Source: an uncultured Microthrixaceae bacterium (GTDB lineage Bacteria > Actinomycetota > Acidimicrobiia > Acidimicrobiales > VFJN01). Taken from it: a DNA stretch of 64,000 bases. Of this stretch, positions 1 to 64,000 are shown one piece after another (position 1 is the first letter of the stretch; each line of letters opens with the position of its first letter). The stretch spans positions 535,594 through 599,593 of the forward strand of contig CAVVRO010000008.1 in the NCBI GenBank assembly GCA_963750645.1. Reading direction: 5' to 3'. The position numbers were made by a program, and so were the translations under genes. A model generated the notes under the pieces. The model was not told the DNA's origin and did no database searches. It worked only from the letters and a program-made list of their open reading frames with translations.

Positions 1-603
1 GACGTACGGCCCCTTCGGCAGATCGACGGCGCCATCCACTTCAACGAGGTGTTCCTCGACCAGGTGCGCGTCCCGCACGATCACGTGGTCGGCGACGTCG
101 GCGACGGGTGGCGCGTCGCCATGACGACCCTCACCGCCGAGCGCACCTCGATCGGCGGGGGAGGCCAGACCGGCTGGCGCGAGGTGGCCGATCTGGCCCG
201 GCGCTTCGACCGGCAGCGTGAGCCCGTGGTGCGACAGGAGCTGGCCCACCTCGCAACCCGCGAGATGATCCAGCGCTGGCTCGTGTACCGCGTTCGCACG
301 GCCGCCGCGAAGGGCGTGCCACCCGGTCCAGAGGCGTCGGTCCTCAAGCTGGTCAACAGCCACCAGGTGGAGCACCTGGGCTCGGTCATCATGTCGATCC
401 TCGGCGCGACGGGCACGCTCTGGCACGCCGATGCCCCCGACGACGGCTTCTGGCAGGACGTGTTCCTGTTCCAGTGGTCGAGCCGCATCGGCGGGGGCAC
501 GGAGAACATCCAGCGCAACATCATCGGTGAGCGCGTCCTCGGCCTCCCTCGCGAGCCCGACCCGCTGAAGGGCAGTCCCTGGAAGGACCTCCCCAAGAGC
601 TGA
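1..603 (+). CDS. acyl-CoA dehydrogenase, C-terminal part (5' end lies outside the window)
   Basis: Frame-1 ORF is open from base 1. It ends with the ACAD C-terminal signature WSSRIGGGTENIQRNIIGERVLGLPREP. Confidence 0.85.
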   Translation, partial: DVRPLRQIDGAIHFNEVFLDQVRVPHDHVVGDVGDGWRVAMTTLTAERTSIGGGGQTGWREVADLARRFDRQREPVVRQELAHLATREMIQRWLVYRVRTAAAKGVPPGPEASVLKLVNSHQVEHLGSVIMSILGATGTLWHADAPDDGFWQDVFLFQWSSRIGGGTENIQRNIIGERVLGLPREPDPLKGSPWKDLPKS

Positions 604-647
604 CGGCGTCTGCGGTCGATGTCCACCCCCGCAGCTTGTGTTCCAGG

Positions 648-764
648 CTCCGGTTTCCGGAACGCGCAACCACAGGCTGCGGAGGTGCGACCGCCCTGCC
701 CGAGCCTGTGGTCGTCGCTTCCGGCGTCCGGAACGGGGGACCACAGGTTGCGGCGTTCACGCCC
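648..764. repeat. two ~48-nt direct repeats plus an inverted repeat in a convergent intergenic gap
   Basis: Unit 1 (648-696, ctccggtttccggaacgcgcaaccacaggctgcgg...) matches unit 2 (718-764, cttccggcgtccggaacgggggaccacaggttgcgg...). A 9-bp inverted repeat joins accacaggc (669-677) and gcctgtggt (704-712). Unit 2 abuts the permease stop codon at 757-759. Confidence 0.6.
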
Positions 765-1524
765 TGGTCCAGACGCTGCCGGAGGTGTAGCGACGGAGGC
801 CGAGGGTGAAGACGGCGGTTGCGGCGACCGCGAACACCGCAGCCGTGACGACGAGGACGGCGGCGCGACCGGCGTCGAAGTCGTCGACCAGCCCCGCAGG
901 GACGGCCGCGATGAGGGCGGCGGGGACGACCGTGAACAACATGACTCGGATCGCACCGGCGAACAGGTCGACCGGGTAGGCGCCGAGCAGGAGCATGCTG
1001 TGGAAGCCGAGCTCGCCGCTCTCGCTGCGCCCGATGAAGAACGCCAGTGCGCCGGTCAGCACGAGGAAGCCAGTGAGGAGGGTGGCAGACGCCAGCACGA
1101 CCAGCACGAAGGTGACCGTGCGGGCGGGCGTGGGGTCGCAGGCGATGACGAAGAGGCCGATCCCGAATGCGAGGTCGCCGAGGTTGACCGGCTCGATCCG
1201 TCGCAGCAGCACGAAGGGCAGGGGTGCCACGGGCAGCGCGAGGACCGCGTCGAGGTCGCCGCCGACGGCCATCGCGCCGATCCGACGGGCGTTCGCGAGC
1301 AGCCCGAGGGAGATGCCACCCGCGGTGGTGAGGACGGCCTGGAGGACGAGGATGGTGTCGCGGTTCCAGCCTCCGAGCGTGCCGACCCGGTCGAAGAACA
1401 GCACCCAGAACACCACCCACACGAAGTCGTTGATCATCATCACGGTCATCTGGGTGGCCAGCGCTCCGGGCTTGGCCGCCACCTCCGCGAAGGCGTTGCG
1501 CAGGGTCGCGCGGAGCCCGCTCAC
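757..1524 (-). CDS. ABC-2 type transporter permease
   Basis: ORF 757-1941 was trimmed to the GTG at 1524, which overlaps the upstream stop (GTGA at 1521-1524). The product is a hydrophobic multi-TM protein in an operon with an ABC ATPase. Confidence 0.75.
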   Translation of the reverse strand: MSGLRATLRNAFAEVAAKPGALATQMTVMMINDFVWVVFWVLFFDRVGTLGGWNRDTILVLQAVLTTAGGISLGLLANARRIGAMAVGGDLDAVLALPVAPLPFVLLRRIEPVNLGDLAFGIGLFVIACDPTPARTVTFVLVVLASATLLTGFLVLTGALAFFIGRSESGELGFHSMLLLGAYPVDLFAGAIRVMLFTVVPAALIAAVPAGLVDDFDAGRAAVLVVTAAVFAVAATAVFTLGLRRYTSGSVWTRA

Positions 1525-2303
1525 CCGCCCACCACCTGCAGCCGACGCTCGCCCGCGCTGAAGGCGACCGAGGCCACCACTGCGAGGATCCCGATCCACA
1601 CGAGCTGCTCGAGGAGCAGCACCGGCTCCCAGAACCCGGCCGCGAGGCGGGCCGGCGCGTAGGCCATGGCGCGGAACGGCAGCAGCATCGCTACACGCTC
1701 GAGCCAGTCGGGCAGCAGCTCCAGCGGGATGATCATCCCGCCCATGATGAAGACGGCTTTCATGTAGAGGAACCAGACGGAGCCGGCGTCCCGGATCCAG
1801 AACGCGATCGAGGCCACGGCATGCTGGGCGAAGAGGTTGGCGGTGATCGCCAGCACGAGGCTCGGCGCCACCAGCACGAAGGTGGCGGGCCGGGGCGGCG
1901 CGCCGCCGACGATCGTGGCGACCACCGCGCCCGCTCCCCACAGGGCCGCCACCTTCGGCAGCCCGCGCCCGACCTCGGTCGCCATGCGGACACCGAGCAC
2001 CGAGGCCGGCCGCAACAGCTCGACGGCCACCGTCCCCTGTGCGATGTCCGTACCGACGTCTTCGATGTGGCGCGCGTTGACGGACACGATGGCCGCCTCG
2101 GACGTGACGATGTACCAGGTGAGCGCCACCGCGCTGTACCCCGCGAGGTCGCCCCCGTTCGCGTCGACCGCGACTCGCCAGAGGCCGGAGAGCGTGCCGA
2201 CGATCACGACGTAGAAGCCGATGGACACGACCATGCCGCCACCGTCCACGAGGGACCGGTGCGCTGCCCCTCGCACGGCCTCGGTGTACGCGCGGGAGAT
2301 CAT
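1521..2303 (-). CDS. ABC-2 type transporter permease
   Basis: 260-aa hydrophobic ORF. Its start overlaps the ATPase stop (ATGA at 2300-2303). Confidence 0.75.
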   Translation of the reverse strand: MISRAYTEAVRGAAHRSLVDGGGMVVSIGFYVVIVGTLSGLWRVAVDANGGDLAGYSAVALTWYIVTSEAAIVSVNARHIEDVGTDIAQGTVAVELLRPASVLGVRMATEVGRGLPKVAALWGAGAVVATIVGGAPPRPATFVLVAPSLVLAITANLFAQHAVASIAFWIRDAGSVWFLYMKAVFIMGGMIIPLELLPDWLERVAMLLPFRAMAYAPARLAAGFWEPVLLLEQLVWIGILAVVASVAFSAGERRLQVVGG

Positions 2304-3241
2304 CGGGCCGGCAGCTCGTAGATCTCCGCGATGACCTGCTCCAGCGGCGGGTCGACCACGGAGATGTCAGCCACCGAGGGACCGGCGAGGAGCTCGTCGA
2401 GCACCGTCCGGATGGGTGTCGTGTGGGTGTCGACGACGAGCCGCATCACCGTGTCCGTGTGCTCGAGCAGGGTGACACCGAGCGAGGCGGGTGGCGGGAT
2501 CGGTGCGAGGAGACCGACTTCGACGATCTTCGTCGCGAGCAGGGTGCGGCGCATGGCGGCGACCTCGTCGTCGTAGATGACCTCACCATGGTTGATGACG
2601 ATGGCTCGCTTGGCCACGTGCTCGATGTCCGCCACGTCGTGCGACGTGAGGAAGATCGTCGTCCCCCGTTGCTCGTTGAGGCGTACGAGCAGCTCGCGGA
2701 AGCGCTGCTTGGCGACGAGGTCGAGACCGATGGTGGGCTCGTCGAGGAACAGGATCTCCGGATCGTGGAGCAGGCAGGCCGCGAGCTCGCACCGCATGCG
2801 CTGCCCGAGCGAGAGGTTCCGCACGGGCTGGTCGAAGAGGTCACCCGCGTCGAGCAGGACACCGAGCTCCGCCGTTCGCCGCGCTTCGGCGGCTCGATCG
2901 AGCCCGTAGATCGCGGCCAGCATCCGGTACGACTGGCGGGGCGTCAGCTCCAGCCACAGCAGCGACCGCTGGCCGAAGAGCGTGCCGATCCGGCGGGCGA
3001 GCTGCCGCCGCTCCTGCCAGGGCGTGAGGCCGAGCACGGTCGCGGCGCCGGAGGTGGGGTGGAGGATGCCGGTGAGGATCTTGATCGACGTGGACTTCCC
3101 GGCGCCGTTGGGGCCGATGTAGGCGACGCGCTCTCCGGCCGCCACGTCGAGATCGAGGGCGCGCACTGCCTCGACCTGGCGACGCGCCTTGCGCCGACCA
3201 GTGTCGAAGACCTTCGTCAGCCCCCGTGCCTCGATCACCAT
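2300..3241 (-). CDS. ABC transporter ATP-binding protein
   Basis: Walker A GPNGAGKST, signature LSLGQRMR and Walker B ILFLDEPT are present. The start was set at ATG 3241 (MVIEARGLTKVF), inside the longer ORF. Confidence 0.9.
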   Translation of the reverse strand: MVIEARGLTKVFDTGRRKARRQVEAVRALDLDVAAGERVAYIGPNGAGKSTSIKILTGILHPTSGAATVLGLTPWQERRQLARRIGTLFGQRSLLWLELTPRQSYRMLAAIYGLDRAAEARRTAELGVLLDAGDLFDQPVRNLSLGQRMRCELAACLLHDPEILFLDEPTIGLDLVAKQRFRELLVRLNEQRGTTIFLTSHDVADIEHVAKRAIVINHGEVIYDDEVAAMRRTLLATKIVEVGLLAPIPPPASLGVTLLEHTDTVMRLVVDTHTTPIRTVLDELLAGPSVADISVVDPPLEQVIAEIYELPAR

Positions 3242-3281
3242 CCCACCAGCGTGGTCGATGGCGCCTCGGCGACCAGGGTCT

Positions 3282-3899
3282 TTACCGTTCGAGCAGCCCG
3301 GGCAGCTCGTCGAGGGACTCGATCCTGTGGTGGGCCTCGGCAGCCTCCGGCCAGGTCGCATGGATGTGACCCCAGGGCCCCCGCCGGATGAACACGCCCA
3401 CCATCCCCGCCGCCTGGGCCGGGAGGACGTCGTTGTCCAACCGGTCGCCGACGTAGGCGATCCCGGCGGTGGGGAGGTCGAGCTCGAGGGCGATCCGCTC
3501 GAAGAAGCGCGGCGACGGCTTCTCGACGCCCCACCCGGCCGAGGAGGCGATGAGGTCGACGGGAGCGTCGAAGCCGCGCAGCACCGCTTCGGCGCGTTCG
3601 GGCTGGTTGCCGGCCACCCCGACGACGAAGCCGGCCTCGTGCACCGCTCGCAGGCAGGGCAGGGCGTCGGGGTAGAGATCGTCGGCGGTGAACGAGGGCA
3701 GGTCGGCTGCCACCCGCTGGCGGCCGACGAGGGGCCACGTGTCGCGGTGATCGCCCCGTCGCTCGATCACCGCACCGAGCGCGGCGAAGAACGTGAACGG
3801 GCTGAGACCGAGCGCCGAGGCCTCGGCGCGCCACTGGCTCGTCTCGTCGACCAGGGTCTCGCCGACGTCGAAGACGACGGCGCGGATCGTGCGCCTCAG
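3282..3899 (-). CDS. HAD-superfamily hydrolase (start codon uncertain, possibly CTG)
   Basis: HAD motif I (VVFDVGETLVDE) lies upstream of the tracked ORF start in the same frame, and motif IV (YVGDRLDNDV) is present. There is no ATG, GTG or TTG between the upstream in-frame stop and motif I. A CTG at 3899 overlaps the stop of the upstream gene (CTGA). Confidence 0.7.
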   Translation of the reverse strand: MRRTIRAVVFDVGETLVDETSQWRAEASALGLSPFTFFAALGAVIERRGDHRDTWPLVGRQRVAADLPSFTADDLYPDALPCLRAVHEAGFVVGVAGNQPERAEAVLRGFDAPVDLIASSAGWGVEKPSPRFFERIALELDLPTAGIAYVGDRLDNDVLPAQAAGMVGVFIRRGPWGHIHATWPEAAEAHHRIESLDELPGLLER

Positions 3900-5587
3900 A
3901 AGCGGACCAGTCCGCCGGGGCGCGCGCCGGTGGGCTCGCCGTGCTCCATCGTCACCTCGCCGGCCACGAGGGTGGCGACGTAGCCGTCAGCGCGCTGGAT
4001 GAGCCGCCGCCCGCCGGCGGGGAGGTCGAACACCATCTCGGGCGCCCGCAGGTGCATGCCGTCGAGGTCGATGAGGTTGATGTCGGCTCGCTTACCTGGG
4101 CGGAGGACGCCGCGGTCGGTGAAGCCGTACGCCGCCGCGGTGCGGGAGGTCTGGAGGCTGATGGCGTGCTCGAGGCCGAGGCGCGGGCCGCGGTCTCGTT
4201 CGTTCACCCAGTGCGTCAGCAGGTAGGTCGGCATGCTGACATCGCAGATGAGCCCGCAGTGGGCCCCGCCGTCGGACAGGCCGAGCACCGTGTTCGGGCT
4301 GCTCATCATCTCCCGGAGCGCCTCGTGGTCGTGGTCCGCGTAGCTGGCCAGCGGCGCGAAGAGGAAGGCCGTGCCGTCTCGCTCGAGGAGCCAGTCGAGG
4401 GCCACCTCCTGCGGCGCTCGACCCTCGCGCTCGGCCGCCCCCGCGATGCTCGCCGACCGTGGCGGCTCGTAGTCGGGCGGGTCGCCCAAGGGGAAGATCT
4501 GCTCCCACCGCTGCATCAGGCCGAGCGCGATCGGGTTTCGCGTTCCCGGCTGGTCGGCCAGGAGCGCCGCGCGCACCTCGGGCTGCGACAGGCGCGCCAC
4601 GCGCTCCGCTAGGGGGAGGTCGGCCAGCGATCGGTAGGTGGGATGGGTGGAGAACGGGTGCAGGGACGACTGCAGGCCGAACAGCATCCCGGTCGGCCGG
4701 CAGGACACCTGCGGGATGATGTTGCGCCCCGCCGCCTGGTCGAGGCTCGCGGCAGCCAGGGCGTCGCGCCAGGCGTCGGGCGCGTAGCCGGCCTGGGCGA
4801 GGGCATAGGTCGCGGTGGCACCGGTGCGCTCGACGAGCTCGACGAGCCAGGCCCGGTCAGCGGCCCCGCCCTGGTGGTCGGACACGAGCTGGAAGACGCC
4901 GTGGCCGGCCCGCCCGATGGCGTCGCCGAGGGCGAGGAGCTCCTCGGGTGGGGCGTCGGTGCCGGGGACGAGGCCGTGCTTGGAGCTGTGCAGGATGGTG
5001 CGGCTGGTGCTGACCCCGCAGGCCCCGGCGCGCAGGCCCTCCTCGGCCAGCTGCGACATCGCGGTGATCTCGTCGGCGGTGGCGTCGCGCTCGTGGGCCC
5101 GCTCGCCCATGACGTACGCGCGCAGCGCGGCGTGCGGCACCTGGGCGGCGATCTCGATGGCGCGCGGGGTCTTGTCGAGGGCGTCGAGGTACTCGGGGAA
5201 GCTCTCCCAGTCCCAGTCGATGCCTTCGTGCAGCGCGGTGCCGGGGATGTCCTCCACGCCCTCCATGAGCTCGATCAGGAAGCCCTCGCCGCCTGGCCGC
5301 ACCGGTGCGAAGCCCACGCCGCAGTTGCCCATCACGACCGTGGTGACGCCGTGCCAGCTCGAGGGTGTCATGTCCGGGTCCCAGGTCACCTGTCCGTCGT
5401 AGTGCGTGTGGATGTCCACCCACCCGGGGGCGACGACCAGGCCGTCGGCGTCCAGCTCCCGCGCGCCCCGCCCGTCCACCGTTCCGACCTCGATGATGCG
5501 GCCGCCATCGACCGCGACATCGGCCGCCACCGCCGGCGCCCCGCTGCCGTCGACGACGGTCCCTCCGCGGATCACGAGCTCGTGCAT
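3896..5587 (-). CDS. N-acyl-D-amino-acid deacylase (D-aminoacylase) family amidohydrolase
   Basis: N-terminus is MHELVIRGGTVVDGSG...APGWVDIHTHYDGQVTWD. The 563-aa length is typical of the family. Confidence 0.8.
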   Translation of the reverse strand: MHELVIRGGTVVDGSGAPAVAADVAVDGGRIIEVGTVDGRGARELDADGLVVAPGWVDIHTHYDGQVTWDPDMTPSSWHGVTTVVMGNCGVGFAPVRPGGEGFLIELMEGVEDIPGTALHEGIDWDWESFPEYLDALDKTPRAIEIAAQVPHAALRAYVMGERAHERDATADEITAMSQLAEEGLRAGACGVSTSRTILHSSKHGLVPGTDAPPEELLALGDAIGRAGHGVFQLVSDHQGGAADRAWLVELVERTGATATYALAQAGYAPDAWRDALAAASLDQAAGRNIIPQVSCRPTGMLFGLQSSLHPFSTHPTYRSLADLPLAERVARLSQPEVRAALLADQPGTRNPIALGLMQRWEQIFPLGDPPDYEPPRSASIAGAAEREGRAPQEVALDWLLERDGTAFLFAPLASYADHDHEALREMMSSPNTVLGLSDGGAHCGLICDVSMPTYLLTHWVNERDRGPRLGLEHAISLQTSRTAAAYGFTDRGVLRPGKRADINLIDLDGMHLRAPEMVFDLPAGGRRLIQRADGYVATLVAGEVTMEHGEPTGARPGGLVRF

Positions 5588-5714
5588 GGCCGGCTACCCC
5601 CGTTCTGTGTGCGTCCAGCACCGCATGCCGATGCCTGGCGCACGCAGATCTTGTCGCGGTCTTGACCGGTCGGTCTAGTTTTCGCTCGGGGGGACCCGGA
5701 AGTACCGTGACGGC

Positions 5715-7271
5715 GTGACCGAGCACCCCATGAGCGAGCGCCTGTCCGAGCTGGCCAAGCGCAAGGAGCAGGCGCTGCACGCCGGGTCCGAGCAGTCGGT
5801 GGAGCGCCAGCACGCGAAGGGCAAGATGCTCGCCCGCGAGCGCATCGAGTTCCTCCTCGACGAGGGCTCGTTCCACGAGCTCGACATGCTCGCCCGCCAT
5901 CGGGCCCATGACAGCGGGCTGCTCGAGCGCCCGTACACGGACGGTGTCGTCACCGGGTGGGGCACGATCCACGGCCGCAAGGTCTTCATCTTCAGCCAGG
6001 ACTTCACCGTGTTCGGCGGCGCCCTCGGCGAGGTCTTCGCCGAGAAGATCCACAAGGTGATGGACCTCGCCATCAAGGTCGGCGCGCCGCTGATCGGCCT
6101 CAACGACGGGGCCGGGGCCCGCATCCAGGAGGGCCCGGTCAGCCTGGCGAGCTACGGCGGCATCTTCCACCGCAACGTCCTCGCCTCCGGGGTGATCCCG
6201 CAGATCAGCGTGATCCTCGGCCCGTGCGCCGGCGGCGCCGTCTACTCCCCCGCCATGACCGACTTCATCTTCATGGTGAAGGAGCGGTCGCACATGTTCA
6301 TCACCGGTCCCGACGTCGTGAAGACGGTGACCGGCGAGGAGGTCACGCTCGAAGAGCTCGGGGGGGCGATGTCGCACGCGTCGAAGTCGGGCGTCTGCAC
6401 CTTCATGGGCGACGACGAGGAGATGGTGCTCGACGAGGTGCGCTACCTGCTGAGCTTCCTGCCCTCGAACAACCTCGAGGAGCCGCCGCACGAGCTCACC
6501 GGGGACGACCCGGACCGGGCGTGCCCGGAGCTGCGCGAGATCATGCCCGCCAGCCCGAACATCCCGTACGACATGACGTCCGTCATCACCTCGGTCGTCG
6601 ATGAGGGCGACTACCTGGAGTACTTCCCGCACTGGGCGGGATCGATCACCTGCGGCTTCGCCCGCATCGATGGCCACCCGGTCGGCATCGTCGGCAACCA
6701 GCCGATGGTGCTGGCGGGCGTGCTCGACATCAACAGCGCCGAGAAGGCCGCCCGCTTCGTGCGCACGTGCGATGCGTTCAACATCCCCCTGGTCACGTTC
6801 GTCGACGTCCCGGGCTTTCTCCCGGGCGTCGACCAGGAGTACGGCGGCATCATCCGCCACGGGGCGAAGCTCCTCTACGCGTTCTGCGAGTCGACGGTCC
6901 CCCGCATCCAGGTCATCACCCGCAAGGCCTACGGCGGCGCCTACGTGGTGATGAACTCGAAGTCGATCGGTGCCGACCTCGCCTTTGCCTGGCCGTCGGC
7001 CGAGCTGGCCGTCATGGGCCCGCAGGGCGCGGTCGAGATCGTGTACCGAAAGGAGCTCAACAGCGCGGACGACCCGGTCGCCAAGCGCGCCGAGCTGGTC
7101 GACGAGTACACCGAGCGGTTCTGCAACCCGTATGTCGCGGCCGAGCGCGGCTTCGTCGACGACGTCATCGATCCGGCCGAGACGCGGATCAAGCTGGTCG
7201 CCGGTCTCGAGCTCCTGCGCTCGAAGCGCGAGGAGCTCCCCAAGCGGAAGCACGGCAACGTACCGCTGTGA
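5715..7271 (+). CDS. pccB: acyl-CoA carboxylase carboxyltransferase beta subunit (propionyl-CoA carboxylase beta-like)
   Basis: 518-aa product with [26 protein letters not shown] and the AYGGAYVVM motifs. A small epsilon-subunit gene follows it. Confidence 0.9.
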
Positions 7272-7432
7272 TGGCTTCGTCACCGAAGCGGAGCTTCGGA
7301 GCCGAGCTCGTTCGAGACCGGCCAGCGGCCGGTGCTGACCCCCTGTCGCTCGGGGTCGGCGGAGCCGCCCCTCGCCGGTGGGGGGCTCCGGCGGCGCCTC
7401 TGCCCCCCACACCCCCCGCCCGCAACCCTGGC
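7272..7432 (-). repeat. GC-hairpin intergenic repeat, copy A (inverted relative to copies B and C)
   Basis: The reverse complement aligns with copies B and C. The shared core is gtggggggcagaggcKccgccggagccccccac ... cggctccgccg ... gaacRagctcgg. The proximal end abuts the pccB stop codon. Confidence 0.7.
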
Positions 7433-7440
7433 GCCTCCCG

Positions 7441-7614
7441 ATGATGGACGTCTCTCCCACGCCCACGGACGAGGAGGCGGCGGCGATCGCAACGGCCATC
7501 GAGCTGACCTGGCCGCGGGCGGCCGTGGCGCCGACCACGGAGACGCCACGCTGGCGCTTCGCGGGCCGCTGGTGGACCAAGCCGATCGCCGTCCGGCGCG
7601 GTCGACCCTGGTGA
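7441..7614 (+). CDS. acyl-CoA carboxylase epsilon subunit
   Basis: 57-aa product MMDVSPTPTDEEAAAIATAIELTW...PRWRFAGRWWTKP, which carries the typical AccE C-terminal WRFxGRWW motif. It lies directly downstream of the beta subunit. Confidence 0.75.
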   Translation: MMDVSPTPTDEEAAAIATAIELTWPRAAVAPTTETPRWRFAGRWWTKPIAVRRGRPW

Positions 7615-7620
7615 CGCGGG

Positions 7621-8625
7621 ATGGCTGAGCTCACCACCGTCGCCGACGATGAGGCCGTCATCCACGACGGCCCGGAGGCGCGCACCCACACCGGGCTCGA
7701 CCACGACACCGCCCACGAGCTCGACGGCTTCGCGTTCCGCACGCTTCCCCGCCTCGGCCAGCGACTGGCGACGGTGGCCACGGTGAACGACGTGCACTTC
7801 GGCGAGGAGGTGTGCGGGATCATGGACGGGATCCCCGACGGGCCGTTCTTCAGCGTCGAGCCAGGCGCGGAGCCGTACCCCGAGCTCATGAACCGAGGCG
7901 CGATCGAGGAGATCTCGGCGATCGAGCCCGACGCGGTGCTCGTGAAGGGCGATCTCACCTGCGATGGTCTCGACGAGGAGTACGCCGCGTTCCTCGCGGC
8001 CTATGGACCGGCCTTCGGCGACCGACTGCACCACGTGCGCGGCAACCACGACGCCTACCGCTACCAGACCTATGCTCCCGAGGGACCGCAGCGCATCGAT
8101 GTCGAGGGCCTCACGCTGGCGCTGCTCGACACCACGATCCCCGGCCACACCACGGGGCAGATGCCGGCTGACCAGCTCGACTGGCTGGAAGACCTCGCCG
8201 CCGAGGCCGACCGGCCCGTGCTCGCGCTGGGGCACCACCACGTGTGGAACCCCGACGCGAGCACCAGGCCGGACGACTACTTCGGGATCCACCCGGACGA
8301 CTCCGAGCGGTTCATCTCCGTCGTCGGCCGCCATTCGAGGATCATCGGCTACGCCGCCGGCCACACGCACCGAAACCGGGTCCGACGCTTCGCCGCCACT
8401 GGCCACCGCCCCTGGATCGAGGTCGCCTGCGTCAAGGACTACCCAGGGAGCTGGGCCGAGTACCGGGTGTTCGAGGGCGCGGTGCTGCAGATCCACCGAC
8501 GCATCTCGACGCCCGAGGCCCTGGCGTGGACGGAGAAGACGCGCGACATGTTCGGTGGCGTCTACGGCGAGTACGCCTTCGGCGAGCTCACCGATCGATG
8601 CTTCGCCATGCGGATCCCGACTTGA
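7621..8625 (+). CDS. metallophosphoesterase (calcineurin-like)
   Basis: Motifs NDVHFG, KGDLTCDG, VRGNHD and GHTHRN are present. Confidence 0.8.
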   Translation: MAELTTVADDEAVIHDGPEARTHTGLDHDTAHELDGFAFRTLPRLGQRLATVATVNDVHFGEEVCGIMDGIPDGPFFSVEPGAEPYPELMNRGAIEEISAIEPDAVLVKGDLTCDGLDEEYAAFLAAYGPAFGDRLHHVRGNHDAYRYQTYAPEGPQRIDVEGLTLALLDTTIPGHTTGQMPADQLDWLEDLAAEADRPVLALGHHHVWNPDASTRPDDYFGIHPDDSERFISVVGRHSRIIGYAAGHTHRNRVRRFAATGHRPWIEVACVKDYPGSWAEYRVFEGAVLQIHRRISTPEALAWTEKTRDMFGGVYGEYAFGELTDRCFAMRIPT

Positions 8626-9815
8626 CCCGACCGGGGCCCCTCGCCGGCATCCGCGTCCTCGACCTGGCCACCGTCATCGCCGGTCCCGGCACGGCGCGCT
8701 ACCTCGCCGACTACGGCGCTGACGTGCTCAAGGTCGAGCGTCCGGGCACCGGGGACAGCACACGGCTCATGGGCGTGCCCGACCCGGCCGACGGCACCTC
8801 CCTGTACTGGAAGCTCGTGTCTCGCAACAAGCGCTGCACGACCGTCGACCTCAAGTCGGACGACGGGCGGGCGACGATCCTTCGCCTGGTCGACGACGCC
8901 CACGTCCTGATCGAGAACTTCCGGCCGGGCACGCTCGAACGTCTCGGGCTCGGGCCTGACGTGCTGCTGGAACGGAACCCGTCGTTGGTGGTCCTGCGCG
9001 TCACGGGCTTCGGGCAGGACGGGCCCTACGCGGGCCGAGCCGGCTTCGCGACCATCGCCGAGGCGATGTCAGGGTACGCAGCCCTCAACGGGGAGCCCGC
9101 CGGCGCCCCGCTGCTCCCTCCCATCGCCCTCACCGATGAGGTCACCGCCCTGGTCGGCGCGTTCGCCACGATGGTGGCGTTGTGGTCCGGAGTCGGGCAG
9201 GTGGTCGACGTGAACCTCCTCGAGTCCCTCTTCCAGTGCATGGGACCGCTCCCGGGCGCGTTCGCGGCCACCGGTTACCTGCAGCCTCGGCTCGGTTCGG
9301 GCATCCCGTACTCGGTGCCCCGTGGCACGTGGCAGTGCGCGGACGGCGGCTGGGTCGCCGTGTCGACCTCGGCCGAGTCGGTGGCGGGCCGGGTGATGGA
9401 GCTCATCGGGTTCGGCGACCGAGCCGACCTCCAGAGCTTCAACGGTCGCATCGCGGCCCGGGACGAGATCGACGTGCGCATGACCGAGTTCTGCGCAGCC
9501 CGCTCCCGCGCCGATGTGCTCGCCTCGTTCGAGGAGGCCCAGGCCGCCGCCGCTCCCATCTACGACATGGCCGACATCGCGGCGGACCCGCACTACCAGG
9601 CCAGGCGATCGATCATCGAGGTGGACGGCGTCACGATGCAGGGCCTGGTCGCGAAGCTGTCAGAGACACCAGGAGCAGTGCGGTGGCCAGGGAGGAGCCT
9701 GGGCGCAGACGAGGCCGAGTGGGCCAGCCCGACGGGGGGCGTGGGGGGCAGAGGCTCCGCCGGAGCCCCCCACTCGGGAGGTGATCCGGCTCCGCCGGTC
9801 GCCGACCAGCAGTGA
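8598..9815 (+). CDS. family III CoA-transferase (CaiB/BaiF type)
   Basis: N-terminus GPLAGIRVLDLATVIAGPGTARYLADYGADVLKVERPG. The start is ATG 8598, or TTG 8622 overlapping the upstream stop (TTGA). The last ~29 codons run into repeat copy B. Confidence 0.8.
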   Translation: MLRHADPDLTRPGPLAGIRVLDLATVIAGPGTARYLADYGADVLKVERPGTGDSTRLMGVPDPADGTSLYWKLVSRNKRCTTVDLKSDDGRATILRLVDDAHVLIENFRPGTLERLGLGPDVLLERNPSLVVLRVTGFGQDGPYAGRAGFATIAEAMSGYAALNGEPAGAPLLPPIALTDEVTALVGAFATMVALWSGVGQVVDVNLLESLFQCMGPLPGAFAATGYLQPRLGSGIPYSVPRGTWQCADGGWVAVSTSAESVAGRVMELIGFGDRADLQSFNGRIAARDEIDVRMTEFCAARSRADVLASFEEAQAAAAPIYDMADIAADPHYQARRSIIEVDGVTMQGLVAKLSETPGAVRWPGRSLGADEAEWASPTGGVGGRGSAGAPHSGGDPAPPVADQQ

Positions 9816-9876
9816 GCGCGCCGTAGGCGCCCCGAACAAGCTCGGACGAGCTCGCCGCAGGCGAGCGACGCCGAAC
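9728..9876 (+). repeat. GC-hairpin intergenic repeat, copy B
   Basis: Sequence gtggggggcagaggctccgccggagccccccactcgggaggtgatccggctccgccgg...gtgagcgcgccgtaggcgcc...gcaggcgagcgacgccgaac. It ends at the TAG of the minus-strand gene (9877-9879). Confidence 0.7.
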
Positions 9877-10395
9877 CTATGTCGGCGGCGCGACCTCGAT
9901 GCGGTCCTGTGGCCACTCGCGGGCGCTGGCGAAGGCCGCCTGCGCGGCGAGCACGATGTCGGTGGGCGTGAGCGCGTGGCCGGGGTAGCAGGCGACGCCG
10001 GCACGGAGCACCCGGCCGCCCGGGCGCGTGGCCAGGGACCGACGAAGGCGCTCCACCGCCCACACCGCGCCGTCCTCGGGGGTGTCCTCGAGCATCAGGC
10101 CGTAGGTGCCATCGTGCAGACGCGCCGCGACGTCTGACGTGCGCAGCGTGGCACGGATCATGGCGGTGACGACCCGGGGATCCGACGCGACCGCCGGGCC
10201 GTCCGGTAGCCCGTCCACGACCTCGAGCTGAGCGAACGCGAGCGGTCGGAGCACGCGCCGGCATGCGATGACGCGCCAGCTCAGCGCGGCGAGGAAGAAC
10301 GGCTGGGCGAAGAGACCTGACGACGGATCGAGCAGGGAGGCATCGATCTCGAGCGCGCCGTCGGGCGCCGCCTCGTCATCTCCCCGATCCGCCAC
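9877..10395 (-). CDS. GGDEF-like domain protein with a degenerate active site
   Basis: The spacing resembles a diguanylate cyclase fold (DPSSGL...FF..., LAFAQLEVVDG, ARLHDGTYGLML, AGVACYPGHA). HDGTY replaces GGDEF. Confidence 0.5.
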   Translation of the reverse strand: MADRGDDEAAPDGALEIDASLLDPSSGLFAQPFFLAALSWRVIACRRVLRPLAFAQLEVVDGLPDGPAVASDPRVVTAMIRATLRTSDVAARLHDGTYGLMLEDTPEDGAVWAVERLRRSLATRPGGRVLRAGVACYPGHALTPTDIVLAAQAAFASAREWPQDRIEVAPPT

Positions 10396-10415
10396 GGGCG
10401 GGAGGATACAAGGCG

Positions 10416-12377
10416 TCAGCCTCGACGGGCGACGGCGAGGTCGATGATCTCCCCCATGATCTTCGTGAGCTCGAAGTCCTTGGGCGTGTACACGGCGGCG
10501 ACATCAGCCGCGAGGAGGCGGGGCCGGTCGTCCTCCGGGATGATCCCGCCCGCCACGACGGGCGCCGTCACGCCTCGCTCCCGACACAGGCGGACCACCT
10601 CGGGCACCAGCTCGAGGTGGCTCCCGGAGAGGATCGAGAGGCCGATGACGTCCACGTCCTCGTCGAGCGCAACGGCGGCGATCTGCTCTGGGGTGAGTCG
10701 GATGCCCTGGTAGATCACCTCGAGGCCGGCATCCCTGGCGGCCACCGCGATCTGCTCGGCGCCGTTGCTGTGACCGTCCAGGCCGGGCTTGGCCACCAGC
10801 AACCGGGGCGGCCCGCCGGGCAGCGCCTTCACCCGCGCGGCCAGGGCTCGCAGCCCCTCGCTGCCACCACCGACCCCCGCGGCCGCGGCCACGCCCGTCG
10901 GGGCGCGGTACTCGCCGAAGATCTCTCGAAGCACCCCGGCCCACTCCCCGGTGGTGCCGCCGGCGTGGGCGAGGTCGATCGTGGCCGGCATGACGTTCTC
11001 GCCCGTCGTCGCGACGCGCCGGAGCTCGTCGAGGGAGCGCTTCACCGCGTCGTCGTCTCGGTTCGCACGCCACGCCACCACCCCTGCGACGATGTCAGCC
11101 TCGACGGACGGATCGACCTTGAGGATCGACCCCTCGCCCTCGAGAGGCGAGGGCAGCGCCTCGGTGAAGCGGTTCACCCCCACGACGGTGAGATCGCCGG
11201 ACTCCAGCCGCCGGAGGCGTTCGGCATGGCTGGCCACGAGGCGACCCTTGAGCTCGTCGATCGCCTCGAAGGCTCCACCGAGCGCCAGCACGTCCTCGAG
11301 CTCTGCCCACGCGCCCTCCGACAGCTCGTCGGTGAGACGGTCCATGACGACGGAGCCCTCGAACAGGTCCGGGTACTCGAGCAGGTCGGTCTCGTAGGCG
11401 AGCACCTGCTGCATCCGCAGCGCCCACTGCTGGTCCCATGGCCGCGGCAGGCCGAGGGCCTCGTTCCACGCGGGCAGCTGGATCGAGCGAGCCCGCGCGT
11501 CCCGGGAGAGGGTCACACCGAGCATCTCGAGCACGATTCTCTGCACGTTGTTCTCTGGCTGCGCCTCGGTGAGGCCGAGGCTGTTCACCTGCACGCCGTA
11601 GCGGAACCGACGCGCCTTCGGGTCGGTGACGCCATAGCGCTCGAGGCCGATCCGGTCCCACAGCGCCGTGAACGCGCGCATCTTGGCGGTCTCCTCGACG
11701 AAGCGGATGCCGCTGTTGACGAAGAAGCTGATGGAGGCGAACACGGCCGGGAACCGATCCTCGTCGACCTGCCCGGAGTCTCGCACCGCGTCGAGCACGC
11801 CGATCGCCGTCGCCAGGCTGTAGGCGAGCTCCTGCACCGGCGTCGCGCCCGCTTCCTGCAGGTGGTAGCTGCACACGTTCATCGGGTTCCACGACGGCAC
11901 CCGTTCCGCGCAGAACGCGATCATGTCGACGATCAGCCGGCGGGAGGGCAGCGGCGGGAAGATGTACGTGCCGCGGGAGAGGTACTCCTTGACGATGTCG
12001 TTCTGCGTCGTGCCCCGCAGCTCCTGGCTCGGTACGCCCTGGCGCTCGGCGTTGGCGACGTAGAGCCCGAGCAGCCAAGCGGCCGGCGCGTTGATCGTCA
12101 TCGAGGTGTTCATCTCGCCCTGCGGGATCCCGTCGAGCAGCTCGCCCATGTGCCCGAGGTGGACCACGGGCACGCCCACCTTCCCGACCTCGCCTTTGGC
12201 GAGCTCGTGGTCGGGGTCGTAGCCGGTCTGCGTCGGCAGGTCGAAGGCGATCGACAGGCCGGTCTGGCCCTTGGCCAGGTTCGACCGGTAGAGCTCGTTG
12301 CTGGCCTTGGCCGTCGAGTGCCCGGAGTAGGTGCGGATCATCCAGGGACGATCGGGCTGCTCCAGGTGCGCGGTCAT
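10416..12377 (-). CDS. B12-dependent acyl-CoA mutase, MeaA/ethylmalonyl-CoA-mutase-like (fused catalytic and B12-binding domains)
   Basis: RPWMIRTYSGHSTAKASNELYRSNLAKGQTGLSIAFDLPTQTGYDPDH matches the MeaA-type signature. The C-terminal B12 domain carries AKPGLDGHSNGAEQIA. The start was set at ATG 12377 (MTAHLEQPDRPW); the longest ORF starts at 12428. Confidence 0.85.
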   Translation of the reverse strand: MTAHLEQPDRPWMIRTYSGHSTAKASNELYRSNLAKGQTGLSIAFDLPTQTGYDPDHELAKGEVGKVGVPVVHLGHMGELLDGIPQGEMNTSMTINAPAAWLLGLYVANAERQGVPSQELRGTTQNDIVKEYLSRGTYIFPPLPSRRLIVDMIAFCAERVPSWNPMNVCSYHLQEAGATPVQELAYSLATAIGVLDAVRDSGQVDEDRFPAVFASISFFVNSGIRFVEETAKMRAFTALWDRIGLERYGVTDPKARRFRYGVQVNSLGLTEAQPENNVQRIVLEMLGVTLSRDARARSIQLPAWNEALGLPRPWDQQWALRMQQVLAYETDLLEYPDLFEGSVVMDRLTDELSEGAWAELEDVLALGGAFEAIDELKGRLVASHAERLRRLESGDLTVVGVNRFTEALPSPLEGEGSILKVDPSVEADIVAGVVAWRANRDDDAVKRSLDELRRVATTGENVMPATIDLAHAGGTTGEWAGVLREIFGEYRAPTGVAAAAGVGGGSEGLRALAARVKALPGGPPRLLVAKPGLDGHSNGAEQIAVAARDAGLEVIYQGIRLTPEQIAAVALDEDVDVIGLSILSGSHLELVPEVVRLCRERGVTAPVVAGGIIPEDDRPRLLAADVAAVYTPKDFELTKIMGEIIDLAVARRG

Positions 12378-12489
12378 CTTGACATGATCCCCGGGCGCAC
12401 CCATCGGACGCCAGCCATCGATGACCATGACGTCATGGCCCTGTTGAAATGGTCAGCAGTCACGTTGCCGGCAGGTCGATGTCCTCGCG

Positions 12490-12867
12490 ATGTCGACGAA
12501 CATGGCGGAACAGACATCCAGCGGCACCACGTGGGGCTACCTCAGGGCCATGGAGGCCTGGACGGACGCCGTCTTCGAGCTCCTCGCGCACGCCGCGGAG
12601 CGGGCGGATGGCCCCAGCGTCCGGGGACGGCTGATGGGGGCGCGCGACGACGCCGAGTCGCTGCGCGACCTGCTCCACACCGCGAACGGTCGCCACGATC
12701 CCAACCCCAGCGCGAACGCCACGATCGAGTCGATCTGCTCGCTGTGGGACGCCAACGAGCCGTACTTCGAGCGGGTCGCCGCCGAGGTGGATCCCGCCTT
12801 CTACCGGGCGTGGGAGGCGCGCTCGGCCAAGGCTCGCACGGACCGCCACGGGCCGGCCGCCGCCTGA
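12490..12867 (+). CDS. hypothetical protein
   Basis: 125-aa ORF with strong G/C bias at third codon positions and a non-low-complexity sequence. No family was recognised. Confidence 0.5.
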   Translation: MSTNMAEQTSSGTTWGYLRAMEAWTDAVFELLAHAAERADGPSVRGRLMGARDDAESLRDLLHTANGRHDPNPSANATIESICSLWDANEPYFERVAAEVDPAFYRAWEARSAKARTDRHGPAAA

Positions 12868-12871
12868 GCGG

Positions 12872-13537
12872 TCACCTCCACAGCGCCGGGAGGGGCAGCT
12901 CGATCGCCGTCGCGAGCAGCTCCACGTACCTGACACGAGCCACGGCCACCACCCCCAGCGACGCGAGGTGCTCCGTCGGCCACTGCACATCCAGCAGTCG
13001 CCCCGAGCACTCCGCCCGGAGGTGCTCGACGAGCGCCACCAACGCCACCTTCGACGCGTCCGTCCGCCGATGGAACATCGACTCACCGGCGAACAGACCA
13101 CCGATCGCCACGCCGTAGAGCCCGCCGGCGAGCCCGTCGTCGTCCCATGCCTCGACGCTGTGGACCCAGCCCAGCTCGTGCAGACGCACATAGGCCGCCC
13201 GGATCGAGGGGGTGATCCACCCGCCGTCGCGACCGGGGTCGGCACAAGCATCGATCACCTCGGCGAACGAGGAGTCGACCCGCACCTCGTAGCGGGCACA
13301 GGAGCGCCGGAGCGAGCGGCTCACCACCAGCCGGTCCAGCGGGAGGATCCCTCTGGGGTCGGGTGACCACCACCCGATCGGGCCCCTGACCCCGAGAGGC
13401 ATCGGGAACACGCCGTGACGGTAGGCGTGCAGCAGCGTGCCCGGCTCGAGGTCCGCGCCGACGCCGACCATGCCGTGCTCGTCGGTCGCGTCGAGGGCGG
13501 GAAACCGCCAGACGCTCGGCGGGGGCTCGGCCGGCAC
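12872..13537 (-). CDS. aat: leucyl/phenylalanyl-tRNA--protein transferase
   Basis: Motifs LLHAYRHGVFPM, GWWSPDPRGILPL, GGLYGVAIGGLFAGESMF and ASKVALVALVEHL are present. Confidence 0.85.
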   Translation of the reverse strand: MPAEPPPSVWRFPALDATDEHGMVGVGADLEPGTLLHAYRHGVFPMPLGVRGPIGWWSPDPRGILPLDRLVVSRSLRRSCARYEVRVDSSFAEVIDACADPGRDGGWITPSIRAAYVRLHELGWVHSVEAWDDDGLAGGLYGVAIGGLFAGESMFHRRTDASKVALVALVEHLRAECSGRLLDVQWPTEHLASLGVVAVARVRYVELLATAIELPLPALWR

Positions 13538-13539
13538 CG

Positions 13540-14313
13540 CTACTTCGTCGTGGCGACGCCGCCGTCGACGGGGATGATCGCGCCGGTCAGGAACGAACCG
13601 GCCCTCGAGCTGAGGAAGATGGCCGGCCCGGCCATGTCGTCCGGCCGGCCGATGCGCTTCAAGGGCATCATCTGGGCCATCCGCTCCTCACCGGCTGCCT
13701 CGATGGTGGCGCGCATCATCCGGGACTCGAACGGCCCGGGGGCGATGGCGTTGACGGTGATTGCGGGCGCGAGGTGCTTGGCCAGGTGGCGGGTGAGCTG
13801 GTGCACCGCCGCCTTGGACGCCGAGTAGGCGTAGGTCTCGAAGCCTGGCACCTGGATGCCGTCGACCGACCCGATGTTGATGATGCGCGCCGGCTCGTCA
13901 GCCGTGCCAGCCGCCTGCAGCAGCGGCAGGAGGAACTTGGTGGTGTGGAACACGCCCTCGACGTTCACGTCGAGGACCCGGTGCCAGGACTTCGTGTCCT
14001 GCTCGGCGAGCGGCGCGCCCCAGTTGGCACCCGCGTTGTTCACGAGGATGTCGAGCGAGTCCCACCGGTCAGCGACCGCCGTCCCGAGGCCCCGGCAGCC
14101 CTCCTCGGTCGAGAGGTCAGCGACGATGTACGAGCAGTCACCCTTCTGCGACAGCTCCGTCGCGACCTGCTCCAGCGAGTTCTCCTTGCGCGAGGCGATG
14201 ATCACGCTGGCGCCGGCCTCCACGAAGCCCGTGGCGATCATGGTCCCGATGCCGCTGCCACCGCCGGTGACGACGGCCTTCTTCCCCGCGATGTCGAACA
14301 GATCAGATGTCAT
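13540..14313 (-). CDS. SDR-family oxidoreductase
   Basis: Cofactor motif VVTGGGSGIG, NNAG and the catalytic YSASKAAV motif are present. The product is 257 aa. Confidence 0.85.
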   Translation of the reverse strand: MTSDLFDIAGKKAVVTGGGSGIGTMIATGFVEAGASVIIASRKENSLEQVATELSQKGDCSYIVADLSTEEGCRGLGTAVADRWDSLDILVNNAGANWGAPLAEQDTKSWHRVLDVNVEGVFHTTKFLLPLLQAAGTADEPARIINIGSVDGIQVPGFETYAYSASKAAVHQLTRHLAKHLAPAITVNAIAPGPFESRMMRATIEAAGEERMAQMMPLKRIGRPDDMAGPAIFLSSRAGSFLTGAIIPVDGGVATTK

Positions 14314-14329
14314 GGGAGGACGCTATGCG

Positions 14330-14460
14330 CCGGGGCGGGGGCAGAGGCTCCGCCGGAGCTCACCGCCCGCGAGGGACCGGCTCCGCCGTGTCCCGAGGAG
14401 TGAGCCGTCAGTGCGCCAGTAGCGCGACTTCGACCGGCTGCCGAAGGCGAGTGACGACGA
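14330..14460 (+). repeat. GC-hairpin intergenic repeat, copy C
   Basis: Sequence gggggcagaggctccgccggagctcaccgcccgcgagggaccggctccgccgtg...gtgagccgtcagtgcgccagtagcgcg...gaaggcgagtgacgacga. It ends at the TAG of the hbd-like gene (14461-14463). Confidence 0.7.
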
Positions 14461-15315
14461 CTACTTCTTGTAGTCGTAGAAGCCTGCACCCGACTTCCGG
14501 CCGAGCTGGCCGGCGGCGACCATGCGGCGCAGCAAGGGGAGCGCGGCGTAGTTCGGATCGCGGAACTCCGCGTACAGCGCATCGAGGATCGACAGCGACG
14601 TGTCCAGGCCGACGAGGTCGAGCAGCGCGAGCGGGCCCATCGGGAAGTTGCAGCCACCCTTCATGGCCGTGTCGATGTCGTCCCGGCTGGCGGTCCCTGC
14701 CTCGAGCATCCGCACGGCGTTGTTCAGGTACGGGAACAGCAGCGCGTTGACGATGAAGCCGGCCCGGTCCTTGACCTCGACGACGTCCTTGCCGCAATCG
14801 GCGGCGAACTCCCTGGCCGCCGCCACCGTCGCCTCGCTGGCCGTCAGCGGGACGATGACCTCGACGAGGCTCATCATCGGCGCCGGGTTGAAGAAGTGGA
14901 TGCCGACGACCATGTCGGGCCGCTCTGTCGCCATCGCGAGCTCGATCACCGGGAGGGTGGACGTGTTGGTGGCGAGGATGGCCTCGGGCTTGAGGATGTC
15001 GTCCAGGCGGGTGAACAGCTCCTGCTTGACGGCGAGGTCCTCCACCACCGACTCCACGACGAGGTCGCAATCGTGCAGGGCGTGCAGGTCGTCCGTGGCA
15101 CTCACGCGTGCGACGATCTCCTTCGCGGCGGTCTCGTCGAGCTTCCCCCGCTCGACCTGCTTCGCGAGCGACCTCTCCAAGCCGGTGACCATCGCGTCCG
15201 CCGTCGCCTGCTGGCGCGACCGCAGGATGACCTCGATGCCCGACTTGGCGGCCACCTCGGCGATGCCCGACCCCATGATCCCCGACCCGACGACCGCAAG
15301 CTTCGTGATGCTCAT
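14461..15315 (-). CDS. 3-hydroxybutyryl-CoA / 3-hydroxyacyl-CoA dehydrogenase
   Basis: N-terminus KLAVVGSGIMGSGIAEVAA, plus HFFNPAPMMSLVEV and the C-terminal GRKSGAGFYDY. Confidence 0.9.
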   Translation of the reverse strand: MSITKLAVVGSGIMGSGIAEVAAKSGIEVILRSRQQATADAMVTGLERSLAKQVERGKLDETAAKEIVARVSATDDLHALHDCDLVVESVVEDLAVKQELFTRLDDILKPEAILATNTSTLPVIELAMATERPDMVVGIHFFNPAPMMSLVEVIVPLTASEATVAAAREFAADCGKDVVEVKDRAGFIVNALLFPYLNNAVRMLEAGTASRDDIDTAMKGGCNFPMGPLALLDLVGLDTSLSILDALYAEFRDPNYAALPLLRRMVAAGQLGRKSGAGFYDYKK

Positions 15316-15379
15316 GGGCTGCGACGCTACCGACCGGTAACAACCGGGGTCCAGATGCCGGGCCGCTAGGTTCGCACCC

Positions 15380-16042
15380 GTGCCTGGTCCCCTTGCGCTG
15401 GTCGGTGGTGCCGAATGGCGGGCAGGGTGTGACTTCGATCGCGAGCTGCTGGATCAGAGCGGCGGGCGCGAGGTACTCGTCCTGCCGACCGCGGCGGCGT
15501 ACGAGCACCCCGACCGTGCCCTCGAGTCAGCGCAGCGCTGGTTCGACGAGCTCGACGCCACCATGCGCCCACTCCGCGTCCTCACCCGGCGCGACGCCGT
15601 CGACGAGGCGAACGTGGCCCCGATCACCGACGCGACCTTCATCTACCTCTCGGGGGGCAGCCCGATGCACCTGCGCTCCGTGCTGAAGGACTCCCCCGTG
15701 TGGGACGCGCTGGTCGCGGCCTGGCAACGAGGGGCCGTGCTCGCCGGCTCTGGCTCCGGCGCGATGGTGCTGTGCGACCCGATGGTCGACCCGCGCGGCG
15801 GTGCCCTCACCCTGGGCCTCGGGCTGATCGAGCAGCTCGCCGTCATCCCGCACCACGACACGTGGAGCGAGGACAAGGCCAAGCGGACCCTTCGCATCGC
15901 CCCGACGGGCCTCGCCATCGCCGGGATCGACGCGCGCACCGCCCTGATCCGTTCCCCGGAAGGGACCTGGACAGCCGGTGGCGCGGGGTCGGTGGTGGTG
16001 TACCTCGACGGCGAGGAGGCCGGGCTGTCTGCGCTCCCCTAG
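15380..16042 (+). CDS. peptidase S51 / cyanophycinase-like class I amidotransferase-fold protein
   Basis: Motifs LALVGGAEW, IYLSGGSPMHL and LAGSGSGAMVL are present. The start codon is GTG. Confidence 0.65.
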   Translation: MPGPLALVGGAEWRAGCDFDRELLDQSGGREVLVLPTAAAYEHPDRALESAQRWFDELDATMRPLRVLTRRDAVDEANVAPITDATFIYLSGGSPMHLRSVLKDSPVWDALVAAWQRGAVLAGSGSGAMVLCDPMVDPRGGALTLGLGLIEQLAVIPHHDTWSEDKAKRTLRIAPTGLAIAGIDARTALIRSPEGTWTAGGAGSVVVYLDGEEAGLSALP

Positions 16043-16863
16043 CCCTCGGTGATCGCCACCGACGTCACGGCCACGGGCTTCGTCGGCTGCTCGGCCGAGT
16101 TGCCCAGCGCGTTGATCGCCTCGGACACGTCCTGGCCCTCGATGATCTTGCCGAACACGGCATAGGTGCCGGTGCCCGAGAGCGCGCCGTTGGGGTCGCC
16201 GACCACGAAGAAGAACTGGCTGCTCGCGCTGTTGGGCTCCTGCGTCCGAGCCATGGCCACGGTGCCCGGGGCGTAGGCCGTGGCCGGATCGGCCGGGGGC
16301 TCGTCCTCGATCGTGTAGCCGGGGGCCGCAGAGCCAGACTCGGGACCGACGGGGTCGCCGGTCTGGTCGACGAAGCCCGGCACGATCCGGTGGAACGGCA
16401 CGTTGTCGTAGTAGTGGTAGCGCGCCAGGACCACGAAGTTGTTCACCGCGATGGGTGCGCCGACCGGGTCGAGCTCGATGACGATGTCACCCTCGGTCGT
16501 GCTCACCGTCGCGGTGTAGGTCTTGGCGGGGTCGATGCACGTGGGCGGCGCCTGTTCGAAGCTCGTGGTGCGCTCCGCGGTGCCATCCGCCGGTGGGCAG
16601 GGGGTCTCGCCGGTGATGGCGGCCCCTGGCCCGGGATAGACGACCGCCACGGCATCGCTCGTGGTGCTGGTGGTCGCCGCGGTGTCGTCGGCGCCGTCGG
16701 CGCTGAAGAGAGCGATCGCACCGGCCACCGCGAGGACCAGCGCCAGGATGATGACGAGGCTCCGGAACTGGCGCTTTCGCTGTGTCTTCTGGGTGGCGGC
16801 CCGCTGCTCCTCGAGGCGGAGGAGCCGGCCTTCGTCTTGACGCTGTCGCTTCTCGCTCGGCAT
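16039..16863 (-). CDS. membrane-anchored cyclophilin-type peptidyl-prolyl isomerase
   Basis: Cyclophilin core NNFVVLARYHYYDNVPFHRIVPGFVDQTGDP and SQFFFV. An N-terminal basic region and a TM helix follow ATG 16863. The longest ORF starts at 16986. Confidence 0.8.
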   Translation of the reverse strand: MPSEKRQRQDEGRLLRLEEQRAATQKTQRKRQFRSLVIILALVLAVAGAIALFSADGADDTAATTSTTSDAVAVVYPGPGAAITGETPCPPADGTAERTTSFEQAPPTCIDPAKTYTATVSTTEGDIVIELDPVGAPIAVNNFVVLARYHYYDNVPFHRIVPGFVDQTGDPVGPESGSAAPGYTIEDEPPADPATAYAPGTVAMARTQEPNSASSQFFFVVGDPNGALSGTGTYAVFGKIIEGQDVSEAINALGNSAEQPTKPVAVTSVAITEG

Positions 16864-16984
16864 GGCGCCGAACACTAGTGGTGGCCCTCCCCCGTCTCCG
16901 AGTCGGTCGATCCGGGCATCCTGGGTCATCGCGGCCGTTCGCGAATAGGATGGGCGGCCCACGCGCGCACAGGAGAGCGATCGC

Positions 16985-17488
16985 ATGACCGCGGACAGTG
17001 ACGGGGAGCAGTCGACGTTCTCGAGCCAGGTCGGTCAACGGCTGCGCTCGGTGCGACGCATCCGTGGCCTGTCCCTCGATGACGTCGAACGGGAGTCCGG
17101 TGGCCGCTGGAGCGCCTCGGCCGTGGGGGCCTACGAGCGGGGCTTCCGCAACCTCAGCCTGCCGCGCCTTCGCGACCTCGCACGCTTCTACGACGTGCCG
17201 ATGGGCGTCCTCCTCGGCGAGGACGACGGGGCCGACGGCAGCCGAGCGCAGGGCCGCCTCGTGCTCGACCTCGTGGCCCTCCAGCAGGTGCCCGAGGCGG
17301 AGGCCGTGCTGCGCTACCTGCGTTCGATCATCCTCGAGCGAGGTGACTACAACGGGCGCGTCCTCTCCGTGCGGCGGGACGACCTGCGGGCGATCTGCTC
17401 CCTGCTCCGCACCGACGAGGCCGCCACCCTGGAGCGGCTGCACCAGTGGGGTGCCCTCGTCGACGGGAGCGGGCCAACCAGTTCGTGA
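16985..17488 (+). CDS. XRE-family helix-turn-helix transcriptional regulator
   Basis: HTH segment [54 protein letters not shown]. Confidence 0.75.
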
Positions 17489-17520
17489 CGGGACGGGAGC
17501 CGGCGGTAGCGTCCTCGCCC

Positions 17521-18774
17521 GTGGCTCTGGTCGTCCAGAAGTTCGGCGGCACGTCGGTCGCCGACCCCGAGCGCATCCGCGAGGTCGCCGACCACGTCGC
17601 CCGCACGCAAGCGCCGTGGCAACGACGTGGTGCGTGGTCGTCAGCGCCATGGGCAAGGAGACCGACGAGCTGCTGCGCCTCGCCTCCGAGGTGTCCGACG
17701 ACCCGCCCCGGCCGCGAGATGGACATGCTGCATCACGGCCGGCGAGCGCAAGGCCACCGCGCTGCTGTGCATGGCGCTCGCACGACCTCGGCGTCGACGC
17801 CGAGTCGTTCACCGGGCAGCCAGGCGGGGTTCATCACCGACACCACCCACACCAACGCCAAGATCGTCGAGGTGCGGCCGACCGCATCCGCGACGGCCCT
17901 CGACGCCGGGCACGTCCCGGTGGTCGGCGGCTCCCAGGGCGTGTCCGACCGACCGCAACGTCACCTTCCTCGGTCGCGGCGGCTCGGACACCACCGCGGT
18001 CGCGCTGGCCCACGCGCTCGGCGCCGACGTCCTGCGAGCTCTACACCGACGTCTCCGGCGTGTTCACCAGCCGACCCCCGGGTCGTGCCCGACGCCCGCC
18101 GCATGGAGCGCGTCAGCTTCGACGAGCTGCTCGAGATGACGCGCCAACGGCTGCCCGAAGCCGGCCATGCGGTCGGTCGAGTTCGCCCGCACCTACGGGC
18201 GTCGACCTGCACGTCCGCTCAGCGTTCACCTGGGAGCCGGGCACCTGGGTCACGAGGAGGACGACGACATGGAGCAGGCCATCATCTCGGCGGTCGTCCA
18301 CGACACCGACGAGGCCAAGGTCACGGTCGCCGGGGTGCCCGACCAGCCCGGCATCGCCGCCCGCCTGTTCCGGCTCCTCGCCGACGCCGACATCAACGTC
18401 GACATGATCGTGCAGAACACGTCGGAGCACGGCGTGACCGACATCTCCTTCACCGTCCCCCACGACGACCTCGACCGAGCCACGAGATCACCGTCGGCGC
18501 TCGGCCGCGGAGATCGGCGCCACCGGGGTGCACCAGCGACGGCGACATCGCCCGGGTGAGCGTCGTCGGCGCGGGCATGAAGTCGAACCCGGGCGTGGCC
18601 GCCACGGTGTTCGAGACCCTCGCCGCCGCCGGCATCAACATCGAGATGATCTCCACCTCGGCGATCCGGATCAGCTGCGTGGTGCGCCGAGGCCCAGGTC
18701 GAGCAGGCCGTGCAGGCCCTCCACGACGCCTTCGAGCTGAGCGCGTCAAGGGCGGCTCCGCCCCCTTCGCATGA
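17521..18774 (+). pseudogene. ask: aspartokinase (alpha/beta), disrupted by many 1-nt indels (or a sequence-quality artefact)
   Basis: The start [19 protein letters not shown] is intact. Later canonical segments are scattered over all three frames: [99 protein letters not shown] and others. The internal beta-subunit start ATG 18269 ([12 protein letters not shown]) with RBS gaggagga is still visible. The 3' end is approximate. Confidence 0.85.
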
Positions 18775-18825
18775 CCCCCGATTGCGCCGCCATAAGGCTT
18801 TGGGCCTCGTGGAGCGACGCCGTAG

Positions 18826-19889
<1,064 letters not shown>

Positions 19890-19936
19890 CGACCACGGCC
19901 AACCACACGCCTTCTGTGTGCAGTCAGTGGGGGGGA

Positions 19937-20215
19937 TCAGCAGCGGCAGGGGGACGCACCGCAGCGGGGGCAGCCGCCGGCGTAGCGGGCGACGGCGTCG
20001 TCGAGCGACAGCCCGAGCTGCTCGGCCAGGGACGCCAACCACGCCAGGACGTCGCCCAGCTCGTGGAGCTGCTGCTCGGCGCCGCCCTTGCGCACGGCCT
20101 GGGCCAGCTCGCCGAGCTCCTCGGTGAGCCAGGCGACGGTTGCCGGCACCCCGCGCGCCCGATCCCGCTCGCCGTAGGTGTCGGCCATCAGGCGCTGCAG
20201 CTCGCCGAGCTCCAT
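19937..20215 (-). CDS. MazG-like nucleotide pyrophosphohydrolase (small, with a C-terminal Cys cluster)
   Basis: 92-aa product MELGELQRLMADTYGERD...EELGELAQAVRKG...ELGDVLAWLASLAEQLG. The long ORF was trimmed to ATG 20215. Confidence 0.7.
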   Translation of the reverse strand: MELGELQRLMADTYGERDRARGVPATVAWLTEELGELAQAVRKGGAEQQLHELGDVLAWLASLAEQLGLSLDDAVARYAGGCPRCGASPCRC

Positions 20216-20232
20216 CGGTGCACCGTAGGCCC

Positions 20233-20279
20233 TTGACAAGGCTAACGATGTTAGCCATACTGGCGCTAACACCGTTAGC
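20233..20279 (+). promoter_or_regulatory. putative sigma70-type promoter with two TetR-type palindromic operators
   Basis: TTGACA (20233-20238), a 17-nt spacer and CATACT (20256-20261). Palindrome ggctaac-gat-gttagcc (20240-20256) fills the spacer. A second palindrome gctaac-acc-gttagc (20265-20279) lies just downstream. RBS gagaggag precedes ATG 20294. Confidence 0.6.
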
Positions 20280-20293
20280 CGAGAGGAGCCACG

Positions 20294-20764
20294 ATGCCCA
20301 CCACCGCCGCGACCACCGACCACTACACGCAACCGGGATGGTTCACCCGGCACGTGTTCAACGGCTTCGTCGGCTGGCTCACCCGCCGAGGGCTGAGCGT
20401 GTGGGGCAGCCGTGTGCTCGAGGTGCCCGGCCGCACCACGGGCGAGCTGCGCCGGGTGCCCGTCAACCTCCTCACCCACGACGGCCAGCAGTACCTCGTC
20501 TCCCCCCGGGGGCACGGCCAGTGGGTGCGCAACGTGCGCGCCAACGACGGCCGGCTCGACCTGCTGCTCGGCCGCCGTCGCACGCACCACCTGGCGCACG
20601 AGCTGCCCGACGCCGAGAAGGTCGAGGTGCTCCGCGCCTACCTCGCTCGCTGGAAGTTCGAGGTCGGCCAGTTCTTCGACGGCGTCGACGCCTCGTCCTC
20701 CGACGAGACGCTCCTCGGGATCGCCCCCGACCACCCCGTGTTCCGCCTCGATGCTGCCGGTTGA
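20294..20764 (+). CDS. deazaflavin(F420)-dependent nitroreductase-family protein (PNPOx-like)
   Basis: Motifs GRTTGELRRVPVNLLTHDGQQYLVSPRGHGQWVRNVRANDG and KVEVLRAYLARW are typical of the DDN/DUF385-like family. Confidence 0.7.
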   Translation: MPTTAATTDHYTQPGWFTRHVFNGFVGWLTRRGLSVWGSRVLEVPGRTTGELRRVPVNLLTHDGQQYLVSPRGHGQWVRNVRANDGRLDLLLGRRRTHHLAHELPDAEKVEVLRAYLARWKFEVGQFFDGVDASSSDETLLGIAPDHPVFRLDAAG

Positions 20765-21305
20765 GCCGACCGAGCGGCCGAGCGGCTCGATCCGCTCGGC
20801 CCGGACCCAGGACCTCGTTGACGCCGCCTTCACGATCCTCGACCAGGAGGGCCGCGACGCCCTCACGATGCGCCGCCTCGCCGAGGACCTCGGCATGCGA
20901 GCGCCATCGCTCTACAAGCACGTGAAGGACAAGGCCACGCTGGAGACCGCCCTCATCGAGGACGTGCTCTTCGACATGGGCGACGTCCTGCACGAAGCGC
21001 TGGCCGAGCCCGGCGACCAGGGCGCCGTGGCCAGCATCCTGCACGCCTACCGCGAACGCTCGCTGGAGCACCCCAACCGCTACCGGCTCGCCACGGGCGG
21101 CCAGCTCCGGCGCGACCTCCTGCCCGAGTGCCTCGAGGAGTGGGCGGGCCAGCCGTTCTTCTTCGCCGCCGGCGACCCGTACCGCTCCCAGGCGCTGTGG
21201 AGCTTCGCCCACGGGATGGTGATCCTCGAGATCGATGGTCGCTACCCCGAGGGCAGCGACCTCGATCGCACGTGGGCGGCCGGGGCCGCCGCGTTCAGCC
21301 GATGA
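20751..21305 (+). CDS. TetR/AcrR-family transcriptional regulator
   Basis: HTH segment LVDAAFTILDQEGRDALTMRRLAEDLGMRAPSLYKHVKDK. ATG 20751 overlaps the end of the upstream gene by 14 nt. Confidence 0.85.
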   Translation: MLPVEPTERPSGSIRSARTQDLVDAAFTILDQEGRDALTMRRLAEDLGMRAPSLYKHVKDKATLETALIEDVLFDMGDVLHEALAEPGDQGAVASILHAYRERSLEHPNRYRLATGGQLRRDLLPECLEEWAGQPFFFAAGDPYRSQALWSFAHGMVILEIDGRYPEGSDLDRTWAAGAAAFSR

Positions 21306-22486
21306 CTGGTTCGATTGGTTCGACGCCGACCCCGGTGATCGTCGTCTCCTGCTACACGATGGCGCTCGGCGTGATCCGCAGCCTCGGCGAACGCGCGGTC
21401 CCCATCGTGGCGGTCCAGTTCGACAAGCGCGACTTCGCCCAGCGGTCCCGCTACGTCGCCGAGGTGCACCGGGTTCCGCGTCCCGATGCGCAAGAGGGCG
21501 AGTTCATCGCCCGACTCGAGGCGATCGGGGCTCGTCATCCCGGCGCGCTCCTGGTGCCCACCCACGATGCCGCGGTCGTGGCCATCGCTCGGCACCACGA
21601 GCGGCTCGGCCAGACGATGGTGGTGGCCTGTCCCGAGTGGCCGATCGCCCGTTTGTGCATCGACAAGCGCGAGACCTACCAGCTCGCCGCGTCGGTCGGA
21701 GTGCCGACCCCGAAGACCCTCACTCCCCGCAGCGCCGAGGAGGTCGACCGCGCGATCGACGAGATCGGCCTCCCCGCTCTGGTCAAGCCCTCCCACAGCC
21801 ACCTGTTCGTCGCAGCGTTCGGGAAGAAGATGATCGAGGCGACGACAGCGTCGGAGGTGCGGGCGGGCTTCGATCTGGCCGACGGGGCCGGTCTCGAGGT
21901 GATGATGCAGGAGATCATCCCCGGGCCCGACTCCGCAGGTGTCAACTACAACTCCTACAGAGCCGACGGCGAGGTGGTGGCCGAGTTCACGGCGCGGAAG
22001 GTCCGCAACTCACCGACCCGATGGGGTTCGCCCCGGGTGACCGTCAGCGAGCGGGTCGAGGAGGTGATGGAACCTGGTCGCAGACTCCTCGCTGCCCTCG
22101 GCTACGAGGGCTTCTCGTGCACCGAGTGGAAGCGCGACGAGCGGGACGGCCTCTACAAGCTGATCGAGGTGAACGGACGCCACAACCTCTCGTCCATGCT
22201 GGCCCTGCGCACCGGGGTCGACTTCCCCTGGATCGAGTACAACCACAGGCTGCACGGCGTGCTCCCCGAGCGGACCGACGCCTTCGAGGAGGGAAGATAC
22301 TGGATCGACTTCCCTCGTGATCTCGGCACGACCCTCAAGGAGTGGAGGGCGGAGGGGTACGGCGTGGCCGAGTACGCGCGGCCGTATCTGCGACGTCGCT
22401 GCTATGCCCATTGGTCGTGGAAGGACCCGGCGCCCATGTTCGCCCGCCTCTCGGACGCGATCCGCCACGGCCGCCGTGGGGAGTGA
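21302..22486 (+). CDS. ATP-grasp carboxylate-amine ligase family protein
   Basis: ATG 21302 overlaps the TetR stop (ATGA). Motifs LPALVKPSHSH, MMQEIIPG, SCTEWKRDERDGLYKLIEVNGR and a pre-ATP-grasp N-terminal domain are present. Confidence 0.75.
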   Translation: MTGSIGSTPTPVIVVSCYTMALGVIRSLGERAVPIVAVQFDKRDFAQRSRYVAEVHRVPRPDAQEGEFIARLEAIGARHPGALLVPTHDAAVVAIARHHERLGQTMVVACPEWPIARLCIDKRETYQLAASVGVPTPKTLTPRSAEEVDRAIDEIGLPALVKPSHSHLFVAAFGKKMIEATTASEVRAGFDLADGAGLEVMMQEIIPGPDSAGVNYNSYRADGEVVAEFTARKVRNSPTRWGSPRVTVSERVEEVMEPGRRLLAALGYEGFSCTEWKRDERDGLYKLIEVNGRHNLSSMLALRTGVDFPWIEYNHRLHGVLPERTDAFEEGRYWIDFPRDLGTTLKEWRAEGYGVAEYARPYLRRRCYAHWSWKDPAPMFARLSDAIRHGRRGE

Positions 22487-22495
22487 GCCGCCTCG

Positions 22496-23629
22496 TCATC
22501 GCGCCCGCAGTCGCTTGACCGTCTGCTTCACGACCTTCAGCCCCTTGATCCTGGGGAAGACCGTGGTGTAGCCGAAGCGGATCAACGGGTTCGGGACGAA
22601 CGCCAGCGACTCCGGGAGGAGCACGACGTCGCCCCCGAAGCCGAGCTTGAAGCGCGTGACGTGCGTCGGCTCGGGCCCGTCGGTCCCGGTGGCGAGCGCG
22701 CTCGCCACCTCGGGTTCGATCCCGTCGAAGTCATAGCGCCGCAGCCCGGCGGCCTTCGCCCATTGCATGGTCGACCAGTGCAGCACCTCGTTGGGCCGAC
22801 ACTCGCCGTGCGTCCCGCTCCACCCACCGCGCTTGTAGACGATGCGATCTCCGAAGACGATGCCGAGCATGGCGGAGACCGGCGCTCCTTCGGCTTCGGC
22901 GATCATGATCACGCACTGACCCAACGGATCCAGCTCGTCGAACACGGCCGTGAGGTAGTCCTCGTCGGCGGCCACGAACCCCTGCCGACGGGCCGTGGCC
23001 TCGAAGAGCTCGCCCACCACCGGCAGATCGTCGCGACCACCGCGCCGCACGACGGTCCCCGCTCGTTCGCCCTTGCGGATGTTGCGGCGCGTCGATGAGC
23101 GCATGTCCGCGAGGATCTCCGACTCGTCCCTGGTGAGGTCGACGACGAGCGTCGCGGCGAGCGCCGTCTTCACCTGGCTCGAGATGAAGCCCCGCATCCG
23201 CAACCGGGCCACGACCTCGTCGGAGCCTTCGGGAGGATCGACGACGAGGTTGCGGACGCGAGATCTCCGGCACAGCGCCACCACCCCGTCGACCACGTCG
23301 TCGATGGCGGTGGCCACCCCGACCACGGGCCCCCCATCGAGGTACCCCACCCGACCGAGCAGCGGCAGCCGTCGGGTCACGACCTGGGCACCGGCGACGA
23401 TGGCGCCGTCCTTCCAGACCTCCACACGCTCTGCCCGCCAGTCGGTGGTCGCCTTGACGCGCGCCCATGCCGCGGTCTGCGCATGCCGACCGCCCGACTC
23501 CGCCACGAACGCATCCCACGCACCATCGCTGTCAGCTCCGAGGGGCGCGAACCGGCGGACCGCCGTCGATCTTCCGTCACGAGTCGCCTCCGCGAGGGGA
23601 CGTGCCGTCATCCCGCCATCGATTCGCAC
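22496..23629 (-). CDS. FemAB-like / GNAT-fold aminoacyltransferase family protein
   Basis: The 377-aa architecture resembles FemX/peptidoglycan-bridge or BioF2-like acetyltransferases (HAQTAAWARVK, RSSTRRNIRKGERAG, IVYKRGGW, VTRFKLGFGG). Confidence 0.6.
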   Translation of the reverse strand: MRIDGGMTARPLAEATRDGRSTAVRRFAPLGADSDGAWDAFVAESGGRHAQTAAWARVKATTDWRAERVEVWKDGAIVAGAQVVTRRLPLLGRVGYLDGGPVVGVATAIDDVVDGVVALCRRSRVRNLVVDPPEGSDEVVARLRMRGFISSQVKTALAATLVVDLTRDESEILADMRSSTRRNIRKGERAGTVVRRGGRDDLPVVGELFEATARRQGFVAADEDYLTAVFDELDPLGQCVIMIAEAEGAPVSAMLGIVFGDRIVYKRGGWSGTHGECRPNEVLHWSTMQWAKAAGLRRYDFDGIEPEVASALATGTDGPEPTHVTRFKLGFGGDVVLLPESLAFVPNPLIRFGYTTVFPRIKGLKVVKQTVKRLRAR

Positions 23630-23794
23630 GTACCGAGGTGCCTGTCTGCGCTCCGCCGCCGCACTGTCGCCCTCACCCGCCTGACCGGGGTCTCACCCGG
23701 ATCGCCGCCCTGCTGAAAGGTCCCTGCGTCAGGTGAGGATAGCCCGCGGCCGGGCTCGCCTCCTGGTGAGCGAGGCCCACACGTTTCGACGCGG

Positions 23795-24067
23795 CTATCG
23801 GTCCCACCAGTCCAAGATGACGGCGGTGCAGAGCGACGCGACCGCGAAGGCGAAGGCGAACGCCACCACGTCGCCTGCATGCACCCCGTGGCGACCACTG
23901 ATCTCGAAGAGGATGGGCCCGACCTTCGTCAGCCGCGCCACCACCAGCCCCGCCGCCAGGGCGCCGCCCCAGATGACGGTGAGCACAGCCGCGCGTAGCC
24001 ACCCGTGCGCTCCAGTCGAACTCGCCAACGAACCAACCCTCCTGCTGCTCGCGGACGAGTCCAGCAC
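23795..24067 (-). CDS. small hypothetical membrane protein
   Basis: 90-codon ORF with two hydrophobic helices (VLTVIWGGALAAGLVVA and VVAFAFAFAVASLCTAVIL). It lies 42 nt downstream of the kinase gene on the same strand. The start is uncertain. Confidence 0.35.
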   Translation of the reverse strand: MLDSSASSRRVGSLASSTGAHGWLRAAVLTVIWGGALAAGLVVARLTKVGPILFEISGRHGVHAGDVVAFAFAFAVASLCTAVILDWWDR

Positions 24068-24109
24068 AGAACCCCTGACGTTTGAGATCGGGGCGGCGGC
24101 ATCGGCTCG

Positions 24110-25531
24110 TCAGGCGGCGGCGGACCCGACGCGCTGGCGGAGCTCAGAGAGCAGACTGGGATCGGCCTTCATGGCGGTGCGGGTGGCACCGCTCAGCATG
24201 GGGAGCTGCAGCCGGTCGAGCGCCGTCGCGAGGGTGTCGGGCCCCACTGCGGCGAGCCCCGCCGCCACCGCACGCTCGGGTCCCACCTGGGTGGTGGACG
24301 ACGCGAGCAGCTCGGCCAGGTCCGTCGCCAACAGCTGGTCCGACGCCGCCAGCTCGCTGAAGCCGAAGTCGATGATCCAGGCCGCCCCGTCGTCGGCCAG
24401 GAAGACGTTGGCCAGACGCAGGTCGCGGTGGGCGATGCGATGGCTGCGCATCAGCGCGAACTCCTCCCACACGCCCGCCAGCACCTCGTCGGTCATCTCC
24501 TCGGGCGAGAGACGGTCGAGGGAGCGACCGGCGATGGCCTCGTAGGCCAGCACGTAGCCATTCGGCTTGGCCGTCGCGAACGCGACGAGCCGGGGTGTGC
24601 GGACGCCGATGTCGCGGGCCGCGAGCGCGACGAGCGCCTCGTGCTCGACAGCTCGACGAAGCGTGGAGAATGCCTTCTCGTCCCCCAGATCGCGCGGCTG
24701 CAGCCGCCGGTACGCCCGGAAGAGCAGGTCGGCGCTGCGCTCGTCGTCGCCGAGCGCCTTCACGAAGAGGGCCGACCCGTCACGACCGGTGGCGAAGTAC
24801 GGGGTCGACCCGCGCGCGTCGAGGCTGGCCTGTTCCAGACGGGCGAGCGGGACCCCGACGGCTGCCAGGCCCTCAGCGATCGACGCGCCGGTCGGGCGGC
24901 GGGACGGTGCACCCAGCAGCACGATCACCGCCGCGCCGGCGATCCAACCGGCCAAGACCGCCACCAGCGTGTCGAACTCGACCGGCGCCCCCAGCAATCG
25001 GGTGAGCGCCATGATGATCACGAGGGTCCATCCGGCACGGCGCCAGCGCCGCGAGACCCACGGCGCAGCCGCGGTGACGATGGCGGCCACCATCGCCAGA
25101 CCCACCGTGGACACGACCTCGTCGGGATCGACCAGGGTGTACGACTCGTCGACCTCGGCCGCCTGGGGGGCGACGTGATCCACGAGGGGCAGGATCAGCA
25201 GCGTCATCGCCACCGCGGCGGCGGCGGCCGCAGCGGTGACCACGAGCAGGAACCAGCGGCGACGGATGATCGCCAGGGCCGCCCCGCCGACGATGACCAC
25301 GACACCCAGGATCTGTCCGAGCACGACCACGCCGGTGACCAACCAGGTCGGCAGCGCCTCGAGGCCGCGGAGCAGGTCCGAGACGAACCCGACGATGGCA
25401 TCATCGAAGAACGCTCCGATGACCACCACGATCAGGAGCGCCGTCACCGAGACCGCGAGTCGCAGGACGTCGGTTGGGGCCTTGGCCGTCCGCCCAGGCT
25501 CGGACGCGATGATCTCCGTGGGTTCTGCCAT
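24110..25531 (-). CDS. polytopic membrane protein with a C-terminal RIO/Kdo-kinase-like protein-kinase-fold domain
   Basis: The start was set at ATG 25531 (MAEPTEIIASEPG). About 6 hydrophobic helices are followed by LFVKALG, the catalytic-loop motif HRIAHRDLRLANVFL and IIDFGFSE. Confidence 0.75.
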   Translation of the reverse strand: MAEPTEIIASEPGRTAKAPTDVLRLAVSVTALLIVVVIGAFFDDAIVGFVSDLLRGLEALPTWLVTGVVVLGQILGVVVIVGGAALAIIRRRWFLLVVTAAAAAAAVAMTLLILPLVDHVAPQAAEVDESYTLVDPDEVVSTVGLAMVAAIVTAAAPWVSRRWRRAGWTLVIIMALTRLLGAPVEFDTLVAVLAGWIAGAAVIVLLGAPSRRPTGASIAEGLAAVGVPLARLEQASLDARGSTPYFATGRDGSALFVKALGDDERSADLLFRAYRRLQPRDLGDEKAFSTLRRAVEHEALVALAARDIGVRTPRLVAFATAKPNGYVLAYEAIAGRSLDRLSPEEMTDEVLAGVWEEFALMRSHRIAHRDLRLANVFLADDGAAWIIDFGFSELAASDQLLATDLAELLASSTTQVGPERAVAAGLAAVGPDTLATALDRLQLPMLSGATRTAMKADPSLLSELRQRVGSAAA

Positions 25532-25581
25532 CCCGACATCGTTGCCGCTGCGGCATTGCACGGCGCGGCAAGCGGGCTCGG

Positions 25582-26181
25582 TCAGCGCAGGAGCAGGTCG
25601 AGCAGGCTGCCGACGAGGAGACCGGCGCCCAGGCCCGCCGTCACGTCGAGCGGGTTGTGCGCGCCCACGTACACGCGACCGACCATCACCAGCACCACCA
25701 GCAGGAAGGGGAGCCACGACCACGCGAGCGGGATGTCGTTGGCGACCACGCCGGCGACCGCCGCCACGAGGATGACGTGACCCGACGGGAAGCTGGGGCC
25801 CGCCGTCGGCACGTCGGCGCCCCGCAGCATCGCCCCCGGCTCGCTCGTGCCAGGCCGCTGGCGGACGCTGAGGTGCCCCGCCATGCGGCGCCGGAGGACA
25901 CGCTCGCTGACCAGCTTGAGCAGCATCGCGAGCACGACCGCGACCGCCAGCCGCCAGTCCTCCCGCACGAACGCCACCACGAGGCCGGCGCCCGTCCCCA
26001 CCGCGAGGTTCCCCAGCTGCATGGGCACCCACAGCGGCCAGTAGAGCCATCCAGGGAGGCCGTTGACGGCTCGAAAGGCCCGCTGCTCGAGCGGATGGAT
26101 CCGGGGCAGGCTGGCACCGGCGAAGGATCCGCCCAGCACCACCGCTCCCAGCGCCGCGACGCCGAGGACGGCCCAGTCCAT
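25582..26181 (-). CDS. PAP2-family phosphatase (lipid phosphate phosphatase type)
   Basis: PAP2 motifs KLVSERVLRRR, FPSGH and GRVYVGAHNPLDV are present in a multi-TM protein. Confidence 0.8.
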   Translation of the reverse strand: MDWAVLGVAALGAVVLGGSFAGASLPRIHPLEQRAFRAVNGLPGWLYWPLWVPMQLGNLAVGTGAGLVVAFVREDWRLAVAVVLAMLLKLVSERVLRRRMAGHLSVRQRPGTSEPGAMLRGADVPTAGPSFPSGHVILVAAVAGVVANDIPLAWSWLPFLLVVLVMVGRVYVGAHNPLDVTAGLGAGLLVGSLLDLLLR

Positions 26182-26209
26182 CAGCGCCGCCTACGAGGTT
26201 CCCTGGGGA

Positions 26210-26548
26210 TCAGTCCTCGTCCTCGTCGTCGCGGACGTACACGGTCGAGCTGACCTCGATCTCGTCGTCGTCGATCACACCATCGCCGTCCACGTCGACA
26301 CCGACGGCCTCGACCACCTCGACCACGTCGGGCACGCCGTCCCCATCGAGGTCCACGGCCGTGGCCGTCCTGACCACGACGGCATCGGCCACGCCGTCGC
26401 CATCGACATCGATCGCGGTGGCGGTGCTGACCTCCACCGCGTCGATCACACCGTCGCCGTCGACGTCGATCTCGGTCACGGAGGTCACCTCCACGGCCTC
26501 TGCCTCACCCTCGTCGCCCTGCGTCTGGTCCTCACCTGCGTCGGTCAT
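26210..26548 (-). CDS. acidic repeat protein with four DxDGDGxxD (calcium-binding-like) repeats
   Basis: ATG 26548 is preceded by RBS gaggaa. The 112-aa product contains IDVDGDGVIDAVEV, IDVDGDGVADAVVV, VDLDGDGVPDVVEV and VDVDGDGVIDDDEI at a 19-residue period, and ends RDDEDED. Confidence 0.7.
   Translation of the reverse strand: MTDAGEDQTQGDEGEAEAVEVTSVTEIDVDGDGVIDAVEVSTATAIDVDGDGVADAVVVRTATAVDLDGDGVPDVVEVVEAVGVDVDGDGVIDDDEIEVSSTVYVRDDEDED
26243..26470 (-). repeat. four imperfect tandem 57-nt coding repeats
   Basis: The 19-codon periodicity of the DxDGDG units is visible in both DNA and protein. Confidence 0.8.
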
Positions 26549-26719
26549 CGGTTCCTCGCTTGCGCCTGAGCGGTCGGCGGATCCGCCGACGCTGCCCGCA
26601 CCGTAGACGACGGTCGCCAAGCAGGGATCACCGCGCTGGAACGGGCGCCGCCGTACGCTCACGACGCCGATCGATGGGCGCCGTCACGCCCCCATCGCGT
26701 CAACACCTGAGGGAGAACC

Positions 26720-27121
26720 ATGAGCCAACGAGCACCGAGCGCCGCCGCGGTGGGCTGGGCACTGTTCGCCGCGATCATGATCATGATCGCCGGCATGTTC
26801 CAGATCATCGCCGGGATCGTCGCCCTCTTCAAAGACGAGTTCTACGTCCTCACGGAGAAGTGGGTCTTCGAGCTGGATGTCACCACCTGGGGTTGGATCC
26901 ACCTGCTCGTGGGGATCCTGATGCTGTTCATCGGTGCCGGGATCCTCACCGGGAACGTCGCCGCCCGCACCGTCGGCGTCATCATCGCGGGCCTCAGCGC
27001 GATCGCGAACTTCGCCTTCCTGCCCTACTACCCGGTGTGGGCCATCGCCGTCATCGCGATCGACGTCGCCATCATCTGGGCCTTGACCGTGCACGGCCGC
27101 GATGTGGAGCTGGTGTCCTGA
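26720..27121 (+). CDS. conserved integral membrane protein (4 TM, DUF7144-like)
   Basis: RBS gagggaga precedes the start. Segments GWALFAAIMIMIAGMFQIIAGIVALF, TTWGWIHLLVGILMLFIGAGIL and FLPYYPVWAIAVIAIDVAIIWAL are present. Confidence 0.75.
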   Translation: MSQRAPSAAAVGWALFAAIMIMIAGMFQIIAGIVALFKDEFYVLTEKWVFELDVTTWGWIHLLVGILMLFIGAGILTGNVAARTVGVIIAGLSAIANFAFLPYYPVWAIAVIAIDVAIIWALTVHGRDVELVS

Positions 27122-27265
27122 TCGCTCGCTGAGCGAGCAGGGAGGAAGGCCGCCGGCGACGCGCCCGGGTCCCGAAGGGGGCGGGGCGAGGGTGCCCGAT
27201 GAGGGCCAGTGCCGATCGCACGGCTGTGGTACAAGGTTCTCGTGGCCACGCTCGCTGACGAGCCC

Positions 27266-27670
27266 ATGCCCACGCCGCCGACGGACGCGCCGTCGACCTC
27301 TGTAGGCCGCAGGTTCCTCGACTGCCTCGCGGCTCAGGACTTCGATGGCCTGGCCGCGCTCTGCCGCGACGACGTCGAGCTGCGGGCCCTGTTGCCGGGC
27401 GGGCTCAGGGAGTGGGAGGGGCCGGAGAAGGTGAGGGCTGCCTTCGTCCGCTGGTTCGATGGGACCAAGGAGTACGAGCTCACAGAGACCTCGGTCGGGG
27501 AGGTTGGTCCGCGTCTGCAGCTGCGCTGGCGCGCTCGCCTGCAGGCGAGCTGGCTCGACCCGGGATGGTTCGTGGTCGAGCAGACCGCCTACGCCGACAC
27601 GGACGAGGAGGATCGGATCCGGCACCTCTCCGTGCTGTGCTCGGGCTATCTCCCCGAGCCCGATGGCTGA
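27266..27670 (+). CDS. NTF2/SnoaL-like fold protein
   Basis: FLDCLAAQDFDGLAALCRDDVELRALLPGG is typical of SnoaL-like small proteins. ATG 27266 was preferred over 27209. The stop overlaps the P450 start. Confidence 0.55.
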   Translation: MPTPPTDAPSTSVGRRFLDCLAAQDFDGLAALCRDDVELRALLPGGLREWEGPEKVRAAFVRWFDGTKEYELTETSVGEVGPRLQLRWRARLQASWLDPGWFVVEQTAYADTDEEDRIRHLSVLCSGYLPEPDG

Positions 27671-28910
27671 GCAGACCCCGATCTGGGGCGGATGGGACCC
27701 CTCCATCCGTGACGACCCCTTCCGTCATTTCGAGGCGATGCGCTCGGACTGCCCCGTTCAGCCGGTGCGGCTCGCGGACGGGCACGACGCGTGGGTCGTC
27801 CTGGGCCACGACGCCGCCCGCCAAGCGCTCAACGACGTGCGGATCTCGAAGGACATGGTGGCGGCCCTCGAGGGTGACCCCGATGTGGTGGCGGGAGGCC
27901 TGCCAGGACCGGAGTTCTCCCGCCACATGCTCAACGTGGACCCCCCGGACCACACGCGGCTGCGCCGACTCGTGGCACGAGCCTTTCTGCCCTCCCGCGT
28001 CGCAGCCCTCGAACCCGCGATCCAAGCCGTCGCCGACGACCTCCTCGACGACCTCGAGGCCGAGGGGCCCGAGGCGGTCGTCGACCTCGTCGAGGGCTTC
28101 GCGCATCCGCTGCCCTTCAGGGTCATCTGTGAGCTGCTCGGCGTGCCGATGGAGAGCCGCCCGCAGCTCCATGACTGGTTCCGGACGCTGCTTCGCCCCT
28201 GGCTGGACAGCCCACCGCCCGAGGCTGTCCGCGCGTCGGATGGCATCGTCGGGTACCTCGCCGAGCTCGTGGCGGCCAAGCGGCAGTCTCCTGGCGACGA
28301 TCTGGTGAGCGTGCTGGTCGACGCCAGCGCCGACGAACAGCTCACGGATCAAGAGCTGCTGTCGAGCCTGTTCCAGCTGATCGTCGCCGGGCACGACACC
28401 ACCACGGCCCACATCGGGAACTCGGTCGTGGCGCTGCTCGACCACCCCGCCCAGCTCGCGACGCTCCTCGAAGATCTCGATCAGATGCCGGCCGCTGTCG
28501 AGGAGCTCCTTCGCTACTCCGCTCCTGTCCCCCACGCGACGTTCCGCATGACCACGGAACCCCTGCCGATCGGGAGCACCGACGTCCCGGATCGACAACA
28601 GATCGTGGTGTGCCTGGCCGCCGCCAATCGCGATCCAGAGGTCTATCCCGATCCGGACACCCTCGACATCGGGCGAGCGCCCCGCCCACACCTCGCCTTC
28701 GGGCACGGCATCCACTTCTGCCTGGGGGCGCCGCTGGCTCGGCTGGAGGCGAGGATCGCCTTCTCCACGTTGCTCCGACGCTTCCCGCGGCTCCGACTGA
28801 CCGGTGAGAGAAGCGACCTCAGCTGGTCGCGTGGCGACGGTCTCGTGCTCCGAGGGCTCGACGCGCTACCGGTCATCCTCGGACCTCAGTCCCGCGATGA
28901 CGTCGACTGA
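27663..28910 (+). CDS. cytochrome P450
   Basis: Heme loop FGHGIHFCLGAPLARLE, I-helix LIVAGHDTT and ExxR (VEELLRY) are present. ATG 27663 overlaps the upstream stop. Confidence 0.9.
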   Translation: MAEQTPIWGGWDPSIRDDPFRHFEAMRSDCPVQPVRLADGHDAWVVLGHDAARQALNDVRISKDMVAALEGDPDVVAGGLPGPEFSRHMLNVDPPDHTRLRRLVARAFLPSRVAALEPAIQAVADDLLDDLEAEGPEAVVDLVEGFAHPLPFRVICELLGVPMESRPQLHDWFRTLLRPWLDSPPPEAVRASDGIVGYLAELVAAKRQSPGDDLVSVLVDASADEQLTDQELLSSLFQLIVAGHDTTTAHIGNSVVALLDHPAQLATLLEDLDQMPAAVEELLRYSAPVPHATFRMTTEPLPIGSTDVPDRQQIVVCLAAANRDPEVYPDPDTLDIGRAPRPHLAFGHGIHFCLGAPLARLEARIAFSTLLRRFPRLRLTGERSDLSWSRGDGLVLRGLDALPVILGPQSRDDVD

Positions 28911-29053
28911 CGATCCAGGAACGCGCGCAGTGGCGGGGGCTCCGCCGTCGCGGGACGCGGCCCTCAGTCAGGCCATGGACCTGGGCTCCGATCCTGACCA
29001 CGTGGTCGCGGTGCTCGGTCTTCTCGGCGAGGGCAGAGCGGCCGTTGCGCTGA

Positions 29054-30221
29054 TCATGTGGCCGGGATCCACGCGCCGTGGAGCCCGTAGGGGATGCGTC
29101 GAGGGATCGCGACGGTGGCGAGCGGCGGGTGGTCGATGGCGGCGGCGTCGAGGACGATCAGGTCGGCCTCATTGCGGTTGTCGTCGTGGGAGAAGCCGAT
29201 GAGCCAGCCGCCGTCTTCGCGGTGGCGACGGGACGGGTCCGGGACGAAGCTGAGCTCGCCGGGGTGACGATCGGGGCCGAGGTCATGGGCGGTCCGGTCG
29301 CCGGTGCGAAGGTCGTGCCGGTACACCTCCGTCCCGCCGCCGGCGGCGACGGCCCACAGGTACGTGGGGACCGAGACGCGGTCACGGTTGGTGGTCCCGA
29401 ACCCTTGCGGCGTGTCGTCGAGGACGCTACGGCGGGCGCCGCCGCCGTCGAAGGTCCATCGGACCAAGGATCGGTCAGTGGCGAGAACGGCCACGTCCCG
29501 GCCGAGGTCGTACGCAGCGACGGCCTCAGTGACGCCGGCGTCGCACCAACGGGGCGGGGTCTGTCCGGTGCGGTCGACGACGCCGACGAACCCTTCGCCG
29601 AGGAGGACGATGCGGTCGCGGGTCAGGAGGAGGCCCTGCAGGGGTCCAGGGGCGTCGGGAACGGGGACGGTGATCCGGGTCTGGCTGTTCGGCGCCACGA
29701 TGTGATGCGCCGGCTCGTCGCCGTAGGAGACGAGGTGGAGCGCACCGGTGTGGGGGTCGAGCTGGGGGTGGGCGCCGATCCCACGACCCCGTCCGGCCAG
29801 GTCGACCCGGACGACGGTGGCGACGTGCTCGTCGAGCTCGTAGGCGAGGGCGCCCGAGCCCAGGGCAAGGGTCCGGCCACCGAACGTCACGACGTTGGTG
29901 GCGACGATGTCGAACGCGGCGGCGGGCGGACCGGGGATCGGGTCGGTCCCGAGATTGCGGGCGACGTTGTCGGTGGTGACCCATCGGCTGCAATACCGGA
30001 CCGCCCGGCCCTCGTGGAGCTCCACAGCGTGGACCATTCCATCGAGGCTCCGGCCAACGGGCGTCGGAGACGGGACGACGGCGTTGGGCCCGATTCGGAC
30101 ATAGCGGCCGGTCAGGGCAGGTGGGAGGGTGCCTTCGACCGTGAGGCCCGTCAGGGTCGTCTCCTCCGCGCCCGGCGCGTGGTTCCTGGTGGGGAGCTGC
30201 GGGTGCCGAGGCGGTGGGCAT
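29054..30221 (-). CDS. carotenoid-oxygenase (CCD/RPE65) family protein, short form; likely +1 frameshift near the start
   Basis: Motifs GRYVRIGPN, DGMVHAVELHEGRAVRY, AHPQLDPHTG and PYGLHGAWIP are present. The conserved frame has no ATG, GTG or TTG after the LuxR stop. ATG 30221 lies in the adjacent frame (MPTASAPAAP) next to a cccc run. Confidence 0.65.
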
Positions 30222-30306
30222 GCCCTCAGCGTCTGCGTAAGGGGCCCGCCTCCGCATCGGGAGGAACCCCTCAGATCGGCTGGATCTCCCGCCTCCGGGT
30301 CTCGGT

Positions 30307-33257
30307 TCAGGCGATCCCGAGGCGCTGGGCGACGGCGGCGGCGTCGACCCGGCTGGTGACGCCGAGCTTGCGGAGGATGTTCGACACGTGCACGCTGGCC
30401 GTCTTCTCCGAGACGAACAGCTGCTCGCCGATCTGTCGGTTGGTCTGCCCGGTGGCGACCAGCGCCAGGACTTCGGCTTCTCGGGCGGTCAGGCCGAGCC
30501 GTTCGATCGACGTGTCGTCGATGGTCACGCGGGTCGGGGCTTCGACGCTGAGCCGGGTGCGGCGTGAGATCGCCTCGGCCTGGGCCGCCACCGCGGCGGC
30601 GCCGAGGTCGATGGCCATGCGGTAGGCGGCCTGCAGCGCTCCGGCGGCAGCGGGCCGTGTCGCCGGCAGAGGCGGCAGCGTCGGCTTCGCGTAGCGTGCG
30701 CCACTGCCATCCACCACCGGTCGCCGAGGTCGCTCCCAACGCTCCACGGCTTCCGCCCAGGCGTCCGGGTCCGGGGCGGTGAGGCGGGTGAGGCTGGCCC
30801 TGGCGTGGGCGAGGTGGGCGACGATGTCGCGGGACATGGCCGGTCCCAGTGCTGTTCTGGTCGTCGACCTGGACCTGGTCGATGCGCTGCCGCAGCAGGC
30901 TGACGGTCGCGTCGACGTCGACCGGCCGGCCCGCAGCGAGGGCATCGAGTGCCTGCTCGACGGCCGCGGCGACGCTGAGCATCGCGAACCGGGCGGACCA
31001 CAGCGTGGCGGTCGCGGCGGCGTGTCTCCCAGCCGTGCTCCGCCGCCGCACCCGCCTCCGCCCAGTTGCCGAGGGCGAGGTGGACGTCGGCGACGGCAGA
31101 GTCGAGGAACGTCTGGTGGAAGCCGTCGGTGGGTCGTGCGGTGGCGTCAGCGAGGAGCTTCGTCGCCCGCTCGGTGTCGCCCCGCCTGGCCGCGAGCATG
31201 GCGCCCGCCCGCGCGACCCGGAAGATCCCGACCGGCAGGGTCTGGTCGGTCGTGTGGCGGGCCAGCGTCGCCTCGGCCTCGGACCAGCGGCCGAGCCGGA
31301 TGAGGCCTTCGGCGGCCAGGGCGTCGAGGTAGCCACCGAAGCTGTGGTCGAGCCCGGCCAGGTGCCCTTCGGCGACCGCGTCGAGGGCGGCGTTCACCGC
31401 CTCCAGGTTGCGGCCGTCGTCGAGGAGCGCGGCGCAGAAGTAGATCGCCGCGAGCGCTCGTGCTTGCGCTGTCGGGGCCGCCGCCATGGCCTCGCGGCAC
31501 AGCTCGACCGCCCTCGCGGGGTCGGCCGACGATGGCTGCGGACGAGGCCGAGCGTGCGGCGGGCCATCGCCCAGGCCAGCGGGATCGTCGGCCGGGCGTT
31601 CTCGACGAGCTCGAAGACGCGCTGCGCACCACTGCTCGGACAGCTCGTAGTGGCCGGCCATGAGCCTCGGCCTGCCCGAGTCCGGCGAACACCCCTGCCG
31701 CGTTCGGGTCGCCGTCGGTCGCCGAGGAGCGCACGCGGCCTGCTCGAACTCGGCTCGGCTCTCCTCGAGGTAGCCCGACGGCCCACAGGTAGCGGCCCAG
31801 GCGCTCGTGCCCGAACGCTTCGCCCTTGCGGAGGCGGCCCGACCTGGAAGGCTGCCTGGCGCGACCTCGCACGGCTCGCTCGTTGCCCGACGGTGGCACG
31901 TGGCGAGCTCGGCGGCCTGCCACAGCCGGTCGACCACGGTCGTCCTGCCCGGCGCTCTCGACCGGCGTCGTCCCAGCAGCTCGAACGCCCGCTCGAGATG
32001 GCGCGAACGCGGCCGCTGGGGCGATCGTCGCTGCGGCGTCGGCGGCGGCGAGCAAGGCGACGAACGCGCCTTCGCGGTCGCCGGCGCGGTCGAGGTGGAA
32101 GGCGAGCTCGCCGGCCCGGTCGGCCCGCGCCGAGCTCGGCGGTGGACTGCTGTTGGAGGGCGTCGGCGACCCGGCGATGGAGGCGGGTTCGCTGCGACGG
32201 GAGCAGGTCGGCGTAGACGACCTCGCCGATGAGGGCGTGACGGAACCGGTAGGCGTCGGTGGCGGCGTCGACCACGACCAGCTGCGCGTCGATCGCGGCG
32301 CGGACGCGCCCGTTCGATGGCCTCGTCGTCGAGGTCGACGATCGCGCGCAGCAGGTCGTGCGTCGGTCGTCACGGCCCGACGACGGCCATGGCACCGAGC
32401 GACCTGGCGGGCCTCGTCGTCGAGGCCGGCGATGTCGGCGGAGATCAGGTCGGACAGGACGGCGGGGATCGCCTCGCCGGCGACGTGGGCGGCGACGAGC
32501 TCCTCGGTGAAGAACGGGTTCCCCTGTCCCCGGGCGAGGATCTCGTCGACGAGATCATGCGGCGCGATGGTCCCGAGCAGCGCCGTCGACGCGGGCGGTC
32601 GACGTCGTCGCGGTCGAGGCCGGACAGGTGGATCCGGTGCACCGCCGGTAGGCGGGTGAGCTCGGCGAGCCGCCGCCGCTGCGACGGGTGCGCTCCGACC
32701 TCGGTCGCCCGGTAGGTGCCGACGAGCACGACCGGCTCGTCGAGCAGGTTCCGGGCCAGGAACTCGAAGAGGTCCCAGGTGACGGCGTCGGCCCAGTGGA
32801 GGTCCTCGATCCCGACGACGACGGCGCCCGTCGGCGCCGAGGTGGCCGACAACGTCGAGGATCGGCGCGAACAGCGCCGCCGGGGCCACGGTCGTCGTCT
32901 CCCCGGGGATCGTGCCCGGGGTCGAGCCAGCGGGCGAGCGGGGCGAGGCGCTCGGACTCGGAGAGCAGGTCGGGGCTGGCTGCGGCGGACCTGGCGGAGC
33001 AGGTCGGCGAGCGGCGCCAGCGGGATGACGTCACCACCGATGGGGCACGCACCGCCCGAGGTACAGGCTCACCCCCGCCCGCTCGGCGGCCTCGGCGATC
33101 AGCGTCGACTTGCCGATCCCGGCGTCGCCGCCGACCAGCAGGATCGACGGGATACCGGCCTGCGTGCGTCCGCGAAGGCCGCTCGAACAGGGCGAGCTCC
33201 TCGCTTCGTCCGACGAAGTTGGGTTCTGGTGGCGATCGGGCACGGCGATCTCATCAT
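30307..33257 (-). pseudogene. LAL-type (large ATP-binding LuxR family) regulator, multiply frameshifted
   Basis: The C-terminal LuxR HTH is intact (LTAREAEVLALVATGQTNRQIGEQLFVSEKTASVHVSNILRKLGV). Walker A LLVGGDAGIGKSTL lies near 33.1 kb. Segments VVVGIEDLHWADAVTWDLFEFLARNL, GNPFFTEELV, YRFRHALIGEVVYADLLPSQRTRLHRRVADAL and TPR-like parts are spread over all three frames from about 30.65 kb upward. Confidence 0.8.
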
Positions 33258-33402
33258 GACGCCGCCACCGCAGCCGGTGACGGGGTGCCGCACATGCGGC
33301 CCGGATCTGAGGGGTCATGCCCGATGTGCGCGGCAGGGGCCTTAGCCGAGACGGTGGACCCAGGAAGCCACCCACGCCTCCCGTAGGCACGAAGGAGCAG
33401 TC

Positions 33403-34750
33403 ATGCACGGTCGTCCCGTCCACCAAGTCCTCGGCGAGACCACGGCGAGCCACCCGAACCGGTGGCGCATCCTCGGCGTGCTCGTGCTCGCCCTGCTCGT
33501 CACCTCCATCGACCACACCATCATCAACGTCGCCCTGCCCCGGCTGGTCGGCGACCTCGGCGCCAGCTCGGCCCAGCTGCAGTGGATCGTCGCCGCCTAC
33601 ACCATCGTGTTCGCCGGGCTGCTGCTCACCGCCGGCAGCCTCGGCGACCGCTTCGGCCGCCGGCACGCCCTGCTCGCCGGCCTGGCCACGTTCCTCGGCC
33701 GGCTCCGATCGTCGCCGCCACTCGCCGGCTCGACGACGGCGCTCATCGCCGGCCGCTGCGTCATGGGCGTCGGCGGCGCGCTGATCATGCCGACGACGCT
33801 GTCGATCCTCGTCAACGTGTTCGGCGATCCCCGCGAGCGGGCCAAGGCGATCGCCGGCTGGACCGCCGCGAGCGGCGCCGGCATCGCGCTCGGACCGATC
33901 GTCGGCGGCGCGCTGATGCGCAGCTTCTCGTGGTCGTCGGTGTTCTGGATCAACGTGCCGCTGCTCGTCGCCGCGCTTCGTCGGGGCGCTGCACCTCGTC
34001 CCCGACTCCCGCGACCCGCACGCGACCCGGCTCGATCCCGATCGGCGCCTGCCTGTCGATCGCCGCGATCAGCACGCTCGTCTACGCCATCATCCAGGCA
34101 CCCGAGCAGCGGCTGGACGTCGACCGCCGTCGCTGTCAACTTCGCGGTCGGGGCCGCGATCGCGGTCGCTGTTCGTCGGCTGGGAGATGCGCCGCGACGA
34201 CCCGATGCTCGACATGCGGCTGTTCCGCAACCGCAGCTTCTCCGCCGGCAGCATCGCCCTCGCCCTGCTGTTCTTCGCCATGGCCGGCACCGTGTTCCTG
34301 CAGGCGCAGTACCTGCAGTTCGTGCTCGGCTACACCCCGCTCGCCGCCGGGTTCGCCCTCGTCCCGGCCGCGATCGGGATGCTGCTCGGCACCGGCGCCG
34401 GCGCTCACCTCGCCGCCAGGCACGGCGGGCGCATCGCCGTGACCACCGGCACGCTGATCGCCGCCGGCGGCGTCGCCGTGCAGGCCGCGCTTCATCGACG
34501 GCACGTCGTACGCCCCGACCGGTGTCGGGCTGCTGCTGTTCGGCCTCGGCGCCGGCATCGCGATGCCCGCCGCGACCGACCTGATCATGGCGACGCTTCC
34601 GCCGGCACGGGCCGGTGTCGGCTCGCCGTCAACGACACCGTCCGCGAGCTCGGCGGCGCGCTCGGCGTCGCGGTCATCGGCAGCGTCGCCGCCAGCCAGC
34701 TACGCCTCGCACGTCATCAGCGGATCGGTGCTCAGCAGTGTTCGCATCGT
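33403..34750 (+). pseudogene. MFS transporter (DHA2/EmrB-QacA type), frameshifted; 3' end approximate
   Basis: The N-terminal half is in one frame (RWRILGVLVLALLVTSIDHTIINVALPRL...LGDRFGRR...). The second half is in other frames (DMRLFRNRSFSAGSIALALLFFAMAGTVFLQAQYLQFVLGYTPLAAGFALVP and VNDTVRELGGALGVAVIGSV). Confidence 0.75.
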
Positions 34751-35770
34751 CGTGGGCGCTGCTCGCCTTCCTCACCGGCCACTGGACGGATCAGGCGCAG
34801 CGCTGGGCCGCCGTGCCGGCAACCGTGATGGCCATCGGCGCCGTGACCATCCTCGCGCGTCGCCCCGACCGGCAACGAGGTCGGATGGGTGTGGCCGCCG
34901 GCGATCCTTGCGCTCGCCGCCTGGATGACCGTCCAGTCGCGACGCGCATCTGCGGAGCCGGGCCCGCACCCTCGTCCTCTACCCGGTGTTCGCGGCGCTG
35001 GCGTTCTCCGCCCTGGGCGGCGCGTACGAGACCTACCGCGAGACCAGCGACACATCCGTCGTCGGCGATGCCCGGTCGGCTCATCGACGTCGGCGGTCAC
35101 CAGCTGCACATCAGCTGCACCGGCTCCGGCAGCCCGACCGTGGTCCTCGAGCCCGGTATGGGCGAGCCGTCACCGGTCATGGCCGGTTGGATCGCCCCGG
35201 GCGTTGCGACGACGACCAGGGTCTGCGTCTACGACCGAGCCGGACGAGGATGGAGCGAGTCGGCATCCGCCCCGCAGGACGGGGAGCAGGTCGCCACCGA
35301 CCTGCACACCCTGCTGTCACGTGCAGGCGAGCCCGGCCCGTACGTGCTCGCAGGTCACTCGGCCGGGGGGATCTACGTCCTCAACTTCGCCAAGCTCTTC
35401 CCGCAGGACGTGGCCGGGCGTGGTGCTGCTCGACTCGATGCACCCCGAGCAGTACACGCGCATGGCCTCCTGGCCCGGCTTCTACGAGATGTTCCGACGC
35501 ATGTCGGCCGTGTCGCCCTCGCTCGCACGGCTCGGGATCGGCCGCCTGATCTACGGCGGTGCGTACAGCGAGCTGCCGGCGGCCCAACGCGACCAGGAGC
35601 GCGCCTTCCTCTCGACGCCACGGCACAGCCGCAGCGTCCGAGACGAGTTCAGCAAGATCCGCATGGCGATGGGCCAGGCCGCCAAGCTGCACACGCTTGG
35701 GCGACGTTCCACTCGCCGTTCTGTTCCTACGCACGGTTCGGCACCGGAACCAGCGACGCGCCGATCCGCG
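34741..35770 (+). pseudogene. membrane-anchored alpha/beta hydrolase, frameshifted and 3'-truncated; coordinates approximate
   Basis: TM segments lie in three frames, followed by MPGRLIDVGGHQLHISCTGSGSPTVVLEPGMGE and the nucleophile elbow LAGHSAGG. VVLLDSMHPEQY...AAKLHTLG is in another frame. The sequence breaks off after LGDVPLAVL. Confidence 0.65.
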
Positions 35771-35779
35771 ACGCAGACC

Positions 35780-36298
35780 TTCGAGACACAAGCATCGGAC
35801 CTCCACGCCGTTCTTGACGCGGCAGGAGAACCGGCCCCGTACGTCGTGGTCGGCCACTCCTTCGGCGGCGCCGAAGCGGTGACGTTCACGTCGCAGTACC
35901 CCGACGACGTGGTCGGGCTCATGCTCGTCGACGCGAGCCCGGCCACGTGGCCGACCACCGTGTGCTCGGTCCCCGCCTACGAAGAGCTGTGCGCTGTCAT
36001 GCACGACTCGACGCTGGACCCGGAACGACTCGACGCGATCCCCGCGTTTGCCGACGTCGCAGCCATCAGGTCGCTGGGTGATCTCCCGATGACCGTGATG
36101 AGCGCGGCGCACCGGACCGATCCTGCTCTCATGCAGCATGAGCTCACGCGGCTCGACGCCGTCTGGGCAGCGGGTGTCAGAACCTGGGCGTCGTTGTCAC
36201 CAGCTTCCACCGTGGTCTCCGTGCAGGACACCGGCCACCACATCCAGCTCGACCAGCCGGCCCTGGTCGTCGAGGAGATCGGGAAGCTCCTGCCTTGA
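35780..36298 (+). pseudogene. alpha/beta hydrolase paralogue lacking its N-terminal ~70 residues
   Basis: It begins at ASDLHAVLDAAGEPAPYVVVGHSFGG, which parallels VATDLHTLLSRAGEPGPYVLAGHSAGG of the upstream copy. It continues in frame to LGDLPMTVMSAAH...DTGHHIQLDQP and a stop at 36298. Confidence 0.6.
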
Positions 36299-36332
36299 CG
36301 TTGATCACCGTTGAGAGCACACGGCTGACCGT

Positions 36333-36371
36333 TGGTCGGAGATCTGAACTCCCGACCTCTGCGTCCCGAAC
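36333..36371 (-). repeat. partial duplicate of the tRNA-Pro 3' half (att-like direct repeat)
   Basis: tggtcgg + agatctgaactcccgacctctgcgtcccgaac matches tRNA positions 39512-39518 and 39526-39557. There is one mismatch and a 7-nt gap. Identity stops in the anticodon loop. Confidence 0.8.
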
Positions 36372-36498
36372 ACGATCCTGGCGACGACAGGCCCGGCCAG
36401 CAGTGGCTTCGCGAATCGGGCGGGATCCTCGCGAGATCGGCTCTGCCTCAGCTGGCGTCGACGAGCTGGTGTCGCGGATAGAAGCCCTCGCCGCTGAA

Positions 36499-36987
36499 TC
36501 AAGTCTCGATGACAGACTCGTCGAACAACAGGAGCTCCTCCTCGTCTGGAGGTTGAAAGACCGTTGCCCACTGTTCGAAGTGAGCCCGTGTCATAGGCGA
36601 GGCGGTCCATTCGCCCGAGGCCTGGCGGCGCTGAGCTCGCTCGATGAGCTCCTCCAGAGACGCGTCGAGGTAGTGCAGTTCGACTCCCGCGCCCAGCGCT
36701 CGGGCTCCACGTCGCTTCTCATCCCGTTCGACCCGCGCCCAGTGGCCCCACTCCAAGATGACGCTCTGACCCTGCGCGAGGAGCTCCTGGGCAAGGGCCC
36801 ACAGCTGCCGTTCGACGCGGACTCGGAGCTCGTCGTCCCACACGTCGAGACCCAGCTCAGTCGTCCATTGATCCTTGTCCAACCTGATCGCTGGAATCTT
36901 GGGGGCGAGCCGGCGAGCGAGCGTCGTCTTGCCCGACGCTGGAAGCCCACAGATCAGCACCAGCCGCGTCGATGAGACCTCGTTCAT
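36499..36987 (-). CDS. P-loop kinase / AAA_33-like ATP-binding protein
   Basis: ATG 36987 gives MNEVSSTRLVLICGLPASGKTTLARRL, which contains a Walker A motif. The product is 162 aa. Confidence 0.7.
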   Translation of the reverse strand: MNEVSSTRLVLICGLPASGKTTLARRLAPKIPAIRLDKDQWTTELGLDVWDDELRVRVERQLWALAQELLAQGQSVILEWGHWARVERDEKRRGARALGAGVELHYLDASLEELIERAQRRQASGEWTASPMTRAHFEQWATVFQPPDEEELLLFDESVIET

Positions 36988-37167
36988 GGAGACTCTCGGT
37001 ACTCGTCCGTCACGGTCACAGCCTGCACGACCCACCTCTCCGGCCCCGGCGCAGCGCGCCGGGTTGCCATCAGGCCGGCGATAGGGGCGGTCAGCCGGGG
37101 CTGGACAATCGGCCGACGACGACGTGAACCACTTGGCACTCCTCCGGCGATGAACGGCGGCTCCCGG

Positions 37168-37632
37168 CTAGCTCAGCGGGCGCCAGAGCACAGCATCCCT
37201 CGCCAGCGACGTCTTGGGACGCGCCACCTCGTAGCCGCAACGTTCGTAGAAGCGGGCCGCTTCGCCGGTATGCAGCCAGAGCTCGGTCGCGCCTGCCTCC
37301 CGTGCGCGGTCGGCGGTCACGCCGAGGAGTCGGCGACCCAGGCCGAGGTCACGCGCTGCGCCGAGCACGTAGACGCCGGAGAGCCAGGGACCCCGGTCGG
37401 CGAACTCGACGTCGACGTCGTCGGTGCAGACACTGGCCGAGCCGACCGGTTCGTCACCCCAGCGGGCCACGAGCGTGAACGGGATCCCGGTCTCACCCGT
37501 CCGGGACCGCAGCCGCTTGCGCCACTCTTCCCGCTCCGCCTCGGTGCCGAGACTCCATTCCCGCCAGTGCCAATGGAGCACCGTTTCGAGGACGGGATCA
37601 GCAGCGCTCATTATGTCGACGTGCACCTCCAC
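37168..37632 (-). CDS. GNAT-family N-acetyltransferase
   Basis: The acetyl-CoA pocket motif GVYVLGAARDLGLGRRLL and the C-terminal ARFYERCGYE are present. Confidence 0.75.
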   Translation of the reverse strand: MEVHVDIMSAADPVLETVLHWHWREWSLGTEAEREEWRKRLRSRTGETGIPFTLVARWGDEPVGSASVCTDDVDVEFADRGPWLSGVYVLGAARDLGLGRRLLGVTADRAREAGATELWLHTGEAARFYERCGYEVARPKTSLARDAVLWRPLS

Positions 37633-38015
37633 CGCCGCATCGTCCCATGCCGGTCGAAGTCGTGACGGCTCAGTCAGCTCTCCATCAGGTCGACCAGGTA
37701 GCCGAGGAACCTCAGCTCGTCGGTCTCGCGCTCCCAGCCGTCAGCACTCGGCTTGCTCTCGACTCGGGCACTGCCAGAGACCGGGTAGAGCGCATCGCCC
37801 GTGCCGCTGCCATGGAGCACGTCGGAATCCACCGACAGTCCGGTCCGATCTCAGCTCTGCCGCCCCGGCACTGAGGCCCGGGCCGATAGCTGAGAGGTGC
37901 GCCGATAAGCCAAGCCGACCCAGCACGCCGCGAGGTCAAGTAAGCACGCCGCCACGATGATCACGTCGCCTGCACGATCGCCCGACACGGCGCGAACCGT
38001 ACTCAGAGAATCCCC

Positions 38016-38046
38016 TTGCACCTCACGCGACGTGACCTCTTACGGT
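38016..38046 (+). promoter_or_regulatory. MerR-type promoter: -35 TTGCAC, 19-nt spacer with a central palindrome, -10 TACGGT
   Basis: TTGCAC lies at 38016-38021. The 19-nt spacer contains tcacg-cga-cgtga (38023-38035). TACGGT lies at 38041-38046. The GTG start at 38054 is 7 nt after the -10 element, which implies a leaderless transcript. Confidence 0.55.
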
Positions 38047-38053
38047 TACGAGC

Positions 38054-39241
38054 GTGGCGCGGGAGTGGACGGTCGGTGAGCTGGCGCATCAAGCCAGCGT
38101 GTCGGTGAGAACACTGCACCACTACGACCAGATCGGGCTCTTGAGTCCGACGCGCAGTGCCGCTGGCCATCGCCGCTACACGGAGCCCGACGTTGCCCGC
38201 CTCACCCAAGTCGTCGCGCTACGCAGCGTCGGGCTCTCCCTCGGCGAGATCCGACGCTGTCTCGACAGCGGCGAAGCCCTGACCGCCACGCTCACCCGGC
38301 AGCTGCGCGACCTCGACCTGCGCGTCGCGCAGACGTCAGCGCTCCGGGACCGTCTCGCCACCGTCGTGGCCCAGCTCCAGAGCGGCCGCGACCTCGACAG
38401 CTACGACCTGATGGCCTTGATCGGAGACACGAAGATGATGGCAGAAGGCAAGACCAAGATCGTCGAAGAAGCGGGCAATGGTGAAGTGCTTGTCCGCAGC
38501 AAGGACGACATCACCGCCGGCGACGGAGCCAAACACGATGTGCTCGATGGCAAGGCGGCCGCATCCACGCGGACGACCTGCAACATCTTCCAGCTCCTCG
38601 AGCGCAACGGCGTGCGCACCCACTTCGTGGATCGTGTCGACGATGTCACCTTCCGGGCGCGCAACGTCGAGATGATCCCACTGGAGCTTGTCGCACGCCG
38701 GTACGCCTCCGGCAGCCTTCGAGACCGCTTCCCTGACCTGCCGGACGGCGCAGTCTTCGAAGAGCTCATGTTCGAGGTCTTCGAGAAGGACGATGCCAAT
38801 CACGACCCGCTGCTGGACTTCGACTTCGAAGCAGGCGTTCTGCGACGGCACGTGCCCAACAAGAACGCGGCAGAAGCGATCGGCCCGGACGCCAAGGCCG
38901 GCGCCCTCATCACTGAAGAACCGCTAGCAGAGAGCCGTTACGCCGACGTCTCGCCGGAGCTCATCGCACGCCTTCGAAGCCGCACCGTCTCGGCGTTCGA
39001 GGTCATCGAGGCGGCGTGGAAGCAGCACGGCGGCGTCTACATCGACTTCAAGATCGAATGCGGATTCGATCGCGAGACAGGCGACCTACTGGTGGCTGAC
39101 GTCATCGACAGCGACTCCGGTCGCTTGCGCTTCGGCGACGTCGACATGTCCAAGCAGTCGTATCGCGACGGCACGGCCACCTTGCCGGAGATCAAGAAGA
39201 AGTTCGACGAGGTTGCAGCCCTTACGGACCGATTCGTCTGA
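38054..39241 (+). CDS. MerR-family DNA-binding domain fused in frame to a SAICAR-synthetase (PurC)-like domain
   Basis: The N-terminus WTVGELAHQASVSVRTLHHYDQIGLLSPTRSAAGHRRYTEPDV plus a coiled coil spans about 125 aa. It is followed by MMAEGKTKIVEEAGNGEVLVRSKDDITAGDGAKHDVLDGKAAASTRTTCNIFQLLERNGVRTHF...DSDSGRLRF, which matches the PurC pattern. No stop separates the two parts. Confidence 0.7.
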   Translation: MAREWTVGELAHQASVSVRTLHHYDQIGLLSPTRSAAGHRRYTEPDVARLTQVVALRSVGLSLGEIRRCLDSGEALTATLTRQLRDLDLRVAQTSALRDRLATVVAQLQSGRDLDSYDLMALIGDTKMMAEGKTKIVEEAGNGEVLVRSKDDITAGDGAKHDVLDGKAAASTRTTCNIFQLLERNGVRTHFVDRVDDVTFRARNVEMIPLELVARRYASGSLRDRFPDLPDGAVFEELMFEVFEKDDANHDPLLDFDFEAGVLRRHVPNKNAAEAIGPDAKAGALITEEPLAESRYADVSPELIARLRSRTVSAFEVIEAAWKQHGGVYIDFKIECGFDRETGDLLVADVIDSDSGRLRFGDVDMSKQSYRDGTATLPEIKKKFDEVAALTDRFV

Positions 39242-39480
39242 GCCATCAGAACTCCAACACGAACGGTCGACGACGCCTCTCCACAGCGACCGCAGCTCTG
39301 CTGAGCGTCCGCGACGTATGCGGCGATCTGCGCGGCACCGCAACCGGCCGGGCGATGACCAGAACGCGCGGCCCGTCGACACGAGCAGCGCGCCACCGCT
39401 CACGTCGCGCGATGGGCGCGGGATGGAGACGAACCGCGGGATCGCCGCGGGACGCGATCGAACCGGGGACCGTCAACGAA

Positions 39481-39509
39481 GAAGCCGCAGGTGGCTGACC
39501 TGCGGCTTC
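39481..39509 (-). terminator. hairpin terminator immediately 3' of tRNA-Pro
   Basis: A perfect 11-bp stem gaagccgcagg/cctgcggcttc encloses a 7-nt loop. On the minus strand it is followed by TTCGTTGAC. It starts 2 nt after the tRNA CCA end. Confidence 0.6.
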
Positions 39510-39511
39510 CG

Positions 39512-39588
39512 TGGTCGGGTGGGGGAGATTTGAACTCCCGACCTCTGCGTCCCGAACGCAGCGCTCTGCCAAGCTGAGCCACCACCCG
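39512..39588 (-). tRNA. tRNA-Pro (anticodon CGG), CCA encoded
   Basis: Manual cloverleaf: acceptor CGGGTGG/CCACCCG, D arm GCTC-AGCTTGGCA-GAGC, anticodon arm CTGCG-TTCGGGA-CGCAG, variable loop AGGTC, T arm GGGAG-TTCAAAT-CTCCC, then A-CCA. Confidence 0.9.
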
Positions 39589-39626
39589 GAGGAGAGGTGA
39601 GGCTACCGCATCACCTCAGGGCCGCC

Positions 39627-40022
39627 CTAAGCCGGATTGGCCTCTGCGACCAGGTCGCCGTCGAGGATCGCGGTCGCCGCCTTGCGCAGCGAGAAGGCGT
39701 CGAGCGGCTTCACGACCCAGCCGTCCGCCCCCGTTCGGCGGGCCAGGAACACGTCGGCGTCGCGGTCGAGGAGCATGAGCACCGGAACCTCCGGGAGGCG
39801 GTCGGCGCCGGCCTCGTGGTGGAGGTGGAGGCAGGTGGCGATGCCACCCATGTTGCCGATCTGCAGGTCGAGCACCACGAGATCCGGGGTGGACTCGGCG
39901 ACTTCGCCGGCCACCGCCTGGCCCGATCGCACCCGCCGGATGGTGGTGGTCTCGTCGACGAGGGCGGCTTCCACCTCGGCGAACACGGCGTCGGCGTCGG
40001 TGGCGATCAGGACCTCCGTCAT
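39627..40022 (-). CDS. single-domain response regulator (CheY-like receiver)
   Basis: ATG 40022 gives MTEVLIATDADAV. The phospho-acceptor context is PDLVVLDLQIGNMGG, with a receiver-domain lysine in GWVVKPL. Confidence 0.75.
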   Translation of the reverse strand: MTEVLIATDADAVFAEVEAALVDETTTIRRVRSGQAVAGEVAESTPDLVVLDLQIGNMGGIATCLHLHHEAGADRLPEVPVLMLLDRDADVFLARRTGADGWVVKPLDAFSLRKAATAILDGDLVAEANPA

Positions 40023-40105
40023 GGAGGGGAGGCTACTCGGGCAGAAAGCCCCGGCCGCCTGGCTAGCCTTGCCGGACGGCGGAACCATCGCCCCCTGGAG
40101 GACGT

Positions 40106-40456
40106 GTGCTCGACATCGAGGTGGAGGACTCCACCGACTACACCCTGTGCCGACCGGTCGGGGAGCTGGACGCCTACACGGTCAGCCAGTTCCGAGAGGC
40201 GCTCGGGGGCTTGGCCAGCAAGCAGTACCTGCTGATCGACCTCTCCGCCGTGCCCTTCATGGACTCGGCCGGGCTCGGCGCTCTCATCGGCGGCATCCGC
40301 CGCGCCAGGGAGGCCGGCGGCGACGTCGCCGTCGCTTGCAGCCGGCCCACCCTGACGCGCCTGCTGCACACCACCGGGTTCGACCGCATCGTGTCGGTCA
40401 CCGAGACGGTCGATGACGCGGCGGCCGCGCTCGCCGACGCCCGCCCCGCCACCTAG
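40106..40456 (+). CDS. STAS-domain anti-sigma-factor antagonist
   Basis: The GTG start follows RBS ggagga. The conserved phospho-serine context is LIDLSAVPFMDSAGLGALIGG. Confidence 0.8.
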   Translation: MLDIEVEDSTDYTLCRPVGELDAYTVSQFREALGGLASKQYLLIDLSAVPFMDSAGLGALIGGIRRAREAGGDVAVACSRPTLTRLLHTTGFDRIVSVTETVDDAAAALADARPAT

Positions 40457-40589
40457 GCCGCGCCGCTCGCGAGGTCAGCGAAGTGAGGAGGCCCGAGAGT
40501 CCTGTGCCTCCGAACCAGCGCCGAGCGGGCAGGTACCGCCGACCGGCTCGCACGACGTCCGAGCCGGTCGGCAGTTGCCCGTGCGACTG

Positions 40590-43307
40590 CTACGGGGTGA
40601 TCAGGCGCCCGGCGGCGTACACCGTGGTCGATCCGCCTGGCCCTGTCGCCGTGACCCCGCAGGTCACGGTGGTTCCGACATCACCGACAGCCACGATGTA
40701 CTTGTTGGTGGTGGACGGGAGCGTCACACCGTTGCGCTGCCAGGAGTAGGCGTACGACACTGCGTTGAGCCAGGTGCCCCGGGCGCAGGTGAGCGTTCGG
40801 CCCGGGCGAGGCGTACCGGTGATGGTCGGTGCGACCGTGTTGGTGGGCGCCGACGGCACCAACCTCGGCACGGCCGTGGCCTCACCAGTGCCCATGCGGC
40901 CCGCGGCCGTCACGGTGCACGACAGCTCATGCCCACTGTCCGCCACCGTGATCGCGAAGAACTCCGACGTGGCGCCCGGCACCGGCGTGCCGTCCCGCAG
41001 CCACTGGTAGGCGTAGGTCTGCGCGTTGGTCCAGGTGCCTCGCTGACAGCGGCCGGTTCCACCGATCCCCCAGGTGCTGCCCGACTGCACGAGCATGCGA
41101 GGCAGCACCGTGTTGGCCGGTGCCGGATCCAGGGTACGGCTGCTGCTCGACGCGACCGTCTGGGACCCGGCCACGTTCTCTCCCGAGACCTGGCACGAGA
41201 GCACCGTCCCCGCGTCCTCGGTGGTCACGATGTACACGCTGTTGTAGGCCCCGGGGATGACCTGACCGTCACGCAGCCAGTCCGTGAAGAGGGACGGCGT
41301 GGGCTGTCCGGTCCACGTACCCGAGGTGCAGGTCAACGGTGTCCCGATCGAGGGGCGGTTGATGCCCGTCACCCGCGGGGCGGTCACGTTCAGGGGGGCC
41401 GTCACGGTGGGGATGTTCGCCGGCGACGACGCCGCCTGGTCCGACCCGCCGTCGTTCGTGGCGGTGACCAGACATGCGATCGTGCTCCCGGCGTCGGCAA
41501 GGGCGATCTCGTAGCTGTCGGCCGGCTCACCCACGCTGACGCCGTTGACGAGCCAGTCGAAGGCGAGCTCTGGCGACGGCTCGCCGCCCCACGTCCCCGG
41601 CGAACAGGTCACGATCTCGCCGACCGCGGCGGTGCCCTGCAGGGTCGGGGGGGTGAGGTTGAACGGCGGCGTGAAGTCCACGACGACCTCCTCCGAGATC
41701 ACGCTCGCCGTTCCGCCCTCGTTGTCCGCCGTGACGACGCAGGAGATCCCCGCCGCGACGTCCTGCGAGCGAACCGTGAAGGACGACTGGGCCTCTCCCG
41801 GGATGGTGACACCGTCGCGCAGCCACTCATAGCTGTACGCGAACGGCGCGGTACCGAGGAACCCCGACGGGGTGCAGGTGACCGTGTCGCCGACCTCGGC
41901 CGTGGCCGGTGCGATCGTGGCGGCGGTCGTCTGGTCAGCCTCCGCGGGGACGCCCAGCTCGATGACGGTCTCGAACGAGCGGGCAAGCCCCTGGAAGATC
42001 CGGCCAGCAGCGGCCAGTGCGTGGCCCCACGGGTCGACCGCCGCCGACACGAGCAGGTCGTTGTCCGACGAGACGGTGGTGACCTGGGTGGGAGCACCGA
42101 CGGCGCCGTTGGCCCGTGCGAACGCGGCGTACGCGAACCGGGAGTTGGACGCCGACACGTACTCGCTCCACACGACAGCGATGTCGTTGTTCGCGTTCGC
42201 GGCCACGACGGGCCTCAACGCGTAGTCGCCCGGACCGTCGATCTCCTCCTGCGTGAAGCCCTGACCTGGCAGCCGGCGGGCCAAGAGCATCCTCAGCGGG
42301 CTCTGGTCGTTCCATGTGGCGAACACCGTGTCCTCGGCTCCCACGGCGATCGACGGCTGGCTTCCCAGCTGGTTGCCGCTGAGGAAGTACGAGGGCGACC
42401 ACACCCCACCGGTGTTCACGATCGCGTGCATCCCGGTGCCCCGTGACCAGATGATCGCGATCGTGGACCCGGCCGCGTCGGCATCGACCATGTTGTTGGA
42501 GCCGGATCCGCTGGCGCTTCGCAGCGTGGGCGCCGTCCAGGTGCCGCCAGTCCACTCGGCGGAGAACATCACATCGGTGTTGGCCGCGGTGCGGGCGCCC
42601 CAGGCGACGACGGCGTGACCTGTGTCGTCGACGGCCGCGTTCGGCTGCATGTGCACGTCCTGCGTCGATGTGTTCCAGAGCTGGGGAACCGCGTCCCAGC
42701 CGACGCCAGGCCGATACGCGGCCGCGAGGACCCTCCACGTGGTGACGACGCCACAGCAGGAGTTGTTGGGCGCCCAGGCCAGCACGGTCGTGCCGTCGGC
42801 GCCGATGTCGACGCTCACCCGGTTCGCGTAGCCACTGGTCGGGCCAGCCGTACCGGGCGAGCTGTACTGGACGGCGGGCTCCCACGTGCCGCCGGCCGGT
42901 CGGCGCACCGCCAGCGCCGAGCCGTTGGCGTAGGCGACCGCGATGTCGCCTCCGGGGCTGACGCTCGCGTCGAGGGTGCCCGGAGAGGGCGCGATGGAGG
43001 GAATGGTCTGCACGGGACCCCAGGTGCGGCTCCCAGGCGCGCGCTCTCTCATGTGGAGCGAGTTGTTGAAGGCGACATAGCGCTCGAAGAACGCGTACGC
43101 GCGGCCCGTGTCGTCATAGCGGACGATCACGTTGGTGAGGTCGTACCCGGTCGGCGCGATGTTCTCCGATGGCCCCCAGTCGGCTGAGGCCGTCGGCGCC
43201 AATCCCGCCAGTGCCATCAGCACCACTGCCACCACGACAAGCCGTCGAGCTACCGCCCGCGATCCACCACTGCCCGTCCGCACCATCTCGACCCCCCGCG
43301 TCGTCAC
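40590..43307 (-). CDS. secreted protein: signal peptide, propeller-like repeat region and five tandem Ig-like domains
   Basis: Signal peptide RRLVVVAVVLMALAGLAPTASA. Seven recurring strands follow (DIAVAY, TTVLAW, HAVVAW, TIAIIW, TVFATW, DIAVVW and others). Residues ~461-905 (nt 40593-41927) form five 85-92-aa repeats. Each repeat has a conserved Cys pair and a W(L/Q)R(D/N)G motif, as in VGDTVTC...WLRDG...ISCVVTA. Confidence 0.8.
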   Translation of the reverse strand: MTTRGVEMVRTGSGGSRAVARRLVVVAVVLMALAGLAPTASADWGPSENIAPTGYDLTNVIVRYDDTGRAYAFFERYVAFNNSLHMRERAPGSRTWGPVQTIPSIAPSPGTLDASVSPGGDIAVAYANGSALAVRRPAGGTWEPAVQYSSPGTAGPTSGYANRVSVDIGADGTTVLAWAPNNSCCGVVTTWRVLAAAYRPGVGWDAVPQLWNTSTQDVHMQPNAAVDDTGHAVVAWGARTAANTDVMFSAEWTGGTWTAPTLRSASGSGSNNMVDADAAGSTIAIIWSRGTGMHAIVNTGGVWSPSYFLSGNQLGSQPSIAVGAEDTVFATWNDQSPLRMLLARRLPGQGFTQEEIDGPGDYALRPVVAANANNDIAVVWSEYVSASNSRFAYAAFARANGAVGAPTQVTTVSSDNDLLVSAAVDPWGHALAAAGRIFQGLARSFETVIELGVPAEADQTTAATIAPATAEVGDTVTCTPSGFLGTAPFAYSYEWLRDGVTIPGEAQSSFTVRSQDVAAGISCVVTADNEGGTASVISEEVVVDFTPPFNLTPPTLQGTAAVGEIVTCSPGTWGGEPSPELAFDWLVNGVSVGEPADSYEIALADAGSTIACLVTATNDGGSDQAASSPANIPTVTAPLNVTAPRVTGINRPSIGTPLTCTSGTWTGQPTPSLFTDWLRDGQVIPGAYNSVYIVTTEDAGTVLSCQVSGENVAGSQTVASSSSRTLDPAPANTVLPRMLVQSGSTWGIGGTGRCQRGTWTNAQTYAYQWLRDGTPVPGATSEFFAITVADSGHELSCTVTAAGRMGTGEATAVPRLVPSAPTNTVAPTITGTPRPGRTLTCARGTWLNAVSYAYSWQRNGVTLPSTTNKYIVAVGDVGTTVTCGVTATGPGGSTTVYAAGRLITP

Positions 43308-43413
43308 CAGTGTGCAGACCGTGCCCGAGTCGCCGTTACGACGGCGTTACACACCGGGTAGCCTCGCTGCGGCTGGGGCTGGGGAGGGCAGGTACGAGGG
43401 CGGGCAGGGTGAG

Positions 43414-46332
43414 ATGACGAACCCAGGTGGGGCGATTCGGTGGCAGGTCTTCGGTGGCGTCGCCGTCGAGGCCGACGGACGCGAGGTGCCTCTCGGGCCG
43501 CGCCTGCGGTACGCCCTCGGCTGCCTGCTCGTCGAACCGGGCCGGGCGGTGACAGCCGAGGTACTCGCGGGAGACGGAACCTCGAACCGAGAACAGGCCG
43601 CCACGGCTGGTCGGGTCGCGGTCCGACGGCTGCGCGTGGCCCTCACCACAGCGGGGGCAAGCGACGCCGTCTCCACGACCCAAGCCGGCTACTGCCTCGA
43701 CGTCGATCCCTCGCTCGTCGATCACGTCCAGTTCGCACGATGGTGCCGGGCCGCTGATGACGAGCCTTGGCCGGACGCCGCATGGCGCTACGCCGATCGC
43801 GCTCGGCGAGCTTGGCGCGGCCGTCCCTTCGGCGACCTGGCCGACGAGGTCCACTTCCAGGCCGCCGCTACGCGGCTGGAGGAACAGCACCGCCTCATCG
43901 TCGACCGGTGGGGAGAGCTCGCGCTGCGAGCCGGCACCCATGAGCGCTTCACGGCCGTGCTCGCCGACGACGTGGCGGCGGAGCCCCTGCGCGAGCGTCG
44001 TTGGGCGACGCTCGCGCTGGCCCGATACCGCTCGTGCGACCAGGTAGGAGCCCTGCGGACCGTTGCCGACGCTCGTCGCGAGCTGGTCGAATCGGTCGGC
44101 GTCGAGCCGGGGCCGGAGCTGCGGACCCTCGAGCAGCAGCTGCTCGACCAGGATCCTGAGCTGGACTGGCGTCCGTCGCAGACGGTCCCGACAGGTCATC
44201 TCGGCATCGGGCCCGTTGCGGTGGGCCGGGACGCCGACGTCCGGGACGTGATCGACCTCCTCGACCGCCACCGTGTCGTCGTCCTCGAAGGACCGAGCGG
44301 CATGGGCAAGTCGACCGTGGCCGCTGAAGTCTGCCGATGCATCCGACGACCCTCGGCATGGGTGACGTCGAGCGCGATACACGAGGCTGGCCTCGTCATG
44401 GCGACGGCGGCCGCGCTGGGGCTGCCCACCCGAGGCCCCGGGCCCGACTGCACCGATGTCGTCGCGCGGCACCTACACCGTTCAGCCGCCCTGTTGGTGC
44501 TCGACGATCTCGACGACGCGGACACGCTCGTCATCGACGCGCTCATGGCCGTCGTGGCACGGGCGCCCGACGCGCGCGTGATCGTCACGGCACGCTCGTC
44601 ACTGCCGATCCCGCACGGCATCCACCGTCCGCTGGTCCCCCTCGACGCGGGTGCTCCCGACGACCCCGGTCCTGCTGCGCTCCTGGCCGCCGACTTCGCC
44701 TCGATCCCCCGGAGCTGCATCCAGCAGCGATGGACCAGCATCGAGGACATCTGTCAGCGCAGCGCCGGCATCCCGATGGCGATCCGACTCCTGGCCGGTT
44801 CCGGGGACGGCTTGCCACCACCCCCGAACAGCTCCTCCGCCCAAGACCCCGTCGGCGATGCTGCCCTTACGGCCTTGAGCCACCTGCCCTCGCGAGTCGT
44901 CGAGCTCGTGACGACGATCGCCGACCTGCGCCGCCCGGTGACGGTGCCGCTGGCAGCACGCATCCTCGGCACGCCCGAGGCGGAGCTGCGACGCAACCTC
45001 GGCGCTGCCTCTCGTGCTGGGCTCGTCACCGAGGTGACGGCCGGCGACGTGGCGCGCATCAGCGTCCTCGACCAGGTCGCGGACGTCTTGCGTCCCCAGG
45101 GCCCTGACCCAGGCACCACCAGCTGGCTTGCCATGCGGATGGCCGACGAGACGATCGAGCTTGTCGATGCCGCACAGCCATCGCTGGTGGGTCGGCTGGA
45201 TCGGGCTCGTCTCGCCGAGGTCGACGACGACCACGACGCGCTGCTCTGGGCTCTTGGACACCTCTGCGGTCAGCCACGGCTGCGACTGGCCAACCGCCTC
45301 GCCGTCGTGTGGAGCGCGTGCGGGCGCAGCCTCGAGGGGAGTGCGCTGCTCGCCGACATCGAGCCGCTGGCCGCCATCGCGGCGCCCATCGATCGGGTTC
45401 GGTACTGGGTGATGCGTGCGCAGATGTCGCCCGCACTGTCCGTGCGGGCCGCCTTGGCGCCGCAGCTCGCGGAGGCGGCGGACATCGCTGATCGGCTCGG
45501 CCACCGGGACCTCGCCGTCCGGAGCACGACCGAGCTCGCGCTCAGCCGCATCTGGGCCGCTGACGCCGTCGGTGCGACCGAGCTCCTCGACCGCTGCGAG
45601 GACCGAGTCGTCCTCGACGACTTCGGGCGGCTGACGCTGGCCACGCTGCGCGCGATGATCCGGGGACTGCGGGGTGACGTTCGCGGAGCGATCGACGACC
45701 TCCTCGTCACCGCCGATGCCTTCGACGACGGGGGCATGGCCGCCGATGCCGTCGGTGTGCTGCACATCGCCCTTTCCCTCGCGACGCTGACCGACGACGA
45801 CGAGCGGGCCGAGACCATCCTCGACCTTGCCGAGGGGTTCGCTCCCGATCGCTTCACCGGATACCCGGTCGCTGGGCTGACGTACCGCCGGGCCCAGCGC
45901 CTGACGCTGACCGACGACAACCGTGCTGGTCCGTTGCTGTTCGCTGCCTACGCGGCCCTGCACCGGCACGGTGACGGGCAGTGGGCCGCGTCGTGCCTCG
46001 GGGACCTGGGTTGGTGGCGCTCCAACCACGGCGATCCGGGCGGGCTCGCTGACCTCGCAACCGCGGCGCTCGACCTCCTGGAGGTCTGGTCGGCGGCGGC
46101 ACCCCTCTCCCTGGCCCGGATCGCCGTGCTCGTCGATCGGCTCGGCCGCCCGGCGGACGCCGGCCTCCTGGCAGCGGCGGCCGGCGCCCACCATCGAGAC
46201 ACCGGGATCAGCCTCTCGGCCGCCGACCACGAGTTCGTCGCCTCGACCTGCGCCGCGCTGACCACCGGCTCCCGGGCGGCACCCCAGGACGGTGAGGTTG
46301 TCGGGCTGCTGCGAGAGCTCTGCCTGGCGTGA
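43414..46332 (+). CDS. SARP/AfsR-family regulator (winged-helix + BTAD + NB-ARC-like ATPase + helical repeats)
   Basis: ATG 43414 gives MTNPGGAIRWQVFGGVAVEADGREVPLGP. The BTAD region shows ERRWATLALARYRSCDQVGALRTVADARRELVESVGVEPGPELRTLEQQLL. Walker A is GPSGMGKST. The product is 972 aa. Confidence 0.85.
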   Translation: MTNPGGAIRWQVFGGVAVEADGREVPLGPRLRYALGCLLVEPGRAVTAEVLAGDGTSNREQAATAGRVAVRRLRVALTTAGASDAVSTTQAGYCLDVDPSLVDHVQFARWCRAADDEPWPDAAWRYADRARRAWRGRPFGDLADEVHFQAAATRLEEQHRLIVDRWGELALRAGTHERFTAVLADDVAAEPLRERRWATLALARYRSCDQVGALRTVADARRELVESVGVEPGPELRTLEQQLLDQDPELDWRPSQTVPTGHLGIGPVAVGRDADVRDVIDLLDRHRVVVLEGPSGMGKSTVAAEVCRCIRRPSAWVTSSAIHEAGLVMATAAALGLPTRGPGPDCTDVVARHLHRSAALLVLDDLDDADTLVIDALMAVVARAPDARVIVTARSSLPIPHGIHRPLVPLDAGAPDDPGPAALLAADFASIPRSCIQQRWTSIEDICQRSAGIPMAIRLLAGSGDGLPPPPNSSSAQDPVGDAALTALSHLPSRVVELVTTIADLRRPVTVPLAARILGTPEAELRRNLGAASRAGLVTEVTAGDVARISVLDQVADVLRPQGPDPGTTSWLAMRMADETIELVDAAQPSLVGRLDRARLAEVDDDHDALLWALGHLCGQPRLRLANRLAVVWSACGRSLEGSALLADIEPLAAIAAPIDRVRYWVMRAQMSPALSVRAALAPQLAEAADIADRLGHRDLAVRSTTELALSRIWAADAVGATELLDRCEDRVVLDDFGRLTLATLRAMIRGLRGDVRGAIDDLLVTADAFDDGGMAADAVGVLHIALSLATLTDDDERAETILDLAEGFAPDRFTGYPVAGLTYRRAQRLTLTDDNRAGPLLFAAYAALHRHGDGQWAASCLGDLGWWRSNHGDPGGLADLATAALDLLEVWSAAAPLSLARIAVLVDRLGRPADAGLLAAAAGAHHRDTGISLSAADHEFVASTCAALTTGSRAAPQDGEVVGLLRELCLA

Positions 46333-46340
46333 GCCCGGCG

Positions 46341-47429
46341 CTACAGCATGTAGGTCGCGAGCTCGGTGAGGCCATGGATGTCGTGGACGTCGGTGGGCAG
46401 GAACGGCACCCGCACGACCGGCGCCGGCGCCACCGCCTCGGCCAGGCCCGCCAGGTGCTCCTCCTCGCGGGATGCCACGAGCTGGAAGTCGGCGAGGTTG
46501 CGGTAGAGGCCACCGAGGTCCGTGCCCTCGAGGGTGACGGCACGCGCGCCGGTGGCCGCCGCGAGCCCCCCACCGAAGGTCGGGTGCATGCGGTTGACGA
46601 TGAGGGCCCGCACGCCGATGCCGGCCTCGGCGAGCTTGGCGACGAAGAACTCGGCCTCCTCGATCGTGTCCCGGCGCGGGGACGCCACGAGCACGAAGGC
46701 GGTGTCCGCGTCGGACAGGAGGTGGACGACCGCATCGGCCCGCACCCGGAACCCCTCTTCCATGCCCTCGAAGGCCTGGAAGAACGCGACGGCGTCGTCG
46801 ATCACCTCGGCGCCGACGACCTTCGCCACCGTGCGGAGGAACGCCTGGGTCGCGACGTTCACCGCCCTGACGATGCCGCGACCGGGCGAGGTGATCATGC
46901 GGAACAGGCGGTGGTCGAGGAAGCGTGACAGACGCCGCGGGGCATCGATGAAGTCGAGGGCGTGGCGCGTGGGCGGGGTGTCGACGACGACGAGATCGAA
47001 GTCCGTGCGGGCGTGCAGCTCGTAGAGCTTCTCCATCGCCATGTACTCCTGCGTGCCCGACAGGGCCCCAGAGATGTTCCGGTAGAAGCGGTTCTCGAGG
47101 ATGCGCTGAGCCTGCTCCGGGGTGGTGGCGTTGGCCGCCACCAGGTCGTCGAACGTGCTCTTCGTGTCGAGCATGAGCGCCCACAGCTCCCCGGGCCAAT
47201 CGCCGTCGATCCGGCTGGGCGTGCCGGTCAGCCCCTCGAGCCCGAGGGCGTCCGCGAGGCGCTTGGCGGGGTCGATGGTGACGAGAACGGCTCGTCGTCC
47301 GGCGCGCGCCGCTTCGAGGGCCAGCACCGCAGCCGTGGTCGTCTTGCCGACGCCACCAGTCCCGCAGCACACCAGGATGCGGCGCTCCTCGACGAGCTCC
47401 CGGAGTGAGGGACCGACTGCGGCCATCAC
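46341..47429 (-). CDS. ArsA/GET3-family ATPase
   Basis: The P-loop is ILVCCGTGGVGKTTTAA, with TIDPAKRLADALG. The start overlaps the upstream stop (ATGA). Confidence 0.85.
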   Translation of the reverse strand: MMAAVGPSLRELVEERRILVCCGTGGVGKTTTAAVLALEAARAGRRAVLVTIDPAKRLADALGLEGLTGTPSRIDGDWPGELWALMLDTKSTFDDLVAANATTPEQAQRILENRFYRNISGALSGTQEYMAMEKLYELHARTDFDLVVVDTPPTRHALDFIDAPRRLSRFLDHRLFRMITSPGRGIVRAVNVATQAFLRTVAKVVGAEVIDDAVAFFQAFEGMEEGFRVRADAVVHLLSDADTAFVLVASPRRDTIEEAEFFVAKLAEAGIGVRALIVNRMHPTFGGGLAAATGARAVTLEGTDLGGLYRNLADFQLVASREEEHLAGLAEAVAPAPVVRVPFLPTDVHDIHGLTELATYML

Positions 47430-48394
47430 ACGATCTCCGGGAGGGCCTCGACCTCGACGAGCAGGCGCCCGGCGAGCGCCTCGAGCTCGGCCGGACCGAT
47501 CTCGGCAGTGAAGACGAACGGGAGGCGGATCTGTGCGAGGGGCAGCTGCTCGGCCAGGCGGCCGACCTGCTCCTCCTGGAGCGCGATGCGGTCGGCTCGG
47601 AAGGACGCCGCGGCCTCCAAGCTGGCCGCCTCGCCCGGGCGCAGGGTGGCTCCCGCCAGCTCCGCGGCCTCCTCTGGCGGCGTCGCCAGTCCGGGCAGCT
47701 CGTCGTAGAGGCCGTTGACCACCACCGGCCCGAGGCCGACACCCACGCGATCCTCCAGGCTGAAGGCGGTGTCGACGAGCTCGTTCACCGGTGTCTCCTC
47801 CGGCAGGGTGACGAGCATGACGCGGCAGCGGGCATGGTCAGTGAGCATCTCGAGCACGTCTCGGGCCTGGGCGTTGATCGGACCGACCCGGACCGTGTCG
47901 AGGAGAGCGCTGGCCGACTGGAGGAAGGTGATCGCGTGTCCCGCCGCCGGCGCGTCGAGCACGATCAGGTCCGACGCTCCGGCCCGCTCGAGCTGCTTGA
48001 CCTTCCCGAGGATGAGGATGTCCTTGATGCCGGGCGCGGCCGTGGCGACGACGTCGAGGGCCCCGGAGGACACCAGCCGCTTCGAGATCCGCGAAAGCCC
48101 GTGGTCGTGGAGGTAGTCGAGCAGCGCGTCATCGGGTGTCAGGGTCCTCGCCCGTACCTCCCCCTCGCCAGCGGGTCCCCCGCCCGCCGACAGCACCGCT
48201 TCGTCGTAGTCGAGGGGCTGCTGCCCGAACATGCTGGCGAGCCCCGACTTGCCCTCCACCTCGATGACCAGGGTCGACAGACCGATCAGCGCGGCCGCGC
48301 GGGCCAGCGTGGCGGTGACCACCGTTTTGCCCACGCCGCCCTTCCCGGCCACGATGAGCAGCCGAGATGCTGCGAAGAAGCGACCCGGGTCCAC
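47426..48394 (-). CDS. ArsA/GET3-family ATPase (second of a pair)
   Basis: The P-loop is LLIVAGKGGVGKTVVTA. The start codon is GTG. From memory, the paired arrangement next to a whiB gene resembles the mycobacterial Rv3679-Rv3680 neighbourhood. Confidence 0.8.
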   Translation of the reverse strand: MDPGRFFAASRLLIVAGKGGVGKTVVTATLARAAALIGLSTLVIEVEGKSGLASMFGQQPLDYDEAVLSAGGGPAGEGEVRARTLTPDDALLDYLHDHGLSRISKRLVSSGALDVVATAAPGIKDILILGKVKQLERAGASDLIVLDAPAAGHAITFLQSASALLDTVRVGPINAQARDVLEMLTDHARCRVMLVTLPEETPVNELVDTAFSLEDRVGVGLGPVVVNGLYDELPGLATPPEEAAELAGATLRPGEAASLEAAASFRADRIALQEEQVGRLAEQLPLAQIRLPFVFTAEIGPAELEALAGRLLVEVEALPEIV

Positions 48395-48399
48395 GACCG

Positions 48400-49641
48400 A
48401 TGACGCTATCGAGGGCCGGTCTGGTGGCCGTACTCCTCGGCGTCGGCACGCTCCTGCTCGGGCCGACGGCGGGCGCGGCGACCGCGCGGGCCGACGACCC
48501 GGGCTACGTGGCCGTGATCGAGGTCAGTGGGCTGCTCGATCGGGTCCTCGTCGACTTCATCGAGACGCAGATCACGGAGGCCGAGCAAGGCGGCGCCATC
48601 GCGCTGGTCCTCCAGCTGAACAGCTCGGGCGCCGTCGTGGCGGACGAGCGCGTCGACGAGCTGGTCGAGCGCATCGAGACCGCCGACGTCCCGATCGACG
48701 TCTGGGTGGGACCATCAGGCAGCAACGCCACCGGTGACGCGACCGCGGTCCTGGCCGCCGCCCGCACCGTCGGTGTCGCCGGCGGGAGCCGGATCGAGAT
48801 CACGCCCGTGCTCCTGGGCGACGGCACGCTCGACGGCAAGGCGGCCGTCGGCGACACGGTGAGCGCTGGCGAAGCCGTCGACCTGGGCCTGGCCGACAAC
48901 GCCGATCCCACCATCGGAGAGTTCGTCCTCGGCCTGCCCGGGGTGGAGAGCGAGGTCGTCGACGGCGGGCGCCAACCCGTCACCCAGGCTCGCTTCGCCC
49001 AGCTGCCGCTCGGCGGCCAGCTCATGCACACGGTGTCCAGCCCGCCGGTGGCGTACCTGCTCTTCGTCATCGGCCTGGCATTGATCCTCTTCGAGTTCTT
49101 CACCGCCGGGGTCGGTGTGGCGGGGCTGGTCGGCGCCGGATGCCTGGTCCTCGGCTGCTACGGCCTCGCCGCCCTCCCGACCAATCCCCTCGGCGTGGGC
49201 CTGATCCTGTTCGCGATGCTCGGCTACGCCATCGATGTCCAGACGGGCGTGCCTCGCGTCTGGAGCGGCATCGCCACGGTGTCCTTCACGGTGGGATCGG
49301 TCGTGTTCTACGACGGCCTCTCCCTGTCGTGGATCACCCTCCTGGTGGCCATCGTCGGGATGGCCGTGGCGATGATCGGAGGCATGCCGGCCATGGTCCG
49401 CAGCCGCTTCTCCACCCCGACGATCGGGCGCGAGTGGATGGTCGGCGAGGTCGGGACGGCCGTCGGCCGCGTCGCCCCTGATGGGATCGTCACCGTCCGT
49501 GACGCCCCGTGGCGTGCGCGCACCAACCGGGCGACGCCCATCGACGCCGCCCAGCCCGTGCGGGTCGTGTCCATCGACGGGTTGCTCCTCGAGGTCGAGC
49601 CGCTCGAGGGTGCCGCCAAGGATCACCGCGACCGGCACTGA
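48400..49641 (+). CDS. NfeD-family membrane-bound serine protease (ClpP-class)
   Basis: ATG 48400 encodes a signal/TM segment. It is followed by YVAVIEVSGLLDRVLVDFIE, a central multi-TM block and a C-terminal OB-like NfeD domain (VRDAPWRARTN...VRVVSIDGLLLEVEP). Confidence 0.8.
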   Translation: MTLSRAGLVAVLLGVGTLLLGPTAGAATARADDPGYVAVIEVSGLLDRVLVDFIETQITEAEQGGAIALVLQLNSSGAVVADERVDELVERIETADVPIDVWVGPSGSNATGDATAVLAAARTVGVAGGSRIEITPVLLGDGTLDGKAAVGDTVSAGEAVDLGLADNADPTIGEFVLGLPGVESEVVDGGRQPVTQARFAQLPLGGQLMHTVSSPPVAYLLFVIGLALILFEFFTAGVGVAGLVGAGCLVLGCYGLAALPTNPLGVGLILFAMLGYAIDVQTGVPRVWSGIATVSFTVGSVVFYDGLSLSWITLLVAIVGMAVAMIGGMPAMVRSRFSTPTIGREWMVGEVGTAVGRVAPDGIVTVRDAPWRARTNRATPIDAAQPVRVVSIDGLLLEVEPLEGAAKDHRDRH

Positions 49642-49834
49642 TCGGCGATATCCCTTTGTTGGGATTTGCGTGTTCCCCCGAGGCTCCATGCAACCCAACG
49701 CGGCCCGTGACACCGGAGCGATAGGGCTGTGACCTGGGAGTGTTCGCGATCACAAGCAGCTTGCTCGCGATCGATTGACCCTTGTTTCCCTCAAAGGACC
49801 GCCTGTAGGGTCGCCGCCGAAAGGGGGATGCCAC

Positions 49835-50095
49835 GTGAGCGCACAGCGTGTCGACGAGGCCTGGCAGATGAAGGCTGCGTGCCGGGGTCCGCAGGCAGAG
49901 GTGTTCTTCCCGCCGTCCCACTTCGAACGCAAGGACGAGAAGCTCGAGCGCGAGCACCGGGCCAAGGCGATCTGCACCACCTGCCCCGTCCGCCAGCCCT
50001 GCCTGAGCTACGCCATCCGCATCCGTGAGCCGCACGGGATCTGGGGTGGCCTCAACGAGGTCGAGCGCAAGCAGGTCAGCGCCCGATCCAACTAG
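49835..50095 (+). CDS. WhiB-family Fe-S transcription factor
   Basis: GTG 49835 follows RBS aaggggga. Four Cys residues occur in C-x(n)-CxxCxxxxxC (AACRG ... CTTCPVRQPC), followed by GIWGG. Confidence 0.85.
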   Translation: MSAQRVDEAWQMKAACRGPQAEVFFPPSHFERKDEKLEREHRAKAICTTCPVRQPCLSYAIRIREPHGIWGGLNEVERKQVSARSN

Positions 50096-50240
50096 CGAGC
50101 GATCGGCATCTCGGCAGGGACGACCCGGAGATCGCGGGAAGAGCAGCTCGCGACCACGAGGTTGGCCACGCTGTCGTCGAGGGCGGTGCCGAGGAACACG
50201 ATCCGGTCGCGGAGCAGGCGCGACCAGACGTCATGGACGC
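50092..50240 (-). pseudogene. ClpP-like N-terminal gene fragment (relic)
   Basis: The minus frame reads DVWSRLLRDRIVFLGTALDDSVANLVVA. After a 1-nt shift it continues (Q/E)LLF, matching the ClpP motif SRLLxERIIFLGxxIDDxxANxxxAQLLFL. It then decays and stops, with no catalytic Ser/His region. Confidence 0.45.
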
Positions 50241-50355
50241 CTCGCCCGGCTCGAAGCGCGCGCCCGTGAGAGGGCGGCGCACCGACAGGGAGGTGACGCC
50301 CGAGGCCGCGTGCTCTCCCAGCCGGGCGGCAGGAGGTCGACGGTAGGCTGTCCTG

Positions 50356-50826
50356 GTGTTCCTGCTGTCCGCCCTCGTGTTCGTCGCGGCGGCGATCGCC
50401 GAGCTCTATGTGATCGTGCAGGTGGCGGGGGGGATCGGCGTCCTCGAGACGATCCTCCTCCTCATCGGGATCAGCGCGCTCGGCGTCTGGCTGACGAAGG
50501 TGGCCGGGATCGGCGTCCTGTACCGCCTGCAGCGCACGGTGCGGGAGGGAAGGGTGCCCTCCGTGGAGATCATCGACGGCGCGCTCGTCCTGCTCGCCGG
50601 CGCCCTCATGATCATCCCGGGGTTCCTGTCGGATGCCGTCGCGATCCTCCTGCTCCTCCCGCCCTCCCGCTCGGCGGTGCGCGGCGTCGTGCTGCGGCGT
50701 CTCCGGGCTCGTGGTGGCTTCTTCTCCGTGGTGACGTCCATGCCCACCAAGCCGGCGCCTGCCGACGACGTCTGGGACGTCGACAGCTGGGAAGACCCAC
50801 CCAACCCGCCGGCCATCGGCCCATGA
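50356..50826 (+). CDS. fxsA: FxsA-family cytoplasmic membrane protein
   Basis: Segments AELYVIVQVAGGIG, LLAGALMIIPGFLSDAVAILLLLPPSR are present. The start codon is GTG. Confidence 0.8.
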   Translation: MFLLSALVFVAAAIAELYVIVQVAGGIGVLETILLLIGISALGVWLTKVAGIGVLYRLQRTVREGRVPSVEIIDGALVLLAGALMIIPGFLSDAVAILLLLPPSRSAVRGVVLRRLRARGGFFSVVTSMPTKPAPADDVWDVDSWEDPPNPPAIGP

Positions 50827-51566
50827 CCCCGACGGTCCCGACGCGCGACGGCGCCACCGTGATGCTCGTCCGGGACGGTCACCACGCCGAGCACCCCCTC
50901 GAGGTGTTCATGCTGCGGCGACACCCGCGCACGGCCTTCGGGAGCGTCCACGTGTTCCCCGGCGGCGTCGTCGACCCGGCTGACCGCGCGCCGGCGCTCG
51001 ATGCGCACTGCCCCGGGCTCACCGACGCCGACGCGTCCGCGCGGCTCGGCATCGCGAGCGGCGGACGGGCCTACTGGGTGGCCGCCATCCGCGAGAGCTT
51101 CGAGGAGGCCGGCGTCCTGCTCGCACGCTGCGCGGACGGCGAGCCGGTGCGGTTCGACCACCACGAGGACGTCCAGGCCCGGTTCGACGAGCACCGCCTC
51201 GCGCTGCACGCGGGCGAGCGCGCGCTCGTCGACGTCCTTGAAGCCGAAGACCTCGTGCTGGCCGTCGACCAGGTTCGCTACTTCGCCCACTGGATCACTC
51301 CGGAGGGTGAGCCGAAGCGCTTCGACACCCGCTTCTTCCTCGCGAGGGCGCCAGAGGGCCAGGCCTACGCGCACGATGACGCCGAGCTGATCGGAAGCGA
51401 GTGGGTGCGCCCGACGGATGCGCTCGCGCGACATCGCGCCGGCGACTTCCCAATGATCGGGCCCACCATCGTCTGCCTCCAGGACATCGACCGCTTCGAC
51501 ACCTGCGACGAGCTGCTCAGCTCGCACGAGCTCTCCGCGGCCGGTGCGGATCGCGGTCCGGAATGA
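50823..51566 (+). CDS. NUDIX-family hydrolase
   Basis: ATG 50823 overlaps the fxsA stop (ATGA). A Nudix-box remnant is visible in FPGGVVDP...AAIRESFEEAGVLL. Confidence 0.7.
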   Translation: MTPTVPTRDGATVMLVRDGHHAEHPLEVFMLRRHPRTAFGSVHVFPGGVVDPADRAPALDAHCPGLTDADASARLGIASGGRAYWVAAIRESFEEAGVLLARCADGEPVRFDHHEDVQARFDEHRLALHAGERALVDVLEAEDLVLAVDQVRYFAHWITPEGEPKRFDTRFFLARAPEGQAYAHDDAELIGSEWVRPTDALARHRAGDFPMIGPTIVCLQDIDRFDTCDELLSSHELSAAGADRGPE

Positions 51567-52426
51567 CCCCCGAACCCGCCACCGATGACGACCTCCCCCA
51601 GCGCAGGCCGATCGTGCACGGGGTCGCCAGCGCGCTGAGCCCTCTGGTGCGACGCATCGTCGCCAACAACCCGGGCCACATGACCGGACCAGGCACCAAC
51701 ACGTACCTCGTCGGCATCGACGAGATCGTCGTCATCGACCCCGGTCCCGACGACCCCGGACACCTCGACGCCATCGCCGGCTGTGGCGGCGACCGCATTC
51801 GCTGGATCGCCTGCACGCACACCCACATCGACCACTTCCCCGGGGTGGCTGGGCTCAGGGAGCGCACGGGAGCCGAGGTGCTTGCGTTCGAGGCGCGCGA
51901 CGGGCTCGACATCGATCGCTCGCTCCGCGACGGCGAGCGCATCGAGGCCACCGAGTTCGTGCTCCGTGCCATCCACACGCCCGGGCACGCGTCCAACCAC
52001 CTCTGCTTCCTGCTCGAACAGGAGCGGATGCTGTTCTCCGGCGACCACATCATGGAGGGGTCCACCGTGGTCATCCGGCCTCCCGACGGCGACATGGAGG
52101 CGTACCTCCAACAGCTGGAGCGGCTGAAGGCGCTGCGCCCTCGGCTGCGGTCGATCGCGCCAGGCCACGGCCACCTCATCGAGCACCCCGCCGCCAAGAT
52201 CGACGAGTACCTGAAGCACCGCGCCATGCGCGAGCAGCAGATCGTCGACCTGCTCCAGACCACAGGCCCCATCACCATCGACGCCATCGTGGCAACGCTC
52301 TACACCGAGACGCCGGAGGAGCTCCTGCCGATGGCGGCCGGAACCGTGTGGGCACACCTGCGGAAGCTGAAGAACGACGGCCGGGCCAAGGGCACCACGC
52401 CGGACAAGGTGTGGGCTGCCGCGTAG
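51563..52426 (+). CDS. MBL-fold metallo-hydrolase
   Basis: ATG 51563 overlaps the upstream stop. The metal motif is CTHTHIDHFPG, followed by HTPGHASNH and FSGDH. Confidence 0.85.
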   Translation: MTPEPATDDDLPQRRPIVHGVASALSPLVRRIVANNPGHMTGPGTNTYLVGIDEIVVIDPGPDDPGHLDAIAGCGGDRIRWIACTHTHIDHFPGVAGLRERTGAEVLAFEARDGLDIDRSLRDGERIEATEFVLRAIHTPGHASNHLCFLLEQERMLFSGDHIMEGSTVVIRPPDGDMEAYLQQLERLKALRPRLRSIAPGHGHLIEHPAAKIDEYLKHRAMREQQIVDLLQTTGPITIDAIVATLYTETPEELLPMAAGTVWAHLRKLKNDGRAKGTTPDKVWAAA

Positions 52427-52448
52427 CGCGCCGAATCGTCCCCCTTGG

Positions 52449-53621
52449 CTACAGCTCGTCGAGCGCGGCGACGGCCGCCTCGAGCATCCTGGCGCTGCAC
52501 CCGGCCATCTCGGCCGGCGGGATCGCGTCGGTGAGGATGCGATCGGCGATCGCCCGGAAGGCCTCGGCCGCCGCGCCGTCACCGAGCACCACCGGCTCAC
52601 CGTCGTCGCCGCCGATCGACACGGCTGGCTCGAGGGGCACCTGGCCCAGCAGGGGCACACCGGCATCTGCGGCCAGCTCGGCACCGCCGCCTTCGCCGAA
52701 GAGGCTGTAGCTCGTGCCGTGCTCGCAGGTGAACGAGCTCATGTTCTCGATGACGCCCGCGACGCGCAGGAAGCTCTTGCGGGCCATCGACACGGCCCGG
52801 CTGGCGACCTTCTGGGCGCCTCGCGCCGGCGTCGTCACGACGAGCACCTCCGCCCGAGGGAGGAGCTTCGCCACGCCCATCTGGACGTCGCCGGTCCCGG
52901 GCGGCATGTCGACGAAGAGGTAGTCGAGGTCGTCACCCCACGCCACGTCCTGCAGGAAGTGGGTGACGCCTCGGTTGAGCATCAGGCCTCGCCACATCAG
53001 AGCCTGCTCCTCGTCCTCGACCAGGAAGCCCATCGAGATGATGCGCAGCATCCCGTCGCCCACCGGGCGCTCGTGGGGGATCATCTGCTTCTTGCCGTCC
53101 CGCTCCTCGCCGGCGAGGCGCCCGGAGATGCCGAGCATGCGCGGCACGGAGAAGCCCCAGATGTCGGCGTCGAGCACGCCGACGGTGAGGCCCGTGGCCG
53201 CGAGCGCGGCGGCCAGGTTCACGGTGACGGATGACTTGCCGACACCGCCCTTCCCGGAGGCCACCAGCACCACCTTCGTCGTCGGGGCCAGGGCGGTGTC
53301 CTCAGGTCGCTGGGCCACGTTCCACCGCGCCTTGGCCATCGCCGAGGACTTCTCGTCCTGGGTCATCTCGGTCCAGTCGAGGGTCACGTGCGTGACGCCC
53401 GTCAGCGACCCGACCCGAGCGCGGACGTCCCGTTGGATCTGGGCGCGCAACGGGCAGCCCGAGGTGGTGAGGGCGATCGTGACCACGACCTCGCCGCCGG
53501 GCTCGACCCGCGCACCCTTGGCCATGCCGAGCTCCACGATGTCGCTGCCGAGCTCGGGGTCGATGACCCCGCGGAGCACCGCCAACACGTCCTCTGCGGT
53601 GGGGAGGGGTTCGGCAGACAC
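52449..53621 (-). CDS. mrp: Mrp/NBP35 (ApbC) family Fe-S cluster carrier ATPase
   Basis: An N-terminal DUF59-like segment (VIDPELGSDIVELGM) is followed by the deviant Walker A VASGKGGVGKSSVTVNLA and CxxC-like FTCEHG. Confidence 0.85.
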   Translation of the reverse strand: MSAEPLPTAEDVLAVLRGVIDPELGSDIVELGMAKGARVEPGGEVVVTIALTTSGCPLRAQIQRDVRARVGSLTGVTHVTLDWTEMTQDEKSSAMAKARWNVAQRPEDTALAPTTKVVLVASGKGGVGKSSVTVNLAAALAATGLTVGVLDADIWGFSVPRMLGISGRLAGEERDGKKQMIPHERPVGDGMLRIISMGFLVEDEEQALMWRGLMLNRGVTHFLQDVAWGDDLDYLFVDMPPGTGDVQMGVAKLLPRAEVLVVTTPARGAQKVASRAVSMARKSFLRVAGVIENMSSFTCEHGTSYSLFGEGGGAELAADAGVPLLGQVPLEPAVSIGGDDGEPVVLGDGAAAEAFRAIADRILTDAIPPAEMAGCSARMLEAAVAALDEL

Positions 53622-53664
53622 GCCCGGATTCTACCGGCCTGAGCCGTGTAAACTCCACGACGAC

Positions 53665-54348
53665 ATGGCCGACGCCACCCCCTCTGCCGGTGCTCCTCGC
53701 CTCGAGCTGCTCAAGGCCCTCGGTGACAACACCCGCTACGCCATCTACCTCGAGCTGGCGCGCGCCCCGTCGCCGCTGGCCACGTCCCAGATCGCAGAGA
53801 CCCTCGGCCTTCACCCGAACACGGTGCGCCCGCACCTCGACCGCATGCGCGAGGTGGGGCTGCTCGCGGTGATCACCGACGCGCAGGGCTCCGTCGGGCG
53901 ACCGCAGCACCGATACTCGCTCGCTGCCGATGCGCCATCGCTGGGGTTCGAGCCCCCTGCCTACCCGGTGCTGGCGCGCATGCTCCTCCGGCTGGCGGCG
54001 GCCGGCGACCTCTCGGCGGCCGACGCCGTCGAGGCCGGCCGTGAGCAAGGCGCGACGGCCGCCCAACGTCGCACGGGCCCAGGCACCTGCGCGGCGGCGC
54101 TCAGCGCGGAGCTGGCCGCGCTCGGCTTCGACCCCGAGTCCGTCACCGACGACCGCGGTGCCACGATCGCGTTCACCCGCTGTCCCTTCCGCGAGCTGGC
54201 GGAGAGCAACCCCGATCTCGTCTGCGGCCTGCACCGCGGGCTGATCGAGGGGTTTGCCGACGAACGGGGCGACGCACAGGTGCTCGAGTTCCACGACCTC
54301 GCGGACCGCGCGCCGTGCCAGGTCGAGATCGCGCAGCCGTCCCGGTAG
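53665..54348 (+). CDS. ArsR-type winged-HTH regulator with a C-terminal Cys-containing domain (SufR-like, tentative)
   Basis: ATG 53665. The HTH segment is LELLKALGDNTRYAIYLELARAPSPLATSQIAETLGLHPNTVRPHLDRM. The C-terminal Cys residues lie in TRCPF, LVCGLH and APCQV. It sits upstream of an IscA-type gene. Confidence 0.6.
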   Translation: MADATPSAGAPRLELLKALGDNTRYAIYLELARAPSPLATSQIAETLGLHPNTVRPHLDRMREVGLLAVITDAQGSVGRPQHRYSLAADAPSLGFEPPAYPVLARMLLRLAAAGDLSAADAVEAGREQGATAAQRRTGPGTCAAALSAELAALGFDPESVTDDRGATIAFTRCPFRELAESNPDLVCGLHRGLIEGFADERGDAQVLEFHDLADRAPCQVEIAQPSR

Positions 54349-54387
54349 CATTCCCGTGAAGACCCGGTCCCTCAGGAGGCCCCACCA

Positions 54388-54708
54388 GTGATCACGCTCA
54401 CCGACACCGCCGCCACGAAGGTCAAGGACCTGATCGAGGCCGAGGGCGAGCCGAACCTGGCACTGCGGGTGGCCGTCCGCCCCGGCGGGTGCTCGGGCTT
54501 CAGCTACGAGATGTTCTTCGACACCGACGTCGCCCCCGACGACAACCTCGTCGACTACGCAGGCGTGAAGGTCGTCGTCGACGCGTCGAGCGCTGAGCTC
54601 CTCCAGGGCGCCACCCTCGACTACAAGGACGGCCTCCAGGGCGCCGGGTTCGCGATCGAGAACCCCAACGCGCAGCGCAGCTGCGGCTGCGGCAAGTCCT
54701 TCAGCTAG
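54388..54708 (+). CDS. HesB/IscA-family Fe-S cluster insertion protein
   Basis: Motifs LRVAVRPGGCSGFSY and the C-terminal SCGCGKSF are present. The product is 106 aa. Confidence 0.9.
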   Translation: MITLTDTAATKVKDLIEAEGEPNLALRVAVRPGGCSGFSYEMFFDTDVAPDDNLVDYAGVKVVVDASSAELLQGATLDYKDGLQGAGFAIENPNAQRSCGCGKSFS

Positions 54709-55747
54709 CCGGTTCGACCACCAGCACCGGCGCCGCCGGGGCGACATCCGCGAAGCGCTCCCCGAGCGCGGTCGCGTCCGCCACGAGGACGACCGGTCGG
54801 GTCATCCGCCGAGCCATCGCCTCGACCCACTCGTGGTCGATCGACGCGGGCGGGTCCTCGCCGAGCGAGCGCCAGCCCTCCGCCCAACGCGCCGTGGCTC
54901 GCTCGACCAGCGTCGACACCGCCCGCACACCGATCGCCTCCTGGGCGACCTCCCTCGCCTCCTGGAGCTGCGGGTCGAACCGTCGGAGGACCTCCTCGAC
55001 GTCCTCGACGTTGCTCTCGCCGGCGAGATCGTGCCAGGCACGGTGGGCAACCCGCACGTCCTCGCGCGCACGGTCGCGCTGCGCTTCCAGGAGCAGGAGC
55101 AGATCGGTGCGGGCGTCGTTGGCGCGGCGGAGCCCGAACGCCTCATCGGTGGCGGCCGCCATCTGCTGCAGCAGGTGGGTGGACTCGCTCATGTCTTCCT
55201 CGTCGCGACGGGCCCGGGCGGCGCGACCGCGTCCGAAGAGGCCTCGGCGGCCCGTTCGGGATCGGTCGTCCGACGCTGCCACGGACGCCTCCGTCAGCCG
55301 CTCATCCGACGCGGCCGCCGCGGCGGCCTCGTCGGCCTCGGCGCGCGCCTCGGCCTCGACGAGCCGCTCCTCCGCTTCGCGGAGCAGCTCACGAGCCGCG
55401 AGCACCGCAGCGGCTCGCTCCCGCACCATGGTGGGGTGGATCGCCAGACCTGTGCCGACCGCAGCGAGCCGCTCGCCGACCTCACTGGCTGCCCGATCGA
55501 CGGTCCGTTCGAGGATCCTCTGCGCGGTCGCGACACGCTCGCTCAGCTGTTGGATGAGGGCGATCCCGTCGGCATCGAGCGGTGGGTACGCACCGAGCTG
55601 CCTGATGACGTGCTCCGCCTCTTGCGCGGTGGCGCACAGGTCGCCGTGCAGCTCGTCGGCGAGCTCGCTCGCCCGCGTCATCGGGTCCGAGTCGAGGTGG
55701 ACGTGCAGACCCGGCTTCACGGGTTCGTCCACGACCGGAGCATCCAC
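54701..55747 (-). CDS. hypothetical coiled-coil protein
   Basis: 348-aa Ala/Glu/Arg-rich ORF with heptad-like stretches and good third-position G/C bias. No family was recognised. Confidence 0.5.
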   Translation of the reverse strand: MDAPVVDEPVKPGLHVHLDSDPMTRASELADELHGDLCATAQEAEHVIRQLGAYPPLDADGIALIQQLSERVATAQRILERTVDRAASEVGERLAAVGTGLAIHPTMVRERAAAVLAARELLREAEERLVEAEARAEADEAAAAAASDERLTEASVAASDDRSRTGRRGLFGRGRAARARRDEEDMSESTHLLQQMAAATDEAFGLRRANDARTDLLLLLEAQRDRAREDVRVAHRAWHDLAGESNVEDVEEVLRRFDPQLQEAREVAQEAIGVRAVSTLVERATARWAEGWRSLGEDPPASIDHEWVEAMARRMTRPVVLVADATALGERFADVAPAAPVLVVEPAS

Positions 55748-55768
55748 GGCGAGGACGATACCGGCGCC

Positions 55769-56668
55769 TCAGGTCAGCCGCGAAAGCGCCTCGCCCACCT
55801 CGACCTCGTCGAAGATCGTGTCGAGCCGTTCGACGACCACCCCGTCGCGGCCGGTCAGCACGAGGCACGGCTCGAAGCTCAGGCCCAGCTCCTCCACCGC
55901 GGCCGTCTGCACGTCGAGGTCTTGGGCCGGGTCGGCGTAGACCTCGGCGTGCAGGAGGCGCACGTCCGGGTGGTCATCAGCCACCGCAAGGAGCACGTCG
56001 AGCACCGGCCCGCAGATGGCGATCTGGCAGAAGGCCGGCGTGGCGACCAGCAGCGCGATCGGCTGACCGGCGTCGAGGGCTTCGGCGACGGTGATGTCGT
56101 GAAGGGGGCAGGCTGGGTCGTTCGTGCAGATCGGTTCGACCCCCTGGGCGTCGTCGACCGTCGGCGTGATGATCGGGGGCAGCGCGTCGCCTGCCTGGAT
56201 GACCTGCACGTCAGCGGCGGCGTCGATCTTGATCGCCATCTCCAGCACGGCCCCGTCGATCTCCGAGCGTCCCGTGTAGATGCCCGGGTCTTCGACGGTG
56301 AAGCGCAGCGGGTAGTAGGGCCGTGGCAGACCCTCCGCGTGGCGGGCGACCTCGACGGGCTCCACCACCACCGCGCCGTCGGGGCCGAGCATCGTGACGG
56401 TCACGGTGCTCGGTGTTCGATCCAACGGGAGCAGACCATCCGCATCGGCGAGCCCGAACGGGGCTCGGACCTCCCGGCCGGCGGCGAGCATCGGCGGACC
56501 GCCGAAGAACTGCACGAGGGACAGGTCGCCCGAGGCGGGCGTGGTGGTCGTGGTGCCGCTGCTCGAGTCGTCGTTGCTGCACGCTCCGAGGAGGACGGCT
56601 CCGGCGGCCGCGGTCCCACCGAGGAGGAACCGACGCCGCGACAACGGGCTCGAGGGACGGGCAGGCAC
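55769..56668 (-). CDS. Tat-signal lipoprotein, possibly with a thioredoxin-like C-terminal fold
   Basis: The twin-arginine motif SRRRFLLGGTAAAGAVLLGAC includes a lipobox Cys. The C-terminal part contains LLVATPAFCQIAICGPV. GTG 56668 was chosen, so the start is uncertain. Confidence 0.6.
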   Translation of the reverse strand: MPARPSSPLSRRRFLLGGTAAAGAVLLGACSNDDSSSGTTTTTPASGDLSLVQFFGGPPMLAAGREVRAPFGLADADGLLPLDRTPSTVTVTMLGPDGAVVVEPVEVARHAEGLPRPYYPLRFTVEDPGIYTGRSEIDGAVLEMAIKIDAAADVQVIQAGDALPPIITPTVDDAQGVEPICTNDPACPLHDITVAEALDAGQPIALLVATPAFCQIAICGPVLDVLLAVADDHPDVRLLHAEVYADPAQDLDVQTAAVEELGLSFEPCLVLTGRDGVVVERLDTIFDEVEVGEALSRLT

Positions 56669-56691
56669 GGCGGCGAACCTATCCTCCGCCC

Positions 56692-58263
56692 ATGGTCGAC
56701 CGAGGTCAGCACCCGACCCTGCAGCTGGAGGTCGACGGCCGACAGGTCGAGGTGGCGGACGACGGCGCATCGCTCCTCGACGTCCTGCGGACGACCCTCG
56801 GGCTGCGGTCCCCCAAGGACGGCTGCAGCCCGCAGGGCCAGTGCGGTTGCTGCACGGTGCTGGTCGACGGCCAACCCCGGGTCGCCTGCGTGACGCCCGC
56901 CCGGCGCGTGGCCGGCCGATCGATCACCACCGTCGACGGCCTCGTGCCCGAGGTGCGGAGTCGCTGGGGCGAGGCCTTCTGTGCGACCGGCGCCAGCCAG
57001 TGCGGCTTCTGCACCCCCGGCATCATCTGCCGTCTCGAGGGCCTGCGCGCCAAGGGCACCGCGCCGGCCGATCACGGTGCCGTCGAGCAGGCTCTCCTCG
57101 CCCACCTGTGCCGCTGCACTGGCTGGCGCACGATCCTCGCGGCATGGGACGCCGCCGTGGGGTCGGCGCCCGACGCGATGCGCCGCGACCTCGTCGCCGC
57201 GGCCACCCGGGCCGGGCTGGAAGGAGGCAGTCCGCAGGCCGTCGGCCCGCAGGTGGCTCTCGGCCACGGCGGCTTCGCGGACGACACGGCGCCCGCCGAC
57301 GCGCTCGTCGCCGTACCCGACGGTCGCGGTGGATGGGCCGTCGGCGACACGCTCGCCGAGGCGCGAGCGATCGCGGGAAAGGTCCAGGGGCGCCGCACCA
57401 CCGTCGAGGCCCGTCCTCCGCTCTCGCTACCTCCGGGCGACTGGAGCGCCGCTCTCCGGACCTCGTGGGTCGAGCCCGCGTACCTCGAGCCGGACGCCTC
57501 TTGGTGCGAGCCGGGCGGCGAGCCCTCCACACCGCTGGCCAACGGCGGGGCCTTCGGCGGCAAGGTCGGGAGCATCGTCACCGGCACCGCCCGCGCGCTC
57601 GCCGACCAGCACGGCCGCGCGGTCCGGGTGCTGCTCGACCGGGAGGACGTGGTGCGGTCAGGCCCGAAGCGGCCACCGGTGGCCGGTGGCGCCGACGAGC
57701 AGGGCCGCGGGGTGCTGCGGGTCGCACGCACGCCGGGGATCGTCGAGGTCATCGCATCCGTCGCCCGACACCTGGTCGTCGAGGAGGTCGATCTCGCCGG
57801 GCTCCCCACATCGATCGACCTCCGAGCGGCCGGTTGGGCCGAGGCGACGGTGCTGCTCGCCGGCGCCCAGGGGGCCGCAGGGCCCGTCACCGACCCGGTG
57901 AGCGGCGCGGTCGCCGAGGCCGCGATCGAAGCCGACGGCACGGTGCGGGTGCGGGTCGAGGCCGGCGAGCTCCTCGACGGCATCGTCCTCCGCTCCTACG
58001 CGACAGGAGCCGCCCACATGGCGCTCTCGTGGATCAGCTCCGAGGGCGTGGCGGTCGACGACGAGGGCACGGCGCACGACCTCACCATCCGCTCCTTCGG
58101 CGTGCTGCGCGCGATCGACACTCCGCCCATCGAGGTCGAGCTGGTCGCCAGCGACCGCCCGGCCCGTCGAGGCTCCGACGCCGTGTTCGTCGCCGTAGCG
58201 GCGGCCGCCTGGCTCCGCCTCGGCTGTCCCGTCGACTGGCCGACGGGCGCCCGCTGGCGCTGA
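56692..58263 (+). CDS. fused [2Fe-2S] ferredoxin-like domain + shortened xanthine-dehydrogenase/aldehyde-oxidase-family domain
   Basis: ATG 56692. Cluster motifs are GCSPQGQCGCCTV and QCGFCTPGII...HLCRCTGW. About 370 residues follow with XDH-family landmarks (GGFADD, GGAFGGK, IRSFGVLRAIDTPPIEVEL). This is far shorter than a usual Mo-binding subunit. Confidence 0.65.
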   Translation: MVDRGQHPTLQLEVDGRQVEVADDGASLLDVLRTTLGLRSPKDGCSPQGQCGCCTVLVDGQPRVACVTPARRVAGRSITTVDGLVPEVRSRWGEAFCATGASQCGFCTPGIICRLEGLRAKGTAPADHGAVEQALLAHLCRCTGWRTILAAWDAAVGSAPDAMRRDLVAAATRAGLEGGSPQAVGPQVALGHGGFADDTAPADALVAVPDGRGGWAVGDTLAEARAIAGKVQGRRTTVEARPPLSLPPGDWSAALRTSWVEPAYLEPDASWCEPGGEPSTPLANGGAFGGKVGSIVTGTARALADQHGRAVRVLLDREDVVRSGPKRPPVAGGADEQGRGVLRVARTPGIVEVIASVARHLVVEEVDLAGLPTSIDLRAAGWAEATVLLAGAQGAAGPVTDPVSGAVAEAAIEADGTVRVRVEAGELLDGIVLRSYATGAAHMALSWISSEGVAVDDEGTAHDLTIRSFGVLRAIDTPPIEVELVASDRPARRGSDAVFVAVAAAAWLRLGCPVDWPTGARWR

Positions 58264-58276
58264 CAGACTGGGCGTC

Positions 58277-58633
58277 ATGTCGAAGCCCGTCGGTCCCTAC
58301 ACCCCGATCCTGCGCGCCGGCGAGTGGCTGATGGTCTCCGGCCAGATCGGCATCAGCGACGGCAAGCTCGTGCCCGGCGGTCTCGACGGCGAGCTGCGCC
58401 AGGCCATCGCCAACCTGGAGGATCTCCTCGCCGGCGAGGGAGCCACGCTTGACGACGTCACCAAGACCACGGTCTTCCTCCGCCACCTCGGGAGCGACTA
58501 TCCCAAGATGAACGAGGTGTACATGGAGCTCTTCGGCGACCACCGTCCGGCCCGGTCGGCCATCGGGGTGGCGGACCTGCCGCTCGGCGCCCTGGTGGAG
58601 GTGGAAGCCTGGGCCCACGTCGGGGCAGGATGA
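58277..58633 (+). CDS. RidA/YjgF-family protein
   Basis: Segments GPYTPILRAGEWLMVSGQIG, VTKTTVFLRHL, RPARSAIGVADLPLGALVEVE are present. Confidence 0.85.
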   Translation: MSKPVGPYTPILRAGEWLMVSGQIGISDGKLVPGGLDGELRQAIANLEDLLAGEGATLDDVTKTTVFLRHLGSDYPKMNEVYMELFGDHRPARSAIGVADLPLGALVEVEAWAHVGAG

Positions 58634-58637
58634 CCCC

Positions 58638-58796
58638 ATGCCCGGCGCCCTCGTCATCGCGATCATCATCCTCGTGGTCATCCCCGTCTCGGTCATCCTG
58701 ACGGGCGCCCTCGTCGCCGCCCTCCTCGGCTGGTCCCTCAAGGAGAACGGCGAGGCAACCCACGAAGGCAGCGAGCTCATCGACCTCAACACCTGA
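58638..58796 (+). CDS. small (52-aa) membrane protein, not in the ORF track
   Basis: ATG 58638 lies 5 nt after the ridA stop, with agga upstream. The product is MPGALVIAIIILVVIPVSVILTGALVAALLGWSLKENGEATHEGSELIDLNT, with strong third-position G/C bias. Confidence 0.45.
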   Translation: MPGALVIAIIILVVIPVSVILTGALVAALLGWSLKENGEATHEGSELIDLNT

Positions 58797-58848
58797 CGTC
58801 ACCGGCGCAGGAGGGGGAGCCCGAGAGACCCAGGTGGGGAGCGAAGGA

Positions 58849-59529
58849 TCAGATCCCCCAGCGGGATTGGCCGAAGCGGTAGCCGACCGAGCGCACGGTC
58901 TGGATGAGGTTGGCGTGCTCCTCGCCGAGCTTCGCGCGCAGGCGACGGATGTGGACGTCGACGGTGCGCGCACCGCCGTAGTACTCGTAGCCCCAGACCC
59001 GCGACAGGAGGGTCTCGCGGGTGAAGACCTTGCCGGGGTGCGAGGCGAGGAACTTGAGGAGCTCGTACTCCATGTAGGTCAGGTCGAGCGGCTTGCCGGC
59101 GATCGCCGCCTGGTAGGTCTCGAGGTTGAGGAGCAGGTCGCCGTACTCGACGAGCTCTGGGCGTGTGCCCCGCCCGGTGCGCCAGAAGAGGTGCTTCAGA
59201 CGTGCCTCGAGCTCGCGCGGCTGGAACGGGTACAGGCAGAAGTCGTCGAAGAGGTCGTCCCGCAGCTCGAGGTCGGCGAGCTGCGCACCCGTCACGAGGA
59301 GCAGCAGCGGCTCCAGGGGCAGGTCACGCTTCCGAAGCGCCCGACACACGGCGAAGGCGCCCTCCGGATCGTCGGCCGCCACGATGATCGCTCCCGACCA
59401 CCCGTCGTCCGGCTCGGCCGACGCGACCGCGGTGTCGTCGGTGACCGCCTTCCACGGGTAGCCGCCGAGGTCGAGTGACTGGGCCAGCTCAGGCGGCACG
59501 GGATCGGGGTAGATGAGGAGGGGCTCCAT
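58849..59529 (-). CDS. OmpR/PhoB-type orphan response regulator with an atypical receiver, GlnR-like
   Basis: ATG 59529 gives MEPLLIYPDPVPPEL. The winged-helix C-terminus is LTYMEYELLKFLASHPGKVFTRETLLSRVWGYEYYGGARTVDVHIRRLRAKLG. It lies beside glutamine synthetase genes. Confidence 0.7.
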   Translation of the reverse strand: MEPLLIYPDPVPPELAQSLDLGGYPWKAVTDDTAVASAEPDDGWSGAIIVAADDPEGAFAVCRALRKRDLPLEPLLLLVTGAQLADLELRDDLFDDFCLYPFQPRELEARLKHLFWRTGRGTRPELVEYGDLLLNLETYQAAIAGKPLDLTYMEYELLKFLASHPGKVFTRETLLSRVWGYEYYGGARTVDVHIRRLRAKLGEEHANLIQTVRSVGYRFGQSRWGI

Positions 59530-59542
59530 CGCTGGCGCTCGC

Positions 59543-60877
59543 CTAGAGCCTCGGGAGGTACCGGTCGAGCTCGAACTGGGAGACCTGGGTCTTGTACTCC
59601 TGCCACTCCGCTCGCTTGTTGCGGATGAACCACTCGAAGACGTGCTCCCCGAGGGCCTCCGCGACGAGGTCGGAGCCCTCCATCTCGTCGAGGGCCTCCG
59701 CCAGTGATCCCGGCAGGATCGAGATCCCCTCGGCCAGGCGCTCCTCGTCGGTGAGCTGGTAGAGGTTCGCGAGCGTCTCGGGGGGGAGTTCGTAGCCCTC
59801 CTCGACACCCTTGAGACCGGCGGCCAGCACCACCGAGAAGGCGAGGTAGGGGTTGCAGGACGGGTCGGGCGCCCGGAACTCGATGCGAGCCGACTCCGCC
59901 TTGCCGGACTTGATGGGCGGCACGTTCACGACGACCGACCGGTTGTTCCGCGCCCAGCTCACGTAGACCGGAGCCTCGAAGCCCACCACGAGCCGCTTGT
60001 AGGAGTTCACCCACTGGTTGGTGACCGCGGCGATCTCCCGGGCGTGGGTGAGGACCCCGGCGATGAACCCGCGAGCGACCTTGGACAGGTTGCGCTCGTC
60101 GCCAGGGTCGTAGAAGGCGTTGGTGTCGCCCTCGAAGAGCGAGAAGTGCGTGTGCATCCCCGAGCCCTGGACGGCGGCGAGCGGCTTGGGCATGAACGTG
60201 GCGTGCACCCCCGCCTCGAAGGCGACCTCCCGCACCACGAGCCGGAAGGTCATCACGTTGTCGGCCATCGTGAGCGCATCCGTGTAGCGGAGGTCGATCT
60301 CGTGCTGGCTGGGTGCGTCCTCGTGGTGGCTGTACTCCACCGGGATCCCCATGGCCTCCAGCGTGTGGATGGTGCGCTGGCGGAGGTCGGACGCCACGTC
60401 GGCCGTGGTGAGGTCGAAGTAGGACGCCTGGTCGAGCGGTTGCGGAGCGGCGCTCGGGTCGGCGTCGGCGAAGTAGAAGAACTCCATCTCCGGCGCGGCG
60501 TAGAAGCTGAAGCCGCGCTCTCGCGCCTTGTCGAGGTTGCGGCGCAGGACCTGCCGGGGGTCGCCCTCGAACGGCGTGCCGTCGATGTTCGTGATGTCGC
60601 AGAACATGCGCGCCGACGTTCCGTAGGAGTCAGCCCACGGCAGGAGCTCGAAGCTGTTCGGGTCCGGGCGGGCCAGCACGTCGCTCTCCTGGACGCGACT
60701 GAAGCCGTCGATGGCGGAGCCGTCGAAGCGCATGCCCTCGTCGAAGGCGCCCTCCAGCTCGGCCGGGGAGATGGCGAAGGACTTGAGCTGGCCGAGCACG
60801 TCGGTGAACCAGAGCCGGATCAGCCGGACGCCCCGTTCCTCCACCGTGCGCAGCACGTAGTCGCGCTGACGTTCCAT
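59543..60877 (-). CDS. glnA2: glutamine synthetase type I, GlnA2-like
   Basis: ATG 60877 gives MERQRDYVLRTVEERGVRLIRLWFTDVLGQLKSFAISPAELEGAFDEG, which closely follows the remembered GlnA2 N-terminus. The product is 444 aa. Confidence 0.85.
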   Translation of the reverse strand: MERQRDYVLRTVEERGVRLIRLWFTDVLGQLKSFAISPAELEGAFDEGMRFDGSAIDGFSRVQESDVLARPDPNSFELLPWADSYGTSARMFCDITNIDGTPFEGDPRQVLRRNLDKARERGFSFYAAPEMEFFYFADADPSAAPQPLDQASYFDLTTADVASDLRQRTIHTLEAMGIPVEYSHHEDAPSQHEIDLRYTDALTMADNVMTFRLVVREVAFEAGVHATFMPKPLAAVQGSGMHTHFSLFEGDTNAFYDPGDERNLSKVARGFIAGVLTHAREIAAVTNQWVNSYKRLVVGFEAPVYVSWARNNRSVVVNVPPIKSGKAESARIEFRAPDPSCNPYLAFSVVLAAGLKGVEEGYELPPETLANLYQLTDEERLAEGISILPGSLAEALDEMEGSDLVAEALGEHVFEWFIRNKRAEWQEYKTQVSQFELDRYLPRL

Positions 60878-60931
60878 GGTGCGGCCATGATGGCAGGCCC
60901 TCCCAGGCGTCGGCACCTGGCTTGCGGCCGC

Positions 60932-60970
60932 GTTCACATAGCGTTCACACTCGGGAAAACGCCGAGAAAC
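60932..60970. promoter_or_regulatory. putative GlnR-type operator (two gTnAc-like and two GaAAc-like boxes) in the glnA2/glnII divergent region
   Basis: GTTCAC (60932-37) - 5 nt - GTTCAC (60943-48) - 6 nt - GAAAAC (60955-60) - 5 nt - GAAAC (60966-70). This compares with the remembered actinomycete GlnR consensus gTnAc-n6-GaAAc. Confidence 0.5.
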
Positions 60971-61039
60971 TGCGCGCTGCGAGCGTGAGCCGGCAACCCC
61001 CCCATCCGCTCACCCCTCCGTGGAGGAAAGGAACCCCTG

Positions 61040-62045
61040 ATGGCGTACAAGGCTGAGTACATCTGGGTCGACGGCACCTCGCCGACGGCCAAGCTGCGCT
61101 CGAAGACGAAGATCATGGAGCATGGCAAGACGGACCTCCCGATCTGGGGCTTCGACGGCTCGTCGACGAACCAGGCTCCCGGCGACAAGTCGGACTGCGT
61201 GCTCCAGCCGGTCTTCAGCTGCCCGGACCCGATCCGTGGGGGCGACAACGTGCTGGTGATGTGCGAGGTGCTGTACATCGACATGACGCCCCACGAGACG
61301 AACACCCGCCGCAAGTGTGCCGAGATCGCCGAGAAGTACGCCGACCAGGAGCCGATCTTCGGCATCGAGCAGGAGTACACCTTCTTCAAGGACGGACGGC
61401 CGTACGGCTTCCCGTTCGGCGGCTTCCCCGCGCCCCAGGGCGGCTACTACTGCGGCGTCGGCGCCGACGAGGTGTACGGCCGCGACGTCGTCGAGGCCCA
61501 CCTCGACGCCTGCCTCACGGCCGGCCTGCACATCTCCGGCATCAACGCCGAGGTCATGCCCGGGCAGTGGGAGTTCCAGGTCGGTCCGGTCGCCGCGCCC
61601 CAGGTGGCCGACGAGCTCTGGCTCGCCCGGTGGCTCCTCTACCGGATCGCGGAGGACTTCGAGGTGTCGGCCACCCTCGACCCGAAGCCCGTCAAGGGCG
61701 ACTGGAACGGCGCCGGCGCCCACACCAACTTCTCGACCAACGCGATGCGCGAGGGCTACGACGCCATCATCACGGCGTGCGAGGCACTCGCCCCGCGGCT
61801 TGCACGACCACGTCGCCGTCTACGGCGCCGGGATCGAGGAGCGCCTCACGGGCCTCCACGAGACGGCCCCGTGGACGGAGTACAGCTACGGCGTCTCCGA
61901 CCGCGGCGCCTCGGTTCGCATCCCGTGGCAGGTCGAGGTCGACAAGAAGGGCTACATCGAGGACCGCCGGCCCAACGCCAACTGCGACCCGTACCAGACC
62001 ACCCACATCCTCATCGAGACCATCTGCAGCGCCCTGGCGGAGTAG
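61040..62045 (+). pseudogene. glnII: glutamine synthetase type II with one frameshift near 61.79-61.80 kb (possibly a sequence error)
   Basis: MAYKAEYIWVDGT...GDWNGAGAHTNFST...ITACEALAPR is in one frame. LHDHVAVYGAGIEERLTGLHETAPW...RGASVRIPW...DRRPNANCDPY continues in the +1 frame to the stop at 62045. Confidence 0.85.
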
Positions 62046-62062
62046 ATCGTCGAGTCAGACGC

Positions 62063-62087
62063 ACGAGGGCGCCCTTGGGGCGCCCTC
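62063..62087. terminator. perfect 11-bp GC hairpin between convergent glnII and ybaK-like genes
   Basis: cgagggcgccc-ttg-gggcgccctcg, with no U tract on either side. Confidence 0.45.
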
Positions 62088-62093
62088 GGCGCG

Positions 62094-62585
62094 TCAGACC
62101 GGCTTGGCGAGGTCCGGGACGACCTCAGCGCCCAGCGCGCGGAGGATCGTGGGCGGCGCGAGGACCTTGGCGTTGCGGCTGCCGGCCCCGAGCACGATGC
62201 GCTCCCGCTCCATGACGGCGGCGTCCACCCACAGCGGGAGCTCGGGCGGGAGGGCGAGGGGGGTGACACCGCCGATGGCCATGCCGGTCGCTCGCACCAC
62301 ATCGTCGGCCGGCGCGAAGCTGGCCTTGCGCGTGCCGAGGCGCCGGCGCACGACCCCGTTCACGTCGAGCCGGGTGGTGGCCAGGACCACGCAGGCGGCG
62401 AAGCGGGGCGGATCGGCCTTGCCGATCACCACCACGCAGTTGGCCGAGTCCTCCATCGCGTACCCGTAGGCCTCGCAGAAGGCGGCGGTGTCGGCCAGTG
62501 CCGGGTCGCACGGCACGATCTCGTGGGCGATGCCCGTGCCCCCGGCGGCTCGGCGGACGGCCTCCTCGATCGCGGCGTCGTCCAC
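62094..62585 (-). CDS. YbaK/EbsC-family aminoacyl-tRNA editing domain protein
   Basis: Segments SANCVVVIGK, RLDVNGVVRRRLGTRKASFA, GMAIGGVTPL and RIVLGAGSRNAKV are present. Confidence 0.75.
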   Translation of the reverse strand: MDDAAIEEAVRRAAGGTGIAHEIVPCDPALADTAAFCEAYGYAMEDSANCVVVIGKADPPRFAACVVLATTRLDVNGVVRRRLGTRKASFAPADDVVRATGMAIGGVTPLALPPELPLWVDAAVMERERIVLGAGSRNAKVLAPPTILRALGAEVVPDLAKPV

Positions 62586-62612
62586 CCGGTGGAGCGTAGG
62601 GCGGCGGGTGCG

Positions 62613-63827
62613 TCAGCCCCCTGCGAGGGCAGCGGCCCGCGCGAGCCACCGAGCCGGATCGGGGGCGTGGTAGATCCGTTCGTCGGGCTCGATGCCGTCG
62701 AGAAACATCTGGTAGATCCACGCCTGGCGCAACGCGGCAACCGGGGCGAGGAGGCCGGCGGCACGGTCGGGTTCGCACCCGGGGACCTCCAAGCGCCACC
62801 GACGGGTCCACACGTCTCGTACGAGCTGCTGGTCCTGCGGCCCGAGCCGCTCCAGGAAGGCGGCCTCGTCGAGCATCGGGTGGCCGACCCCGGAGTCACC
62901 CCAGTCGAGGAGCACGAGGTGTCCAGGGCCTGCCGAGCGCAGGTTCCCCTGGTGGAAGTCGCCGTGCACGAGCGTGTCAGGGACGCCGCAGGCCTCGACC
63001 TCGGCCCAGCGGTCGGGCAGGCCGGTCACCAGGCGGTCGAGACCGGCCACGACATCTGGCGCCTGCCGGTCGCGCCATCGCTCGACGAGCGCGGCGAGGC
63101 CCGAGGTGAGGGCTTCGCGCCGCCAGTCCGGGAGCCCGAGAGCGAGCAGGTCGTCGACGCGGTCCACCCAGGCGGTCTGGAGGTCGACGAGCAGGTCGAC
63201 CATCGCGGGGAGCCGCGCACCACCGACGCCGTAGAGGTCGTCGCCGGGGACCTCAGCCAGCAGCGTGCGAGCGCCGTCCGTCGCCAGCACCTCGGGCACC
63301 CGGTCGGAGTCGAGGGCGGTGAGGAGCGCGCCCTCGTGGGCGAAGAACGACGGGACGACCTTCAGCCACGCCGTTCCGCGGGCCGTCGGGAGGCGCCAGA
63401 GGCTCGACAGGTTCCAGCTGCGCACCTGCGCGCCCGGTCCCGCGCGCGGCATGCCCGCCAGGTCCAGTGCCGCGTCGGCCCACGCCAGGTCGTCCGCCGG
63501 ACCGCCCGGTCGGGCCCACGACGCGCGCAGGGGATGGTCCGCGTCGCGTGGGCGATCCCACGGCCGCACCGGCGCGTCCACGTCGTCGGCCACCTCGGCC
63601 AGGTAGGTGACGGGACCGCCCGCCCCCAGGCGGTGCTCCTCCCCGACCATCAACCTCAGGATGACCGAGTCCACGCCGTGCACCTGGCGCGCCGCGTCCA
63701 CAACCGATCCCACCTCCTGCCACCACGGCACGTCCACCTCGAAGGGATCGAGCGCACCGAGCACCTCGCCGCCGCGACGGCAGAGCACGAGGGTCACCAC
63801 CCTGCTCGCGAGCGTCTCCGTCGCCAT
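62613..63827 (-). CDS. aminoglycoside-phosphotransferase (APH) family kinase-fold protein
   Basis: The catalytic region is LVHGDFHQGNL...LVLLDWGDSGVGHP. The product is 404 aa. Confidence 0.75.
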   Translation of the reverse strand: MATETLASRVVTLVLCRRGGEVLGALDPFEVDVPWWQEVGSVVDAARQVHGVDSVILRLMVGEEHRLGAGGPVTYLAEVADDVDAPVRPWDRPRDADHPLRASWARPGGPADDLAWADAALDLAGMPRAGPGAQVRSWNLSSLWRLPTARGTAWLKVVPSFFAHEGALLTALDSDRVPEVLATDGARTLLAEVPGDDLYGVGGARLPAMVDLLVDLQTAWVDRVDDLLALGLPDWRREALTSGLAALVERWRDRQAPDVVAGLDRLVTGLPDRWAEVEACGVPDTLVHGDFHQGNLRSAGPGHLVLLDWGDSGVGHPMLDEAAFLERLGPQDQQLVRDVWTRRWRLEVPGCEPDRAAGLLAPVAALRQAWIYQMFLDGIEPDERIYHAPDPARWLARAAALAGG

Positions 63828-63910
63828 GGCCGTCGTCTCCGTCCTGTGGCGGCTGAACGCGCCGACCGTACAAGGCCGCTCGGCCGGCCCTACGGCTACG
63901 GTCGCGCAAC

Positions 63911-64000
63911 ATGGAAGAGCGATCGCCGCATGAGGTGCTGGAGCTGGTCGAGGCGGAGGGGGTCGAGTTCGTCGACCTGCGCTTCTGCGACCTGCCGGGG
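63911..64000 (+). CDS. glnA: glutamine synthetase type I, N-terminal 30 codons (3' end lies outside the window)
   Basis: MEERSPHEVLELVEAEGVEFVDLRFCDLPG matches the GSI beta-grasp N-terminus (V.FVD.RF.D..G). Confidence 0.7.
   Translation, partial: MEERSPHEVLELVEAEGVEFVDLRFCDLPG

Follow-up and report, generated by a model that had tools for sequence, protein, structure and literature searches.

The approximately 50 apparent frameshifts in a regulator, a transporter and hydrolase genes of the window, which is the whole 64-kb stretch of DNA analysed here, are most likely a consensus error and not gene decay; the frame breaks are not a real biological feature. The source genome is almost certainly a long-read metagenome-assembled genome (MAG) of Acidimicrobiales. 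In the preferred reading, which is given a probability of about 0.78, two co-occurring strains ~ 1% apart were collapsed in the long-read consensus and both alleles were written at each SNP. An insertion-only bias, homopolymer avoidance, wobble-adjacent synonymous placement, restoration of open reading frames and recurrence in other long-read contigs were observed directly. In this reading the organism's own copies of ask, asd and LAL are intact, and those of MFS and the hydrolases probably so.

Extent and gene content of the disordered stretches

A GC3 frame plot and Viterbi frame segmentation revealed only two disordered stretches in the window, at about 17.4–20.3 kb and about 30.2–35.8 kb. 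Outside both, segments were gene-sized, single-frame and terminated by stop codons. Frame breaks were counted by frameshift-aware protein-to-DNA alignment against intact orthologues. The resulting features are as follows.

30206..35773, no strand: patch 2, 49 frame-shifting events (~ 1 per 114 nt), almost every one a single added base, from frame plot, Viterbi segmentation and frameshift-aware alignments
29054..30255, minus strand: RPE65/carotenoid-oxygenase-like gene (PF03055, E = 5e-51)
30307..33258, minus strand: LAL-type regulator with AAA_16 P-loop, TPR-like middle and GerE/LuxR HTH, 31 breaks
33403..34706, plus strand: MFS transporter, codons 1–433 only, MFS_1 domain complete, 10 breaks (33697–34697)
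34709..35722, plus strand: membrane-anchored alpha/beta hydrolase 1, codons ~ 56–396 of 465, 6 breaks (34734–35696)
35720..36298, plus strand: alpha/beta hydrolase 2, codons ~ 93–304 of 304, N-terminal part missing
17608..19685, plus strand: patch 1 (comparison), 28 events, insertion-only in style like those of patch 2
16987–17485: BldD-like gene upstream of ask, clean
17521–~18763, plus strand: aspartate kinase (ask), 15 events, patch 1
18836–19889, plus strand: aspartate-semialdehyde dehydrogenase (asd), 13 events, patch 1
61799..61802, plus strand: isolated patch-like event outside the patches, CGG CTT[G] CAC (Leu CTT/CTG), splitting a GSII-type glutamine synthetase gene

The gene identities proposed in the first-pass annotation were borne out by domains (AAA_16 and GerE in the LuxR regulator, MFS_1, Abhydrolase_1, RPE65 and p450), with the correction that its single alpha/beta hydrolase consists of pieces of two separate hydrolase genes. 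The breaks in patch 2 are distributed as 1 at the 5' end of the RPE65-like gene, 31 in LAL, 10 in MFS, 6 in hydrolase 1 and 1 in hydrolase 2. The lower limit of the patch had been placed at 30650 and moves to 30206, because one event there shifts the start of the RPE65-like gene out of frame. The body of this gene (29057–30200) is single-frame, while its first ~ 16 codons (MRRRAPYADAEGMPTAS) are displaced by a G/C doublet at 30206 (GAC Asp / CAC His); of the P450/carotenoid-oxygenase-like pair described as intact, the carotenoid-oxygenase-like member is thus not fully so. The upper end, put at about 35.77 kb, was confirmed by a last break at 35773 (GAC[G]), the only one in hydrolase 2, which is clean downstream.

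All of the LAL peptides reported as frame-scattered were recovered over the three minus frames, and the last 340 nt of the gene (HTH, 30310–30649) aligned cleanly in one frame, as had been noted. The LAL breaks run from 33172 to 30649 and comprise 28 of +1 and 3 of +2, so that the earlier count of at least a dozen switches was an undercount. On whether the block is accessory DNA, as had been proposed, the evidence is divided: the order in which hydrolase and MFS diverge from LAL and the RPE65-like gene is kept in at least two distinct relatives, but a close RPE65 homologue was not found in GTDB representative genomes.

Nature and placement of the extra bases

Across both patches, 75 of the 77 frame-shifting events were extra bases (69 of +1 and 6 of +2) and two were missing bases, a bias towards insertion that the first-pass annotation had missed; its description "indel-dense" is therefore imprecise. 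At the nucleotide level, 64 one-nt and 7 two-nt insertions private to the window were found against 4 one-nt deletions, and, aligned over the LAL gene, neither of the orthologues L001 and L003 had a private insertion. Open frames were regained for LAL, asd, MFS and hydrolase 1 after deletion of the private inserted columns and filling of a few window-private deletions from the orthologue base. The LAL repair needed a single 1-nt filling of this kind and yielded an open frame of 960 codons ending at the natural stop, with 85% amino acid identity to orthologue P0001 over 958 aa and zero in-frame stops. Frame-corrected identity to orthologues was 85% for LAL, 85% for ask, 80% for asd, 70% for MFS (~ 85% for the part upstream of junction J1, described below) and 74% for hydrolase 1. 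With 0 in-frame stops in ~ 2,800 corrected codons, the peptide segments are indeed undecayed, as the first-pass annotation had noted.

The inserted base matched a neighbour in only 14 of 64 cases versus ~ 54% expected (p = 2e-8), showing that homopolymers were avoided. Most extra bases adjoin a wobble base and make a different but synonymous codon, as in GGC[G], GTC[G] and CTC[G]. Such doublets accounted for 36 of 56 events versus an expected fraction of 0.29–0.31 (p = 5e-8 to 3e-7) under a null in which random insertions were planted and passed through the full alignment pipeline. Among the 44 inserted bases unlike both neighbours, 33 formed synonymous wobble doublets (0.45 expected, p = 5e-5) and 5 lay between codon positions 1|2 (0.36 expected, p = 2e-4). 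Conditioning also on the flanking 1–2 nt left a wobble-doublet excess at p = 0.002–0.007 and a position-1|2 deficit at p = 0.0008–0.0025; since the codon-phase signal is then moderate (p ~ 1e-3), an insertion error tied to sequence context could account for some of it. A classification from frameshift-aware alignment placement alone agreed, giving 50/11/8 where the null is 52/14/34%; the synonymous events depart from it at p = 4e-4 and the same-base events at p = 2e-5.

The SNPs implied by the doublets are ~ 75% synonymous versus 27% for random substitutions, and the genes were therefore under purifying selection. Those that are non-synonymous are mostly conservative (D/E, I/M, A/T, V/I). In their placement the extra bases follow natural polymorphism that has passed through selection. 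Approximately 10–20% of events, being same-base insertions or yielding a stop or odd "allele" (e.g. TAC[G]), do not fit simple doubling.

Indels from nanopore, 454 and Ion Torrent sequencing centre on homopolymers, which the present events avoid. Generic sequencing or consensus noise, whereby the patches would be low-coverage or unpolished long-read stretches with surviving ordinary read errors, is accordingly an unlikely source, even though the patchy spread, the sharp switches to clean sequence, the probable long-read MAG origin, the frameshift errors known in long-read soil assemblies and a share of same-base insertions of ~ 12–22% would all suit it. Read errors would also bring deletions and substitutions, in place of the 75:2 ratio and stop-free codons found here, and a coding-blind process cannot be codon-phase aware. 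Genes fragmented by long-read frameshifts (IDEEL-type tests; PMC9262707, PMC13087279, proovframe 10.1101/2021.08.23.457338) resemble the window in that 1-nt indels break conserved open reading frames whose peptides are undecayed, and in their setting of public assemblies and complex-soil MAGs with microdiversity. Classical long-read errors, however, miscall the length of homopolymers, mostly as deletions, and are spread over the whole genome, whereas those of the window are insertions only, homopolymer-avoiding, wobble-placed and concentrated in two intervals.

The same placement bears on true pseudogenization, in which the regulator, exporter and hydrolases together with ask-asd would have been inactivated by dozens of real insertions. 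The nearness of the block to a tRNA gene and to lower-GC DNA, and deletions at ~ 34707 and ~ 35720 that truncate MFS, hydrolase 1 and hydrolase 2 and could be genuine, are consistent with such decay. Reductive-evolution loci such as decaying accessory clusters likewise show adjacent genes that are multiply frame-disrupted, and the two ~ 0.5-kb junction deletions of the window would fit. Real decay, however, leaves essential genes alone and brings deletions as well as insertions, together with stop codons and relaxed dN/dS; nothing of this holds for the window. Stop codons, deletions and excess amino acid change are all absent from the broken genes, the insertions lie at synonymous sites, which mutation cannot know, and the essential ask and asd genes show the identical pattern. 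We know of no precedent for ~ 30 independent +1 insertions in one gene without other damage. True pseudogenes are thus extremely improbable. The suggestion that decay is likelier here than in ask-asd is not upheld, as the LAL, MFS and hydrolase breaks share the insertion-only, wobble-adjacent anatomy of the essential genes; the common technical cause suspected for both patches is supported by the one indel style and the identical signature of the 28 ask-asd events.

Allele doubling as the probable origin

Under the preferred two-strain reading, reads over 17.6–19.7 kb and 30.2–35.8 kb would derive from two co-occurring variants differing at ~ 1% or more of sites; the variants may represent strains or a recombined tract. 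Consensus calling or polishing would, at many of the differing sites, have picked no allele and written both consecutively, each doubled SNP becoming a 1-nt insertion and hence a frameshift. Doubling would be expected if the step scores each mismatch as one insertion with one deletion, or alternatively if, in its likelihood model, a pair of deletions costs less than a single rare G<->C substitution. G/C pairs make up 34 of the 42 wobble doublets versus 57% of between-species wobble differences, an excess that fits a likelihood polisher resolving transitions and doubling rarer transversions. Since no near-identical strain sequence was found among JGI contigs (best 86%) or GTDB representatives, we infer the two alleles rather than observe them, and likewise the two-strain origin and the specific software step.

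Like anatomy was observed in Flye-style contigs of relatives, with CGG[C] in asd of L033 and four events in 400 nt of MFS in L001, including GCC[G] and G[C]TC. Most of the relatives are soil MAGs built from nanopore reads with metaFlye + Medaka, a type of genome with recognised microdiversity (PMC12313526), and more ONT frameshift errors are reported for soil assemblies (PMC13087279). No description of single-base allele doubling by Flye, Medaka or another tool was found in the literature. The closest analogue is the false tandem duplication flanking gaps in collapsed diploid assemblies (Korlach et al. 2017, PMC5632298), where two haplotypes likewise stand serially in one consensus and gene models are corrupted; those duplications span tens to thousands of bases, while in the window a single nucleotide is doubled at roughly every SNP.

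A merge of overlapping contigs or bins from different strains, in which the overlaps, 2.1 kb and 5.6 kb long, became a union of the two sequences, is very unlikely. An aligner that turns each mismatch into a gap pair, followed by a merger favouring bases over gaps, would predict insertion-only events, no same-base events, sharp interval bounds and the signature of natural polymorphism. A union should, however, double every SNP type equally, and transitions are under-represented (11 versus 36 G/C). The isolated event at 61802 and short mini-patches in other contigs are hard to square with overlaps, and the ~ 975-kb contig suggests direct long-read assembly.

Junction deletions and the restored locus

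Allele doubling does not explain two ~ 0.5-kb deletions in MFS, hydrolase 1 and hydrolase 2, which the first-pass annotation had not noticed; this pair alone among the features of the patches might represent genuine decay. The two junctions are as follows.

34706..34709, plus strand: junction J1, ...AGCTACGCC|TC|GCACGTCATC..., from MFS codon ~ 433 to hydrolase-1 codon ~ 56–60
35713..35722, plus strand: junction J2, ...CCACTCGCCGTTCTGTTCCTACGC..., from hydrolase-1 codon ~ 396 to hydrolase-2 codon ~ 93

Relative to L003, ~ 630 nt are absent from the window at J1 and ~ 510 nt at J2, where a GTYCTG microhomology is possible. The reading frame is continuous across J1 after removal of neighbouring doublets, and across J2 if GT[T]C is taken as a Val doublet. 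It is conceivable, though somewhat doubtful, that the frameshifts are artefactual but J1 and J2 reflect genuine deletions, borne by one or more of the co-occurring strains. Such a strain would have a remnant or fused MFS::hydrolase-1::hydrolase-2 locus, and the other strain intact genes. Both breakpoints are sharply defined and show no more than a few nt of microhomology, each junction falls in frame once doublets are removed (chance 1/9), and the patch is presumably a strain-variable locus. Events are dense right around J1, as expected where deletion-bearing and deletion-free reads co-align, and a 0.5-kb deletion in a backbone read is not restorable by polishers.

Against this, a chimeric or aberrant backbone read would look identical, and all three genes are complete in the closely related L003 and L038. 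The doublet-encoded SNPs of MFS and hydrolase 1 (10 synonymous to 2–3 non-synonymous) argue against long neutral evolution of remnants. In a fused hydrolase, the last ~ 70 residues of hydrolase 1, which probably hold the catalytic His, and the N-terminal strands of hydrolase 2 would both be missing, so that such a fusion cannot be a selected product.

No biosynthetic cluster was evident around the LAL regulator. The repaired protein of ~ 960 aa resembles large ATP-binding LuxR-family (LAL / MalT-like) regulators with a divergent MFS exporter in its N-terminal AAA_16 P-loop, long helical/TPR-like middle and C-terminal GerE HTH. The divergent MFS and hydrolase genes are conserved in relatives, and this Acidimicrobiia LAL subfamily is known from MAGs only.

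Frame disorder in two patches

The GC content of the window is 70–72%. Over nearly all of the 64 kb, the GC3 frame plot and a Viterbi segmentation with six coding phases and a non-coding state gave a single, gene-sized coding phase, and segment ends outside the two patches were stop codons. Only at ~17.4–20.3 kb and ~30.2–35.8 kb did the phase hop, every 50–300 nt. In a minus-strand three-frame translation of 30.25–33.3 kb, all peptides quoted in the first-pass annotation were found, spread over three frames. The frame disorder is real and far beyond chance, and its description there for the regulator/MFS/hydrolase block was confirmed by frame plot, Viterbi segmentation and frameshift-aware alignment. 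Searches of orthologues against the window by tblastn gave a smear across frames at 72% GC in which breaks could not be localised; frame breaks were mapped instead with a purpose-written frameshift-aware protein-to-DNA aligner.

Frame breaks by frameshift-aware alignment, with identity to the orthologue
17608–19685: patch 1, ask (aspartate kinase), 15 events, 85%, and asd (aspartate-semialdehyde dehydrogenase), 13 events, 80%; no stops
29054–30255 (minus strand): RPE65-like gene, 1 frame break at 30206, 72%
33172–30649: LAL regulator, 31 frame breaks, 85% over 958 residues
33697–34697: MFS transporter, 10 frame breaks, 70% overall and ~85% before junction J1
34734–35696: alpha/beta hydrolase-1 (hyd1), 6 frame breaks, 74%
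35773: alpha/beta hydrolase-2 (hyd2), 1 frame break, 60%

The alignments of LAL, MFS, hyd1, hyd2 and RPE65 contained no in-frame stops. Patch 2 had been placed from ~30.65 kb upward; it really begins at 30206, in the RPE65-like gene. The body of this carotenoid-oxygenase-like neighbour, formerly taken as intact, is clean, but a G/C doublet (an extra base and its adjoining base, taken as two alleles) throws the start and the rest of the first ~16 codons out of frame; it lies at codon position 1 and gives GAC (Asp, as in the related contig L001) or CAC (His). The LAL HTH stretch (30310–30649) lies without breaks in one frame of the raw sequence and there are no breaks after 35.77 kb, both as first described. 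The earlier count of at least a dozen switches in LAL was right in finding many and fell short of the 31 mapped. In patch 1, aligned to intact ask (409 aa) and asd (339 aa) of the related contig L031, the events were like those of patch 2, and therefore one signature is common to both patches; the BldD-like gene upstream of ask is clean right up to the patch edge. The database proteins P0121–P0123 (709–754 aa) carry both aspartate-kinase and semialdehyde-dehydrogenase domains, possibly as ask-asd read-throughs or fusions called in other assemblies.

The 77 frame-shifting events comprised 69 with one extra base, 6 with two extra bases and 2 with a missing base. Nucleotide alignment to orthologous DNA gave 64 one-nt and 7 two-nt insertions private to the window versus 4 one-nt deletions, and the LAL gene alignment contained no private insertions in the relatives L001 and L003. 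For repair, every inserted column private to the window was removed, and at its few private deletions the base of the orthologue was put in. Open homologous frames resulted in asd, in hyd1, in MFS up to codon 432 and in LAL, where 960 codons run to the natural stop. In ask the same repair missed 4 events and so left the middle mis-framed; conclusions on ask rest on the frameshift-aware alignment only.

A stitched LAL query retrieved ~960-aa AAA_16/TPR/GerE proteins, the best 81% identical at full length, and matches with a named source were Ilumatobacteraceae/Acidimicrobiales MAGs throughout. The order alpha/beta hydrolase <- MFS <- / -> LAL -> RPE65 is kept on the contigs of the two best LAL matches. 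Contig L003 encodes MFS (586 aa), hyd1 (called as 79 + 399 aa), hyd2 (304 aa), LAL (963 aa) and RPE65 (400 aa), and the independent contig L038, 99–100% identical to L003, has the same gene set. The hyd1 split into 79-aa and 399-aa ORFs occurs in both (L003:3318-4711 and L038:6701-8091) and points to a genuine frameshift in that lineage or else to a different start; L001 has a single 465-aa gene. As to the "accessory DNA" of the first-pass annotation, synteny is kept in several relatives, yet GTDB representative genomes held no close RPE65 homologue, only distant ones (≤45%).

Pfam supports the families of the repaired window proteins and of the flanking P450 and RPE65 genes. Repaired LAL, 960 codons long (relatives 950–1000 aa), contains AAA_16 (PF13191, E=6e-22, residues 5–169) with Walker A GDAGIGKST and a LuxR/GerE HTH (PF00196, E=8e-21, residues 900–954), while TPR_2 in its middle scored only 19.9 bits, under the 27-bit cut-off. 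The MFS transporter, 14-TMS and DHA2-like in relatives, has a complete MFS_1 domain (PF07690, E=4e-52, profile 1–346/347, residues 28–420). Both hydrolases match Abhydrolase_1 (PF00561; hyd1 E=7e-13, hyd2 E=9e-14) and have the nucleophile elbow GHSxGG (AGHSAGG in hyd1, VGHSFGG in hyd2).

Codon phase of the extra bases

The inserted bases (G27, C25, T7, A5) were near the local composition. An inserted base matched its neighbour in 14/64 cases, where random insertion would give ~54% (p=2e-8), and this shortage therefore excludes both simple random insertions and homopolymer-type errors of the nanopore, 454 or Ion kind. The frameshift-aware alignment supplied the frames, and the nucleotide alignment the positions, for classifying 56 frame-changing single insertions. 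The wobble base adjoined 46 of these, and in 36 of the 56 the inserted and wobble bases were different yet synonymous (GGC/GGG, GTC/GTG, CTC/CTG, GCC/GCG, ACC/ACG and others). Six wobble doublets were non-synonymous (D/E twice, I/M twice, C/W and Y/stop), and nine insertions fell at the boundary of codon positions 1 and 2, with Ala/Thr (three cases), Val/Ile and Gln/Lys among their readings; the non-synonymous pairs were mostly conservative (D/E, I/M, A/T, V/I).

Codon-phase tests, observed versus expected
Planted random insertions, same pipeline: synonymous-different doublets 64% vs 29–31%, p=5e-8 to 3e-7
Planted random insertions, same pipeline: same-base insertions 7% vs 25–29%, p=6e-5 to 6e-4
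Frameshift-aware aligner placement only: synonymous/non-synonymous/same base 50/11/8 vs 52/14/34%, p=4e-4 (synonymous) and 2e-5 (same base, 8/69 vs 0.34)
Inserted base unlike both neighbours: synonymous wobble doublets 33/44 vs 45%, p=5e-5
Inserted base unlike both neighbours: position 1–2 events 5/44 vs 36%, p=2e-4
Flanking 1–2 nt also matched: synonymous wobble doublets 33 vs 23.5–26.1, p=0.002–0.007
Flanking 1–2 nt also matched: position 1–2 events 5 vs 12.9, p=0.0008–0.0025

Conditioning on neighbours and context was needed because aligner placement alone could not discriminate: given that the inserted base differs from its neighbour, it leaves allele doubling inseparable from a neighbour-avoiding error. 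Under that conditioning, coding-blind random insertion was rejected by both the position 1–2 and the synonymous wobble counts, and the context-matched nulls agreed. Read as SNPs, the doublets were ~75% synonymous versus 27% for random substitutions in the affected genes. Mutation and sequencing are blind to synonymous sites and natural polymorphism filtered by selection is not, so the doublets fit polymorphism. G/C pairs made up 34/42 wobble doublets versus 57% of between-species wobble differences, and transitions were under-represented.

True pseudogene formation or decay was rejected on the same synonymous excess over the neutral value, on 75 insertions versus 2 deletions and on the lack of in-frame stops in the aligned genes. 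Nor is this a decay that spares essential genes, as ask and asd carry 28 events of like kind. The claim that genuine decay is more plausible in patch 2 is thus unsupported for the frameshifts, and could apply only to the deletions at junctions J1 and J2, which had gone unnoticed. A 454 flow-order origin was rejected by reasoning only: T[G]C (extra base in brackets) is incompatible with a TACG flow order, and a ~1-Mb soil contig is not 454. A systematic error at methylation motifs was rejected since like contexts are clean over the other 56 kb. That the extra bases are physically in the genome with ask, asd and the LAL regulator still expressed is exceedingly improbable, and would require a mechanism of one-nt skipping or removal at ~80 sites; we know of no mRNA deletion editing or pervasive +1 ribosomal frameshifting on such a scale in bacteria.

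Probable allele doubling in the consensus

The simplest reading of each "insertion" is a polymorphic site with both alleles put into the consensus, and in most cases the extra base and its neighbour did form two plausible natural alleles of one site. Two sequence versions ~1% or more apart would have been collapsed within both patch intervals. The G/C excess would follow if a likelihood-based long-read polisher resolved transitions, which are common read errors, as substitutions; G<->C is rare as a read error, and the polisher may rate "both bases, one deletion per read" as likelier. This step is our inference. Literature searches gave context only and found no description of single-base allele doubling. 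Neither GTDB representatives nor JGI metagenome contigs held a contig >95% identical, and a JGI metagenome scan with repaired LAL gave nothing above 86%; with best matches of ≤45% (GTDB, RPE65) and ≤86% (JGI, LAL), the two strain haplotypes were not recovered.

MAGs make up most of the clade's public genomes, and many of them bear Flye-style contig names. The nanopore metaFlye + Medaka soil project behind many of these MAGs documents microdiversity (PMC12313526), and soil assemblies have been reported with more ONT frameshift errors (PMC13087279). Among public long-read contigs of related MAGs, at least two more show the signature. In L033, asd (L033:7200-8500) has one break, CGG[C], and is called as a 117-aa fragment; in L001, MFS (L001:8200-9950) has 4 frame breaks, GCC[G] and G[C]TC among them, in a 400-nt mini-patch, and the adjoining genes are clean. 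Outside the patches, a gene for a GSII-type glutamine synthetase (~60992–62045, plus strand) is split as ...ITACEALAPRL / HDHVAVYGAGIEERLTG... by an isolated event of this kind at window 61799–61802 (CGG CTT[G] CAC; Leu as CTT or CTG).

The frame-broken block is not a real biological feature; ask, asd and the genes for the regulator, transporter and hydrolases are best regarded as intact, with the corruption lying in the deposited sequence, and not as pseudogenes or a decaying cluster. The common technical cause suspected for both patches is supported and made specific by the shared doublet signature, which is insertion-only, homopolymer-avoiding, rich in G/C pairs and made of synonymous doublets by wobble bases. 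The organism's biology is little affected, data quality more so: gene callers break such loci into fragments that enter protein databases, and statistics on completeness and pseudogenes come out distorted. A widely used assembly/polishing route may yield the doublets systematically as a by-product. Their signature is easy to detect and correct automatically, marks strain-variable intervals, in principle keeps both alleles per SNP, and offers a compact, testable means of diagnosing consensus errors from collapsed strains in long-read MAGs.

Junctions J1 and J2 and the flanking sequence

Allele doubling leaves two junctions unexplained, at which sequence present in relatives is absent.

~34707: J1, MFS codon ~433 abuts hyd1 codon ~56–60; ~630 nt of L003 absent
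~35720: J2, hyd1 codon ~396 abuts hyd2 codon ~93; ~510 nt of L003 absent

Both breakpoints are sharp, with microhomology of at most a few nt, and both junctions are in frame after removal of adjacent doublets. The MFS alignment to L003 stops at codon ~433, at J1. In the 556–586-aa orthologues a last TM segment and a His-rich tail follow, together ~150 C-terminal residues that the window protein lacks. The hydrolase domains are likewise incomplete, hyd1 ending at residue 396/465 and hyd2 beginning at ~93/304. The C-terminal ~70 residues missing from the hyd1 part presumably hold the catalytic His; with these and the N-terminal strands of hyd2 absent, the product would not be a functional enzyme. 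It is possible, though somewhat less likely than not, that the deletions are real in at least one co-occurring strain and make an in-frame MFS::hydrolase::hydrolase fusion remnant, retained because 0.5 kb is beyond what polishers can restore; the doublets in MFS and hyd1, at 10:2–3 synonymous, argue against long neutral evolution of such a remnant. The junctions could equally stem from an aberrant backbone read.

Just downstream of J1, at window 34726–34760, nucleotide alignment to L001 gave 3 more extra bases in ~35 nt, the densest event cluster in patch 2; these are net in frame and hence outside the frameshift count. Between hyd2 and a MerR-PurC gene, the GC content drops to 0.65 at window 36294–38113 and coding phase is indistinct; just downstream, tRNA-Pro(CGG) lies on the minus strand (39512–39588). 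In the 395-aa product of the MerR-PurC gene (38054–39241, plus strand), an N-terminal HTH of MerR type (VGELAHQASVSVRTLHHYDQIGLL) is fused to a PurC/SAICAR-synthase body, and its exact sequence is in an 82-member cluster annotated PurC.

Follow-up and report, generated by a model that had tools for sequence, protein, structure and literature searches.

A displaced 3' fragment of tRNA-Pro(CGG) in an uncultured soil actinobacterium, probably the scar of a lost integrative element

Introduction

Islands inserted into tRNA genes are defined in the Islander literature by the very signature described here, and integrase-less remnants as well as tandem arrays at actinobacterial tRNA genes, Pro-tRNA included, are documented (PMC4383910; PMC2440964). 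The window, i.e., the whole stretch of 64 kb which was analysed, contains an intact tRNA gene followed downstream by a 3' fragment of that gene in the same orientation, and the fragment runs from a sublocation in the anticodon loop to the tRNA 3' end, as in Islander tDNA islands (PMC4383910). The locus differs from those islands in that the interval lacks an integrase gene, and it would therefore fail the Islander filter. In addition, an interval of 3.1 kb is very small, damage has occurred in the fragment, and import of the enclosed genes is not demonstrable.

[quoted passage not shown] The likeness is partial and consists of the att scar in the window and of a tyrosine integrase relic abutting att in two relatives, L001 (OY970242.1) and L083 (ERZ25039597); decayed remnants and tandem insertions are also known for this class. 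Unlike AICEs, the window has no Rep, Tra (FtsK-like), Kor or Xis genes, its host belongs to the class Acidimicrobiia and not to Streptomyces or relatives, and the relic in L001 and L083 is not assigned as pSAM2-like.

Flexible, i.e., strain-variable, genomic islands beside tRNA genes have been described in marine and soil bacterial population genomics. Our locus resembles them in having conserved anchors which enclose different genes in each strain compared. The tRNA-Pro scar is an ordinary new example of a common and well-understood genome scar; its value is mainly for annotation and population genomics, and no new mechanism is revealed.

The tRNA-Pro gene and its displaced 3' fragment

The tRNA-Pro(CGG) gene was located at 39512..39588 on the minus strand by both ARAGORN and Rfam (RF00005, 64 bits), in agreement with an earlier sequence-only reading of this DNA. 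The partial copy which that reading had reported was seen again by direct sequence reading: positions 36333-36339 (tggtcgg) equal 39512-39518, and positions 36340-36371 equal 39526-39557 except for one C/T mismatch, leaving a gap of 7 nt. A repeat search returned a 34-nt match with 97% identity (36338-36371 versus 39524-39557). The fragment (36333..36371, minus strand) lies 3.1 kb downstream of the tRNA gene in the same orientation and corresponds to tRNA positions 31-77; read on the tRNA strand it extends from positions 31/32 in the anticodon loop to the CCA end, and the 7 nt missing from it belong to the T-stem/acceptor 3' strand. Identity starts at G31/T32, the canonical anticodon-loop sublocation and the place where it had been said to end. 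We designate the fragment as an attR-type scar and the 3' part of the intact gene, positions 31-77 (39512-39558, minus strand), as the attL-side core copy.

Neither Rfam nor ARAGORN called a tRNA in 36333-36371. The 32-nt core occurs in exactly two copies in 64 kb, even when 3 mismatches are tolerated, and no match to it appeared in any of 100 dinucleotide shuffles. Additional copies had been proposed as a sign of tandem islands; in the 64-kb window only the two known copies turned up. The stretch 36.0-40.2 kb showed no consensus sites resembling promoters or terminators. The tRNA-Pro(CGG) sequence is 100% identical in the relatives L083 to L086 and differs by one base in L001.

Integrase relics in relatives and a phage with the same attP core

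In L001 the tRNA and a short spacer are followed by a C-terminal fragment of a Phage_integrase domain (40.9 bits, cut-off 27.1) and by an N-terminal fragment. L083, whose STAS protein is identical to that of the window and whose DNA is about 90% identical to it, has 412 nt in common with L001 counted from the tRNA start, the integrase 3' end included. In the window the spacer adjoining the tRNA 3' end (39397..39511, minus strand, about 116 nt, with a hairpin at 39481-39509) is 83% identical to L001 and 91% identical to L083, where its homologue is the segment between the tRNA and the 3' end of the integrase pseudogene. Homology of the window to both relatives breaks at 39397, and the near-identical strain L085 (ERZ25039524) diverges from both at that point too. 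Beyond it, between the spacer and the MerR-PurC segment, stands a filler of 134 nt (39263..39396, no strand given) with no Pfam match in any frame; in L001 and L083 this position is taken by integrase coding sequence. From this arrangement the spacer appears to be the element-derived (P') arm, and these roughly 116 nt would be the only DNA traceable to the original element. We also considered the spacer as native chromosomal DNA. This is less likely, as integrase coding sequence follows the spacer without a break in L001 and L083, and since the classical model puts native downstream DNA beyond the distal fragment.

The survey of integrases beside the tRNA was made with an integrase HMM iterated from L078 and was restricted to this integrase type; among 80 loci only L001 matched. 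A homologue search with the N-terminal fragment of the L001 integrase gave 5 fragments and no intact element, and an integrase together with a distal tRNA fragment was seen in no relative compared. We infer, by an indirect link, that the integrase family of these relics made the scar in the window.

The attachment site itself has an exact counterpart in a temperate phage. The IMG/VR contig IMGVR_UViG_3300012167_000015 (L101/L102) carries a 47/47 match to tRNA positions 31-77 without a full tRNA, and an intact tyrosine integrase gene (59.8 bits) begins 110 nt downstream of this attP core, on the same strand as the core. Amidase and tail-type genes lie on one side, and HTH repressor, ParB and RusA genes on the other. 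The left boundary of the phage core, G31, is also that of the fragment in the window. The arms of the phage site are, however, unrelated to those flanking the two core copies in the window, the phage integrase belongs to another subfamily than the L001 relic (phmmer E 2e-7, catalytic end only), and the window contains no phage genes. Through the exact attP match at least one uncultivated temperate phage is tied to the tRNA site, which amounts to a host prediction for that phage. Displaced fragments recur in other Acidimicrobiales: L048 has a 49-nt tRNA-Pro fragment (positions 25-73) 2.65 kb downstream, with a TraI-like helicase fragment and no integrase in the interval, and in L049 the distance to the fragment, here of 46 nt (positions 30-75), is 4.3 kb. 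The tRNA-Pro(CGG) gene beside the STAS/response-regulator pair is a recurrent integration and gene-turnover hotspot across the order.

The earlier proposal of an integrase-mediated insertion into tRNA-Pro, now an integrase-less remnant, gains from the relics in relatives, the matching phage attP, the recurrent fragments and the lack of the 3.1 kb in relatives. In our judgement the repeat is probably the displaced, attR-type fragment left by such an insertion into tRNA-Pro(CGG), followed by loss of the integrase and later remodelling of the interval, the element being now immobile. Points against it are the lack of a clean empty site in the collections searched, the indirect link to the relic integrase, the unrelated arms of the phage site, the native look of the genes now in the interval, a zone of low GC which passes the distal repeat, and a distal junction backed by one assembly. 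The order of events is inferred as follows. The element would have carried a tyrosine integrase and an attP core identical to tRNA positions 31-77. By recombination within the core, from the anticodon loop to the 3' end, the tRNA would have been restored with DNA of the element while its own 3' half was displaced downstream, with the integrase gene originally about 120 nt past the tRNA 3' end and pointing toward the tRNA. In the lineage of the window the integrase gene was presumably deleted completely, with a breakpoint at 39397, and the DNA between the core copies would have been reshaped by later deletions and by gain of lineage-typical genes. The locus would now form one end of a hotspot which varies from strain to strain and has the conserved triad of STAS, response regulator and tRNA-Pro as its anchor.

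Gene content and composition of the interval

The interval between the core copies, hereafter the islet, holds the three genes which the sequence-only reading had named, as seen with Pfam: an AAA_33 P-loop kinase (36499..36987, minus strand, 91 bits), a GNAT acetyltransferase (37168..37632, minus strand, Acetyltransf_1, 52.6 bits) and a fusion of a MerR HTH with a SAICAR-synthetase-like domain (MerR+SAICAR_synt, CDS 38054-39241, plus strand). No integrase or excisionase domain was found with Pfam in any frame of the islet, alternative ORFs included, again as had been reported, and a phmmer search of the six-frame window with four integrase queries gave no tyrosine-integrase similarity (best E 0.1). 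Pfam detected no domains in the islet other than those of the kinase, GNAT and MerR-PurC genes, thus no RepSA/RepAM replication, FtsK-like Tra or Kor modules, and no phage structural, lysis or immunity genes. At the nucleotide level the islet had no match among 50,697 phage records; compared with plasmids and phages, its DNA gave weak matches to the kinase gene at most, or nothing.

The islet had been described as richer in A/T than its flanks. GC is lower (0.665 versus 0.70-0.72 elsewhere), and so is GC3 (0.76-0.83 in the islet genes; the mean of the window is 0.87, with an sd of 0.056). A compositional shift does exist, though a modest one, and the zone of low GC continues past the repeat for about 0.8 kb, into the hydrolase gene.

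Two of the genes have a traceable background. The MerR-PurC segment (37978..39262, plus strand) consists of the CDS with 76 nt upstream and 21 nt downstream; these gene-sized 1285 bp are common to an unrelated locus in relatives, with nucleotide identities of 97% to L081/L082 and 94% to L092/L093 and no other shared DNA. At that conserved locus the usual neighbours are a CMD gene and an ASCH gene. Repeats or hairpins were looked for at the segment ends and none were seen. The kinase family occurs order-wide in Acidimicrobiales, with more than 100 clusters at 81-92% amino acid identity; in L099 and L100 the gene stands in different contexts, and nucleotide homology is confined to the CDS. The present islet genes look native to the order rather than imported.

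These observations give nearly even odds to a reading in which the scar and the present content are unrelated. In that reading the element would be gone except for the cores and the 116-nt arm, no cargo would survive, and the kinase, GNAT and MerR-PurC genes would have come later by ordinary recombination in a hotspot between conserved anchors. It is favoured by the tight bounds of the copied segment around its gene, by the varied contexts of the kinase, and by the break in homology to L001 and L083, the relatives with relics, at 116 nt past the tRNA. It is also favoured by L085, which keeps the islet genes and lacks the distal repeat: positions 27678-36600 are absent from this strain (blastn), a difference of 8.9 kb with the breakpoint inside the kinase gene. 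Such a difference between near-identical strains indicates fast turnover at the locus. Against it, integrative elements can carry host-like cargo, and among the loci compared the GNAT gene was found in L085 and nowhere else.

Strain variability around the islet

The islet is the proximal end of a hypervariable region of 12-19 kb, which reaches 27146 in comparison with the close strains L083/L084 and about 20215 in comparison with L069/L015/L009 of other genera. Its distal part (27146..36332, no strand given), delimited by blastn comparisons, Pfam and a frame plot, is absent from L083 and L084 (blastn) and contains genes for SnoaL, a P450, an RPE65-type oxygenase, a frameshifted LuxR/AAA regulator, a frameshifted MFS transporter and alpha/beta hydrolases. 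The block beyond the distal repeat had been called frameshift-laden, and rightly so, as the best coding frame in the frame plot changes every 100-300 nt in 30.3-35.5 kb. With the STAS gene, response regulator and tRNA-Pro as conserved anchors on one side and DUF7144/PAP2 on the other, every strain compared has a different gene set between them, as in strain-variable (flexible) genomic islands; this comparison covers a handful of strains. The stretch from the tRNA spacer to the DUF7144 gene measures 12.2 kb in the window, 5.8 kb in L083 and 2.5 kb in L084 and consists of unrelated DNA. Each close relative has its own content on the downstream side of the tRNA. The islet genes were found within 10 kb of the tRNA in 0 of 80 species-level relatives, and they are also absent beside the tRNA in L083, L084 and L086; all of these have other DNA there.

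The view of the 3.1 kb as one discrete foreign insert which keeps its original cargo gains no support, given the copied MerR-PurC segment, the order-wide kinase and the extent of variability to 27.1 and 20.2 kb. The proposed comparison with related genomes gave a divided answer. The 3.1 kb are indeed absent in relatives, but a tRNA followed directly by the hydrolase gene did not appear. An empty site would join the full tRNA-Pro directly to ACGGTCAGCCGTGTGC; pattern and hydrolase-based scans detected no clean case (tRNA, then sequence beyond 36333) in any collection searched. The sequence CGACCAACGGTCAGCCGTGTGC, expected at the B' junction or an empty site, had 0 matches in a metagenome scan, and a scan with the hydrolase gave 5 short loci with 57-76% identity, none of them with a tRNA.

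The reach of the variable region beyond the repeat speaks for another reading, a tandem array, in which the fragment is the shared boundary of two successive insertions into the same tRNA. The older of the two islands would be 27.1-36.3 kb, and the 3.1 kb would be what is left of the newer, which entered the regenerated tRNA. Tandem integration which leaves an internal att copy is known for AICEs (PMC2440964) and in Islander (PMC4383910). Yet no second fragment in the correct orientation was found at 27.1 or 20.2 kb (blastn-short, E<=10), 20-36 kb contains no integrase or other mobility gene, and the 27.1-36.3 kb block consists of ordinary metabolic and regulatory genes with a GC of 0.72, equal to the core. 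We consider the tandem array possible and rather doubtful; it would refine the single-insertion scar and not replace it. An improbable further idea is that in this Microthrixaceae-like lineage the tRNA-Pro site is not just a dead scar but a landing pad which persists. Single genes typical of the lineage, each with its own promoter, would be copied into it from the genome or the population, examples being the 1.3-kb MerR-PurC segment, the kinase and the GNAT gene. They have no recognisable mobility gene of their own, and trans-acting integrases would perhaps work on the retained core copies.

Since the sole near-identical strain, L085, lacks 27678-36600, the distal junction is backed by this assembly alone. 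A mis-joined distal junction, or a mis-joined 27.7-36.6 kb block, in a long-read metagenome assembly would account for this, and the frame changes nearby and many split genes in related assemblies of the same sample series point the same way. We hold such an artefact very unlikely, however, because a random mis-join would not put an att fragment beside its own tRNA, and because the kinase gene of the window runs unbroken and at full length through 36601, where it is truncated in L085, which makes L085 the derived form. Least likely of all is a decayed local tRNA duplication (pseudo-tRNA) or chance match without an integrase: the damage to the fragment (the 7-nt deletion and one mismatch) and the lack of an integrase in the window would fit, but the shuffles exclude chance, the fragment ends in the anticodon loop and precisely at the tRNA 3' end, as does the core of a real phage attP, and integrase relics occupy the homologous site in relatives.

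As a minor observation, the fragment at 36333-36371 sits between two convergent genes.

The tRNA-Pro Gene and Its Displaced Copy

ARAGORN called a single tRNA gene in the window, a minus-strand tRNA-Pro(CGG) (39512-39588). The call was backed by Rfam with 64 bits, and Rfam found no RNA family other than this tRNA between 26 and 47 kb. The sequence-only reading had described a partial copy of the gene 3.1 kb downstream, and this observation was confirmed by reading the sequence, by repeat search and by the ARAGORN and Rfam calls. Positions 39512-39518 are repeated exactly at 36333-36339, and positions 39526-39557 at 36340-36371 with one mismatch, with a gap of 7 nt between the two matching stretches; the repeat search scored the match as 34 nt with 97% identity. 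The 32-nt core occurs at only two sites in the window with up to three mismatches allowed, and was matched in 0 of 100 shuffled sequences. Read on the tRNA strand, the displaced copy lies in the gene's own orientation and begins in the anticodon loop at position 31/32, extending through the terminal CCA; on the 3' strand of the T-stem/acceptor, 7 nt are missing. The distal junction, at the displaced fragment, is attested in this assembly only.

Conserved Neighborhood and Integrase Evidence

Homologues of the response regulator adjoining the tRNA were found in 80 species-level genomes (best 79% identical), nearly all of them MAGs of uncultured Acidimicrobiales (Acidimicrobiia), several labelled Microthrixaceae. 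Of the 80 loci, 74 contained tRNA-Pro(CGG), in nearly every case directly 3' of the regulator and on the same strand, and a STAS gene stood on the regulator's other side in 67. The triad of STAS, regulator and tRNA-Pro is therefore an old and stable anchor. The kinase, GNAT and MerR-PurC genes enclosed in the window, and the hydrolase gene beyond the displaced fragment, were found within 10 kb in none of the 80 loci. The comparison with related genomes proposed in the earlier reading thus held for the absence of the islet genes near the tRNA; an empty site was found neither by a junction-pattern scan nor by a hydrolase-based scan. The contigs of six relatives (L011, L016, L012, L023, L066, and L068) stop at tRNA-Pro or at most about 250 nt after it, as would fit assembly breaks in DNA that is repeated or varies among strains.

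The closest species-level relative is L001. Downstream of its tRNA, a spacer homologous to window 39397-39511 (83% identity) leads into the remains of a tyrosine integrase gene, which points toward the tRNA and survives as two fragments. The C-terminal fragment scored 40.9 bits against Pfam Phage_integrase (cut-off 27.1), and the sole database relatives of the N-terminal fragment were short integrase-type fragments. The locus of a closer strain, L083, aligned with L001 over 412 nt from the tRNA start, reaching into the integrase 3' end, while the window and its near-identical relative L085 depart from this alignment at 39397. Most simply read, the ancestor shared by these loci had tRNA, spacer, and integrase in this order, and the whole integrase was later lost on the way to the window. 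This suits the proposed remnant without integrase, since none is present here, while L001 and L083 keep relics at the homologous site.

Scanning of IMG/VR with the tRNA 3' end matched one contig (IMGVR_UViG_3300012167_000015; L101/L102), identical to tRNA positions 31-77 at 47 of 47 bases. The left edge of this core is the same base where the window fragment starts. An intact tyrosine integrase (59.8 bits) starts 110 nt downstream of the core; amidase and tail-like genes lie upstream, and HTH repressor, ParB, and RusA genes downstream. Judged from this gene order, the contig is laid out as a temperate phage whose attP adjoins int. Just 5' of the core (about 9800-9845 in L102, about 930-975 in L101), CGGGTGGTGG is identical to the tRNA 5' acceptor strand and is followed by a shortened D-arm-like stretch. 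The phage arm is thus a degenerate near-complete tRNA, and ARAGORN called no tRNA there.

The Enclosed Genes and Their Origin

Pfam agreed with the accessory genes named earlier, assigning the three enclosed genes to an AAA_33 kinase (36499-36987, minus strand), a GNAT acetyltransferase (37168-37632, minus strand), and a fusion of MerR-HTH with a SAICAR-synthetase-like domain (MerR-PurC; 38054-39241, plus strand). The reported lack of integrase and excisionase was borne out as well: neither domain was present by Pfam in any annotated or alternative ORF, and four integrase queries had no match anywhere in the window when it was translated in all six frames. The expected compositional shift proved real, with a GC of 0.665 in the islet vs 0.70-0.72 elsewhere and a GC3 of 0.76-0.83 in its genes vs a mean of 0.87, but it is small and does not stop at the distal repeat, the low-GC dip running about 0.8 kb beyond it. 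Farther on, at 30300-35550, the best coding frame switches every 100-300 nt through a LuxR/AAA-type regulator, an MFS transporter, and the first alpha/beta hydrolase, while the flanking genes on either side hold one frame. Either genuine pseudogenes or local indel errors of long-read sequencing could account for these changes.

The only part of the enclosed DNA that seems traceable to an integrated element is the 116-nt spacer. MerR-PurC has hundreds of family members in Acidimicrobiales, with 71-97% amino acid identity. Its neighborhood is conserved in four long contigs, where it stands between an upstream CMD gene and downstream ASCH/FMN_dh genes and has no tRNA close by. The window shares with these contigs exactly 37978-39262 (97% and 94% nucleotide identity) and nothing more, a segment made up of the gene plus 76 nt on its upstream side and about 21 nt on its downstream side; no repeats were seen at the segment's ends. 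The kinase family is likewise order-wide (more than 100 clusters, 81-92% amino acid identity), its homologues standing in differing contexts with nucleotide homology limited to the coding region. No trace of the GNAT was found outside the window and L085. The islet had no similarity to phage records, and its matches to plasmid records were weak and covered the kinase gene only. The content therefore reads as lineage-typical genes and not as cargo from a distant donor, and it looks like genes recruited to, or kept in, a hotspot.

Two long contigs, L082 (42 kb; 1-74) and L092 (774 kb; 1-148), start at most 150 nt upstream of MerR-PurC, where the window homology begins, as would be expected if the gene were doubled in those genomes and broke the assembly. 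Hundreds of Acidimicrobiales proteins (P0001-P0120) combine the SAICAR-synthetase-like domain with a MerR HTH. Among close relatives (85-89% across the PurC-like part), the N-terminus differs (380-aa forms) or a fusion to sigma-70 is seen (P0116). Judged from these forms, the PurC-like part may be a ligand-sensing module swapped among DNA-binding domains.

Extent and Turnover of the Variable DNA

Much closer relatives (L083-L085) were obtained by exact look-up of the STAS protein. In L083 (about 90% nucleotide identity to the window), homology stops at 39397 and returns at 27145, at the DUF7144/PAP2 genes, with 5.8 kb of unrelated DNA between; L084 (about 84%) shows the same pattern with 2.5 kb. 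L085 is near-identical (proteins 99-100% barring frameshifts) and collinear with 36601-50080, without 27678-36600, a segment which takes in the distal tRNA fragment and the final 33 kinase codons. L085 is the derived form, since its kinase is truncated and that of the window is full length. A 118-nt piece in L085 (3504-3622) matches window 27561-27677, the end of a SnoaL gene, and is fused straight to 36601 inside the kinase gene; the DNA left of it is unrelated to the window. The difference is a compound rearrangement and no simple deletion. By tblastx, gene conservation on the downstream side of the tRNA picks up again at about 20215 of the window in other genera (L069, L015, and L009). From these homology breaks, the islet is thus the tRNA-proximal end of a larger hypervariable region, 12 kb vs close strains and 19 kb vs other genera, with recent turnover. 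The idea of a discrete 3.1-kb foreign islet was too simple, as its DNA is part of this region and its genes look lineage-typical.

A second variable spot of 5.9 kb (40457-46340) was observed on the triad's other side, between the STAS and ArsA/CbiA-type ATPase genes. It contains a 905-aa Ig-repeat protein and an ORF of about 1071 aa, and was missing in L083, L084, L086, and L087, present in L085 and partial in L090.

Proposed Mechanism and Known Systems

An integrase scar at tRNA-Pro remains well supported by the canonical repeat boundaries, the integrase relics in relatives, the phage with the same core beside its integrase, and the strain-level variability. Recombination by a tyrosine integrase between the tRNA gene and an attP core equal to tRNA positions 31-77 would have rebuilt the gene from element DNA and displaced its old 3' half. 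The arm that now adjoins the tRNA, with its hairpin, would come from the element. Later, deletion may have removed the integrase together with most of the element, and other genes may have moved in; the loss of 7 nt would be decay of a site no longer selected. The scar may be the work of an integrase of the relic family or of an L102-like phage; the arms of the window do not match those of L102.

The scar is of a known kind, here in a new example from a poorly studied order. Islander defines tDNA islands by a regenerated target and a displaced fragment (PMC4383910), and the window has the intact tRNA gene and the displaced fragment in the same orientation, with a core that begins in the anticodon loop, but has no integrase gene. 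Integrative elements of actinomycetes integrate at tRNA 3' ends (Pro-tRNA for pSAM2), have att sites adjacent to the integrase, and occur as remnants and tandem insertions (PMC2440964); the replication and transfer modules of AICEs are all absent from the window locus.

Comparable traces downstream of the same tRNA in several other genomes also count as evidence that an integrase acted at this site. L048 has a 49-nt tRNA-Pro fragment (positions 25-73) 2.65 kb downstream, enclosing a TraI-like helicase fragment and no integrase, and L049 a 46-nt fragment (positions 30-75) 4.3 kb downstream. L078 has a complete but frameshifted integrase 1.2 kb downstream of tRNA-Pro. In L061 (10635-10854), three 23-nt copies of the tRNA-Pro end, from the T-loop to the end, lie about 100 nt apart directly 3' of the gene, suggesting an att array of the T-loop type, which differs from the anticodon-loop type of the window. 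Past the integrase relic of L001, lower-GC DNA (0.62-0.68) extends over 11540-20325, with ORFs at 11540-13003, 18167-19258, and 19366-20325 that are putative IS transposases, judged from their translations.

Follow-up and report, generated by a model that had tools for sequence, protein, structure and literature searches.

The MerR-PurC gene and its genomic setting

The gene described here lies in a stretch of 64,000 nucleotides, referred to below as the window, where an open reading frame with a GTG start codon occupies positions 38054..39241 of the forward strand and encodes 395 amino acid residues. The N-terminal part of the protein matches the Pfam families MerR_1 (PF13411; residues 6-71, E=2.9e-18), MerR (PF00376; E=1.8e-14) and MerR-DNA-bind (PF09278; residues 47-103, E=3.5e-6), and the C-terminal part matches SAICAR_synt (PF01259; residues 129-376, E=3.6e-41, 141.9 bits against a cutoff of 20). 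Three segments can be distinguished, all on the forward strand: a MerR module of the TipAN class (residues 1-122; 38054..38419), an inter-module linker with the sequence I-G-D-T-K (residues 123-127; 38420..38434) and a SAICAR-synthetase (PurC) module (residues 128-395 and the stop codon; 38435..39241).

The in-frame joining of a MerR unit with a SAICAR-synthetase-like domain had been proposed from the DNA alone, and it is borne out by the Pfam assignments and by the homologues that had been suggested as a check: about 89 protein clusters from independent assemblies (ENA, JGI, NCBI and Logan), 71-97% identical, agree in length and contain both domains. Uninterrupted frames of 395 residues are also found in genome-derived loci, at least eight of which carry the fused architecture. 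With dN/dS ratios of 0.27 (MerR half) and 0.22 (PurC half), both parts of the gene are under purifying selection, and the fusion can be taken as real with near certainty. The possibility that the MerR part is a decaying 5' remnant was ruled out by its ratio of 0.27 together with the invariant DNA-binding residues. A look-up of the exact sequence of the window protein returned no database record.

The gene is situated within a 3.2-kb insert of lower GC content flanked by tRNA-Pro sequences. The intact tRNA-Pro (CGG), at 39512..39588 on the reverse strand, faces the MerR-PurC gene with its 3' end and is the proposed integration site, and a degraded direct copy of its 3' half at 36333..36371 on the same strand (34 nt with one mismatch, plus the TGGTC end with a 7-nt deletion) is proposed as the distal att-like boundary. 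The segment additionally contains, both on the reverse strand, an AAA_33 P-loop kinase-like gene (36499-37035), the product of which is 80% identical to that of the gene adjoining MerR-PurC in locus L017, and a GNAT acetyltransferase gene (37168-37632). The unit has no flanks in common even with a 97.6%-identical MerR-PurC copy, and its setting in a tRNA-Pro-flanked insert is more in keeping with an accessory or additional copy than with a sole housekeeping gene. It should be noted that adjacency to a tRNA gene was rejected as a general feature of the unit, having been seen only in the window, in L018 and, more loosely, in L008.

Promoter and operator

The nucleotide homology to nine related loci starts at approximately 37973-38014. 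Its left limit is marked by a short conserved element, CTCAGAGAATCCCC (38002..38015, forward strand), directly upstream of the -35 hexamer; the AATYCC(C) core of this element is found in the second MerR lineage, too (L016-18). The -35 hexamer TTGCAC (38016..38021) is invariant in seven of the eight loci of the first lineage, the exception being TTGCCC in L001, and is replaced by TTGACC in the second lineage as well as in the MerR genes of the TipAS type. The spacer of 19 nt (38022..38040), kept in the orthologous loci, accommodates the operator dyad TCACG-CGA-CGTGA (38023-38035), extended in L001 to CCTCACG-CGA-CGTGAGG, which occurs once in the 64 kb against 0.035 occurrences expected from shuffles. 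The -10 hexamer TACGGT, of the TANNNT type (38041..38046), is separated by 7 nt from the GTG at 38054; all eight loci of the first lineage have either TACGGT or TATGGT with the start codon 6-7 nt downstream. Such a distance predicts a leaderless or near-leaderless mRNA.

The sequence-only reading had described a promoter of the MerR type in which a palindrome occupies the centre of a 19-nt spacer; the DNA reads exactly so, and phylogenetic footprinting agrees. The promoter block is near-invariant in eight orthologous loci and has been kept together with the gene in every orthologue of the first lineage examined, the DNA further upstream being unalignable. An identical operator layout is present upstream of the MerR+TipAS genes L106, L117, L120, L127, L129 and L145. 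Since the operator lies within the gene's own promoter, self-regulation is implied, and autoregulation of the TipA class is rather likely. A metagenome scan for orthologous promoters added one full-length locus (L086), most matches being unrelated MerR genes, which proved useful as comparators of the TipAS type.

Several searches around the promoter gave negative results. A generic scan for sigma-70 promoters and terminators had no match at the locus and is uninformative here, because the scanner permits only spacers of 16-18 nt. Neither the window nor the 10 kb on either side of the fetched loci contained further exact copies of the dyad, which could have pointed to a regulon, and a search of the window allowing two mismatches stayed at the chance level. 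In the 420-nt upstream intergenic region no riboswitch or other known RNA was recognised, the Rfam matches with E<=1 being the tRNA-Pro and one chance match.

The MerR module and its relation to TipA

In the AF2 model, the MerR module consists of the helix-turn-helix and wing (residues 6-71), a long, putative dimerisation helix (residues 76-109) and a short helix (residues 116-122). Its match among PDB sequences is TipAN (2vz4; E=5.2e-17), which is also its best structural match among MerR proteins in Foldseek (42% identity, TM 0.73). The module of the second lineage matches TipAN with E=4e-32 and is collinear with TipAL through residue 108 and with TipAN through the start of TipAS.

As judged from the sequence, the protein is a MerR regulator of the TipAN class, the TipA-class regulators being taken here to include Mta, SkgA and AlbA, but it is not an orthologue of TipAL, because the 395-residue protein has no match to the antibiotic-recognition domain of TipAS (PF07739) and SAICAR_synt fills residues 129-376 instead. 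Both the MerR unit and the operator can be assigned specifically to the TipA class, and their layout, common with the MerR+TipAS genes, places the PurC module at the position of TipAS.

The PurC module

The sequence-only reading had also called for domain annotation of the C-terminal part, which is placed in the SAICAR synthetase family consistently by profile, fold and active-site residues. The best PDB matches are the human and insect PAICS, and 21 of the 24 PAICS active-site residues (residue list from PMC9376930) are identical, among them the GKTK loop, the Mg ligands E211, D251, E335 and D349 and the binders of aspartate and CAIR. The active-site residues are invariant across 114 modules fused to transcription factors (85 to MerR, 27 to HTH and 2 to sigma domains), with one systematic change, W214 to G, at a position occupied by Ser in the PurC of E. 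coli. Foldseek superimposed the module on solved PurC structures from several organisms with TM values of 0.81-0.85 (target-normalised) and E of 1e-16 to 1e-20; the AF2 model, a monomer, has a pLDDT of 83.

The module belongs to a divergent PAICS-like clade carrying an insertion of about 27 residues; in comparison with PAICS, the clade-specific insertion is found at approximately residues 254-309 (38813-38980). With 107.6 bits, it misses the cutoff of 189.9 bits for the purC equivalog (NCBIfam TIGR00081). Its closest relatives that are not regulators are PurCs fused to PurE, PurD or PurF or encoded next to purE, the PurE-PurC fusions being the nearest ones (64% identity), and in nearly all outgroup genomes purE adjoins the purC of the relative. 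No pur genes and no second purC were seen near the fusion in the 1.38 Mb fetched from Acidimicrobiia loci. With its active site conserved to this extent, the module is rather likely to be catalytically active.

The module boundary as a candidate internal start

Two ATG codons, at 38435 and 38438, lie at the junction, the sequence of which is aagATGATGgca. These two in-frame codons (Met128 and Met129; 38435..38440, forward strand) form the predicted start of a PurC-only product and follow by 8 nt a Shine-Dalgarno-like GGAG (38423-38426) contained in the linker. The codons ATC GGA GAC/GAG are present at the linker in all eight of the loci shown. The GGAG is formed with the help of a rare glycine codon, GGA accounting for only 5.5% of the Gly codons in the genome of the window, and of the 26 conserved Gly columns in a codon alignment of seven loci, that of the linker alone is fixed as GGA, a codon that is near-fixed at Gly158 as well. 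The AF2 model has a pLDDT below 50 at residues 124-126.

The claim that the PurC domain begins at its own N-terminus agrees with the nucleotide homology to related purC genes, which starts at 38436 for the HTH-fused and at 38444 for the sigma-fused forms, and the recombination breakpoints between the fusion classes are located at the boundary ATG. In about 17 species of the sigma type, AAGGAG, a spacing of 6 nt and an ATG form a conservation island within a variable linker; in the second MerR lineage, GGAGG is followed after 8 nt by an ATG homologous to Met110 of TipAL. The junction of the HTH-380 class reads GTG GTG and is without a clear Shine-Dalgarno element. The enzyme-enzyme fusions of the same PurC clade have no consistent methionine at the junction and lack the start codon and ribosome-binding site that the MerR-PurC junction keeps.

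Synonymous-site conservation shows no outlying peak at the junction, and the case for an internal start therefore rests on the other evidence. The boundary ATG with its Shine-Dalgarno-like element is probably better read as an internal translation start, as in tipA, although it may be left over from a purC that was once a separate gene. That two products are made from the gene has about an even chance.

Sister fusions in the Acidimicrobiia

The orthologous PurC is fused in sister lineages of the Acidimicrobiia to an ECF sigma factor (about 20 species) or to another, unclassified HTH domain, so that three classes of transcription module occur on one PurC clade. The sigma- and HTH-fused purC genes each have a conserved promoter motif of their own, that of the sigma type being GCGAACC-N14/15-CGGTAAG. 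Fusions of this kind arose or were remodelled several times, as two MerR lineages with different junctions, the sigma type and the HTH type; the transcription module is N-terminal in all of them and has been retained over deep divergence. Standalone forms of the module exist as well, e.g. P0093 and P0098. The whole clade looks derived from a PurC of the CPR/Saccharibacteria type. In view of the sister fusions, a metabolic enzyme seems to be coupled directly to transcription in this bacterial lineage.

Some ECF sigma factors, such as those of the ECF41 and ECF42 types, have regulatory C-terminal extensions. The sister sigma-PurC proteins resemble them in consisting of regions 2 and 4 with an extra C-terminal domain, in having a conserved ECF-like promoter upstream of their own gene and in the lack of an obvious anti-sigma gene nearby. 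In contrast, the extension in sigma-PurC is a complete metabolic enzyme; it should be pointed out that this comparison concerns the relatives and not the gene in the window.

Proposed function and alternative explanations

Based on the above results, the explanation that accounts best for the locus, and which we hold somewhat more probable than all others together, is that of a TipAL-type MerR module with PurC in the position of TipAS, self-regulated, switched by the occupancy of the PurC site and yielding two products. For tipA itself, two in-frame products and self-activation have been reported (PMC6078987, PMC12809767). By analogy with TipAL, the long MerR-PurC protein would bind its own operator as a dimer and would activate its own promoter by the DNA-untwisting of MerR proteins, the switch being the occupancy of the PurC active site. 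The likeliest ligand would be CAIR-Mg, the substrate, together with ATP and aspartate, SAICAR as the product being the alternative, and the assignment of the ligand to either CAIR or SAICAR being a tentative one; the expression of purC would then track the flux through the purine pathway. The Shine-Dalgarno-like element with the in-frame ATG would give rise to the short product, a free PurC enzyme, in parallel to TipAL and TipAS. A comparable logic appears to operate in the sister Acidimicrobiia through the ECF sigma factor and the unclassified HTH domain on the orthologous PurC. As a possible difficulty, the antiparallel coiled-coil dimer of MerR and the dimer of PurC may be sterically hard to combine.

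The module could alternatively be a sensor paralogue that only binds a ligand (a purine intermediate, ATP or aspartate), with catalysis irrelevant, a housekeeping purC elsewhere in the genome and control over itself and possibly a wider regulon. Such a role, which we regard as possible but rather unlikely, would be compatible with the score under the purC equivalog cutoff, with the systematic W214-to-G change in the region of the SAICAR site, with Acidimicrobiia loci devoid of a pur-gene neighbourhood and with the small tRNA-flanked insert and foreign flanks of the window copy; as the clade looks derived from CPR/Saccharibacteria, the unit could also be a xenologue added beside an existing purC. 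Pseudoenzyme sensors, however, usually lose some of their catalytic or binding residues, whereas the catalytic, Mg-binding and substrate-binding residues are all invariant in the 114 modules and Ser occupies the W214 position in the active E. coli enzyme. The sister groups are, moreover, enzyme-enzyme fusions with PurE, PurD or PurF, and the conserved internal ribosome-binding site and ATG suggest that the module is also made alone. It also counts against the sensor role that each MAG is represented only once among the 80 loci listed, that no second member of the clade lies within +/-10 kb of any locus, and that additional operator copies were absent from the window and from the +/-10 kb around the loci. 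The sequence-only reading had left the choice between a sensor and a regulator-enzyme hybrid undecided; the evidence favours the hybrid, without amounting to proof.

A passenger fusion, in which a regulator and its target purC merged by loss of a stop codon, MerR remaining an ordinary autoregulator with no sensing by PurC and the junction elements being a relic, is improbable. The junction does resemble a former gene start, a TGA overlapping the ATG as is typical of translational coupling; its synonymous conservation is unexceptional and standalone forms of the module exist. Against these points stand the repeated origin and remodelling of the fusions, always with the transcription module at the N-terminus and kept over deep divergence, the placement of PurC exactly at the effector position of MerR proteins, the similar purifying selection on both halves and, in the sigma class, a ribosome-binding site and ATG that form the sole conserved island in a variable linker.

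The caveat that a single indel in sequencing or assembly merged adjacent, translationally coupled merR and purC genes, raised on account of the ATGATG with the overlapping TGA and of indels elsewhere in the window (indeed present as probable frameshifts, e.g. the split alpha/beta-hydrolase at 34615-36298, as also in related long-read MAGs such as the truncated frame in L015), is effectively refuted because the in-frame architecture of 395 residues recurs in the roughly 89 clusters and at least eight genome loci, the linker IGDT(K)M is kept at the protein level and the dN/dS values agree.

Comparison with known systems and significance

The preferred reading, a TipAL-type regulator with PurC in place of TipAS, extends several parallels to the TipAL/TipAS pair of Streptomyces lividans. 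The N-terminal module resembles TipAN on DNA; the operator, with TTGAC/TTGCAC and CCTCACG-N3-CGTGAGG in a 19-nt spacer, is that of genuine MerR+TipAS genes and likewise lies in the promoter of the gene itself; and an in-frame candidate internal start marks the module boundary, the site in the second lineage being homologous to the TipAS start. The systems differ in the C-terminal domain, a SAICAR synthetase in MerR-PurC and an all-helical antibiotic-recognition domain in TipAS, and, because of that domain, in the presumed ligand, a central metabolite rather than a thiopeptide antibiotic. The lineage of the window differs further in its longer linker (residues 110-127) and its leaderless-type start.

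Bifunctional enzyme-regulators, the so-called trigger enzymes, include the biotin ligase/repressor BirA, PutA and NadR. As in these, one MerR-PurC polypeptide carries both a DNA-binding domain and an enzyme belonging to the pathway that it would regulate, and the analogy is closest with BirA, PurC being an ATP-dependent ligase, too, whose substrate occupancy could gate DNA binding. The differences are another DNA-binding family, with an activator-type MerR promoter instead of a repressor operator, the three interchangeable transcription modules on one PurC clade and the probable second, enzyme-only product. To our knowledge, no purine-pathway enzyme is known as a trigger enzyme. The PurR of Bacillus subtilis, a purine-pathway regulator binding PRPP, combines a winged helix with an effector domain of the PRT fold, thus resembling MerR-PurC in that an effector domain with the fold of a purine/pyrimidine enzyme binds a pathway metabolite. 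The PRT domain of PurR is, however, catalytically dead, whereas the PurC module retains all catalytic residues, and MerR-PurC differs from PurR in enzyme fold as well as in DNA-binding family. Compared with PAICS and the bacterial PurE-PurC and PurC-PurE fusions, to whose clade the PurC module belongs, the partner in the Acidimicrobiia is a transcription module and not PurE.

The architecture had been put forward as one not known to have been described. In the searchable literature, neither an account of a MerR-SAICAR synthetase protein nor a paper connecting ECF sigma factors with SAICAR synthetase was found, and a search combining purC, the MerR family and Acidimicrobiia gave nothing relevant. 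The activity of MerR-family regulators and of ECF sigma factors is usually controlled by a dedicated domain, ligand-binding or anti-sigma; here, a complete and apparently active enzyme of central metabolism replaces the dedicated domain in combination with three different transcription modules, the repeated coupling pointing to selection.

On a broader and more tentative reading, to which we give clearly less than even weight, the Acidimicrobiia would possess one-component regulators of a kind not described before. A working PurC would act as their sensor, and its occupancy or turnover would gate transcription initiation through interchangeable N-terminal modules, namely an ECF sigma factor, another HTH domain or a TipA-type MerR, the last recruited on at least two occasions; the genes would be autoregulated and would yield a regulator and a free enzyme from nested starts. 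If true, this would be the first bacterial transcription system sensing a purine intermediate (CAIR or SAICAR), and in no earlier case would a sigma factor have had a metabolic enzyme as its regulatory extension.

If the preferred model of an autoregulated MerR-PurC hybrid holds, it would represent a compact natural example of an enzyme itself sensing metabolic flux and a bacterial counterpart to the SAICAR/AICAR signalling known from eukaryotes, and would extend the nested-gene design of TipAL/TipAS from the sequestration of antibiotics to core metabolism. The promoter and gene would together make up a portable, self-contained unit of about 1.25 kb, usable as a biosensor of purine intermediates, and the model would account for the regulation of purC in a class of actinobacteria that is little studied and mostly uncultured.

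Conservation of the MerR–PurC fusion gene

In the window (G+C content 70.9%), the gene at 38054–39241 of the forward strand starts with GTG and encodes, over 395 codons, a protein in which the Pfam matches MerR_1, MerR and MerR-DNA-bind cover residues 6–103 and a SAICAR_synt match covers residues 129–376 (E = 3.6e-41). The in-frame fusion of a MerR unit to a PurC-like domain, proposed in the sequence-only reading, is thus borne out, the C-terminal part belonging to the SAICAR synthetase family. A search of 5.8 billion proteins gave dozens of clusters with both domains, about 395 residues long and 71–97% identical, from ENA, JGI, NCBI and Logan assemblies; the homologues of equal length and with both domains that were sought amount, after classifying 269 retrieved proteins, to 89 MerR-fused clusters.

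At the junction, aag ATG ATG gca, the codon of Met128 lies at 38435. The same reading had cautioned that an indel at this place might have merged two coupled genes; this is refuted by the conserved clusters, by the related genome loci carrying the fusion ORF without interruption, and by the dN/dS values of 0.27 (MerR half) and 0.22 (PurC half) in seven gap-free orthologous genes, which, at an equal dS of about 0.4, mean that both halves are translated and constrained. Its suspicion of indels elsewhere in the window was justified, since there are two probable frameshifts: at 34615–36298 an alpha/beta-hydrolase is split over two overlapping ORFs in different frames, and at 29054–31336 a 760-aa ORF has an RPE65 match at its C-terminal end only. 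A fusion orthologue in the related locus L015 (9611–10663) is cut to 350 aa, also by a probable frameshift. These assemblies do contain indel errors or pseudogenes.

The MerR and PurC modules

By sequence, the solved structure that best matches the MerR half is that of TipAN (2vz4, E = 5.2e-17), the DNA-binding domain of Streptomyces TipAL; by fold comparison the two are 42% identical (TM 0.73), and the TipA-like proteins SkgA and Mta rank next. The PurC half most resembles the SAICAR-synthetase domain of animal PAICS (2h31, E = 3.8e-37), but has, relative to it, an insertion of ~27 residues at 254–309, and it is placed in a divergent clade because its score of 107.6 bits falls under the NCBIfam purC equivalog cutoff of 189.9. 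Out of the 24 residues listed for the PAICS SAICAR-synthetase active site (PMC9376930), 21 are identical in the window, including the GKTK ATP loop, the Mg ligands E211, D251, E335 and D349, and the aspartate/CAIR binders T154, K333, K367, R371 and R357. The active-site residues are invariant in 85 MerR-fused, 27 HTH-fused and two sigma-fused modules, the sole systematic change in modules fused to transcription factors being W214 to Gly356, at a position occupied by Ser in the active E. coli PurC. The catalytic residues of the PurC module are, judged by alignment, intact.

The AlphaFold monomer model of the fusion protein (mean pLDDT 83.4) contains an HTH with its wing, a long helix (residues 76–109), a short helix (116–122), a low-confidence linker (124–126) and a PurC fold superposing on solved PurC structures with TM 0.81–0.85.

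Promoter and predicted operator

The promoter has exactly the sequence claimed for it earlier, i.e. the −35 hexamer TTGCAC (38016–38021, forward strand), a 19-nt spacer with the dyad TCACG-CGA-CGTGA (38023–38035), the −10 hexamer TACGGT (38041–38046) and, after 7 nt, the GTG. Among eight loci of lineage 1—the window-type MerR–PurC—the DNA beyond about −50 is unalignable, and the succession TTGCAC, CTCACGCGACGTGAC..., TACGGT, 6–7 nt and start codon is almost invariant; in L001, encoding a 75% identical protein, the dyad is lengthened to CCTCACG-CGA-CGTGAGG. Lineage 2, the second MerR–PurC lineage, exhibits another sequence in equal geometry (TTGACC, then CCCGACG-TAG-CGTCAGG inside a 19-nt spacer, then TTAAGT), with a leader carrying a Shine-Dalgarno element downstream of TTAAGT. 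The exact dyad occurs once in the window, against 0.035 occurrences expected by chance. A 14-nt element (CTCAGAGAATCCCC, 38002–38015), abutting the −35 hexamer on its upstream side and kept in lineage-1 loci, may represent an UP-like element or an extension of the operator; lineage 2 shares its AATYCC core.

In a metagenome scan, the layout TTGACC-CTCACG-N3-CGTGAGG was also found upstream of unrelated MerR genes, three of which, scanned with Pfam, encode MerR+TipAS proteins (PF07739, E ~1e-36 to 1e-40). The window promoter is presumably also similar to the tipA promoter published for S. lividans. Since the operator layout is common to MerR+TipAS genes and the MerR half is closest to TipAN, the predicted operator and DNA-binding module are of the TipAL class, with PurC replacing the ligand-binding domain TipAS. 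TipAL itself is a documented dimeric activator of its own promoter (PMC12809767).

Concerning the other fusion classes, the sigma-fused genes share an ECF-like motif, conserved as GCGAACC-N14/15-CGGTAAG, just before the start. It was seen in ~15 species (L019, L021–L034 and others), in the ~40 nt ahead of the ORF (e.g. L019, ~9320–9358) and a few nucleotides before the GTG of sigma–PurC; no anti-sigma gene was evident near the 478-aa ECF sigma–PurC genes in the loci of ~15 species. The HTH-fused genes have TTGACT followed by three or four CTGACGTCAG palindromes in the promoter region (L003 ~820–949, L004 ~1600–1729, L011 ~9535–9664), these repeats presumably serving the unclassified N-terminal HTH domain as an array of operators. 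In each class, the attached transcription module appears, from these motifs, to control its own gene.

Candidate internal start at the module boundary

In all lineage-1 loci, the module boundary is ATC GGA GAC/GAG ACG AAG ATG, where the glycine codon GGA forms a GGAG 8 nt before the ATG. GGA makes up 5.5% of the Gly codons in the window genome, and among 26 conserved Gly columns the boundary one alone is fixed as GGA; this codon argument is tempered by Gly158 (38525–38527, TAGDGAK motif), a second rare GGA kept in six of seven orthologues for no obvious reason. The linker of the sigma class is variable except for R-E-K-E-K/R-L-M, coded GAG AAG GAG/GAA AAG CTC ATG, which in most loci (~17 species) gives AAGGAG, 6 nt and ATG. 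The lineage-2 MerR boundary, ATG GAG GCC AAG ACG ATG, contains GGAGG, 8 nt and ATG; as collinearity between this MerR module and TipAN extends to "...EQAMEAK" (E = 4e-32), the Met109-Gly110 of lineage 2, aligned with Met110-Gly111 of TipAL, lies at the start of TipAS, published as G111–P253 (PMC6078987).

A Met is found at most 8 residues from the junction in 78 of 85 MerR fusions; in the control, PurE- and PurD-PurC fusion proteins of the same clade, one lies at most 12 residues away in two of eight. At the nucleotide level, homology of the window to the HTH- and sigma-fused genes starts at 38436 and 38444, respectively, so that the points of module exchange coincide with the junction ATG. 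In the HTH class, the boundary is GTG GTG and lacks a clear Shine-Dalgarno element, and synonymous conservation at the junction is, overall, not exceptional. An internal start at the module boundary is probable from this pattern; for two products, a long regulator and a short enzyme as in TipAL/TipAS, the chances may be regarded as even.

Origin and distribution of the fusions

Searched exhaustively with just the PurC module as query, a set of 1.84 billion cluster representatives yielded only ~2,000 matches. The nearest non-regulator relatives include PurE–PurC fusions (P0125 with 64% identity, P0129, P0132, P0138), PurD–PurC (P0145), PurC–PurE, PurC–PurF and standalone proteins of 270–290 aa. 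Among the matches listed in 80 genome loci, the relatives outside Acidimicrobiia are candidate-phyla bacteria, Verrucomicrobia and others, and purE is fused or adjacent in almost every one of them, which points to a genuine purine-enzyme lineage as the source of the module. In Acidimicrobiia, a transcription module fills the slot upstream of PurC instead of PurE.

The taxonomic distribution given here is a lower bound: MerR–PurC of the window lineage in L006–L010, L015 and L086, that of the second lineage in L016–18, the 380-aa HTH–PurC type with its unclassified 112-aa HTH domain in L011, L003 and L004, and the 478-aa ECF-type sigma–PurC in at least ~20 species, Acidimicrobiaceae and Iamia MAGs among them. 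In a neighbour-joining tree without support values, all modules fused to transcription factors group as a single clade, in which HTH and sigma types are interspersed with MerR types. Identity between the two sigma groups is 64–69%, similar to the divergence of their PurC modules; since the two MerR groups are only 48–51% identical and their junctions differ, we infer that MerR was recruited onto this PurC clade at least twice.

Four Candidatus Saccharibacteria MAGs (L012, L013, L014, L020; ~10001–10800 in each; GC 0.41–0.48) carry PurE–PurC or standalone PurC. These are 73–74% identical to the high-GC Acidimicrobiia module, compared with 40–50% for the remaining Saccharibacteria copies; these figures suggest that the gene passed between Saccharibacteria and actinobacteria, in one direction or the other, fairly recently.

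Genomic context

The surroundings of the fusion gene have no relation to purine synthesis: they comprise tRNA-Pro, an AAA_33 kinase-like gene, and genes for a GNAT protein, a response regulator and a STAS protein. Farther downstream, a protein of 905 aa in which Ig-like domains are repeated (40590–43307, reverse strand), a large BTAD/STAND-NTPase-type regulator (43132–46332, forward) and an ArsA-like ATPase (46341–47429, reverse) are likewise unrelated to the fusion. Nucleotide homology to nine related loci (80–97.6% identity) is restricted to ~38002–39254, promoter through stop codon. The closest relatives (P0001, P0003, P0009 and P0014; 91–97% identity) have in common, in this order, a CMD-family gene, the promoter–fusion unit, ASCH, FMN_dh and further genes, a context absent from the window, and the 97.6%-identical copy in L166 has no flanking DNA in common with the window unit.

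The AAA_33, GNAT and MerR–PurC genes are contained in a 3.2-kb segment (36333–39588), bounded by the tRNA-Pro (39512–39588, reverse strand) and a degraded direct copy of its 3' half (~36333–36371), consisting of 34 nt with one mismatch and the terminal TGGTC with a 7-nt deletion. The GC content is 0.65–0.69 inside versus 0.70–0.75 outside, and no integrase is visible in the segment. It looks like the remnant of an element integrated at the tRNA, so that the unit was probably acquired or relocated in this genome, which weakens the idea of a sole, vertically inherited purC. A sensor-only paralogue existing alongside a separate housekeeping purC is hence to be weighed; with the catalytic residues predicted to be intact, it is considered a possible, albeit unlikely, explanation.

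A tRNA close to MerR–PurC is seen again in L018, with tRNA-Arg 61 nt downstream (7016–7090), and in L008, with tRNA-Ala 1.7 kb upstream (7825–7898), but this is not a general feature. The AAA_33 protein of the window (36499–37035, reverse strand) is 80% identical to the product of an L017 gene (10873–11346) directly downstream of a lineage-2 MerR–PurC, the PurC modules of the two being just 69% identical; the pairing could reflect co-transfer or a functional link. The sigma-fused form has a partly conserved context, beside an ABC-F ATPase gene, often upstream.

Novelty and proposed mechanism

No description of MerR–PurC, sigma–PurC or any transcription factor containing SAICAR synthetase was found in the searchable literature, in agreement with the supposition of the sequence-only reading; automated annotation names the fusion proteins plain purC or "purC / MerR regulator". 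The parts are of known kinds—TipA-class MerR module, PurC, enzyme–regulator hybrids, ECF sigma factors with extensions—and the novelty is their combination and its repeated occurrence.

What the sequences present is a conserved architecture, predicted intact catalytic residues, a TipA-class module with a putative operator in its own promoter, and an RBS-like element with ATG at the boundary, from which we infer the function of MerR–PurC. A passenger fusion, without signalling between the two halves, seems rather improbable given PurC in the position of TipAS. That an assembly or sequencing error created the fusion is, with frameshifts in these assemblies on one side and uninterrupted orthologues on the other, practically negligible.

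In the preferred reading, a ligand-responsive regulator that is also an enzyme, the long form would bind its own operator as a dimer in a TipAL-like manner. With the PurC domain empty, weak repression or no activation would result, and with the domain occupied, activation through untwisting of the spacer. The most economical ligand would be CAIR-Mg together with ATP and aspartate, a substrate complex that would make expression of MerR–PurC substrate-induced; SAICAR is the alternative. The short form would supply most of the enzyme.
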